A stretch of DNA of 56,634 nucleotides, from NCBI GenBank assembly GCA_002269645.1, contig NIVC01000927.1, positions 347,601 to 404,234 of the forward strand. The letters run 5' to 3'. The stretch comes from Macrostomum lignano. Its lineage: Eukaryota. Both the position numbers and the translations under genes were made by a program. Shown in pieces: positions 1 through 56,634 of the stretch; the stretch's first letter is position 1; each line of letters opens with the position of its first letter. The notes under the pieces are model-generated. The model saw only the letters and a list, made by a program, of their open reading frames with translations. It was not told the origin of the DNA and did no database searches.

Positions 1-144
1 TTTTATTAACTTTTTAAGTGCAAAAGATTCGCTTCTATACTGAAGACAGAAAGTCGTGTGGTTTTGTGTTTATTCATTCTTTACTTAATTGATATTTGAC
101 AGTTTTAAGTCTATTCATGAAATCCACTATCTCCAAAAACTTTG

Positions 145-600
145 AAGAGAGAGAAGAGAATGAAGAGATAGATAGGGAAGACAGGGGTGAAAAAATGAAG
201 AAAATGGAGGAGAGAGAGGAAGAAAGGGAAGAAGAGACACGGGAGATGGGAGAGGTAAGAGAGAAGAGAGGAAGCAGGAGAGATGAGACAGGGGAAAGTG
301 GAGAGAGGAGAGTTGGGGGGGATGGAGAGGGGTATGGGGAGGGGGAGAGGAGATATGAGAGGGAAGCGGGAGTTAGAGGAGAAAGGGAAGAAAGGGGAGA
401 GGAGAAATGGGAAGATGAGAGGGAAGAGAGGAGAGATGAGAGGGAAGAGAGGGGAGAGGAGAGATGAGATGGAAGAGAGGAGAGATGAGAGGAAGAGAGG
501 AGAGATGAGAGGGAAGAGAGGAGAGATGAGAGGGAGAGAGGAGAGATGAGAGGAAGAGGGGAGAGATGAGAGGGAAGAGAGGGAGAGGAGAGATGAGAGG
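145..600 (+). repeat. GA-rich low-complexity/minisatellite tract
   Basis: Units such as GAGAGGAGAGATGAGAGGGAA; the overlapping E/R/G-rich or S/L/P-rich ORFs are repeat translations. Confidence 0.9.
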
Positions 601-958
601 TGAAAGGCCAGTGAATAAAGAGAGAATCTGAATTGTGAATAGCTTTACCTAAATAAAGTGCCATCCCAGCGATCGAAAAATGTTTTCGATAAAGAATTTA
701 AATGAGTAGAGAATTTTTATCAACTTTCACCAATAACCCAATTGCCCAATTTCGAATGGTTAATATCAATAATTCGTACTCAAAAATTGCTTAAATTTCA
801 TCTCTTTTTCATCAGAAACAAAAGGACTCTCCTTTGAATTCACCAAATCCACAAAAAAAGAATTTTTCTGCTCTGAAACCGTCTTACAACCCTCGTAGTT
901 TTATTTTATTAACGTGGGAATTTTATTTTCGGAGATTCGGTCGTTAACCACTAGGAGA

Positions 959-3900
959 CACACATGTCTTGAAGCCCTTTAAAGGGGAAAATAAAGTCAG
1001 CCTGAAATGACAATAATTTACACTCTCATCTGGACCTTAGCACAGCATATGTGCAATTTCAAAAAAATCTCCCGAGCTATCTCTGATTTACAGCACTTTA
1101 TTACCATATGACCTAATTACTATTAGTTTTCAATATGCGTGATGCGAAAAATGAGTGTCTACATGAGTTTGTGAAATTTGAAAAATATGATCCTAAAACA
1201 AGTCAGAAACTTTTCATTATAATTCATAGGTATGCCATCACCTTACAAAGTCCAAAGTATAAAGTATAAATTGAAACATCAATGAATAATTGTGACAAAA
1301 TGTAACAAAAAACAGCATAAACACTCGTACAGTACAGTACAGAGAATGCTACATAAAAGTGGACAAAGAAGCAATGCGCAAAATTGTGCGTGAGTGATGC
1401 AAGGCATGGAGGGCATATTATTCTAGATATTTTTCTATCGCTTGCTTTTGAGTTGTAGCTATTATTCCCTCCTCATACGTAGCTACCATCTCATTGGCTG
1501 TGAGCCTGTAAATTTGCTGCACAGCTCTCGTATTCATGCCATTTTGGCCCTTAGCATATCCTTCTATTAAATTCTGCTGAGTTTTCAAAGGAAGCTATTC
1601 CCTTTCCATGATGATGGGTAAGAACAAGGACTTCTGCGATATAAGTTTACCATAGAAAGAATTAAATTAAGGTTTCCACCAGCTACCTAATGTATTCCTA
1701 TCATTAATTCAATAATAAATAAAAGAAAAAATAACTTTAGGGTCCTATCGGGATAAGACAATAGCTAGCGATCATCTAGTCTTTTTTAGATTTCATTTTC
1801 TAGTGAACTAACAATCTCTATGCATGCATTGCAAAGCTGGAATGGAATTTTGAAATGCGGACATTGTATTTCGGTGGGTTGAATGGGTAAGATAACACGC
1901 TTTTTGAAAGATTCCAATTATTTACTTCCTGTTTATGTTCTGTTTAATTTCGCTTTCCACTCTACAGGGTCTGACTAAGAACTATTTGTTCATCCCAATA
2001 AAGAAAAATGTATAATCCTAATTCGCAGTCTTGATTGATTTAGCTAGTTCACATTTTGTTTAAGCATGACGAGAGCAGTATGCAACAACACACTTGCGCA
2101 GTCGATCTGGATACGATGGATGATGAAAATCGATCCGAAAGTCTTGCCACATGCTGCTGAAATCGTGGTGTGCAGTCTCAACCACCTGCTCAGACCAGAA
2201 GCCAAGTCCCTTCTTAGGTTCTCCAGCTAGATTGGACATGTTCAAAAACTGGACAACGTGGTCAATAACAGCGTGGACTTTCGGGGTGACGCGGATTCCA
2301 AGATCGATATAGGCTTGTTCGAATGCCCGGACTCGATTCTCAAAGTCTCCACACACACTCATACCAAAGCACGAGGCCTTCACATCGCGGAAGCAGCGTA
2401 GGGCGTGAGCTACAGGCATTGCCGAAAACACATTGTGCTGAGCCAGCATTCCAATCAAAATGTCGACGCCATTTAGAAGACACTCGCAGGCGTTCCCGGC
2501 AAAGTTCCCACCGTTCTGCAATGGTCGTCGAAGGCCAAGCTGCTGTAGCCAGTCATCGGTGCTTATCTGACAGTCTTCGAGTCCTCGCAGTTGAGTGTCC
2601 AGTTCTTCGAATAGTCGATTGGTCACGCCAAGCAAGAGATGCAGCCCCATTGGTGGAATGGCCTGGAGCACCATCGTGCTGTCTGGAACTTCGAGCAGAG
2701 GAGGACGCACACAGTTTTTGAAAGCAGCAGCAGACACGTTGCGCGGCGCTTTTTCTTCTACAGTGCGCTGGTACTCAAATGCCTGTAACCGAATACCGCC
2801 GATCGATCTCAACACGTTCGTGCGGTCTGGATTAGAAAAATCGATCCTGGCAGTCTCGCACCAAGGGCAGGGATGGGTGCTGCTGCAGCACTGAATTCCC
2901 AGGATCGCATTCGAAATTTTCATATCAACTGCTGCACAGAATGAAAATCCTTGCAAATTAAGAAGATTCAGGATCTGCTGCAGATTATCGTAGGACTCGG
3001 AAACAGATTCGGCAATGGCAAGCAGGAGCAGTTTACGGACTCCTCCATCCTCAAAATGGAAACGGCATGCGCCTTCTGCGTACGTGCTGCGACTTCCGGT
3101 AGGTTGATCTTTTAAACCTTGAGCAGGCACAATGCTAACACAAAACTTTAAGAAGCCGCCTCCGCTGTCGATGCCAACTTTAATCAATGCGCCGTCATCT
3201 GCACTGACCTGACGACGTGCCATCACTCTGTCAATCAGAGCCAGAGGATCAGTGCAGAATACAATGCTGCGCATTTCCCTTTTTCCTTTGGCACAGTCCA
3301 TCTCTAGGTTAGTCAACTCAAACAAATCATCTAGAGCAGAGTCGATGGCGCTCAGTTTGCTGCGCAAATTTGGCTCAATGCTTTTGCGTCCTTTCCATGC
3401 TCGAAAAAATTGAGCGGCCAACTTAGTTTGCCGACCGCTCAAACACAGCGTCTGCTGGAATCGGCTGAATTCCTCTGCTGGTACGGCGCAGCCACCTCTC
3501 ATTGATGTAGAACTACCAGCCCGTTGCCCAACACACACTGTAAGATCACGACCTCTAGTTGCCAATTGAAATCTAGAGTTTGAGCCGGTGGAAGCAGCCT
3601 TAGCTTTAATCACGTCACTTGCGTGGATTTCGGCACCTCGACGGTCTAGCGACAACTTACTGAATAGATTTTCTCGTCGCTGTGTTTGCGTGCAGTAGTG
3701 AGGCAAACCTCTGCCAACCATTGAGTGGCAGCGCTGGCAGATGACAACAGGTTGTGCCGGTGGCAGACCATGATCTGGATCCGAACACGCGGGTCGTCCA
3801 AGCGAATGTGGCTCTGGTTTCCATGTTCCCAGTCCTTTCCCAATCGGGTTGAACCGGGCAGTCTCACATATTTTGCAAGCACAACTGCTGGACTGTCGCG

Positions 3901-4774
3901 TAATCTTTGTTGGGCTCACCTTTACGACCTCAGAGGAGTTCGGCAAAACATTCGGCGCTTTTATGCCCTTGTCGACGTCAGCCAGAAGCTTGTTGCATCG
4001 GGCACAGAGTGCTGCAGGTAGCTGCTCATCATTCGCATTGTAGTTGGGCAAAAAGTGTGCCTGAATGCGTTTCAGCGAGGCATTACCTATTCGTTGCATT
4101 GATGAGCCCTTTTTGTAGCACAACAAGCAGATCTTGAGGCGATTTTCTTCATGTGATAGTGCATGCGTTGCATGGCTCATTTCTTTATACATGTATGGCA
4201 AGGTGAGTAGAAATATTGAAAGTAGGCTTGAAGCTCACTATGGACTGCAAGTCAAGTCACTAACAAATACAGGTTGAGCTTGGTTTGTGAAAAGAAATCG
4301 TGCCTTGCAGAATTTATCATCAATTGATTTTATTATACAAGTAGGAAGCATACAACCAACATGCCTATAACAGTCTAGAGTCAAGTACACTGGACAGAGC
4401 ATACTCAAGCTCATGGGTCAGAGGGACCAAATTTGAGTACATTGGCAAGCCACACAACCCAAACCCCCGCTGAGCTACATGAAACTTTATATTTATGTGT
4501 TGCATCATCTAAGTTGGTTTACTATAATTGAAATCGGCTATCACTGGTTTAACTTACATGTACCTTGATCTACGGTTCTACCCATATGTACAATCAATGC
4601 AAATTATGCATTATCACAAGCTATGGAATGAAGTACTTGTAGAATGGAGATAGCTCGGTAGATTTTTTTAAAATTGCACGTATACCTTGCTACTAAGGTT
4701 CAGGTGAATGCATAAATCACTGTCATTTGAGGCTGACTTTATTTTCACCTTGAGAAGGCTTCAGGACATGTGTG
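959..4774 (-). mobile_element. Complete autonomous DNA transposon, Transib/RAG1-like/Chapaev-related (3,816 bp)
   Basis: The left end at 959 reads CACACATGTCTTGAAGCC and the right end (4774, reverse complement) reads CACACATGTCCTGAAGCC. Imperfect TIRs span ~959-1083 and ~4647-4774 (about 80% identical by hand alignment). Identical 5-bp flanks GGAGA lie at 954-958 and 4775-4779 (TSD). One long internal transposase ORF. Confidence 0.93.
2060..4192 (-). CDS. DDE transposase of the Transib/RAG1/Chapaev type with an N-terminal Cys/His zinc-binding region (~710 aa; first ATG 4192, alternative ATG 4180)
   Basis: Uninterrupted ORF; the ORF-track start at 4201 is a TTG. Catalytic-type motifs: KVGIDSGGGFLK (D1), AVDMK followed by C-x2-C at +19 (HPCPWC), GLHLLLG, GNFAGN, KVHAVIDH (H-x4-H) and WSEQVVETAH (E). 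Their order and spacing match the RAG1/Transib core. The N-terminus has H-x7-C-x2-C, P-x3-C-x2-C and CKICETAR. Confidence 0.9.
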   Translation of the reverse strand: MYKEMSHATHALSHEENRLKICLLCYKKGSSMQRIGNASLKRIQAHFLPNYNANDEQLPAALCARCNKLLADVDKGIKAPNVLPNSSEVVKVSPTKITRQSSSCACKICETARFNPIGKGLGTWKPEPHSLGRPACSDPDHGLPPAQPVVICQRCHSMVGRGLPHYCTQTQRRENLFSKLSLDRRGAEIHASDVIKAKAASTGSNSRFQLATRGRDLTVCVGQRAGSSTSMRGGCAVPAEEFSRFQQTLCLSGRQTKLAAQFFRAWKGRKSIEPNLRSKLSAIDSALDDLFELTNLEMDCAKGKREMRSIVFCTDPLALIDRVMARRQVSADDGALIKVGIDSGGGFLKFCVSIVPAQGLKDQPTGSRSTYAEGACRFHFEDGGVRKLLLLAIAESVSESYDNLQQILNLLNLQGFSFCAAVDMKISNAILGIQCCSSTHPCPWCETARIDFSNPDRTNVLRSIGGIRLQAFEYQRTVEEKAPRNVSAAAFKNCVRPPLLEVPDSTMVLQAIPPMGLHLLLGVTNRLFEELDTQLRGLEDCQISTDDWLQQLGLRRPLQNGGNFAGNACECLLNGVDILIGMLAQHNVFSAMPVAHALRCFRDVKASCFGMSVCGDFENRVRAFEQAYIDLGIRVTPKVHAVIDHVVQFLNMSNLAGEPKKGLGFWSEQVVETAHHDFSSMWQDFRIDFHHPSYPDRLRKCVVAYCSRHA

Positions 4775-5354
4775 GGAGAATGTTGCTTTACAGTACATAT
4801 GCACATAGCATGCCTGTGGGGCATTGCAAGCTCTAGCAATAATATAGCTATAGGTTAATTTGTGTGCTTCTTTTGCTTGGACCAAAAATGCAATAAGTCT
4901 TCTGTGAGTCATTTTGAGACTCTGCTCAAGCTCTATACGAGTAAGCAATGGTGGGGTCGTGTATCGTATGGGGTTTTTAAGTTTCCAACTGTATTTCTGG
5001 TCCGCAACTAGTGGCTCTGGATACAATCGATATTATAAAACTGCGCTTCATTGCTTTCAAAGCATGCGAAAATTGGTCAATTCCGCCGACGCCAAATTGA
5101 GTATACGGAAAAAGGGAGTTTGATCGTTAATATCTCTCTGTTGAGACAGAATTAGTATTGAGTTTTGTTCCATTCTCTGGCGACTTTGATCACTAAAACA
5201 GGTGAGACAGCTCATTTTTGTACGATTCGGCAACGGTTCAATCTTAAAGCTAAGAAGCGTGACTCTATGTTTCATATTCATTGCGAGCACTATGAGAAAT
5301 CAAGCCAATAGGACAAAAGTCCAATACGTGACAGTCGCAACAATTGAGTCCTTA

Positions 5355-5820
5355 TCAGTGACAATCCTTAAGAGTGACAGTCTTCCTCAATGACAGTCCC
5401 TATCAGTGACATTCCTCATTAGTGACAGTCCTCATCAGTGACAGTATTCATCAGCCACAGTCCTTATCAGTGCCAGTCCTTATCAGTGACAGTCCTTATC
5501 AGTGACAGTCCTTATCAGTGACATTCCTCATCAATGACAGTCCCTATCAGTGACATTCCTCATTAGTGACAGTCCTTATCAGTGACAGTCTTCATCAGTG
5601 ACAGTCCTTATCAGTGACAGTCCTTATCAGTGACAGTCCTTTCAGTGACAGTTTTCTTCAGTGACAGTCTTCATCAGTGACAGTCTTCTTGAGTGACAGT
5701 CCTTATCAGTGACAGTCCTTATCAGTGACAGTCCTTATCAGTGACAGTCATTATCAGTGACAGTTTTTTATCTATGACAGTCCTTATCAATGACAGCCAT
5801 TATCAGTGTCCGAATCAGTG
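5355..5820 (+). repeat. 16-bp minisatellite (GACAGTCCTTATCAGT)n, array 1
   Basis: Directly visible tandem units. Confidence 0.95.
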
Positions 5821-5935
5821 ACCAACGAAATAATCCACGAGATAAACATCCAAACAGCACAGTGCAGAAATTGTGTGCACCTTCCGCCCACTCGGCTCCC
5901 AGCAGGTCATGTCGGAGGTCACTCTTCGCTCTCAG

Positions 5936-6211
5936 GTGTTCGCCTCGTTGGAGGAGCCGCCGCCGCCCTACCGGCCGTTGCTGTCCCGCAGTCGCACTGT
6001 CGCCACAGCCAACGCTGAGTCGCAACAGCAGCAGCAACAGCAGCAGCAGCAGCTACCTCCGACAGAACAGCCGCAGCAGAATCTGCCACAGCAGCCGCCG
6101 CCACCGCCCGCATCTGCAACGACGCCTCCGGCTGCGAATCCAGACGAGACTGCGCCGCCATTTCGCCGCTACAGATTCCAGCGGAAACAGTTCCCCGGCA
6201 GGCAGCGTTGA
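5936..6211 (+). CDS. Probable terminal coding exon of a gene starting upstream of the window (PPPPY motif, polyQ, Pro-rich)
   Basis: Acceptor ACTCTTCGCTCTCAG at 5921-5935. GC-rich, codon-like sequence reads VFASLEEPPPPYRPLL...[10 protein letters not shown]...RQR, with stop TGA at 6209-6211. An alternative in-frame acceptor lies at 5905. No upstream exon was identified in the window. Confidence 0.5.
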   Translation: MFASLEEPPPPYRPLLSRSRTVATANAESQQQQQQQQQQLPPTEQPQQNLPQQPPPPPASATTPPAANPDETAPPFRRYRFQRKQFPGRQR

Positions 6212-6265
6212 GAACTGGAAGGACTTTATAGGATAGCGCAATGTACTTAAATTCTTAATGATTAT

Positions 6266-6449
6266 AGTCCTTATCAGTGACAGTCCTTATCAGTGACAGT
6301 CCTTATCAGTGACAGTCCTTATCAGTGACAATCCTTATCAGTGACAGTCCTTATCAGTGACAGTCCTTATCAGTGACAGTCCTTATCAGTGACAGTCCTT
6401 ATCAGTGACAGTCCTTATCAGTGACAGTCCTTATCAATGACAGTCCCTA
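6266..6449 (+). repeat. 16-bp minisatellite (GACAGTCCTTATCAGT)n, array 2
   Basis: Same unit and orientation as array 1. Confidence 0.95.
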
Positions 6450-8580
6450 CCAGACAGACACTGAGCAGCTCCCTGATACTCGCTATCTTTTGATTCCGCT
6501 TCTTAAAGTTTGATCTTCCCGAAGTTCCGGAAGCTGAACCAAATAGTTTAACAAAAAATAATCAGACGACACGGTAGATCCTTTAGATATAAATTCCGAC
6601 GGAGTAGACTCACATTTTTGCCTTGAATAGTTTTCAAATTTAAGGTTACTTTTTCTTGGAAATGATCAAAAACTTTTCAGAACTGTCGCTGAAATCAAAA
6701 CTTACGATGCTAAATATATTCTAAAAAATCGATATATAGTATTTAATGCTACGTAAAGACATTTTAGCAATGTTAATGTTGCTACTTAAAGTAAAATATT
6801 TGTATTTGAAATTCAGCTGACTGCGAACTACGCCCAGAAGATAAAATGTCCTTATGGATGGCTTAGTACCCGCATGTGTATGAGCGTCTTAAGTCAAGCA
6901 TTTTTGTTTCTGACTGCAAAACTAATCATAGATTACGACCTAGAAGGAGCTGCGATTTAAATTTTTTTTAAAAATAATAAAGGGAGTCATAAATCTTCAA
7001 CGAGGTCCAGAAAAAGCATAAGCAAATGATACATATTCACAGGAGCTAAACCCATTCATTGCTTTGCTTTTCTATCAATATTATCATACGGTCGTATGTG
7101 CCTTCATTTTTTAAGAATTGTGCGTGCTTTTTCTCCACCAACTAATATAAAAATCCCCTAGCCTAAAGTCGATGGCAAAGGGCCAAAGACCATAAGAATT
7201 TGATTTTCTCTCGTTTTTCATTTATTGTAGTAATCGTTTATCAATTTAGGCGTCATGTACGAGTATGTGTACGAGTGTACGAGTGTACGAGTATACTCAT
7301 TCCACTCGTCATTCTCGCATAATATTTCTTTACCGGCATTATGAATGGGCTACGATGGGCGTGCAGTCATGACGCATGCACTAATTTTTTTCAATTTTTA
7401 TTATTAAGATCGCCCACGCCACGCTCTTTCTCTCTTCAATTCTCTAAAACAGGTCTTGGCGATTCCACCACCCCCTGTACGTGCAAATTCCATCTTTGTA
7501 CATCGTCCTTCCTAATTTCGGGGAGAGGCGGCGTCTTCGCGTTCTATTCCTGCCCAGCCAATCGGCGACCGGGTGGCCTTGAGCGTGCGTCAACACATGG
7601 TCCCACTAGAATAGTAGACAGTCTAAATGCAAAGGCGCCGAGTGAAAAGGGAGGGAAGGAATAAGGGGCAATATGCCAATTGAGGGGGTGGGGGGTCTCT
7701 GCCGCCTTCACGAGTGCGCACTTTCCTTCTCACCCCGCCTCCCCACCAAACGGTCTGGAATCGGGCGGGACTAGAAAACCCCTTCTAGAAAAGGCCCTCT
7801 CAATGAATGCCCTTAGTACAGCAGTTGAAAATCTCTAGCCATCTGTTGGAACTTAGAACTCGGAATAGAAACAAGTGTCTCAGATTCAGGTTCACGTTTT
7901 TAAGTTCGTTTCAGTTCGCAGTTCGGCCACCCTGCACGCCGTACTTGCACACGCCGCGTCAACCGTAAATTCTTCTGAATTTAATTCTTCACAGTGTTTG
8001 GCAGAGGAACAGTAATTTGCTGAATATTTGTATTGAGGCGACTGGCTACAAAACTATTCTTTTTTTAGAGGCTTGTTTTATAGAATAGCAAAATAATTAA
8101 TAAATTTTACAACTTGCCTGGATTCAGTTAATAAGTGCACCTTAGCATCTGGTAAGCGCCATACGAAGTTATTGAAATATGAACTCTAAGTCTTCACAAT
8201 TTAGGAATGGATAAATGTCCTGTTTGCTACTATTAAAATTTTCAGACAATTTTCAAGTTACGGATTAATTTTTCGCGAAACATCATTCTTGAAATATTCA
8301 TTCATTATTAGCATCACTCATCTTATTCTTATTCAGGCGAATGAAGCAAATTTATACACCTATTATGCTTGATACATTCTTAAGACTCGTAACTTTCCCA
8401 TTTTGATTTTGACCCAATGACCGCGCCCATTGTTTGTGTTGCTAGGCAAATATGCTTTTAACTTTTTAAGTAGCTAAGGCTAAGCTTAGTAAAGCATTCA
8501 CGACTTACAAGTTGTGGCTGGCAGCAAAAAAGAAATTTAAAAGCAAGCTTCTTTGCAAATTGCAAGCAAGCACATGTGAG

Positions 8581-8759
8581 CAGGGGCGGACCCAGGATTT
8601 TATCGAGGGGGGGGGCAAGCCTCACGTCTGGTCAGGCCAGAGCTGCAATTAGGGTACCATGATACCAATACAGAATGATACCAATACATCTGAGGATTTT
8701 TTTGGCAGAACTGAGGGGGGCCATGGCCCCCTTGCCCCCCCCCCCTCGGTCCGCCCCTG
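8581..8759. mobile_element. Non-autonomous hAT-like MITE (179 bp)
   Basis: TIRs CAGGGGCGGACCCAGG and (rc) CAGGGGCGGACCGAGG match 15/16. The 8-bp flanks CATGTGAG (8573-8580) and CGTGTGAG (8760-8767) match 7/8; an 8-bp TSD is typical of hAT. Confidence 0.8.
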
Positions 8760-9192
8760 CGTGTGAGGAGTAATACGAGCCGAACTTCTAAAATACACCC
8801 CGAGCATTTATGCGGAGTCGCGGACTTGGCCTTCATCGCAAAAAAACGAATCAATCATTATGCACGCGTATAATATTATTATACATTTAGTAAGGCTTAC
8901 ATAAAATATAACATACATGTTAGCTATACTGCGCGGTGGGTTCCACATTGTATTTACTTCATATACTGGCTATATGTATACAAGTGTGCGCCGCACTTGA
9001 CTTTATTTAAAGCATACATTCATAACTAATTTATTAACAGCAGCGGAGCTTATCAGTGAAGTAACGTTTCGCAATCATAAATCTTTCTCTTACTGTTTCT
9101 CTTTTTTAGTTCGATATCTGATGATGATTGATTGATGACCAAGCCAAGGTAATTTGAAGTGACCCACCGACCTTCACCAAAACGCGAGACCA

Positions 9193-12100
9193 ATGTTTTG
9201 CATTAAGCCAGTCTTGCTGTACTATCTCTGCCTCGGCTGCTTGCTCTTGCCAATTGCCGACTGTCTGCTTCAAGTTGGTGCCGGTCTAGCTGACGTCACG
9301 GGACCGGTGTGTCAGGTTAATACGGTGAGTGCAGAGTATTCAAGCAATGAATGCAAAGGGTTGGGTAAGGATGTTGGTTATTTTATGAATGGTTCTGGCG
9401 CATAAAAACCCGTAGACATGCTATTAGTTGCTGGCACATGGCCTGTTTCTATTTTTAGCATTTCTAGCGCCATATAATAGGAATAAGGTGGGGAAATTCA
9501 CCTTTTACTTTAACAACGAGCTTGCTCCCAGTCCCAATTGACCAAGTGCAAGCAATCTGATTGAATCGGGATTATTGGGATATGCTGAATTGAAGAAATA
9601 TGAGGTGATGTGATCAATTCTTGCACTCTGTGGGTGGAGGTGGGTGCAACGAGCTCAATGTCACGCCATTCTTGAGCAAGAACTGCGTTTTTAAAGTACT
9701 TTTCGTATAGAAAAAATCTCAAGAAAAAGTGGCGATCTTTCTAATTAGCTTGTCTCAATGCTCAATAAATCCAGTTAGATACTATTGCACAATTTTTTAT
9801 AGTTGATGACGAAGCATTCACTTATGTTAAGAAAGGCATGGCTACTCTAGCTTTGTTTTAAAACTTAACTCGATAGAACTTTAATCCATAAATATTTCGA
9901 TCGATCCGCCTCAGATGGGCTACGCAAACGCGCACCTGTCGGGCCTGCACACCCGGCTATTTAGCAGAGCATTTGCATTTAAAGACTCAAATGGCCGCTA
10001 TGCTGCTTACGCTGTTATTGACATAGCCATGATATCGCATCTGATCAAGTTTGTGGTAAGTTCTGCTTCGGATTGTAAATATAATCTGCATATAAAGTTA
10101 ATTTTATAATCCAGCGGCATTGACATAAATTTTCTCCTTTGATTGACAGGTGGGCAATCGCCTAGCAGCTGAGACTAACGGCCGCTACTCAGAGGCCAAC
10201 GTGATGCTGTCGGCAACTCACACTCACGCTGGGCCAGGCGGCTATAATCAGGACCTGTTTCTGGTGCTTAACACTCCTGGCTTTGAGCGCAAACACTTTG
10301 ATTATATCGTTGATGGTATTGTGCAGGTTAGTTAGTTATTCTTGAATCTTGAATCTGCTAATTTCATTTGAAATTTCTTTAAAGTTCGGCTTTATTTTTT
10401 TAATTGATCAGCTCCTTCCTTTGCCGTCATTTACCACCCCACCTCACGCCACGCCTTCATTCGCTGATTGGTTGTTTTATCCTTATCTTTTATTTCCTAT
10501 CCCCCCCCAGTGCACGCGCCAACCACCTCACGCCACTCTCGGCTCTCCCTGTTTTTTGATTGGCTAACAAGTAAGTCTCTCCTGTTCTCTCTCCCTCCCA
10601 CATCATTTCTCTTGTTCCCTTAATTCTGATTGGCTGTCAGTTGCATCTGCGTCTTTTCTCTCCTGTCAGCAAACATATGGCAGCCTTGGCGTCTCTTATT
10701 CTTCTTCTTGATTCCAGCTGGATTTGACTCGAGATATCAACCAAGCACTAGTCGTTACGTTCACACATTTGGATTGATTTATTTTCCACGGATACGAGAT
10801 ACATATCCTGTTTAACACGCATGGTTTTTTTGGCGTATAGCGTGACTTGGCTTCTAAATCTAATTTACTTTTTCTCCCCCTCATTTCCTGTGCGGTGTGC
10901 GAACTCGCGTGTAAAGGCGCAGAGCTTTTTTCTTGCCAAGCGTAAAAATAGGGCCTTCAGTAGCAGGTGAACTTACTGTATGCAGCAAATCACACTTCAG
11001 TATAGCCACCTGGGACTGGCAGGAAAAGGATCTGTGTTTTTTTTCACAGTGCATGCAGTTGTAGTAGTCAGTCAGTTTATCCTGTCTTAATATTCCAATT
11101 CACCTGCACAGAGCATATTAACTGCCGATCAGAGAATGGCTCCGGCCAAGGTGTTCACAAATTCCGGGCAGCTGTACAATGCCAGCATCAATCGGCATCC
11201 ACATCAGTACCTGCTCAATTCAAAGGCCGAGAGAGCGCAGTGAGTTTAGACTGGCACTTGCCTGTTAATTTGGACTATCGATCTTCGGTACAAATACAGG
11301 CTCATCCGACCACTACCCAAACTTCTGTCTCCTTCAGCCAATCAAAATGCAGGCCCACCCGACCATTACCCCAGCAAGTGCCCCATCCAGCCAATCAAAA
11401 TGCAAGCCCAAGCCCATCCGACCATTACCCTAAATCCTGCCTCTTGGCCAATCAAAATGCAGGCCCATCCGACCACTACCTCACCCCTGCCCCCTTCAAC
11501 CAACCAAAATGCAGGCCCATCCGACCATTACCCCAACCCCTGCCCCCTCCAGCCAATAAAAATGCAGGCCCATCCGACCATTACTCCAACCCCTGCCCCC
11601 TCCAGCCAATAAAAATGCAGGCCCATCCGACCATTACCCCAACCCCTGCCCCCTCCAGCCAATAAAAATGCAGGCCCATCCGACCATTACTCCAACCCCT
11701 GCCCCCTCCAGCCAATAAAAATGCAGGCCCATCCGACCATTACTCCAACCCCTGCCCCCTCCAGCCAATAAAAATGCAGGCCCATCCGACCATTACCCCA
11801 ACCCCTGCCCCCTCCAGCCAATCAAAATGCAGGCCCATTCCACCATTGCACCAACCCCTGTCCCGTCCAACCGATCCAAATGCAGGCAATTCATTGCTCT
11901 ATTAATCCGCCCATCCGCAGATACGCCGACAACATTGATCGGGAGATGTTCCTGCTTAGATTTGATAACGCCGAGACTGGTCGGCCGATTGGTTCCGTGG
12001 CCTGGTTCCCTGTGCACGGCACCTCGTTAAACATGAGCAATCGCTACGTGAGCGGCGATAACAAAGGCGTTGCCAGTCTGTTAATGGAGAGCCACTTTGG

Positions 12101-15100
12101 CGACGGCTACGTGGCCGCGTTTTCGCAGGCCCATTCGGGCGACGTGACGCCGAACACGAGGGGCGCCTTCAACGCTAAGAATGGGAGCAAGTGTGACTCG
12201 CCTATTGTCGTGCGTGCCCTGCGGCCTCTGGGTGGGCTAGATAATTCCAGATAAATTAATCATCTAATTAATTAATCAGCTAATGAATGACCGAGACTAG
12301 CTAATGAATGACCGAGACTAGCTAATGAATGACCGAGACTAGCTAATGAATGACTGAGACTAGCTAATGAATGACCGAGACTAGCTAATGAATGACTGAG
12401 ACTAGCTAATGAATGACTGAGACTAGCTAATGAATGACCGAGACTAGCTAATGAATGACCGAGACTAGCTAATGAATGACCGAGACTAGCTAATGAATGA
12501 CTGAGACTAGCTAATTAATGACCGAGACTAGCTAATGAATGACCGAGACTAGCTAATGAATGACCGAGACTAGCTAATTAATGACCGAGACTAGCTAATG
12601 AATGACTGAGACTAGCTAATTAATGACTGAGACTAGCTAATGAATGACCGAGACTAGCTAATGAATGACCGAGACTAGCTAATGAATGACCGAGACTAGC
12701 TAATTAATGACCGAGACTAGCTAATGAATGACCGAGACTAGCTAATGAATGACCGAGACTAGCTAATTAATGACCGAGACTAGCTAATGAATGACTGAGA
12801 CTAGCTAATTAATGACTGAGACTAGCTAATGAATGACTGAGACTAGCTAATGAATGACCAGTACCTTTGAGCTAATGAATGAACAAGTCCTAATGATTGT
12901 AAGTAAAACTTGATTGCAACAATTTTTTACAAAATCGCTTCAGAAGACGTTCGATTGCCGATCGAAGGGCCCGGGCAAGGACCAATTTGAAAGCCTGATG
13001 ATTATCGGCCGAAAGCAGTTCGAAATGGCCCTTGTAAGTGCCAGTTGTGCACCAGTACTATATTTAATCAGTCTCTTAGTTACTTACACGTACCTACGCC
13101 CACTCACTTCGCCTACGCTCGCTAATGTCTGCAATTGTCAAAGATTTTTTAGCCCAACAGTTATAGGGTGTAGCAATTAAAGAATGAACACGGTTACACG
13201 GCTCAAGAAAGTCATATCGAGCTCTGAAAAGAAAAAATATTGCAAGACCAAAATGTTTACAGAATGTTGCCAGTTATAGAATTTGAAGCATTTTGGCCTC
13301 TCTTATCTTCGGCCCTTAAATGTCCGAGTCGTAGAAAAAGCAGTGAGACGCTTGTTACTTAAGATTTCCCCCCCCCTCCCTAGAGATTTGCCCGCCCCCT
13401 TGAGATTTGCCCCCGCCCGAGATTTGTCCCCCTTGAGATTTGCTCCCTATGAGATTTGTCCTCTTCCCTAGAGATTTGCCTACTCGAGATTTGCCCCCCC
13501 CTTTGAGATTTGACCCCCCCCCCGAACTTTGCCCCCCTTGAGTTTGCCCCCCAATGAGATTTGCCCCCTTGAGTTTTCCCCCATTGAGATTTGCCCTCTC
13601 CACTTGAGATCACATTGAAATGCGCCTTCTCCCCTTGAGATTTGTCCTCTCCCCTTGAGATTTGCCCTCTCCACTTGAGATTTGTCTTCTCCCCTTGAGA
13701 TTTGTCCTCTCCCCTTGAGATTTGTCCTCTCCCCTTGAGATTTGCCCTCTCCACTTGAGATTCGTCCTCTCCCCTTGAGATTTGTCCTCTTCCCCTGAGA
13801 TTGCCTTCTCTTGAGACTCTCCTACTAAGATCCCCCAGGCAGCTTTCAGAATCCCCCATATCTATCGCCATCCAGCCTTAGTTAGCTAGTCTTTTTGCGG
13901 ATATTCTCGGGTTTGTTTGAAGCAATTTTCTTAGGGGATTTCTCCTGATCCTCATGGCCCAGAGCATAAGTGAGTGAGAAGTGGTTGGAGACTGACATCT
14001 CCTATAGCCTAGGTTGGAGTTATCGGATGGGGGAACATGATATATCCATTCTAGTTATCTTATATTACTTACAGACCTATCTCATTTTGCTTGCTCATAT
14101 ATGCCGCTATATTTTGCCCTGGCTGTGCTATTTATAGAAACATGTTTGCAGCCGGGTGTGGCCACATGGGACTGCTATGTGATGCATGATTCTATTCAGT
14201 TTGAAAGCCTCCTAATTATGTTTTGATAATTATTTAGCAAAACAAAATAATGGCGCAGTTAACGAATGAGAGACAGGAAGCTGTTGCTAGGGGCGCATAG
14301 CAGGAACGCTAGATATGGTTGCTAGGACCCTCTAGCAGAGGTATAACCAGGGTTACTAGTAGAAGCACCAGGGGTTGCTAGGGAAGGGACGCTATTAAAG
14401 ATAAACCTGTAGTTGCTAGGGGCCAATTTCACTTGTTACGAGAGTATTATAAGCAATATGAACCCTCCCCAATGCTATTTTCATTCCGTCCAGAAACTCC
14501 ACCAGTCGGCAGCTGTTAGCGACCTGGTCGGCCGCGATCCCCAGCTAGCAACAGTTTACGACGTTCGCGATGTCACCTCGGAGGCTTTCCCGACGCCGTG
14601 GACAGGCGAGGCTAACAATAGGGATCAGAACTCGCCGCCGCTGCTGCGCGTCTGCCCAGCTGCGTTCGGATACGGTTTCTGCGGCGGCACCGTTGACGGC
14701 TATGGCCTGTTTGACTATTTCACTATGGGCCGGCGCCAGTCTAGCGTATTGATTAACCTCATCAGGGATATCATGGGTCCCGTGACACCGGCTGATCAGG
14801 CCTGTCACGGCACTAAACAGATCTGCATGAATGCGGGTCGGGTGCGTTTGTAGGGCCTTTGTTGCCTTTGTCGCGCCTTTCCTGCCCTTTTCTGCACCCC
14901 ATCCCCCGCCTTCTCCTCTCTGCACCCCCAGCCCACGCCTTTTCCTACCCTTCTCTGCACACTCACCCCACATACTGCCATTCTCTGCACTCCCACCCCG
15001 TGCCTTTTCCTATCCTTCTCTGCACACTCACCCCACTTCTTATCCTGACCTGCCCTTCTCTGCACACCCACCCCACGCTTTTTCCTGCCCTTCTCTACAC

Positions 15101-18100
15101 CCAACCCCACGCCATTTTCCTGCCCTTCTCTGCACCCCCACCCCACGCCTTTTCCTACCCTTCTCTGCACACCCATCCCACGCCTTTTCCTGCCCTTCTC
15201 TGCACCCCCACCCCACGCCTTTTCCTACCCTTCTCTGCACACCCATCCCACGCCTTTTCCTGCTCTTCTCTGCACCCCCACCCCACGCCTTTTCCTGCCC
15301 CTTCTGACTTCTCTGCACCCAGCCAACTTAGCCTTCTTATAACTCCACTCTCGCATTCGAGGACGAACTTCATTCATAGCTCAAAGCTAAGAATGTGTTT
15401 TAATAAAAATTTCAGATAATGTGGTCGGATATTCCATTTATGTCGAACACTGTGCCAACGCAAATCATGCGAATTGGACAGTTGTTTATAACGGCACTGC
15501 CGGCAGAGATGACCACCATGTCGGGAAGGAGGCTAGTTGAGCATTTGAAACGGGTGAGTTAATAAATTATATCGATTAAAATATTGGTATTTGGCATGGT
15601 AGATCCTATTCACGTTTTGTAATCTAATATTACGAGTATCTCATTGGTGTTTTTTGTTGCAGACTTCAGGATTTCCAAAGAACGGAAAAGTCCAATTAAA
15701 CGGCTTGTCCAATGGGTACTTCTTCTATGTTACCACCGAGCATGAGTACAATGTGAGCAATACAGTTATGATGAAGCTATCGGAGATTAAGTTACGTTCG
15801 TATTATTGTGGACTGAGGATCTCAGGGATTAGGGATCGCGATCATGGGATTAGAGATCAGGGATATGAGATTAGAAATCGGGGATCATGGGATTAGAGAT
15901 CGGGGATCATCGGATTAGAGATCGGGGATCATGGGATTAGAGATCGGGGATCATGGGATTAGAGATCGGGGATCATGGGATTAGAGATCTGGGATCATGG
16001 GATTAGGGATTAGGTTTTAAGCTCGGAATATTATAGACTGGGGATCCTAGAATTAGGGATCGGGATCCCAGGATTAGGAATCGGGATCCTAGGATTAGGG
16101 ATCGGGATCCCAGGATTAGGGATCGGGATCCTAGGATTAGGGATCGGGATCCCAGGATTAGGGATCGGGATCCTAGGATTAGGGATCGGGATCCCAGGAT
16201 TAGGGATCGGGAGCCTAGGATTAGGGATCGGGATCCTAGGATTAGGGATCGGAATCCTAGGATTAAGGATCGGGATCTCAGGATTAGGGATTGGGATTCG
16301 GGATCCTAGGATTAGAGATCGGGAGCCTAGGATTAAGGATCGAGACCTAAGGATTAGGATTACTGTCTAGACTTAGCACTCTTCGTGCCGCCTCGTAGGG
16401 CACATACTACGAAGCAGGCGCCACTCTGTACGGGCCCAACACGCTCGCCTACTACGCCTGGCACCTGGCCCGCCTCATGTCGCACCTGCTGGGGACCGGC
16501 AGTCAGCCGCCACTCCAGCTGCAGGCCAGCGACGCCAATTTAGACAAGTCGCAGCGCCTGGAGCAGATCGCCGGCCAGCCCAATACTGGCTACGATTTTG
16601 CCGGCCTGACTGCCAATTTTGGTGATCCGCTTAATGCCACTAGGCGGGCCTATGCTCCGGTGAGTACGCTTCGCTGGTTTACCTTTCACTCCGCCTGTCT
16701 GTCACACTTATGGTTAGTTCACTCTCACTCCGCCTGTCAGACTCGTGGTTAGTTCACTCTCACACCGCCTGTCACACTTATGGTTAGTTCACTCTCACAC
16801 CGCCTGTCACACTTATGGTTAGTTCACTCTCACTCCGCCTGTCACACTTATGGTTAGTTCACTCTCACTCCGCCTGTCACACTTATGGTTAGTTCACTCT
16901 CACTCCGCCTGTCTGTCAAACTTATGGTTAGTTCACTCTCACTCTGCCTGTCAGACTCATGGTTAGTTCACTCTCACTCTGCCTGTCAGATTCATGGTTA
17001 GTTCACTCGCATGTCTTTCACACTCATGGTTAGTTCACTCTCACTCTGCCTGTCAGATTCATGGTTAGTTCACTCTCACTCTGCCTGTCAGACTCATGGT
17101 TAGTTCACTCTCACTCTGCCTGTCACACTTATGGTTAGTTCCCTCTCACTCCGCCTGTCAGATTCATGGTTAGTTCACTCTCACTCCGCCTGTCTTTCAC
17201 GCTCATGGTTAGTTCACTCTCACTCCGCCTGTCTTTCACACTCATGGTTAGTTCACTCTCACTCCGCCTGTCTTTCACACTCATGGTTAGTTCACTCTCA
17301 CTCTGCCTGTCAGACACATGGTTAGTTCACTCTCACTCTGCCTGTCACACTCATGGTTAGTTTATTCTCACACCGCCTGTCTGTCATACTTATGGTTAGT
17401 TCACTCTCACTCCGCCTGTCACACTTATGGTTAGTTCATTCTCACACCGCCTGTCACACTTATGGTTAGTTCCCTCTCACTCCGCCTGTCAGATTCATGG
17501 TTAGTTCACTCTCACTCCGCCTGTCTTTCACGCTCATGGTTAGTTCACTCTCACTCCGCCTGTCTTTCACACTCATGGTTAGTTCACTCTCACTCCGCCT
17601 GTCTTTCACACTCATGGTTAGTTCACTCTCACTCTGCCTGTCACACTTATGGTTAGTTCACTCTCACTCCGCCTGTCTTTCACACTTATGGTTAGTTCAC
17701 TCTCACTCTGCCTGTCAGACTCATGGTTAGTTCACTCTCACTCCGCCTGTCTTTCACACTCATGGTTAGTTCACTCTCACTCCGCCTGTCTTTCACACTC
17801 ATGGTTAGTTCACTCTCACTCCGCCTGTCTTTCACACTCATGGTTAGTTCACTCTCACTCTGCCTGTCTTTCACACTCATGGTTAGTTCACTCTCACTCC
17901 GCCTGTCTTTCACACTCATGGTTAGTTCACTCTCACTCCGCCTGTCTTTCACACTCATGGTTAGTTCACTCTCACTCCGCCTGTCTTTCACACTCATCGT
18001 TAGTTCACTCTCACTCTGCCTGTCACACTTATGGTTAGTCCACTCTCACACCGCCTGTCTTTCACACTTATGGTTAGTTCCCTCTCACTCCGCCTGTCTG

Positions 18101-19964
18101 TCACACTGTCTATCACTCCCCCCTCCTGTCGCACTTAGGGTGAGTCGGTGCAGCTGAGCTTCATCTCGTGCAATCCGCGCAACTCTCTGGCTTTGCGCGG
18201 CCATTCATTTGTGCTGGTGGAGCGGTACAGCGAGCGGCTGCACCGTTGGATAGTTGCCAGCACAGACTCGGGCCTGTATACCAGGTTAGTTAGCGCTTGC
18301 TATTTACTGTTTAAAATCTTAATAGCTATAAACCTAAATAGACAATCGCTCCTCACCTAAATAGACAATCGCTCCTCACCTAAATAGAGAATCGCCCCTC
18401 ACCTAAATAGACAATCGGCCCTCACCTAAATAGACAATCGGCCCTCATCTAAATAGACAATCGGCCCTCACCTAAATAGACAATCGGCCCTCACCTAAAT
18501 AGACAATCGCTCCTCACCTAAATAGAGAATCGCCCCTCACCTAAGTAGACAATCGGCCCTCACCTAAATAGACAATCGGCCCTCATCTAAATAGACAATC
18601 GCCCCTCACCTAAATAGAAAATCGGCCCTCACCTAAATAGACAATCACCCTCACGTAAACAGAGAATCGGCCCTCACCTAAACAGAGAATCACCCTCATC
18701 TTAAAAAGAGAATCGCCCTCACGTAAACAGAGAATCAGCCCTCACCTAAACAGAGAATCACCCTCATCCTAAAAAGAGAATCGCCCTCACCTAAATAGAG
18801 AATCGCCCCTCACCTAAATAGACAATCGGCCCTCACCTAAATAGACAATCGGCCCTCATCTAAATAGACAATCGGCCCTCACCTAAATAGACAATCGGCC
18901 CTCACCTAAATAGACAATCGGCCCTCACCTAAATAGACAATCGGCCCTCACCTAAATAGACAATCGCCCTCACGTAAACAGAGAATCAGCCCTCACCTAA
19001 ACAGAGAATCACCCTCATCCTAAAAAGAGAATCGCCCTCACGTAAACAGAGAATCGGCCCTCATCTAAATAGACAATCGCCCCTCACCTAAAAAGAGAAT
19101 CGCCCTCACCCACCAAGCCAATCGCCCAAACACCGCCACTTCCAACTCGCAGATTCCGCTGGTATCCGCAAGCTTTCTTTCAAAGCGTTGCCAGGGTAAC
19201 TTGGACCATTCCGGCCGGCCAGCAACCGGGCGACTATCGGATCCGGCACCAAGGCCACTGCCGGCCACTCATGTCCGGAATGCTGGCCGCCGATGTCCGG
19301 CCATTCAGTGGAGTGTCCGGCCGCTTTCGCGTGCTTCCAGACGGACTTTGGCAGCCTGGTAGGTTAAAAATATTGGGCTTGAGTGACCGGGCTTGTGTGT
19401 TGTCACCACTACCACCATCTGCTCAGTGTGCTGCCACCATCTGCTCAGTGTGTTGCCACCGTCTGCTCAGTGTGCTGCCACCGTCTGCTCAGTGTGCTGC
19501 CATCGTCTGCTCAGTGTGCTGCCACCATCTGCTCAGTGTGCTGCCATCGTCTGCTCAGTGTGCTGCCACCGTCTGCTCAGTGTGCTGCCACCGTCTGCTC
19601 AGTGTGCTGTCTGAGCAATGCAAGATACAAAACCTGTCTACCTGGCGGGGGGGGGGGTTCGTGATAAAGCAAATCAAATTTCACTTCCATTGGACGAAAT
19701 CTGCTTAAATTAAACTGGCGTTCTACAATTTCGAAATTCAAGGCAGTTTCTGTTTCTCAATTCGTTTCAGGCAAATCCTTGATGGAGGAGCCTGGCTGGG
19801 CTCAGCGGGACTCAAATCTTCAGCTCAGCTTGAGCGGCAGTCCAGCAGCAGCAATGACTGCAGATGCAGCTTCAACTCTCCGCTTCTGGCCGAGTCTGCT
19901 GCTGACAGGAACGAATTTCTGCTTCTGCATGCTGTTAAACTATTGCTTCAGCATTGGCTTATAG
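9193..19964 (+). CDS. ASAH2: Neutral/alkaline non-lysosomal ceramidase-like protein, 13 exons, 779 aa
   Basis: Exons: 9193-9324, 9915-10055, 10150-10326, 11112-11239, 11921-12209, 12944-13033, 14494-14841, 15416-15553, 15663-15752, 16399-16659, 18139-18284, 19153-19358, 19771-19964. All introns are GT-AG, phases are consistent, and the total is 2340 nt. Motifs: signal peptide, GAGLADVTGP, MGYAN, SATHTHAGPGG, WFPVHGTS, GDNKG, GDVTPN, AEMTTMSGRRL, YEAGATLYGP, NPRN, GDYRIRH. Confidence 0.92.
11290..11880 (+). repeat. ~53-bp minisatellite in ceramidase intron 4
   Basis: Unit CAGCCAATAAAAATGCAGGCCCATCCGACCATTACTCCAACCCCTGCCCCCTC. Confidence 0.9.
12280..12860 (+). repeat. 21-bp minisatellite in ceramidase intron 5
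   Basis: Unit CCGAGACTAGCTAATGAATGA. Confidence 0.95.
13358..13810 (+). repeat. ~20-bp minisatellite in ceramidase intron 6
   Basis: Unit TTGAGATTTGTCCTCTCCCC and variants. Confidence 0.9.
14860..15320 (+). repeat. 35-bp pyrimidine-rich minisatellite in ceramidase intron 7
   Basis: Unit ~TGCCCTTCTCTGCACCCCCACCCCACGCCTTTTCC. Confidence 0.9.
15822..16360 (+). repeat. 21/22-bp minisatellite in ceramidase intron 9
   Basis: Units GGGATTAGAGATCGGGGATCAT and AGGATTAGGGATCGGGATCCT. Confidence 0.9.
16665..18110 (+). repeat. 35/39-bp minisatellite filling ceramidase intron 10
   Basis: Unit CATGGTTAGTTCACTCTCACTCCGCCTGTC(TTTC)ACACT. Confidence 0.95.
18335..19112 (+). repeat. 23-bp minisatellite filling ceramidase intron 11
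   Basis: Unit AAATAGACAATCGGCCCTCACCT. Confidence 0.95.
19408..19612 (+). repeat. 22-bp minisatellite in ceramidase intron 12
   Basis: Unit CTGCCACCGTCTGCTCAGTGTG; the Cys-rich ORFs here are repeat translations. Confidence 0.95.
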
Positions 19965-20261
19965 TTAATAACTGAAATGTATTACTCGTAGTAAACTAGC
20001 ACTTTATCCAGAGTTGCCATGCAGAGTCTGGCTGTGAATCCCGTCTCGTTCTTGAATTTTTATAACAGATTTTTCTAGCTCATAAATATCTTCATACCGC
20101 AAAGTATCTTCTGCACTTTTCTAAACTGTCTTTGTCACTGCCGTGCCGTGTGCGCGCGACCCCTGTGAAAGATTGGAAGCTTTCCTTTTATTCTAGCACT
20201 AAATTCGCAATATCTCGAGTTCGTTTTTCTTAGAAATGAGCTGGATTAGTATGCTCTCGAG

Positions 20262-21100
20262 AGACTAAATACTCGCCCCTCACCTAAATAGAGACTCGCC
20301 CCTCACCTAAATAGAGACTCGCCCCTCACCTAAATAGAGACTCGCCCCTCACCTAAATAGAGACTCGCCCCTCACCTAAATAGAGACCCGCCCCTCACCT
20401 AAATAGAGACTCGCCTCTCACCTAAATAAAGACTGGCCCCTCACCTAACTTGACTCGCCCCTCACCTAAATACTCGCCCAACAACCTAAATACTCGCCTC
20501 TCACCTAAATACTCGCCCCTCACCTAAATACTCGCCCCTCACCTAAATAGAGACTCACCTCTCACCTAAATAGAGACTCGCCCCTCACCTAAATAGAGAC
20601 TCGCCCCTCACCTAAATACTCGCCCCTCACCTAAATAGAGACTCGCCCCTCACCTAAATACTCGCCCCTCACCTAAATAGAGACTCACCTCTCACCTAAA
20701 TAGAGACTCGCCCCTCACCTAAATAGAGACTCGCCCCTCACCTAAATACTCGCCCCTCACCTAAATAGAGACTCGCCCCTCACCTAAATACTCGCCCCTC
20801 ACCTAAATAGAGACTCGGCCCTCACCTAAATACTCGCCCGTCGCCCCTCACCTAAATAGAGACTCGCCCCTCACCTAAATACTCGCCCCTCACCTAAATA
20901 CTCGCCCCTCACCTAAATAGAGACTCGCCTCTCACCTAGATACTCGCCTCTCACCTAAATACTCGCCCCTCACCTAAATACTCGCCTCTCACCTAAATAC
21001 TCGCCCCTCACCTAAATAGAGACTCGCCCCTCACCTAAATACTCGCCCCACACCTAAATAGAGACTCGCCCCTCACCTAAATACTCGCCCCTCACCTAAA
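20262..21100 (+). repeat. 23/19-bp minisatellite downstream of the ceramidase stop
   Basis: Units AAATAGAGACTCGCCCCTCACCT and AAATACTCGCCCCTCACCT. Confidence 0.95.
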
Positions 21101-22750
21101 TCGTTTTTTAAGAAAATCGAGTTGTAGCGACCTTCTACTACAATTTTCCGTGATTTCTTGTCTAGCAAAAGTTTTTGCTTCAAGTGCAGGCAAAGGCCGG
21201 CAAGCATGCAAGCAAAGAAATAGACGCTATATTGACAAGTTGGAGGTGAAAGTGAAACTTTGAAATAATGACAAATTTTCACGATCTGGGAGTTATAATT
21301 GCTAAATTAGTCTAATTAGCTCTAACTCAGGTATTAACTCGATATTAGATGAATATTTGCATAATTAATTAGTTGCTTTGCTGAGCTTCCGTCTTTACTT
21401 AATAATTAAACTGCGATCTGACCCTTTGTCTGTTTAGTGATTAATTCGTGTTCAAATTATTATTAATCTGGCTGTATGATTTTTGTTGGCAGCCATTTGC
21501 TTGCTATTAATCTTGTTAGTGCTTTCAAAAACCTGTTTTTTCTACGTTTCTCCCCTTTAATCCGGTTCCCGTGAAGAAATCATCCATTTTCAGCTCTTTG
21601 TTTAATCAGGTGAGAAAACTGCATACAATTTGCATTATTTATTACCAACTGATTGAATTAATTTTATTCCTTCTATTCGATACAGTTTGTATTATTATGT
21701 ATTTAATCAGTCAGGACTTTCTACTTGCAGTAGCTTGAAAGCTTAATCGGATTAATATTTGACTCATAATTGGCCTATTGATTGCAATTCAAAACGCAAA
21801 TATTGTTGACGCAAATATTTGCTGATCGAAGTAATTAATCATTTCTTAAATCATTGATTATAAAAACGTGGAATTTTTTTCTACACACTGTAACACTTGT
21901 CTATGATAAATAATGAATCCTGTTTATCAATTAACCGTTATTTTCTTCGTTACTCTTGTTTACGGCTGCTTTTACAAATTACAGTTCTACCGCTACTAAG
22001 CTTCATCTGTATTTGCGTTCCACAGAACAGGAGTTCAATAAAATAGTCCTAACATGATCTTATAACTTTCAATTTCTCTATCGATGTTTTGTTAGTTTCC
22101 AAAGTGTCACGTGACACTTATAGTAGCTATTTTTATATATTTAGCGCCGCATTAGTAAGCTGTACTAATCGCGTGTCTTTGACTCCTAACGTGTTTGATG
22201 GGTGCTTTGATTGTTATATATTTAATTATTACTGTTATATGACCTACTAATTTCTCTGTTCACAGTTATTAAAAGTGCATTCGGTTGATGCTAATTTACA
22301 GTTTAGTGTCCAGCTACATAATTTACACACGGTTTCCGTTTTGTTAAAATAATTTTCCTAAAAGGGGCTTACTGACACTAGCATGTACCGTACACATGCG
22401 ATGTACATGTATACATTTGTACAGTGTACCTAGTATTTTTATATGTACAAACACGGCTAGTTATAAACTCGATAGCATATATGATTAAGTTGATAAAAAT
22501 GAAGTAAATCTTTTTATATCTATGTCTATGTCTATTGCATTTGTCGTGCTACATTGAGTTAGAAAACGAACATACTGTAAGTTGAAATCATGTGCAATAA
22601 TAAAGATGTACTAGTACATGCAGTTAGGTCATAGATAACAGGAAAATTTCTGACTGTGAAACTCCGACTGAGAGACAATGAAACCTAAAACCTAAAACTG
22701 GACATCTAACACGGCACTCCAAGACAATTTTCGAGAGAAGCGAGAGCTAT

Positions 22751-22787
22751 CCATGGAGGAAAGAATATATAATTCTTCCCTCCATGG
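22751..22787. mobile_element. 37-bp palindromic micro-element with a 6-bp direct flank (putative TSD AGCTAT)
   Basis: AGCTAT-[CCATGGAGGAAAGAAT ATATA ATTCTTCCCTCCATGG]-AGCTAT; the arms are 15/16 complementary. Confidence 0.6.
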
Positions 22788-23127
22788 AGCTATCCCTTGA
22801 TCAACCAAAAAGTCTCTCAATTATTGCTTTTGGGCAGTGTCTAAATTTTTAAGATGAATACTGTATTACATGCTATTGGTTATTGCATTTAATATAATAT
22901 TTTAATTCCAGTAGGCACTCAATGAAAATTACAGCAAAAGGCCACAAGCGTAAAAACGCACCACATAGTTTCAGTATTATAGTTTTATTCCAATTTTTTT
23001 TCAAAAACATAGCAACATGTTTTTTTACACTTGTTCTGATAGTAATAGCCAATAAACTAAACTTATTTTCTGAGCAACGTTGTAACTTGTTTTACTTTAA
23101 TGCAAGAATTCGTAATTTATGAATTGA

Positions 23128-23146
23128 CCAATAAGAATCTACCATG
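23128..23146 (+). promoter_or_regulatory. ERSE-like ER-stress element (CCAAT-N9-CCATG)
   Basis: CCAAT aagaatcta CCATG lies ~130 bp upstream of the PDIA6 ATG. The canonical ERSE is CCAAT-N9-CCACG, so there is one mismatch. Confidence 0.4.
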
Positions 23147-23272
23147 TGTAATTATCGTCACGTATCGTATAAGTTCGCGTTTAAATTTTCGAGTCACATC
23201 TCTGTTTTTCTATACCGAGTCTCAAAAATTAATTCCCTTTTCCTGAATTCACGAACCGTGTGCTACTGTGTT

Positions 23273-26200
23273 ATGAAGGCTGCCTTTGCATTTCTTTGTG
23301 GTAAGTGAGGGTTCACTTTTTTAAGTTAAAGTAAAGCTAAAACCGAAATTGAGTGGCTTAGCATCCGTGGACAAAATGTATTGATTGTTTGCTAGCCCTC
23401 TCGCCTAGTTTAATACTTAGTAATAGTATGCAGAAGGCAGATAAAACTTGCCAATCAAAAGATCTGGAGCATGGTAAATATGGCACATCCTGAAATACCA
23501 ATTTTAGCTTTCTTATCTGAGCTGTCTTTACAAACTATTCTTGATGAGCAAGCTGGAACAGTTTTAAAAGATGAATGGTCCCCTGTCCGGCCGCCCCCCT
23601 CCCCTATCAGGTCTTCAAATTTATCAGAATTAGAACATTAATCCTAATTGTATATGCTGATCAACTTGTCATTGTTTACCATTTAGTAATGCCCTTTTAA
23701 TAAAAGTGTTTGCTAGTTTTTTTTACTTATTGTTATTATTCTACTTACAAAAAAGTCATGATTAGGGCCTACTATGTTAGTAGGTTTGTAATTTTGATTA
23801 AATCATGAATAATTAATTGTTAGATCATGACAACATAAAAAGGCTTAACTTTAGGATCTTAGTTTCTTAAAAACACTAGTACTATAATAATAATATTAAT
23901 AAAACCAATTATGAATAAATATAGGCCAAATGAATAGATAGATTCCAGTTATTTTTGTGAAAAGTCATTTTGGTAATAGATATTCCTGGGAACAATAGTC
24001 TAGACAAATAGTCATTTTGGATACAAATTCTTTCTGTGAAAGACACATTTCATTAGAAAAAAATGAAAGATATGGTGAGTATATTTATTTAGTGTATGGA
24101 GGCACTTCATAACATCATACAATTTATATTTTGTACATATTTGAAAAATTCCATCAAAAGATTAATATATTTAAGAAAAAATCTTACTCAACTGATTATA
24201 TTGCTTGTTTTTATGCATATTATTTTGATTTTTCCTAGAATATTTATAAACTATAAACATAGAAGATCTTTATCATAATATGTTGACCACAAAAATATAA
24301 GCATAAGCATATATAAATAGAAGTGCTTAGGCCTATCCCCACGGTCCCATGCTAATAATTCCAATTTTATCCACATGGATCTATGTCGATAATTTCCAAC
24401 TTATCCCCATGGCAGCTTATTGGAATAAAGAACCTTAAAATGAATCTGTTCAAAAATTGTCTTTGTTTTCACTGTTTTACAATGTAAAAAAATCTGTTTC
24501 ACAATCTAATTAAACTACATGCATTGAATACTGAATAGTATCGAGTACTTTGTTTAAACTTTTTGTCATTAAAAGGGTTAATTTTAAATATTTGCTTAGC
24601 TACTGGCTTTACTTATAACAACCAAATGACCCAAAGATCAAGGCAAATGAGACTTGCAAAATTTAACTTTCAATATATAATAATAATGATAATATTACTA
24701 ATAATAATGACAATCTTGATTTAATATCAGTACACAAAACTAAATACAAACAACTGCACAATCTTAGCTGTGGGGATAAGCTGAAAATTATTGACACAGC
24801 CTATAGACTTGAATGATGGCAGCTATTTCAATAACTTTAATAAGCTGCCATGGGGATAAGTTGAAAATTATTGACATGGATCTGTGTGGATAAAATTGGA
24901 ATTATTGGCATGGGACCGTGAGGATAAGCACTTCCTATATAAATATTTACTACCTTTGGATAATGTACAAATTCAAAATATCACAACTTTTAAATAGTAA
25001 ATAAACAAAATTAAATAAAACAATGCTTTACCCTTTTAAAAACAACTGAAATTTTAGGTTTCATATGGTTTAGGATTGGCAAGATTATTCTCTGCTTAAA
25101 ACCAAAATGACTAGCACCAAAAAGGTCTTTTTTCTTGTCACCAAAGTGACTAATAAGAAGCAGCTCTTTGGAATTATATTTTTCAATTTTTATGAAACCC
25201 AAAATTTGTAGTTGCTTGCATTTAATATGAAATAAATAATTTACAAGTAAATATTAACTACTTAAACGTTTAGTTAAAATGAAACTTAAACAAATTGTTC
25301 CTTAAATAAGTTTTCTTTTATTATATTTACCAATTTCTTGACTTCACAAGAATAATTTGATTAAACCAACCATCCCACAAACCCACCAGGTCTGGCTCTC
25401 GCCAGCTCCACTTTGGCTCTCTATGACTCATCTGATGATGTTATTGAGCTCACTACAGCCAACTTCAACTCTAAAGTGCTGAACAGTGACGAGCTCTGGC
25501 TAGTTGAATTCTATGCACCCTGGTGCGGCCATTGTCAGAGCCTGGCACCAGCCTGGAAGCAGGCTGCCCGCGCGCTCAAAGGTGTAGTCAAAGTTGGCGC
25601 CGTCAACATGGACGAGCACCAGTCTGTTGGCCAGCCCTATGGTATCCGCGGCTTCCCCACTATCAAGGTGTTCGGCAGCGACAAACAATCGCCTAGCGAC
25701 TACAATGGCGCCAGATCGGCCGATTCTATTGTTGACACGGCGCTTAGCCACCTACAGGCTATGGTTCGACAGCGACTTAGCGGTAAATATTCCGATACTC
25801 CTTGCATTCTAATCGGGAGTGACGGGGGGGCATTTTTGTTAGTGCTTCATAGCTAGGAACACCGTGACTGTCACTGAGGCCTTATCCTCCCACAGGTGGC
25901 GGATCCTCTCGCGGCGGCGGCGGCAGCGGCAGCGGCGCCGACGTTATTGAACTGACCGACGCCAATTTTGAAAGCACAGTAATGGGCAGCAAAGATCTGT
26001 GGCTAGTTGAATTCTTTGCGCCCTGGTGCGGCCATTGCAAACAGCTGAAGCCGCACTGGGACCGGGCAGCTAGCGAGCTGTCTGGGAAGGTGAGGTTTTG
26101 GAATACAAGAAATTATTAATTTATTTGGCCAAATCAAGCTGGTTCAAATCCCTAGCCTTGTATAATTGTATACTATATGATATCATATTACTAACAGTAG

Positions 26201-29200
26201 CATTGATTTATTTTTTCATTTGTAACACAGCCAGGAGGGAGACATTCCAGAGTTACCAAAAATTATTTAGTGCAAAGGGTCGGCAAACTCCTGCCCTCGG
26301 GTCCTTTGAAACTTCACAATAGCAATCCGGCTCGCTTAAGATTTGTGTCTTCTCTCTCCCCCTCTCTGTCCTCTCTTCCCTCTTCTCTGTTCTCTCTCCC
26401 CCCTCTTCTCTGTTCTCTCTCCCCCCTCTCTGTCCTCTCTTCCCTCTTCTCTGTTCTCTCCCCCCTCTTCTCTGTTCTCTCTCCCCCCTCTCTGTCCTCT
26501 CTTCCCTCTTCTCTGTTCTCTCTCCCCCCTCTCTGTCCTCTCTTCCCTCTTCTCGTCTCTTCCCTCTTCTCTGTTCTCTCTCCCCTCTTCTCTCTTATCT
26601 CTCCCCTCTTTTCTTCTCTCTGCTCTCTTCTCTGTTCTCTCTCCCCTCTTCTCTGCTCTCTCCCCTCTTCTCTCTTATCTCTCCCCTCTTTGTTCTCTCT
26701 GCCCTCTTCTCTGTTCTCTCTCCCCTCTTCTCTCTTATCTCTCCCCTCTTCTCTGTTCTCTCTCCCATCTTCTCTGTTCTCTCTCACCTCTTCTCTCTTA
26801 TCTCTCCCCTCTTCTCTGTTCTCTCTCTCATCTTCTCTGTTCTCTCTCCCCTCTTCTCTGTTCTCTCTCTCATCTTCTCTGTTCTCTCTCCCCTCTTCTC
26901 TGTTCTCTCTCCCCTCTTCTCTGTTCTCTCTCCCCTCTTCTCTGTTCTCTCTCTCATCTTCTCTGTTCTCTCTCCCCTCTTCTCTGTTCTCTCTTCCCTC
27001 TTCTCTGTTCTCTCTCCCCTCTTCTCTGTTCTCTCTCCCCTCTTCTCTGTTCTCTCTCTCATCTTCTCTGTTCTCTCTCCCCTCTTCTCTCTTATCTCTC
27101 CCCTCTTTGCTCTCTCTTCCCTCTTCTCTGTTCTCTCTCCCCTCTTCTCTGTTCTCTCTTCCCTCTTCTCTGTTCTCTCTGCCCTCTTTTTTATTCTCAT
27201 CTGGCCTGCAGCCACAAGCTGTATTCTTTTTCTGGCAGTTGAGGTAAAAGTTTGCCGACTCCTTGTGTGGCCAAACTCAGTTTACTAATGAGTGCGCCCT
27301 ATTCACCTGTACAGGTGAAACTCGGCGCCCTGGACGCCACTGTGCACACATCGATGGCCGCCCGCTACGGTATCCAAGGCTATCCGACTATTAAAATGTT
27401 CCCGGCCGGCCGAAAAACTGGCGAAGCCGTCGAATACGACGGCGGCCGCACCTCGGACGATATTGTCCGGTGGGCTCTGGACAAACTGGCCGGTAAGTAA
27501 TGCATCAAATTTAATCCAAGTTTGTACTAATTCACATGTACTTTTAATAATAGGATAGGCCACTCAGGGATATTGGCACTCAGATGGCAAGGCTTGGGGG
27601 AATTGCTAAGATAGCAAGGCTTACGGGGGGATTGCTGAGATGTCAAGGCTTACGGGGGGATTGCTGAGATGGCAAGGCTTACGGGGGGATTGCTGAGATG
27701 TCAAGGTTTACGGGGAGAATTGCTGAGATGGCAAGGCTGAGGTCAGAAGCTACATGTAGTCTATTCAATTTTTTTTATTAAATTCTCTGTTGGCTCCCCA
27801 ACAGGGGGCGCTGATTGCTAGTTTCTAGCTATGTTTAGTATCTGTCTGTACACTAATTAGATGACGACGCATCAAAAGCATTTTTTCTTAGAAGCAGGGA
27901 GCTGTGCGCATCCTCGCGCACTTTAAGCGACGTTGTCGCACAACCGGCGAGAGGCATTACTGCCCATTCCACCGGCCCCTCCTGAGCAAGGATACGTACG
28001 CAATCACAGGAGTGTACAGCGGCCCTAACTTAATTTATCGTTAGGCCTGTACACTTCACTGTGACTTGGGGGTTGGCCATCAAGGGCGTTAATTACACGA
28101 GCAGAGCCAAGCCAAGATTCCAATTTAGCCCCAAATTAATGTGACTGCACTTGGAATCGAGCCTGGGCCGCTGGCACATCCACTGGGCTACGGTCCCCTT
28201 CATCAAAAGCATGGCTAATCCTGCCTTTAACTACTCGTCTGAAGCTAATCCATATTAAATTCAATCGGTCTCCGCAGACTCCATCGCTCCGCCAGAAATT
28301 GTTGAACTAACTGACCAGACTGTGCTGCAGGACCACTGCCTTGACAAGCAGCTGTGCGTTGTATCCGTGCTGCCTCAGCTGCTCGATTGCCAGTCCGACT
28401 GTCGCAACGGCTACCTGAAGATACTGAAAGAGATTGGCGAGAAGTACAAGAAATTAATGTGGGGCTGGGTCTGGTTCCAAGGCGGCGATATGCAGACGCA
28501 GGTAAAATACGGGCGATTGACGAACTACCCACTTTCCACTTTTCATTTCTGTTGTTTCTTCTAATTTAAAATTTTCTGTTCTAATTTTTTCTTTTTTTTC
28601 GCATCCAGCTGGAGGAGGCTTTCGGTATCGGCGGTTTCGGCTACCCAGCCATGGCTGTTGTGAACGCCAAGAAGATGAAGTTCTCCCTGCTGAAAGGCCC
28701 ATTCACCTTTGACGGTATTAACGAGTTCGTGCGCAGCCTGTCGCTCGGCCGCGGCTCCACCGAGCCGGTGCGCGGCGCCAGCATCCCGGAGGCTAAGAAG
28801 CGAGACCCGTGGGACGGCAAGGACGCCAAGGTGAGCGCTCATTTTTGGCTAGCTAGCTTCAGGGTTCTTCAGGAGCCTCTGGAAACCCTGCTAGCTCTCC
28901 CAATTCTTCAGGACCCACTGCAAACACCCAATAGCCCCCGATTTTTTCAGGACCCACTGCGAACACCCCGATAGCTCCCTATTTATCAGGACCCATTGCG
29001 AACACCCCGCTAGCCCCCGATTCTTCAGGACCCGCTGTGAACACCCCGATAGCTCCCTATTTATCAGGACCCATTGCGAGCACCCCGCTAGCCCCCGATT
29101 TTTCAGGACCCATTGCGAACACCCCGCTAGCCCCCGATTCTTCAGGACCCATTGCGAACACCCCGATAGCCCCCGATTTTTTCAGGACCCACTGCGAACA

Positions 29201-32200
29201 CCCCGATAGCCCCCGATTTTTTCAGGACCCACTGCGAACACCCCGATAGCCCCCGATTTTTCAGGACCCATTGCGAACACCCCGATAGCCCCCGATTTTT
29301 TCAGGACCCACTGCGAACACCCCGATAGCCCCCGATTTTTCAGGACCCATTGCGAACACCCCGATAGCCCCCGATTTTTTCAGGACCCACTGCGAACACC
29401 CCGATAGCCCCGATTTTTTCAGGACCCACTGCGAACACCCCGATAGCCCCCGATTTTTCAGGACCCATTGCGAACACCCCGATGGCCCCCGATTTTTTCA
29501 GGACCCACTGCGAACACCCCAATAGCCCCCGATTTTTCAGGACCCATTGCGAACACCCCGATAGCCCCCGATTTTTCAGGACCCATTGCGAACACCCCGA
29601 TAGCCCCCGATTTTTTCAGGACCCACTGCGAACACCCCGATAGCCCCCGATTTTTCAGGACCCATTGCGAACACCCCGATAGCCCCCGATTTATCAGGAC
29701 CCATTGCGAACACCCCGATAGCCCCCGATTCTTCAGGACCCATTGCGAACACCCCGATAGCCCCCGATTTTTCAGGACCCATTGCGAACACCCCGATAGC
29801 CCCCGATTTTTCAGGACCCATTGCGAACACCCCGATAGCCCCCGATTTTTCAGGACCCATTGCGAACACCCCGATAGCTCCCTATTTATCAGGACCCATT
29901 GCGAACACCCCGCTAGCCCCCGATTCTTCAGGACCCGCTGTGAACACCCCGATAGCCCCCGATTTTTCAGGACCCATTGCGAACACCCCGATAGCCCCCG
30001 ATTTTTTCAGGACCCACTGCGAACACCCCGATAGCCCCCGATTTTTTCAGGACCCACTGCGAACACCCCGATAGCCCCCGATTTTTTCAGGACCCACTGC
30101 GAACACCCCGATAGCCCCCGATTTTTTCAGGACCCACTGCGAACACCCCGATAGCCCCCGATTTTTCAGGACCCATTGCGAACACCCCGATAGCCCCCGA
30201 TTTTTTCAGGACCCACTGCGAACACCCCGATAGCCCCCGATTTTTCAGGACCCATTGCGAACACCCCGATAGCCCCCGATTTTTCAGGACCCATTGCGAA
30301 CACCCCGATAGCCCCCGATTTTTTCAGGACCCACTGCGAACACCCCGATAGCCCCCGATTTTTCAGGACCCATTGCGAACACCCCGATAGCTCCCGATTT
30401 ATCAGGACCCATTGCGAACACCCCGATAGCCCCCAATTCTTCAGGACCCATTGCGAACACCCCGATAGCCCCCGATTTTTCAGGACCCATTGCGAACACC
30501 CCGATAGCCCCCGATTTTTCAGGACCCATTGCGAACACCCCGATAGCCCCCGATTTTTCAGGACCCATTGCGAACACCCCGATAGCTCCCTATTTTTCAG
30601 GACCCATTGCGAACACCCGCTAGCCCCCGATTCTTCAGGACCCGCTGTGAACACCCCGATAGCCCCCGATTTTCAGGACCCATTGTGAACACCCCGATAG
30701 CTCCCTATTTATCAGGACCCATTGCGAACACCCCGATAGCTCCCTATTTATCAGGACCCATTGCGAACACCCCGCTAGCCCCCGATTCTTCAGGACCCGC
30801 TGTGAACACCCCGATAGCCCCCGATTTTTCAGGACCCATTGCGAACACCCCGATAGCCCCCGATTTTTCAGGACCCATTGCGAACACCCCGATAGCCCCC
30901 GATTTTTCAAGACCCATTGCGAACACCCCGATAGCCCCCGATTTTTTTAGGACCCACTGCGAACACCCCGATAGCCCCCGATTTTTCAGGACCCATTGCG
31001 AACACCCCGATAGCCCCCGATTTTTCAGGACCCATTGCGAACACCCCGATAGCTCCCTATTTATCAGGACCCATTGCGAACACCCCGATAGCTCCCTATT
31101 TATCAGGACCCATTGCGAACACCCCGCTAGCCCCCGATTTTTCAGGACCCATTGCGAACACCCCGATAGCCCCCGATTTTTTCAGGACCCACTGCGAACA
31201 CCCCGATAGCCCCCGATTTTTCAGGACCCATTGCGAACACCCCGATAGCTCCCGATTTATCAGGACCCATTGCGAACACCCCGATAGCCCCCAATTCTTC
31301 AGGACCCATTGCGAACACCCCGATAGCCCCCGATTTTTCAGGACCCATTGCGAACACCCCGATAGCCCCCGATTTTTCAGGACCCATTGCGAACACCCCG
31401 ATAGCCCCCGATTTTTCAGGACCCATTGCGAACACCCCGATAGCTCCCTATTTTTCAGGACCCATTGCGAACACCCCGCTAGCCCCCGATTCTTCAGGAC
31501 CCGCTGTGAACACCCCGATAGCCCCCGATTTTCAGGACCCATTGTGAACACCCCGATAGCTCCCTATTTATCAGGACCCATTGCGAACACCCCGATAGCT
31601 CCCTATTTATCAGGACCCATTGCGAACACCCCGCTAGCCCCCGATTCTTCAGGACCCGCTGTGAACACCCCGATAGCCCCCGATTTTTCAGGACCCATTG
31701 CGAACACCCCGATAGCCCCCGATTTTTCAGGACCCATTGCGAACACCCCGATAGCCCCCGATTTTTCAAGACCCATTGCGAACACCCCGATAGCCCCCGA
31801 TTTTTTTAGGACCCACTGCGAACACCCCGATAGCCCCCGATTTTTCAGGACCCATTGCGAACACCCCGATAGCCCCCGATTTTTCAGGACCCATTGCGAA
31901 CACCCCGATAGCTCCCTATTTATCAGGACCCATTGCGAACACCCCGATAGCTCCCTATTTATCAGGACCCATTGCGAACACCCCGCTAGCCCCCGATTCT
32001 TCAGGACCCGCTGTGAACACCCCGATAGCCCCCGATTTTTCAGGACCCATTGCGAACACCCCGATAGCCCCCGATTTTTCAGGACCCATTGCGAACACCC
32101 CGATAGCCCCCGATTTTTCAAGACCCATTGCGAACACCCCGATAGCCCCCGATTTTTCAAGACCCATTGCGAACACCCCGATAGCCCCCGATTTTTCAAG

Positions 32201-32640
32201 ACCCATTGCGAACACCCAATAGCCCCCGATTTTTCAGGACCCACTGCGAACACCCGCTAGCTCTCCCAATTCTTTAGGAGCCGCTGTGAACACCCCGCGG
32301 CCGCTAGCCCCCGATTCTTCAGGACCCGCTGTGAACACCCCGCTAGGTCTCCCAATTCTTCAGGACCCGCTGCGAACACCCCGCTAGCTCTCCCGATTTT
32401 TCAGAACTCGCTGAAAACCCCTGCTAGGTCCTAATTCTTCAGGTGCCGCTGCAAACACCCCTAGCTCCCCTGACTCTTAGCAAACCCCAACAACTTGTTA
32501 GTAACAAGAACCAATAATCGATAGCTCAATAATTATTGCTTCTCTCTGAGGTTCAGCTTCCCACTGTTGAGGATGACGGCATTGACGTGTCAGACATTGT
32601 GCTGGACACCATCGGCAAAGACAAGAAGCAGGAGCTTTGA
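23273..32640 (+). CDS. PDIA6: Protein disulfide-isomerase A6 (P5), 7 exons, 440 aa, isoform ending KQEL
   Basis: Exons: 23273-23300, 25390-25782, 25896-26089, 27315-27492, 28278-28501, 28609-28830, 32557-32640 (1323 nt, phases consistent). Signal peptide [19 protein letters not shown], two thioredoxin domains with WCGHC, a Gly-rich linker, a b-domain with GGFGYPAM, and an acidic tail ending KKQEL*. Confidence 0.95.
24320..24935. mobile_element. MITE/foldback element with ~100-bp TIRs in PDIA6 intron 1
   Basis: 24320-24421 (GAAGTGCTTAGGCCTATCCCCACGGTCCCATGCTAATAATTCCAATTTTATCCAC...) is the near reverse complement of 24839-24935. The arms contain subrepeats and the core is AT-rich. TA flanks are possible, but the TSD is not certain. 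Confidence 0.8.
26345..27200 (+). repeat. CT-rich ~21-bp minisatellite in PDIA6 intron 3
   Basis: Unit CCCCTCTTCTCTGTTCTCTCT. Confidence 0.95.
27580..27740 (+). repeat. 29-bp minisatellite in PDIA6 intron 4
   Basis: Unit GCTGAGATGTCAAGGCTTACGGGGGGATT. Confidence 0.85.
27890..28198 (-). mobile_element. Possible tRNA-derived SINE-like element
   Basis: The minus strand begins GGGGACCG-TAGCCCAGTGG (A-box-like) and continues to GGCTCGATTCC (B-box-like), but the A-B spacing is only ~17 nt. The 3' boundary is uncertain. Confidence 0.3.
28885..32470 (+). repeat. 39-bp minisatellite (~3.6 kb) filling PDIA6 intron 6
   Basis: Unit CAGGACCCATTGCGAACACCCCGATAGCCCCCGATTTTT; all ORFs here are repeat translations. 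Confidence 0.97.
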
Positions 32641-32959
32641 GCCAATAGTGCGTTTTGAGAAGTATCCTATTATAGCATATTATTCTATTTACTTTTGGAT
32701 AAAGAAGTGAAGAAGTTAAACCTCAGTTCTGGGTTGCATGCAATTTGCAGCGATTGCAGGTCACTAACGGTATTATCTGGCAAAATAGTATATAATTTTT
32801 ATTTTATCTTTTTTTCTCTATTTTCTCAACTTTACCGAGCATCTGGTTGAGGATTATTTTTATCATACGCAAATGATGCCGCTATCAGTAGGGTAATCGG
32901 GTTCTATGCAATAAATACTCGTAATTTACTTGTTTTATCCGGCCACTTTCCTTCCCCAG

Positions 32960-33022
32960 ATAACGCAGGACGACGAGATTGACCTGTCAGAGCTGGGCAT
33001 GGAGAGCAAGACTGAGCTATAG
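32960..33022 (+). CDS. PDIA6: Alternative terminal exon of PDIA6 (ITQDDEIDLSELGMESKTEL*)
   Basis: Strong acceptor CACTTTCCTTCCCCAG, phase 0 as required by exon 6. Acidic DDEIDLS motif as in PDIA6 tails, ending in the KDEL-like KTEL followed by TAG. AATAAA at 33266. Confidence 0.8.
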   Translation: MTQDDEIDLSELGMESKTEL

Positions 33023-34002
33023 AGAGCACCTGCCCGTCTATATAATACTCAACTGTACTCATTAATTCGACCACAATACTGATGGACAATTAACTATTAA
33101 CCATACTGCAATGAATGTTCTTCTAAAGAAAGACTACCCTTGAAAACCTATTGTCATTGTTGAGTAATCTTATGCGTATATTGTTACTAATATTTAACTA
33201 TTGTTTAAATCGTGTTAACCCGTGAACAATGTGAGGAACAGACCGCATTTGGTGCCAAAATTTCTAATAAAAACAAAAATAGAAAATTAGACTTGGCAGT
33301 CTCGTTTCCAGTTTATTAGCATCCATATTCGGTATTGTTTTGTGTTGCCATGGCATCCGGGTTCAAACTATTCGTTTTTGCCGCTCCCCCAATGAATTCT
33401 GTATGCTGCTGCTAAATTGCGCAAACTATACTACTACTGTTAGTAAATATCCAAGTGTGACAGCATTCTCTTTTCTTGCGTTATTTTCCTCACGCTTACG
33501 TCTCATTGGATTTGTAGTTTATCACATTTGTTCGGGTGGCTGTTGTTTGATAAAAATTAAAGTTATTTTCTTTTTGTCGAAAGTCTTTTCTCCTTTCTGT
33601 TGAAAATGTGTTCTTTTTGTTGCCTTTTTGTTGCCTGCGTTGTTTTAATAAAATACTGTTTTCGCTCTCTGTTTGTCTGTCTGTTTAATTATTTCAGCAA
33701 TGCCCCCCTGAACTGCCAGCTTTGTCAATTGTCTGCTTGCTAGTATACTGTAAACCACCCGGTATAGAAAATCTAAATATTTAAAAATATATCCACTTGA
33801 GAAACTTGCGAAAAGAAATCCTACCATTTGCCATTGAGTTTGTCTCTGTTACTCTCAGCAGCAGAACTGCACTAATTGGTTTTATTGTGTAGTTTATTTA
33901 TTTTTAATAGCCCTTTGCTACCAGAAGTTTTAATCTGCTACGGGTCATGCGGCTCTTAACTATCTTTTTTACTCATCTGCTCTGATTACCGCTGACTACT
34001 AC

Positions 34003-34160
34003 TACTGCTACTACTACTACTGCTGGTACTACTGCTGCTACTACTACTACTGCTGGTACTACTGCTGCTACTACTACTACTACTGCTGGTACTACTGCTA
34101 CTACTACTACTGCTGCTGGTACTACTGCTGCTACTACTACTACTACTGCTGGTACTACTG

Positions 34161-34192
<32 letters not shown>

Positions 34193-34317
34193 GTTAATAG
34201 TGCTACTGCTACTACTGCTACTACTACTACTACTACTATAATAGTGCTACTACTACTACTGCTACTACTGCTGCTACTGCTACTACTGCTGCTGCTACTA
34301 CTACTATACTACTACTT
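34003..34317 (+). repeat. (CTA)n/(CTG)n trinucleotide microsatellite
   Basis: Directly visible. Confidence 0.95.
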
Positions 34318-34719
34318 ATGCGTTATAAACCCTATTTACTTCGGTCCAAACATTAGACGTAAGCAGCTTTGATCATGGTGTGCATGTATCTATGTAGATA
34401 CGCTCGCACATTTGTTAGATTAAATCGATCGACTCGCCACCAGCTGACTTTCTCATTGTTGTCAGGCATACGCAGAGGGCGTTAATCGCGAAACAGAACT
34501 CCAGGCCAGCTGACTCTGTTTGACCCCTGCCAAGATATTGATCGCTTTGAATGCTATGAAATTCAAGCGAGTTCGTGAAGAGTGTATTCAGCTTTAGAAT
34601 GAAACTGTGATTATCAAAATCAACAATGACAAAAGGCGCAACCCCAGAAAAGTAGCGCATTGGCGGGTTCGACCCCATGGCCCTACCTAAATGGGCTTTG
34701 GGAGGTGAGTAGCAGATCG

Positions 34720-35030
34720 ACATCCTGTGGGGGCAGCAGCGCCCTGTCCGGATCACGTGACCCACCGGTTGAAGTCTACGCCGGGTCCGCACAGAGCAGC
34801 AGTTCCGGGTGTCTCTCCAGATGCCGCTTCTGATAGTCGTACAATCTGTTGTGAAGAAAGGTAAAGTATTGGATGAAACTGAATACGTAGAAATTTGGGG
34901 TTAGGAAGGCAGTCGTCCGCTTTCTTGTAAAGCAAAGCGAGCAGAGGCTGCACTGGCTTGGCTCTGCATCAAATCCATGGAGACTCTGCATGACCGGCCC
35001 AGTATAGCGAAGCAATACCCAGTTGGATCC
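34720..35030 (-). mobile_element. Degraded non-LTR retrotransposon (RTE-like) 3' fragment
   Basis: The frameshifted fragments RRRLQPVGHVIRTGRCCP and LLRYTGPVMQSLHGFDA resemble the RRLxxxGHxxR C-terminal motif of RTE-clade ORF2. Recognised by eye only. Confidence 0.35.
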
Positions 35031-35982
35031 CACATAGGATTAAATTTAGTCAAAATGATGTATTCACTTAATATTTTATCTGATCCCATTGCCGCGACAA
35101 ATCAGCCTAATGCCTTGTATTCTCTTTAATCCCCTTGCCAAAGCCCGCGCCAGCCGCGTCTCCCCAGTGGGAGAGTTGGGAAATCCGATAGCGAGCTTGG
35201 ATTGGCCGCTGCCCCACGGGGAGGAGGGTATCAAGCCGGCCGGTCTACGATAGGGTCCGCAGTCTCCACTCTTCTGGGGATGCTGGGGAGAGGGAGAGAT
35301 GAGGGGCTGAAAGACTCCAAAGCCGCTTGGTCACTCTGGGGGCTTCAGCCGCTGGGGAGATATGGCAAAGGGGAGGATGGGACGAAAGAGAAATGGAAAG
35401 CCGTGGGAAGAGAGACCTCTCTCAGGGGTGCCCCGCGTATCAGGCGGCGCTGGGCCCCAGCCTCCCCCCCCCCATGGTCTCCATCTGATGCCCCTCGCCA
35501 CCTATACAAGGCTGCGACTCCCACGAGAAATTCAATCAAATCCCGCTGCCCAGATATCCCCTCTCATCCTCTCTCTCCAACTGCCACCCACCGGTGGAGT
35601 CTCGGGGTCTCAAATCCGCGTCTGCTCGGCCAGGCCGAATTCCCAGCATCCCAAAGCTCCAGAAAGCCCCCCGCACCTGGAGCTCGCGGGCCGGCAGCCC
35701 GGGCACTACAGACCCTTAACCCCCTAGAGGAATTGATCTCCATAGCGACTCGGCCTGAGCTGCTCTGCTGGTTCCTGCAGCCACAGCCATCTGCGCCCCC
35801 CCCCCCACCTCACAGCCATCAAAAAGCCATAGGCCTGCGTTATTATTAGGCCTACAACATACTCTGTGAGCGTTAATATATAAACAGAGAGATCTCATAT
35901 GGTGAGTCCCTGACCGGGCAGTCAGCAATATGCGCCACAGGTGTCAAGTATTTATCTGTGTAATCTTCTGCACTTGTAGGAT

Positions 35983-51171
<15,189 letters not shown>

Positions 51172-52914
51172 AGCTGAGACTCCTGCCTAGCAACTAAATC
51201 AGCTGCATCAGAGCTCAGACAATTTTGATCGCATCATCCACCTTATTTACAAGAATTTGGGCATCAATCCCTTGATCTGCTACTGTCTGAACAGTGCGTT
51301 TTCTGTGACCAGTTTTCATGCCTCGAACATGCGCTCTATACATTACTGACAATTTATTGTACAAACAGTAGGCGAGTATGCTAATTGCCAGAATAATTTA
51401 GTTTGTAGTGTCTTGAATTTTTTCAAACTAATCAGCTGATTCAAAACTGTGCACCAATGACTGACAAGATAAATTCTAACAATGCGCGAAATTAAAAAAG
51501 CAGTAAAACAAAACGAAACATTTATTTAAACTCAAGAATTTAAAATGAACTCTGCTGGGAGCTGTTTCTTAGTTTATAATTCAGTTAAATAGAGATTTAT
51601 TAATAATTTGTTTGTTTAATGTGATTCGCATCAACACAAATATAGTAGTGTACAGGTAAATTGATGATTAACTATAGGCATCAGCGCTAGAAAGAACACA
51701 CTGTTTGCACTCTGTGCCTGGGTTAATTGACAAGCTGTTGACGGCTAAGGCGAACTTGATGATTTTTGAACGAACGGAGCGAGCAACAAGTTTTCCAAAA
51801 ATATTATCTGAGTACTGAATGATGCAGACAGAAGAGATTTATTACGCATGGAAATGCTTTGACAGCACCGCCAATGCTAGTTGAACAGGTATTGGGGGAC
51901 AAACAAGCAGTTATGAGCAAAGAGGCAATCAAGAAAGTTCAACTAGCAGGGGCGGTCACTAAATTTCCACTATCTCTCTGTCTTGTTTGACTGCGCGAGT
52001 TGACAAAATGAAAGTTATCTAACAGCGATATTTAACAATGAGTTGCTAATGACAATGAAGGCCCTATAGGAATTACAATTTTCGATGCTCGAAGACATGT
52101 TAATCTGTGGATTGCAACGAAAAGTACGCTGGAAGGTTAATAAGCTAGAAATTCTATCAAATATCAAATATACATTCTAAACAGTTTCGAAAGCTACGCG
52201 TGAAGCAGAACTAGCTAAAATTGTAAAAGCGATAAACAGCAGCATATGTACAATAGTGGCCGGCACCACCAGCCGAGTCTGTCAGCGCCATGGCTTGGTG
52301 CCTGCAGATAAACAAGGAAGGAACGGTGTTTTTTCTGTCAAATATTTAATAAAAATTGCAATACTATTTACCAGCGGAGAGTGTAAACTCACCTCAGCTC
52401 CTCCACCTTCCCGAATGGCGGAGGGGACCCTCCAGCTCTCGGGCGGCTCCCGACTGCTCAAAAGCGCTGCTCACCCGGCCTAGCATTTTATAGCCTCTCG
52501 GAGCGCAGACTGCATTCCAGGTGGTTGGGGAGTGGGGACCCACCCCCCGCTGTCCTCAGTCCCTTAGACCCCTGTAGCCAGTGGCAACGATGACCCCCCC
52601 CCCCCTGGGTGCCTTCGAACCCCTCTTGGCAGATAAAAGAGAGACAAAATAGAAATTCGACACAATAGAAGGCAGAGGCTGAAATTTAGTTAGAGAACAG
52701 AAGAAACAATCCGACAAAAGAAATGAGCAACAATTTCAATGCCGAGCTGCTGCACCCTCCACTCAGGCTGACAGGAGGGGGCCTGCAGAGGCTGCCAGCT
52801 CAAGTTATGAGCCGCGGCAACAGTAAGGGCTGGACAGTACCTTGTTAACAAGGCGCCTGGTTTACCTGAGCTTCTGCTTGCGGTTGCTTTGGGCTGCTGT
52901 GGTTGCTTTGCATA

Positions 52915-53490
<576 letters not shown>

Positions 53491-54411
53491 AGCTGTTTAG
53501 CCTTGCTTTGAGTTTCTCAACCCCAGCCCCCCCCCCCACCCAAATACTAGAGTTGGCAGCGGACAGAAGCACCGCTAAAAGCAGGTGAAACGCTGCGGCC
53601 CAACTTTGTTGCGAATAACAATGGGCTTGTGGATGCAGTTGGTATGAACTGGGGAGGGGGGCAGGTGCCCAGCCCACTTTGGCTACTCCAGCAGGGCTTC
53701 CATTGTGCCGCCACCGCAGCGCGAGACTTTGAGTTCGGGCAGTGCAGCACTATTTGAGCGTAAAATATTATTATACTTAAATCTTCACCCTATATGCTGC
53801 TACTCAAGTGAGCAACTCAGACTGCAGGTTTGAGCAAAGGGTGGGTGGGGGTCGCACCTGAGGCAATCTACCCAGAGCCATCGAAGCTTGTCTGTCCCTC
53901 CGCTTTGAGTCGCAATAGTTGGTTAAGTGAGAGACTGAGATGAAGCTTTGGATGCAGAATGACTGTCAAAACAATATGCGGAGCAAGTTCTGCATAGCCA
54001 AACGAGCTACCTACTTATTTCAATGTACTTATTTAGCGCGGTCAAAGCAATTTTCAGTGGATGGAAAGAAATTTACATTACCCAACAATGTTACACATAT
54101 GGACAGCAACAAAAACAATGTACAATATCAAGTTTTTCTGTCAAAGACACGAATATTTTTGACATGGCGAACATGGTTAACTTGCTTACATTTTACATAG
54201 AGAAATATCGAAATTTTTAATCTCGAGCTCTGGACTTTGATATACGATACCACTGTTGCCTTCAGTTAGATAAAGCTGAAAGTAAAGTTGTTTCTTGTCC
54301 ATATGTGCGAAATTGTTGGGTTAAAATTTCAGGTTTGGCAAGTTCATTCCATCAAAAAGTTCGAAGAAAATTATCGTTACGTTTGGGACATCTACGGATT
54401 ACAATTACTAG

Positions 54412-55420
54412 GCACTTCAGTGCATCTACTGGCACCTCAATGCATCTACTGGCACCTCAATGCATCTACTGGCACCTCAATGCATCTACTGGCACCTCAA
54501 TGCATCTACTGGCACCTCAATGCATCTACTGGCACCTCAATGCATCTACTGGCACCTCAATGCATCTACTGGCACCTCAATGCATCTACTGGCACCTCAA
54601 TGCATCTACTGGCACCTCAATGCATCTACTGGCACCTCAATGCATCTACTGGCACCTCAATGCATCTACTGGCACCTCAATGCATCTAATGGCACCTCAA
54701 TGCATCTACTGACACCTCAATGCATCTACTGACACCTCAATCCATCTAATGGCACCTCAATGCATCTACTGACACCTCAATCCATCTAATGGCACCTCAA
54801 TGCATCTACTGGCACCTCAATGCATCTACTGGCACCTCAATGCATCTACTGGCACCTCAATGCATCTACTGGCACCTCAATGCATCTACTGGCACCTCAA
54901 TGCATCTAATGGCACCTCAATGCATCTACTGACACCTCAATGCATCTACTGACACCTCAATCCATCTAATGGCACCTCAATGCATCTACTGACACCTCAA
55001 TCCATCTAATGGCACCTCAATGCATCTACTGGCACCTCAATGCATCTACTGGCACCTCAATGCATCTACTGGCACCTCAATGCATCTACTGGCACCTCAA
55101 TGCATCTACTGGCACCTCAATACATCTACTGACACTTCAATACATCTACTGACACTTCAATACATCTACTGACACTTCAATACATCTACTGACACTTCAA
55201 TACATCTACTGGCACCTCAATGCATCTACTGGCACCTCAATGCATCTGACTGGCTCTTCAGTGCATCTACTGACACTTCAATGCCTCTACTGACACTTCA
55301 ATGCATCTACTGACACTCAATGCATCTACTGACACCTCAATCCATCTAATGGCACCTCAATGCATCTACTGGCAACTCAATACATCTACTGACACTTCAA
55401 TACATCTACTGGCAGCTCAA
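54412..55420 (+). repeat. 20-bp minisatellite
   Basis: Unit TGCATCTACTGGCACCTCAA. Confidence 0.97.
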
Positions 55421-56038
55421 TTTATAAATCTACTGATGCTTTTATTTCAATTCTGTTAGACTACATACTACTTGGTTAAGTAGTGACACAATATTCTAAT
55501 ACCGGAAAGAGTGAATGCAATTTGTCAGGCATTTTCAGTATCTCCGATGCAGCTGAGGGCCGAAATCTCAGGTAACTATATATAAGCTTATCCCCAATAT
55601 GCAGCGCAGATCGCACCTATATGGAAACGAGCTCCCAAACCTCTCAATGCTTCCCAGGAAGTTGAATTATTCACACCTGACTAATTGCTGACTATATAGT
55701 CATATCAGTGCATATAGTTTATAGTTGTACAATATTTATTAATCGGACAGTATTAGGTTTCTGTATACAGTATATTATATATACTACTATTCTAAGCTGC
55801 AGTTTGTTAAATAAACAAGTAGTATGTGTGTGTGTAGAGGAGGGCAAGGGTGTTAGGCTGGGAAGGTCAAGATTTTCTGCTTTCCTTGCATTCTTTGCAC
55901 TGGCATTGCAAGTGTGTGTACACAGCAGTTACTAGAATAGACTTGGCTACTTACTGGCTGGAGGAGGGAGCCCTGGCCCGGATTTGGAAATTCTTACGAT
56001 AATACGGCAGTCATCCCCTCCCCTGTGCTAACTGCTAG

Positions 56039-56219
56039 TTAGTCCCTAGCTACTCGAATCGGCTGCTTTGGAACTTCCTTTGCGTCTGGTTCAGATCGAC
56101 TGAGGGGAGGGGGGGGGTAGTGCGAGATATTCTGACCAAAGTTGGCGAACATTGGAGCAGAAAGATGCACAGAGCCAGTCTGCAAAGTCCAACTACTACT
56201 GTGTGGTGCGAAGTGTGCG
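56039..56219 (-). CDS. Possible terminal exon of a minus-strand gene extending beyond the window
   Basis: The minus-strand acceptor-like CTTCTTTTTATTGAG is followed by an open frame (AHFAPHSSSW...YPPPPLSRSEPDAKEVPKQPIRVARD*). No homology recognised. Confidence 0.25.
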
Positions 56220-56394
56220 CTCAATAAAAAGAAGCGGGTATAGCGGGATGCCCGGATGCGAGATAAGAAGGAAGTGAGAATAAGGTGCGATAGTCCTTAT
56301 GAGTCCTGATAGAGTCCTTTAGGAGTCCATTGAGAGTCCGAGAGAGCTCCAGGTGTCACATGAGTGCCAAGGCGCGATTCTGGAACTTCTGCTG

Positions 56395-56634
56395 TAGAGT
56401 CGGGCTGTAGTAGGGTCGGGCTGTATGTAGTAGTGATCGGGCTGTAGTAGGGTCAGGGCTGTAGTAGGGTCGGGCTGTAGTAGGGTCGGGCTGTAGTAGG
56501 GTCGGGCTGTAGTAGTGGTCGGGCTATAGTAGGGTCGGGCTATAGTAGGTCGGGCTGTAGTAGGTCGGGCTGTAGTAGGGTCGGGCGTGTAGTAGGTCGG
56601 TGCTAGTAGGGATCGGGCTGTAGTAGGGTCGGGC
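56395..56634 (+). repeat. 16-bp minisatellite (runs off the window)
   Basis: Unit GTAGTAGGGTCGGGCT. Confidence 0.93.

What the first reader, a model, noticed from the sequence alone, without database searches (positions are those of the whole stretch)
954..4779. Complete, potentially active RAG1-related transposon with CAC termini and a perfect 5-bp TSD
Seen in the sequence: both ends start CACACATGTC, ~125-bp TIRs, identical GGAGA flanks, and one uninterrupted ~710-aa ORF with all three acidic catalytic positions plus the C-x2-C and H-x4-H zinc ligands. Established: CAC termini with 5-bp TSDs characterise Transib and RAG/ProtoRAG transposons, whereas Chapaev elements are described with 4-bp (Chapaev3: 3-bp) TSDs. 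Inference: this is a young autonomous element with Transib/RAG-type target duplication but a Chapaev-like protein. It may represent a poorly described branch between Chapaev, Transib and RAG1L.
Basis: partly seen in the sequence, partly recalled or inferred. Interest (0 to 1): 0.9.

Follow-up and report, generated by a model that had tools for sequence, protein, structure and literature searches.

The report
Intact Chapaev-type transposon in a flatworm
This is a complete, recently mobile "cut-and-paste" jumping gene of the already described Chapaev group (distant relatives of the RAG1 antibody-gene recombinase) in the flatworm Macrostomum lignano; it is a good candidate for lab tests but not a new kind of element.

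Summary
Window 959-4774 is a 3,816-bp element with CACACATGTC at both ends and about 135-bp imperfect inverted repeats. It is flanked by a perfect GGAGA duplication and carries one intact 710-aa ORF on the minus strand.

The window is Macrostomum lignano contig NIVC01000927.1. The assembly holds seven copies at five independent sites. Their target-site duplications (TSDs) are 5, 5, 5, 4 and 4 bp, so the element is not strictly Transib-like.

Copies differ by at most 1.5%. pN/pS between the three subfamilies is 0.10-0.22. Two copies share a stop codon yet sit at different sites, so the family moved recently.

The predicted fold matches only RAG1, RAG1L and Transib (Foldseek E down to 7.6e-13). 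A family profile aligns D423, C442/C445, H640/H645 and E672 with RAG1 D708, C727/C730, H937/H942 and E962.

The N-terminus is a Chapa zinc-finger domain. It scores best against Repbase Chapaev-2_HM, -1_AA, -5_HM and -1_HM (43-77 bits); every other lineage scores 28 bits or less. There is no RAG2-like gene.

The protein family is very large: 7,066 clusters at 50% identity. Relatives elsewhere show 4-bp and 3-bp duplications.

Verdict: a new, probably active member of the known Chapaev group with a variable 4-5-bp duplication, not a bridging lineage.

The parts
954..958 (.). Left copy of the 5-bp target-site duplication, GGAGA
   Evidence: Read directly. Identical in the homeologous or allelic copies L001 and L002.
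959..4774 (-). Whole Chapaev-group transposon, 3,816 bp; the transposase gene reads on the minus strand
   Evidence: Similarity to the four other independent M. lignano insertions (about 98% identity) starts and stops exactly at these two bases.
959..1092 (+). Terminal inverted repeat at the 3' side of the gene; begins CACACATGTCTTGAAGCC
   Evidence: Inverted-repeat arms I1 and I2, alignment, terminus scan.
1063..1075 (+). Subterminal motif AAAAATCTCCCGA, 105 nt from the end; candidate transposase-binding site
   Evidence: The same motif, AAAAA[AT]CTNCCGA, lies 103-108 nt from all four ends of this family and of the 49%-identical second M. lignano family in L006.
2060..4192 (-). Single-exon transposase CDS, 710 aa plus stop (P0001)
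   Evidence: ORF list. Exact match to the annotated M. lignano protein.
3848..4153 (-). Chapa (NZD-like) N-terminal zinc-finger domain, residues about 14-115: HEENR..CLLC....CARC....CACKIC
   Evidence: BLASTP against the Chapaev-1_HM Chapa domain gives 33% identity and E = 4e-10. The family N-terminal profile scores 43-77 bits on Chapaev-2_HM, -1_AA, -5_HM and -1_HM. There is a sub-threshold zf-AD hit at residues 25-75.
2063..3355 (-). RAG1-type catalytic core, residues about 280-710, with pLDDT mostly 70-96
   Evidence: Structure model. Foldseek's top 44 PDB hits are all RAG1, RAG1L or HzTransib. Supported also by hmmsearch and hhalign against RAG1.
3167..3169 (-). D342 codon (GIDSGGGF); inferred first catalytic Asp, equivalent to RAG1 D600
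   Evidence: Invariant or nearly invariant in the family. The equivalence to D600 is inferred from the motif and the fold match; it was not aligned residue by residue.
2924..2926 (-). D423 codon (VDMK); second catalytic Asp, equivalent to RAG1 D708
   Evidence: Invariant in 86 sequences. Aligned to YDEK of RAG1.
2858..2869 (-). C442-x2-C445 zinc ligands, equivalent to RAG1 C727/C730
   Evidence: Invariant. Aligned to CTLCD of RAG1.
2258..2275 (-). H640-x4-H645 zinc ligands, equivalent to RAG1 H937/H942
   Evidence: Nearly invariant. Aligned to HKTLAH of RAG1.
2177..2179 (-). E672 codon (SEQVVETAH); catalytic Glu, equivalent to RAG1 E962
   Evidence: Invariant. Aligned to the E of 'GNES' in RAG1.
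4638..4774 (-). Terminal inverted repeat at the 5' side of the gene; reads CACACATGTCCTGAAGCC inward
4655..4667 (-). Subterminal motif AAAAATCTACCGA, 108 nt from the end
4775..4779 (.). Right copy of the 5-bp target-site duplication, GGAGA
   Evidence: Read directly. One homeologous copy (L003) has lost one G here.

Best explanation
The feature is an autonomous, single-gene, cut-and-paste DNA transposon of the Chapaev group. Chapaev is classed as CMC-Chapaev in RepeatMasker terms and as a clade of the Transib superfamily by Kapitonov and Koonin (2015). The host genome is the flatworm Macrostomum lignano.

[quoted passage not shown] Inferred mechanism, by analogy with RAG1/2 and HzTransib. The transposase binds the about 135-bp inverted repeats, probably through the conserved terminal CACA..TGTCYTGAAG block and the subterminal AAAAATCTNCCGA motif. 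It then nicks next to the terminal CAC and releases the element, probably through hairpins on the flanking DNA. Finally it joins the two 3'-OH ends to target DNA with a 5-nt or sometimes 4-nt stagger, and repair of that stagger gives the duplication.

Shown: anatomy, copy structure, homology, motif equivalence and selection on the ORF. Inferred: the chemistry, the binding sites and current activity.
For: Anatomy:
- Ends, inverted repeats, duplication and ORF are confirmed.

Source and copies:
- The window is M. lignano NIVC01000927.1.
- There are seven gene copies at five independent sites, each with its own flanking duplication: GGAGA, TATTA, TACCC, TTAA, TGAC.

Recent activity:
- Three subfamilies differ by 1.2-1.5%; within a subfamily the copies differ by 0.16-0.24%.
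- pN/pS between subfamilies is 0.10-0.22, for example 15 synonymous against 5 non-synonymous changes.
- L007 and L008 share R172* yet lie at different sites, each with its own TSD. They were therefore probably moved in trans by another copy's enzyme.

RAG1-type core:
- The Foldseek top 44 PDB hits are exclusively RAG1, BbRAG1L or HzTransib, with E from 7.6e-13 to 7.6e-5; the next hit is Hermes at 1.2e-2.
- The 86-sequence profile hits RAG1L at E = 4.5e-6 and zebrafish RAG1 at 1.6e-4.
- hhalign against mouse RAG1 core gives E = 4.6e-5 and aligns D423/D708, C442,C445/C727,C730, LH518, H640,H645/H937,H942 and E672/E962. The recalled RAG1 sequence was first validated against the PDB.

Chapaev membership:
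- The motifs C(2)C, LH and H(4)H are given as Chapaev hallmarks in PMC4079192. All three are present and invariant.
- The Chapa domain matches.
- There is no second ORF and no RAG2-like gene.

Conserved ends:
- Related families start CACAGTTGTCCTGAAGG, CACAGGTAGTCTGAAA, CACACGTGG and CACAACTT.
Against: - The published Chapaev hallmark is a 3-4-bp duplication (PMC4079192). Three of five insertions here have 5 bp.
- No bona fide Chapaev catalytic-core sequences (Repbase or RepeatPeps) were available. Placement in Chapaev therefore rests on the N-terminal domain, the motifs and the ends, not on a core phylogeny.
- hhalign probability against RAG1 is only 68.6%, and the first catalytic Asp was not aligned by sequence.
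- The structure model is mediocre overall (mean pLDDT 66.7; residues 115-236 are disordered).
- No transcription, excision or empty-site evidence was obtained.
- The window copy itself is present in all three near-identical homeologous or allelic contigs.
Confidence: 0.85

Rival explanations
1. One reading: a distinct lineage lying between Chapaev, Transib and RAG1L. It would combine a Chapaev-like protein with a genuinely Transib/RAG-type 5-bp target duplication.
For: - Three of five insertions have exact 5-bp duplications.
- The second M. lignano family may also give 5 bp (TCTGT) if its ends are read as CT(A)CAGCG.
- By fold the closest solved structures are RAG1 and RAG1L rather than HzTransib.
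- The N-terminal profile scores PMRAG1L (27.6 bits) above several Chapaev subgroups.
Against: - Two of five insertions have 4 bp. Relatives have 4 bp and 3 bp.
- The N-terminal domain scores 43-77 bits on four named Chapaev families, well above RAG1L.
- There is no Pfam RAG1 hit and no RAG2-like ORF.
- The family is huge.
- The literature already treats TSD length as labile: 2-5 bp in the CMCT clade (PMC12730594) and 5, 3 or 2 bp inside Transib (bioRxiv 10.64898/2026.08.26.747230).
Confidence: 0.07
2. The transposase always makes 5-bp duplications. The two 4-bp cases (L004, L005) would then be 5-bp duplications that each lost one base at the right junction after insertion.
For: - A 1-bp loss at exactly this junction is seen in the homeologous copy L003 (GGAGA to GAGA).
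- In both 4-bp cases the base just outside the left duplication is C (CTTAA, CTGAC). Loss of one C at the right junction would explain both.
Against: - It needs two independent deletions at the same position, both in the same subfamily and not in a homopolymer run. The L003 case is in a run of G.
- Related elements on other contigs show 4-bp and 3-bp duplications.
- Published Chapaev elements give 3-4 bp.
Confidence: 0.15
3. It is a member of another CAC-ended superfamily (EnSpm/CACTA or Mirage) rather than Chapaev.
For: CAC...GTG ends and the C(2)C and H(3-4)H motifs are shared by the whole CMC/CMCT clade (PMC12730594).
Against: - No hit to any Pfam family was found, including no plant-type EnSpm transposase family.
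- The Chapa domain, reported only from Chapaev and RAG1/RAG1L (PMC4411706; bioRxiv 10.64898/2026.01.24.700457), is present.
- Duplications are 4-5 bp, not 2-3 bp.
- There is one ORF, not two.
Confidence: 0.03
4. It is a domesticated, fixed host gene derived from a transposase and is no longer mobile.
For: - The window copy is present in all three homeologous or allelic contigs.
- The ORF is under purifying selection.
Against: - There are five independent genomic sites with intact inverted repeats and their own duplications.
- Near-identical pairs sit at different sites (0.16% and 0.24% apart).
- Stop-codon copies were still mobilised.
Confidence: 0.01

Closest known systems
Chapaev transposons, RING-less subgroup represented in Repbase by Chapaev-1_HM, -2_HM and -5_HM (Hydra) and Chapaev-1_AA (Aedes) (Kapitonov & Jurka 2007; alignment in PMC4411706, Additional file 5)
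   Same: - 5'-CAC...GTG-3' ends.
- A single roughly 700-aa transposase.
- An N-terminal Chapa zinc-finger domain of the HEENR-x-CxxC...PxxIC..C...CxCxIC type (43-77 bits).
- C(2)C, LH and H(4)H motifs.
- 4-bp duplications in two of five copies and in relative L033.
   Different: - Three of five insertions have 5-bp duplications, outside the published 3-4-bp range.
- The host is a flatworm, and this family is not described in the papers I could read.
- The core domain was not compared with Repbase sequences.
Transib transposons (for example HzTransib; PDB 6pqy)
   Same: - RAG1-type DDE core fold (Foldseek E = 7.6e-5).
- CAC-initiated ends.
- 5-bp duplication in some copies.
- Single ORF.
   Different: - No detectable sequence match to HzTransib.
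- Canonical Transib transposases lack a Chapa/NZD domain (PMC4411706; bioRxiv 10.64898/2026.01.24.700457).
- The terminus is CACACAT rather than CACAATG.
- The duplication is not constantly 5 bp.
RAG1 and RAG1L (V(D)J recombinase; ProtoRAG/TransibSU transposons; PDB 6dbw, 6b40)
   Same: - Best structural matches (E from 7.6e-13 to 2.5e-9).
- Significant profile matches.
- Equivalent D, D, E, C2 and H2 residues.
- Homologous N-terminal zinc-finger domain.
- CAC heptamer-like terminus.
   Different: - About 13% identity.
- No RAG2-like partner gene.
- No RING finger.
- No Pfam RAG1 hit.
- Both ends share the same architecture, so no 12/23-type asymmetry was seen.
Chapaev3 (Merrow, Garfield, Conan; PMC4079192)
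   Same: CAC ends, a single-exon transposase and the same three motifs.
   Different: - The Chapaev3 N-terminus is of the C-N-x-D-x-FCYICG type and scores only 9-25 bits.
- Chapaev3 makes a strict TWA 3-bp duplication between A and T, which is not seen here.

Membership tests
Chapaev (CMC-Chapaev) | Inverted repeats with invariable 5'-CAC ... GTG-3' termini (PMC4079192) | tested here: met
   The element reads CACACATGTC...GACATGTGTG. Four related families also start CACA. The second M. lignano family starts CAG.
Chapaev (CMC-Chapaev) | 3- to 4-bp target-site duplication (PMC4079192) | tested here: inconclusive
   The five independent insertions give 5, 5, 5, 4 and 4 bp. Relatives give 4 bp (L033) and 3 bp (L021). 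The range overlaps the published one but is not identical to it.
Chapaev (CMC-Chapaev) | Transposase motifs C(2)C, LH and H(4)H in a DDE core (Yuan & Wessler 2011, as cited in PMC4079192) | tested here: met
   C442-x2-C445, L517-H518 and H640-x4-H645, with D342, D423 and E672, are invariant or nearly invariant in 86 sequences.
Chapaev (CMC-Chapaev) | N-terminal Chapa zinc-finger domain (PMC4411706) | tested here: met
   BLASTP E = 4e-10 against Chapaev-1_HM. The profile scores 76.8, 48.8, 44.4 and 42.9 bits on Chapaev-2_HM, -1_AA, -5_HM and -1_HM. The reference sequences were taken from a machine-read PDF and contain some OCR errors.
Chapaev (CMC-Chapaev) | Catalytic core groups with Repbase/RepeatPeps Chapaev in a phylogeny | not testable with these tools
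   No Chapaev core sequences were available. The supplements held only trees or N-terminal alignments.
Transib (canonical) | Constant 5-bp target-site duplication | tested here: not met
   Two of five insertions have 4 bp.
Transib (canonical) | Transposase core with recognisable sequence similarity to Transib/RAG1 core, and no Chapa domain | tested here: not met
   There is no Pfam RAG1 hit and no sequence hit to HzTransib; only remote profile and fold similarity was found. A Chapa domain is present.
RAG-like transposons (ProtoRAG / TransibSU) | Adjacent RAG1-like and RAG2-like genes within the inverted repeats | tested here: not met
   There is one ORF only. No other ORF in the remaining 1.1 kb (959-2059) exceeds 56 aa.
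RAG1/Transib/Chapaev clade (Transib superfamily sensu PMC4411706; CMCT sensu PMC12730594) | [quoted passage not shown] | tested here: met
   Foldseek, hmmsearch and hhalign residue equivalences.
EnSpm/CACTA and Mirage | 2-3-bp duplications; EnSpm-type transposase families | tested here: not met
   Duplications are 4-5 bp. No Pfam transposase family is hit.

The most novel reading that the evidence does not exclude
Target-duplication length may be set by subfamily within one 98.5%-identical family. Subfamilies A and B gave 5 bp in all three insertions. Subfamily C gave 4 bp in both of its insertions.

The C transposases differ from the window (A) protein at only five shared positions: T123K, P356S, I433L, D532E and G581A. 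I433L and G581A also occur in the 5-bp subfamily B, so only T123K, P356S and D532E are specific to C. The ends differ by a few changes.

If real, this would be a natural handle on what fixes the strand-transfer stagger in RAG1-type transposases. [quoted passage not shown]
Probability: 0.12. Interest if true: 0.6.

Novelty: new member of a known kind. Interest (0 to 1): 0.3.

Why it matters
[quoted passage not shown] A 2026 preprint (10.64898/2026.01.24.700457) states that experimental validation of Chapa-domain function in Chapaev systems is lacking.

An intact, evidently recently mobile Chapaev element in a transgenesis-capable model flatworm is therefore a practical starting point. Its ends are defined and five mapped integration sites are in hand. 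It could be used for:
- biochemical tests of hairpin formation;
- tests of what sets the stagger length;
- tests of the role of the Chapa domain;
- possibly a new gene-delivery vector.

As a genomic finding it is ordinary. It is one family of a very large, already named group, and the 5-bp duplication falls within the 2-5-bp range already noted for the wider CMC/Transib clade.

Tried and rejected
- Pfam scans of the protein and of ten relatives found no family above threshold, only recurrent weak zf-AD hits.
- A single-sequence PDB search found nothing meaningful.
- The 8-sequence profile gave only E = 0.099 to RAG1L. A deeper 86-sequence profile was needed.
- A second word-indexed homologue search with the 86-sequence alignment returned only 9 proteins and no genome-derived relatives. 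It was not useful.
- Cluster look-up of ten remote relatives gave no organism names; nearly all are metagenome or SRA contigs.
- Marine-metagenome contigs of the P0015 family could not be used for duplications. The assembler joined the same flank to either end, and the one contig with both flanks has non-matching flanks and is probably chimeric.
- I looked for Chapaev core sequences in paper supplements. Only Newick trees and an N-terminal alignment were held, and Yuan & Wessler 2011 is not held.
- No further copies or MITE derivatives were found in the rest of the window or in the fetched loci.
- An RSS-like heptamer-spacer-nonamer reading of the ends was rejected. The A-rich block AAAATAAAG lies 22 nt after CACACAT at both ends, but it is not conserved in related families.

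Full report
**1. What is in the sequence**

GGAGA lies at 954-958 and again at 4775-4779.
- The element itself is 959-4774 (3,816 bp). It begins CACACATGTC and ends GACATGTGTG.
- The repeat finder reports two adjoining inverted-repeat arms: 959-1040/4693-4774 (82 nt, 83%) and 1038-1092/4638-4692 (55 nt, 82%). Together they make about 135 bp with one 3-bp indel.
- The 18-nt terminus occurs only at these two places in the 56.6-kb window, against 0.07 expected from shuffles.
- One long ORF lies on the minus strand at 2060-4201. The eukaryotic start is the ATG at 4192, giving 710 aa.
- The remaining 1.1 kb (959-2059) has no ORF above 56 aa, so there is no second, RAG2-like gene.
- The coding part is 47-54% G+C; the non-coding arms are 34-38%.

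**2. Where it comes from and how many copies there are**

The 710-aa protein is an annotated hypothetical protein of the flatworm Macrostomum lignano, gene cluster Mlig018049, assembly GCA_002269645.1. The window is contig NIVC01000927.1: 8,192 bp of it are 100% identical to locus L001.

Two more contigs (L002, L003) carry the same insertion in the same flanks at 98.8-99.9% identity. They are homeologous or allelic duplicates, not new insertions. In L003 the right GGAGA has lost one G.

Four further gene copies lie in unrelated flanks. The similarity in each stops exactly at the CAC...GTG ends.

| Locus | Subfamily | Flanking duplication | Length | ORF |
|---|---|---|---|---|
| Window (L001-L003) | A | GGAGA | 5 bp | intact, 710 aa |
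| L008 | B | TATTA | 5 bp | R172* stop |
| L007 | B | TACCC | 5 bp | R172* stop |
| L004 | C | TTAA | 4 bp | intact, 710 aa |
| L005 | C | TGAC | 4 bp | intact, 710 aa |

An adjacent 5-bp repeat cannot arise from a 4-bp one by chance, and no consistent shift of the element boundary turns both 4-bp cases into 5 bp. So the family shows both lengths. The only alternative is that both subfamily C copies lost one base at the right junction, which I rate at about 0.15.

**3. Age and selection**

- The five insertions fall into three subfamilies. They are 1.2-1.5% apart from each other and 0.16-0.24% apart within B and within C.
- All copies align over the 2,133-nt CDS without indels.
- Between subfamilies there are about 11-15 synonymous and 5-8 non-synonymous differences, so pN/pS is 0.10-0.22. 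The lineages therefore diverged while the protein was under selection, as expected for an active transposase.
- Both B copies share R172* (CGA to TGA) yet sit at different sites, each with its own duplication. They differ by only 0.16%. They probably moved after the ORF was broken, using transposase from another copy.
- This argues for recent activity and against domestication.

**4. What the protein is**

Pfam has no model for this protein. The only hit is a sub-threshold zf-AD match at residues 25-75, which recurs in relatives.

The family is very large. A profile of eight sequences finds 7,066 clusters at 50% identity (947 at E <= 1e-30), most matching end to end. Most of the ten looked up come from metagenome or SRA assemblies.

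An AlphaFold model has mean pLDDT 66.7. Residues 280-710 are mostly at 70-96 and the 115-236 linker is disordered. In a Foldseek search of the PDB the first 44 hits are all RAG1, amphioxus RAG1L or Helicoverpa Transib, with E from 7.6e-13 to 7.6e-5 and TM up to 0.58. The next hit is Hermes at 1.2e-2.

Sequence-level support:
- An 86-sequence profile hits RAG1L at E = 4.5e-6 and zebrafish RAG1 at E = 1.6e-4.
- hhalign against the mouse RAG1 core gives E = 4.6e-5 over 229 columns, probability 68.6%.

Residue equivalences from these alignments:

| This protein | Mouse RAG1 |
|---|---|
| D423 | D708 |
| C442 / C445 | C727 / C730 |
| L517-H518 | the LH of 'DALHCDIG' |
| H640 / H645 | H937 / H942 |
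| E672 | E962 |

D342 (GIDSGGGF) as the counterpart of D600 (CDGMGDV) is inferred from the motif and the fold, not from a sequence alignment.

**5. Which known group it belongs to**

Published Chapaev hallmarks are CAC...GTG ends, 3-4-bp duplications and the motifs C(2)C, LH and H(4)H (PMC4079192). Chapaev transposases also carry an N-terminal Chapa zinc finger, shared only with RAG1/RAG1L (PMC4411706; bioRxiv 10.64898/2026.01.24.700457).

Additional file 5 of PMC4411706 gives the Chapa-domain alignment. Residues 14-115 of the window protein (HEENRLKICLLC...PAALCARC...SSCACKICETAR) align with Chapaev-1_HM at 33% identity, E = 4e-10.

A profile of the N-termini of the 86 relatives gives these scores:

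| Reference sequence | Bits |
|---|---|
| Chapaev-2_HM | 76.8 |
| Chapaev-1_AA | 48.8 |
| Chapaev-5_HM | 44.4 |
| Chapaev-1_HM | 42.9 |
| PMRAG1L | 27.6 |
| Best Chapaev3 (Chapaev3-1_SM) | 24.7 |
| Chapaev-1_BF (RING type) | 16.7 |
| Human RAG1 | 7.6 |

So the family sits in the already named RING-less Chapaev subgroup. The weak zf-AD hits fit the 2026 preprint's report that the first zinc-finger module of this domain resembles ZAD.

I could not test the core domain against Repbase Chapaev sequences because none were available.

**6. Ends and duplications in relatives**

- A second M. lignano family (P0003, 49% identity, locus L006) has 216-bp, 99%-identical inverted repeats that start CAGCGCG. 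It may have a 5-bp duplication, TCTGT, but this is ambiguous.
- Both M. lignano families carry AAAAA[AT]CTNCCGA 103-108 nt from each of their four ends. This is a candidate internal binding site.
- A family from marine metagenomes (P0015, 35-38% identity) ends CACAGTTGTCCTGAAGG. This is visibly related to the window's CACACATGTCYTGAAGCC.
- Two complete elements on metagenome contigs end CACAGGTAGTCTGAAA with a TTAT (4-bp) duplication (L033, a 13.9-kb contig) and CACACGTGGATC with GGT (3 bp; L021, a short contig and less reliable).
- Duplication length in this clade therefore runs from 3 to 5 bp. This agrees with statements that the CMC/Transib clade makes 2-5-bp duplications (PMC12730594) and that the length is labile even inside Transib (bioRxiv 10.64898/2026.08.26.747230).

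**7. How it most likely works**

Shown:
- a RAG1-type DDE/zinc core;
- a Chapa domain;
- conserved CACA termini;
- staggered 4-5-bp target duplications;
- recent mobilisation, including in trans.

Inferred from RAG1/2 and HzTransib biochemistry (established knowledge):
- the transposase binds the ends as a synaptic dimer;
- it nicks beside CAC and forms hairpins on the flanking DNA to release blunt transposon ends;
- the 3'-OH ends then attack the target 4-5 nt apart.

Roles for the terminal block and the subterminal motif as binding sites are also inference.

**8. Verdict**

The element is young, autonomous, RAG1-related and Chapaev-like. It is not a bridging lineage, and it does not have a fixed Transib-type duplication.
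- It is a new member of a known kind.
- Its practical value is as an intact candidate for the first functional study of a Chapaev transposase and its Chapa domain.
- The most novel reading not excluded is that 4-bp versus 5-bp duplication tracks subfamily. Against the window (A) protein, C has five shared amino-acid differences, of which three (T123K, P356S, D532E) are absent from subfamily B. With five insertions this pattern has about a 0.2 chance of arising by accident, so I give it a low probability.

Noticed in passing
window 5347-5808 and 6266-6446; also 28865-32461, 44842-47367, 37524-38398, 52916-53490 and many others: The window is packed with minisatellites: 53 Tandem Repeats Finder rows. 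Two arrays of a 16-bp unit (AGTCCTTATCAGTGAC) lie just right of the element. There is also a 3.6-kb array of a 39-bp unit and two (CTAT)n tracts of 0.6-0.9 kb.
   Followed up: no
window 212-600: A GA-rich low-complexity tract with strong GC skew (0.6-0.7) lies immediately left of the insertion site.
   Followed up: no
L007 and L008 (M. lignano NIVC01001009.1 and NIVC01000997.1), codon 172 of the transposase: Both subfamily B copies carry the same R172* (CGA to TGA) stop. They sit at different sites, each with its own 5-bp duplication, and differ by 0.16%. This suggests trans-mobilisation of a broken copy.
   Followed up: partly
L003 (NIVC01003948.1), right junction: The homeologous or allelic copy of the window insertion has lost one G of the right GGAGA. 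Junction bases can therefore be lost after insertion.
   Followed up: yes
L006 4503-7870 (NIVC01000691.1): This is a second M. lignano Chapaev-like family (P0003, 702 aa, 49% identity). Its inverted repeats are 216 bp and 99% identical, and start CAGCGCG rather than CAC. It shares the subterminal AAAAAATCTGCCGA motif at the same distance from the ends as the window family.
   Followed up: partly
L010-L019 (Tara Oceans and other marine metagenome contigs): Ten or more contigs from different marine samples carry a 773-aa relative at 99.6-99.8% nucleotide identity, with ends CACAGTTGTCCTGAAGG. This looks like a very young, abundant family in some marine animal. The same flank appears joined to either end in different contigs, which is an assembly artefact of the near-identical inverted repeats.
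   Followed up: partly
protein family as a whole (Pfam scans): This transposase family has 7,066 clusters at 50% identity, yet none of the 11 members scanned matches any Pfam-A model above threshold. Five of those eleven give sub-threshold zf-AD hits at the N-terminus.
   Followed up: partly
P0065 (UniRef A0A1I8I628, 2,033 aa): This protein is named as an Arf-GAP/ANK/PH protein (ACAP2-like; organism not checked). It contains three stretches matching this transposase. It may be a gene-model fusion with an inserted element or, less likely, an exaptation.
   Followed up: no
L009 1-2042 and 2357-5741 (ENA metagenome contig): A Chapaev-like element (648-aa transposase, end CACAACTTCGG) lies directly beside a retroelement pol gene (RVT_1).
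   Followed up: no

What the first reader, a model, noticed from the sequence alone, without database searches (positions are those of the whole stretch)
32557..33022. PDIA6 has two tandem alternative last exons with different ER-retention signals (KQEL vs KTEL)
Seen: exon 7a (32557-32640) encodes [27 protein letters not shown] and exon 7b (32960-33022) encodes ITQDDEIDLSELGMESKTEL*. Both are phase 0 with pyrimidine-rich acceptors and both have the acidic D-D-x-I-D-x-S motif. Each has its own AATAAA (32910 and 33266), and the first lies just upstream of the 7b acceptor. Exon 7b is absent from the ORF track. Established: KDEL variants differ in retrieval efficiency. Inference: exon duplication allows splicing and polyadenylation to tune ER retention versus secretion of PDIA6.
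Basis: partly seen in the sequence, partly recalled or inferred. Interest (0 to 1): 0.7.

Follow-up and report, generated by a model that had tools for sequence, protein, structure and literature searches.

The report
Duplicated last exon in flatworm PDIA6
The PDIA6 protein-folding gene of the flatworm Macrostomum lignano has two tandem copies of its last coding exon, ending KQEL and KTEL; the public RNA-based annotation uses only the downstream KTEL copy, and I could not test whether the upstream copy is ever used, so this is an ordinary exon duplication with a possible minor second isoform.

Summary
The window is the last 56.6 kb of Macrostomum lignano contig NIVC01000927.1. It holds a complete PDIA6 (P5) gene whose exon 6 ends in phase 0 at 28830. 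Two in-phase terminal exon candidates follow: 7a (32557-32640, ...KQEL*) and 7b (32960-33022, ...KTEL*).

- 7b is not a new or doubtful exon. It is the terminal coding exon of GenBank proteins PAA74739.1 (this locus) and PAA60490.1 (the duplicated locus). Both models were built from RNA-seq.
- 7a is the copy without transcript evidence. It matches the ancestral last exon in position and sequence, and it is intact at both loci, with one synonymous difference between them.
- The annotation pipeline kept only near-dominant isoforms, so it could have hidden a minor 7a isoform.
- The first AATAAA is not conserved in the second locus.
- The four invertebrate loci I checked each have a single terminal exon, so they do not share the duplication.
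- In human-cell reporter assays, K-X-E-L with any X except proline gave ER localisation. A retention-versus-secretion switch is therefore speculative.

Best reading: an old tandem duplication of the last exon, with 7b dominant and 7a probably a minor alternative (about 50%) or a silent relic (about 35%). Interest is low to moderate.

The parts
23273..23300 (+). PDIA6 exon 1: start codon and first part of the signal peptide (MKAAFAFLC plus one base), donor G|GTAAGT. The GenBank CDS is open from 23156 because the 5' UTR has no in-frame stop.
   Evidence: P0001 begins RHVSYKF...[17 protein letters not shown]
25390..25782 (+). Exon 2: end of the signal peptide and the first thioredoxin domain (WCGHC)
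25896..26089 (+). Exon 3: Gly/Ser linker and start of the second thioredoxin domain (WCGHC)
27315..27492 (+). Exon 4: rest of the second thioredoxin domain
28278..28501 (+). Exon 5: PDIA6 C-terminal thioredoxin-like domain, first part
28609..28830 (+). Exon 6: ends ...PWDGKDAK in phase 0, donor AAG|GTGAGC. This donor is shared by both candidate terminal exons.
28865..32461 (.). 39-bp minisatellite, about 92 copies, filling most of intron 6. The intron is about 2.3 kb shorter in the duplicated locus.
   Evidence: exon 6 to 7a is 3726 nt here and 1470 nt in L001
32549..32550 (+). Extra AG 6 nt upstream of the 7a acceptor. If used, it would add Val-Gln in frame. It reads GG in the duplicated locus.
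32557..32640 (+). Exon 7a: [27 protein letters not shown]. It matches the ancestral last exon in position and sequence, and lies inside the annotated intron 6. No transcript evidence was available.
32910..32915 (+). AATAAA 44 nt upstream of the 7b acceptor, a possible poly(A) signal for a 7a mRNA. It reads AACAAA in the duplicated locus.
32960..33022 (+). Exon 7b: ITQDDEIDLSELGMESKTEL*. This is the terminal coding exon of GenBank PAA74739.1 and is identical in the duplicated locus.
33266..33271 (+). AATAAA at the end of the 7b 3' UTR. It is conserved in the duplicated locus. The 3' UTR shows 1 mismatch plus one 1-base indel over 273 aligned nt between the two loci.

Best explanation
The terminal coding exon of Macrostomum lignano PDIA6 (P5/CaBP1 orthologue) was duplicated in tandem. 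The four invertebrate outgroups I checked do not share the duplication. The downstream copy, 7b (KTEL), has the stronger pyrimidine tract and a conserved 3' UTR and AATAAA. The dominant mRNA uses it at both duplicated loci (shown). The upstream copy, 7a (KQEL), lies in what is annotated as intron 6 and keeps everything a terminal exon needs. It is most likely still used as a minor or condition-specific alternative, chosen by competition between the two 3' splice sites for the exon 6 donor (inferred). A 7a mRNA could end either at the proximal AATAAA or simply at the 7b poly(A) site (inferred). Both products would be ER-resident PDIA6 differing in the length and charge of the acidic tail (27 against 20 residues) and in the -3 residue of a K-X-E-L retrieval signal. 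Any effect on retention strength is probably small (inferred).
For: Identity: the query is 100% identical over 100% of its length to PAA74739.1 of M. lignano, and other animals' PDIA6 match at 56-65%. Pfam finds two Thioredoxin domains and Thioredox_PDIA6_C. Use of 7b: both GenBank models end in ...KITQDDEIDLSELGMESKTEL. These models come from StringTie/TACO assemblies of RNA-seq plus TransDecoder (PMC5730564). The CDS that is open upstream of the ATG is typical of an ORF called on a transcript. 7a as the ancestral type: in Lingula and Mya the last exon starts at the same intron position with L-P or L-E, then an acidic stretch, then IDLSDV, and 7a aligns better than 7b to those tails (E 6e-4 and 0.006 against 0.04 and 0.085). 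Maintenance of 7a: the reading frame, acceptor, KQEL and stop are intact at both loci, with one synonymous difference. The coding cores of 7a and 7b remain similar while their flanks show no similarity. Why 7a could be missed: TACO was run with --isoform-frac 0.75, which, from my own knowledge of the program, reports only isoforms at 75% or more of the major one.
Against: No protein or transcript record ends in 7a. The cluster has 3 members, exact look-ups of four 7a versions failed, and a short-query search found none. The proximal AATAAA is not conserved between the loci. The 7a-7b interval is the fastest-diverging part of the locus (21 of 319 positions against 44 of 3074 in the other introns), so it does not look like a conserved 3' UTR. 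The one change in 84 nt of 7a equals the intron rate (1.4%), so the two-locus comparison cannot show constraint on 7a.
Confidence: 0.5

Rival explanations
1. 7a is a silent relic. After the duplication, 7b took over as the only terminal exon. 7a is now part of intron 6 and has not yet decayed.
For: Only 7b appears in the transcript-derived models at both loci. 7a diverges between the loci at the intron rate (1 of 84 against 1.4%). The window copy has a competing AG 6 nt upstream of the 7a acceptor. The proximal AATAAA is lost in the other locus and the interval after 7a evolves fast.
Against: 7a still has an intact acceptor, frame, acidic motif, K-X-E-L and immediate stop, and still resembles orthologous tails of distant phyla better than 7b does. 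The non-coding flanks of 7a and 7b have lost all similarity, so a neutral copy of that age should have decayed. This argument fails if only the exon core was copied or if 7a was abandoned recently.
Confidence: 0.35
2. One reading: a regulated switch between two ER-retrieval signals of different strength (KQEL against KTEL), set by coupled splicing and polyadenylation, tunes how much PDIA6 is retained or secreted.
For: The two tails exist, and in this copy each has a downstream AATAAA. KDEL receptors do discriminate between variants (PMC2140024). KTEL does not fit the PROSITE pattern, whereas KQEL does.
Against: In the reporter screen every K-X-E-L except X = Pro gave ER localisation, and KTEL proteins were ER-resident. 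Both motifs are ordinary sole termini of PDIA6 in other animals. There is no evidence that 7a is expressed, and the first poly(A) signal is not conserved. Nothing here bears on regulation.
Confidence: 0.1
3. 7a is the true main terminal exon and the 7b models are an annotation artefact.
For: 7a is the more orthologue-like tail. The two loci share reads, so the two models are not fully independent.
Against: The models derive from RNA-seq assemblies, not from ab initio prediction. 7b has the better acceptor, is identical between the loci, and has a conserved 3' UTR and AATAAA. 7b-like tails (IDLSELG...K[TS]EL) occur in PDIA6 of other organisms (P0025, P0103).
Confidence: 0.03

Closest known systems
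PDIA6 / P5 / CaBP1 family of protein disulfide isomerases
   Same: Signal peptide, two thioredoxin domains with WCGHC, the PDIA6 C-terminal domain, an acidic tail with IDLSD and a C-terminal K-X-E-L. Identity to invertebrate PDIA6 is 56-65%.
   Different: The four other loci examined (Lingula, Tubulanus, Dimorphilus, Mya) have one terminal exon; this gene has two. The annotated product carries the shorter, less acidic 7b tail.
C. elegans crld-1 (CRELD), alternative last exons 9a and 9b
   Same: One gene and one shared upstream donor, with two alternative last exons that decide how the protein stays in the ER (PMC6245729).
   Different: The crld-1 exons are unrelated in sequence (transmembrane segments against KDEL), and both isoforms are shown experimentally. 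Here the two exons are duplicates, both end in K-X-E-L, and only one is documented.
Human P3H1 (LEPRE1) splice isoforms with and without KDEL
   Same: 3'-end splicing decides the C-terminal ER-retrieval signal of an ER enzyme (PMC9956579).
   Different: In P3H1 the minor isoforms lose the signal through a frameshift or intron retention. Here both candidate tails keep a retrieval signal.
Tandem exon duplication as a source of alternative exons (general phenomenon; my own knowledge, not checked in a paper here)
   Same: Adjacent, same-phase, sequence-related exons that substitute for each other.
   Different: Most described cases are internal, mutually exclusive exons. Here the duplicated unit is the terminal coding exon with its stop codon.

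Membership tests
PDIA6 (P5) protein disulfide isomerase | Two catalytic thioredoxin domains with CGHC active sites | tested here: met
   APWCGHCQ and APWCGHCK are in the spliced product. Pfam Thioredoxin: 2 stretches, E 1e-62.
PDIA6 (P5) protein disulfide isomerase | C-terminal PDIA6-type thioredoxin-like (b) domain | tested here: met
   PF24541 Thioredox_PDIA6_C, 37.3 bits against a cut-off of 27.
PDIA6 (P5) protein disulfide isomerase | N-terminal signal peptide | tested here: inconclusive
   [19 protein letters not shown]|LYDSS reads as a typical signal peptide and aligns with orthologue N-termini, but no predictor was available.
PDIA6 (P5) protein disulfide isomerase | Closest relatives are PDIA6 of other animals | tested here: met
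   The named hits among the 120 best listed are almost all PDIA6 or PDIA6 homologues, at 56-65% identity over 90-100% of the query.
KDEL-type ER-retrieval signal | C-terminal tetrapeptide fitting PROSITE [KRHQSA]-[DENQ]-E-L or an experimentally validated variant | tested here: met
   KQEL fits PROSITE. KTEL does not, but K-X-E-L with any X except Pro localised a reporter to the ER, and KTEL proteins were ER-resident (PMC2140024).
Alternative last exons | Two terminal exons, each with its own acceptor and stop, sharing one upstream donor | tested here: met
Alternative last exons | Each terminal exon has its own poly(A) signal or site | tested here: inconclusive
   AATAAA at 32910 and 33266 in the window. 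The first reads AACAAA in the duplicated locus, which has an ATTAAA elsewhere in the interval. No 3'-end data were available.
Alternative last exons | Mature transcripts exist for both exons | not testable with these tools
   7b is supported through the RNA-derived GenBank models. 7a has no record, and raw RNA-seq cannot be reached from here.
Tandem exon duplication | Adjacent exons of the same phase with significant sequence similarity | tested here: met
   Coding cores score 18 against 7.2 +/- 1.2 for shuffles, 0 of 300 reaching it. They share the DD-x-ID-x-S ... K-x-EL* pattern, found nowhere else in the window.

The most novel reading that the evidence does not exclude
M. lignano makes two PDIA6 isoforms from duplicated last exons in a regulated way (by tissue, regeneration or ER stress). 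Their tails (KQEL against KTEL, and a long against a short acidic stretch) would give measurably different KDEL-receptor retrieval, so that one isoform partly escapes to the cell surface or is secreted. That would be a splicing-encoded dial for extracellular PDI activity.
Probability: 0.08. Interest if true: 0.55.

Novelty: new member of a known kind. Interest (0 to 1): 0.3.

Why it matters
If both exons are used, this would be a clean natural case in which one ER oxidoreductase is made with two different retrieval tails. M. lignano is transgenesis-capable, so tail-dependent retention could be tested in vivo. If only 7b is used, the locus shows a terminal exon being replaced by its own duplicate. 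Either way the practical value is modest. It corrects the reading of the locus: 7b is the annotated exon and 7a is the unannotated one. It also flags a possible missing isoform in the Mlig_3_7 annotation.

Tried and rejected
- **Short-query protein search.** A search with exon 6 plus 7a returned only 44 candidates, all short proteins. It did not even recover P0001, which shares 74 identical residues, so it says nothing about a 7a isoform.
- **Exact look-ups.** Four 7a versions (both loci, with and without the 5' extension) and the Met-start 7b version were all absent from the collection. No M. lignano RNA-seq assemblies appear to be in it.
- **Literature.** A search for the gene id Mlig030607 found no paper. 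Two broader searches did not turn up a precedent for alternative last exons that both encode a KDEL-type signal.
- **Two-locus comparison as a test of selection on 7a.** Too little divergence: 1 change observed against about 1.2 expected from the intron rate.
- **"Isoform X1/X2" PDIA6 entries in other species.** The Lingula and Argopecten X1 and X2 entries are the same protein. The Bacillus rossius entries differ by two residues in the first thioredoxin domain, not at the C-terminus.
- **An internal donor in 7a that could splice 7a onto 7b.** Only weak GT sites (GTTGAG, GTGTCA, GTGCTG) lie at codon boundaries. Rejected by inspection.
- **RNA genes.** Rfam and tRNA scans of the window found nothing.

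Full report
**What is in the sequence**

The stretch 32557-32640 translates to [27 protein letters not shown] and 32960-33022 to ITQDDEIDLSELGMESKTEL*. I rebuilt the upstream gene from open frames and GT-AG boundaries:

| Exon | Window coordinates |
|---|---|
| 1 | 23273-23300 |
| 2 | 25390-25782 |
| 3 | 25896-26089 |
| 4 | 27315-27492 |
| 5 | 28278-28501 |
| 6 | 28609-28830 |

- Exon 6 ends in phase 0 at AAG|GTGAGC, so either candidate can follow it in frame.
- The product has a hydrophobic N-terminus, two WCGHC thioredoxin domains and the PDIA6 C-terminal domain (Pfam).
- AATAAA lies at 32910 and at 33266.
- A pattern for the acidic motif plus K-x-E-L-stop matches only these two places in six frames of the window, and matched nowhere in 200 shuffles.

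**Where the window comes from and what is annotated**

- The spliced protein ending in 7b is 100% identical over its full length to GenBank PAA74739.1 (BOX15_Mlig030607g2) of the flatworm Macrostomum lignano.
- The gene lies on contig NIVC01000927.1 of assembly GCA_002269645.1. The window is the last 56,634 nt of that contig.
- A second, collinear copy of the locus on NIVC01002145.1 encodes PAA60490.1, which also ends in 7b.
- The paper describing this assembly says the GenBank gene models are RNA-seq transcripts. They were built with StringTie plus TACO (--isoform-frac 0.75), merged with a de novo transcriptome, and given ORFs by TransDecoder. Alternative transcripts were removed only when their CDS was identical (PMC5730564).
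- The CDS that is open upstream of the ATG (RHVSYKF...) fits an ORF called on a transcript.

So the exon 6-7b junction has transcript support. 7b is the annotated last coding exon, not an overlooked one.

No protein ending in 7a exists in the collections I could search:
- the cluster has three members, and the third stops at ...GKDA;
- exact look-ups failed;
- a short-query search was uninformative.

From my own knowledge of TACO, an isoform fraction of 0.75 keeps only isoforms nearly as abundant as the major one. A minor 7a isoform would therefore have been dropped.

**Which exon is ancestral**

- In Lingula and Mya the last exon begins at the same intron position, right after WDGKDG-x. It starts L-P or L-E, then an acidic stretch, then IDLSDV, and ends K-D-E-L. 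7a matches this better than 7b does.
- The Lingula, Tubulanus, Dimorphilus and Mya loci, each with 8 kb of flanks, contain only one such exon.
- The duplication is therefore not shared with these four outgroups. 7a corresponds in position to the ancestral exon and 7b is the derived downstream copy.
- 7b is still a normal-looking PDIA6 tail. IDLSELG...K[TS]EL termini occur in other organisms (P0025, P0103). KTEL, KEEL, KQEL, KIEL, KVEL and KSEL all occur as sole PDIA6 termini.

**Age of the duplication and constraint**

The coding cores of 7a and 7b are significantly similar at the DNA level. The 100 nt upstream and 250 nt downstream of each are no more alike than shuffled sequence. Either the duplication is old and both cores were preserved, or only the core was copied.

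Differences between the two M. lignano loci:

| Region | Mismatches / aligned nt | Note |
|---|---|---|
| Exons 1-6 | 3 / 1239 | |
| Other introns | 44 / 3074 | 1.4% |
| 7a | 1 / 84 | ACT to ACA, synonymous |
| 7a-7b interval | 21 / 319 | partly a misaligned T-rich patch |
| 7b | 0 / 63 | |
| 7b 3' UTR | 1 / 273 | plus one 1-base indel |

- This comparison has no power for 7a, because about 1.2 changes are expected if it is neutral.
- It does show a conserved 7b 3' UTR and a fast-changing 7a-7b interval.
- The first AATAAA reads AACAAA in the second locus, which has an ATTAAA elsewhere in the interval.
- The two changes in the 7b pyrimidine tract are C/T exchanges.
- The window's 7a acceptor has an extra AG 6 nt upstream that is in frame. 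The other locus has GG there.

**Mechanism**

Shown:
- a duplicated terminal exon;
- 7b is used by the dominant mRNA.

Inferred:
- the two acceptors compete for the exon 6 donor;
- the stronger and later 7b site usually wins;
- 7a, if chosen, ends the protein at KQEL whether the mRNA is cleaved after 32910 or runs on to the 33266 signal, so a separate poly(A) site is not required.

The last is weakened by a systematic reporter study in human cells. There, K-X-E-L gave ER localisation for every X except proline, and KTEL-ending proteins were ER-resident (PMC2140024).

**Comparison with known cases**

Alternative 3' ends that change ER retention are known:
- C. elegans crld-1 uses alternative last exons 9a and 9b to make a transmembrane or a KDEL-ending form (PMC6245729).
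- Human P3H1 minor isoforms lose KDEL (PMC9956579).

Two things differ here: the exons are duplicates of each other, and both keep a K-X-E-L signal. I found no description of this for PDIA6. It is a new member of a known kind, with one half (use of 7a) undocumented.

**Verdict**

Interest is low to moderate (0.3). The decisive test is a junction-read count in existing public RNA-seq, which I could not run.

Noticed in passing
window 49900-50166 (+): The downstream gene is a COE/EBF transcription factor (TIG domain ORF 49355-49786; COE1_HLH ORF 49953-51011). The acceptor plus the first part of its HLH exon is present as three tandem 89-nt copies (93% and 72% identical to the first). Only the last copy continues in frame, so the upstream copies are potential decoy or alternative 3' splice sites.
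   Followed up: partly
window 28865-32461 and 26350-27188: PDIA6 introns 6 and 3 are largely minisatellites (39 bp x about 92 copies, and 21 bp x about 41 copies). The exon 6 to 7a interval is 3726 nt here but 1470 nt in the duplicated locus, so the array length differs.
   Followed up: partly
window 32641-32959: The interval between 7a and 7b differs at 6.6% of positions between the two M. lignano loci. The other introns differ at 1.4% and the 7b 3' UTR and downstream flank at 0.4-0.5%. Part of this is a misaligned T-rich patch. The rest is unexplained.
   Followed up: no
window about 13156-19964 (+): The upstream neighbour is a neutral/alkaline ceramidase gene (779-aa product in the public annotation; PF04734 hit at 14413-14850). 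It is interrupted by several tandem-repeat arrays (for example 16.0-16.4 kb and 17.6-18.1 kb).
   Followed up: no
window 2063-4234 (-): A 724-codon open frame with no Pfam match. It may be a repeat- or transposon-derived gene.
   Followed up: no
window 13348-56634 vs L001: At least 20 kb of the window (13348 to about 33900) is collinear with a second contig (NIVC01002145.1) at about 92-98% identity. This fits the known recent genome duplication and redundancy of the M. lignano DV1 assembly.
   Followed up: partly
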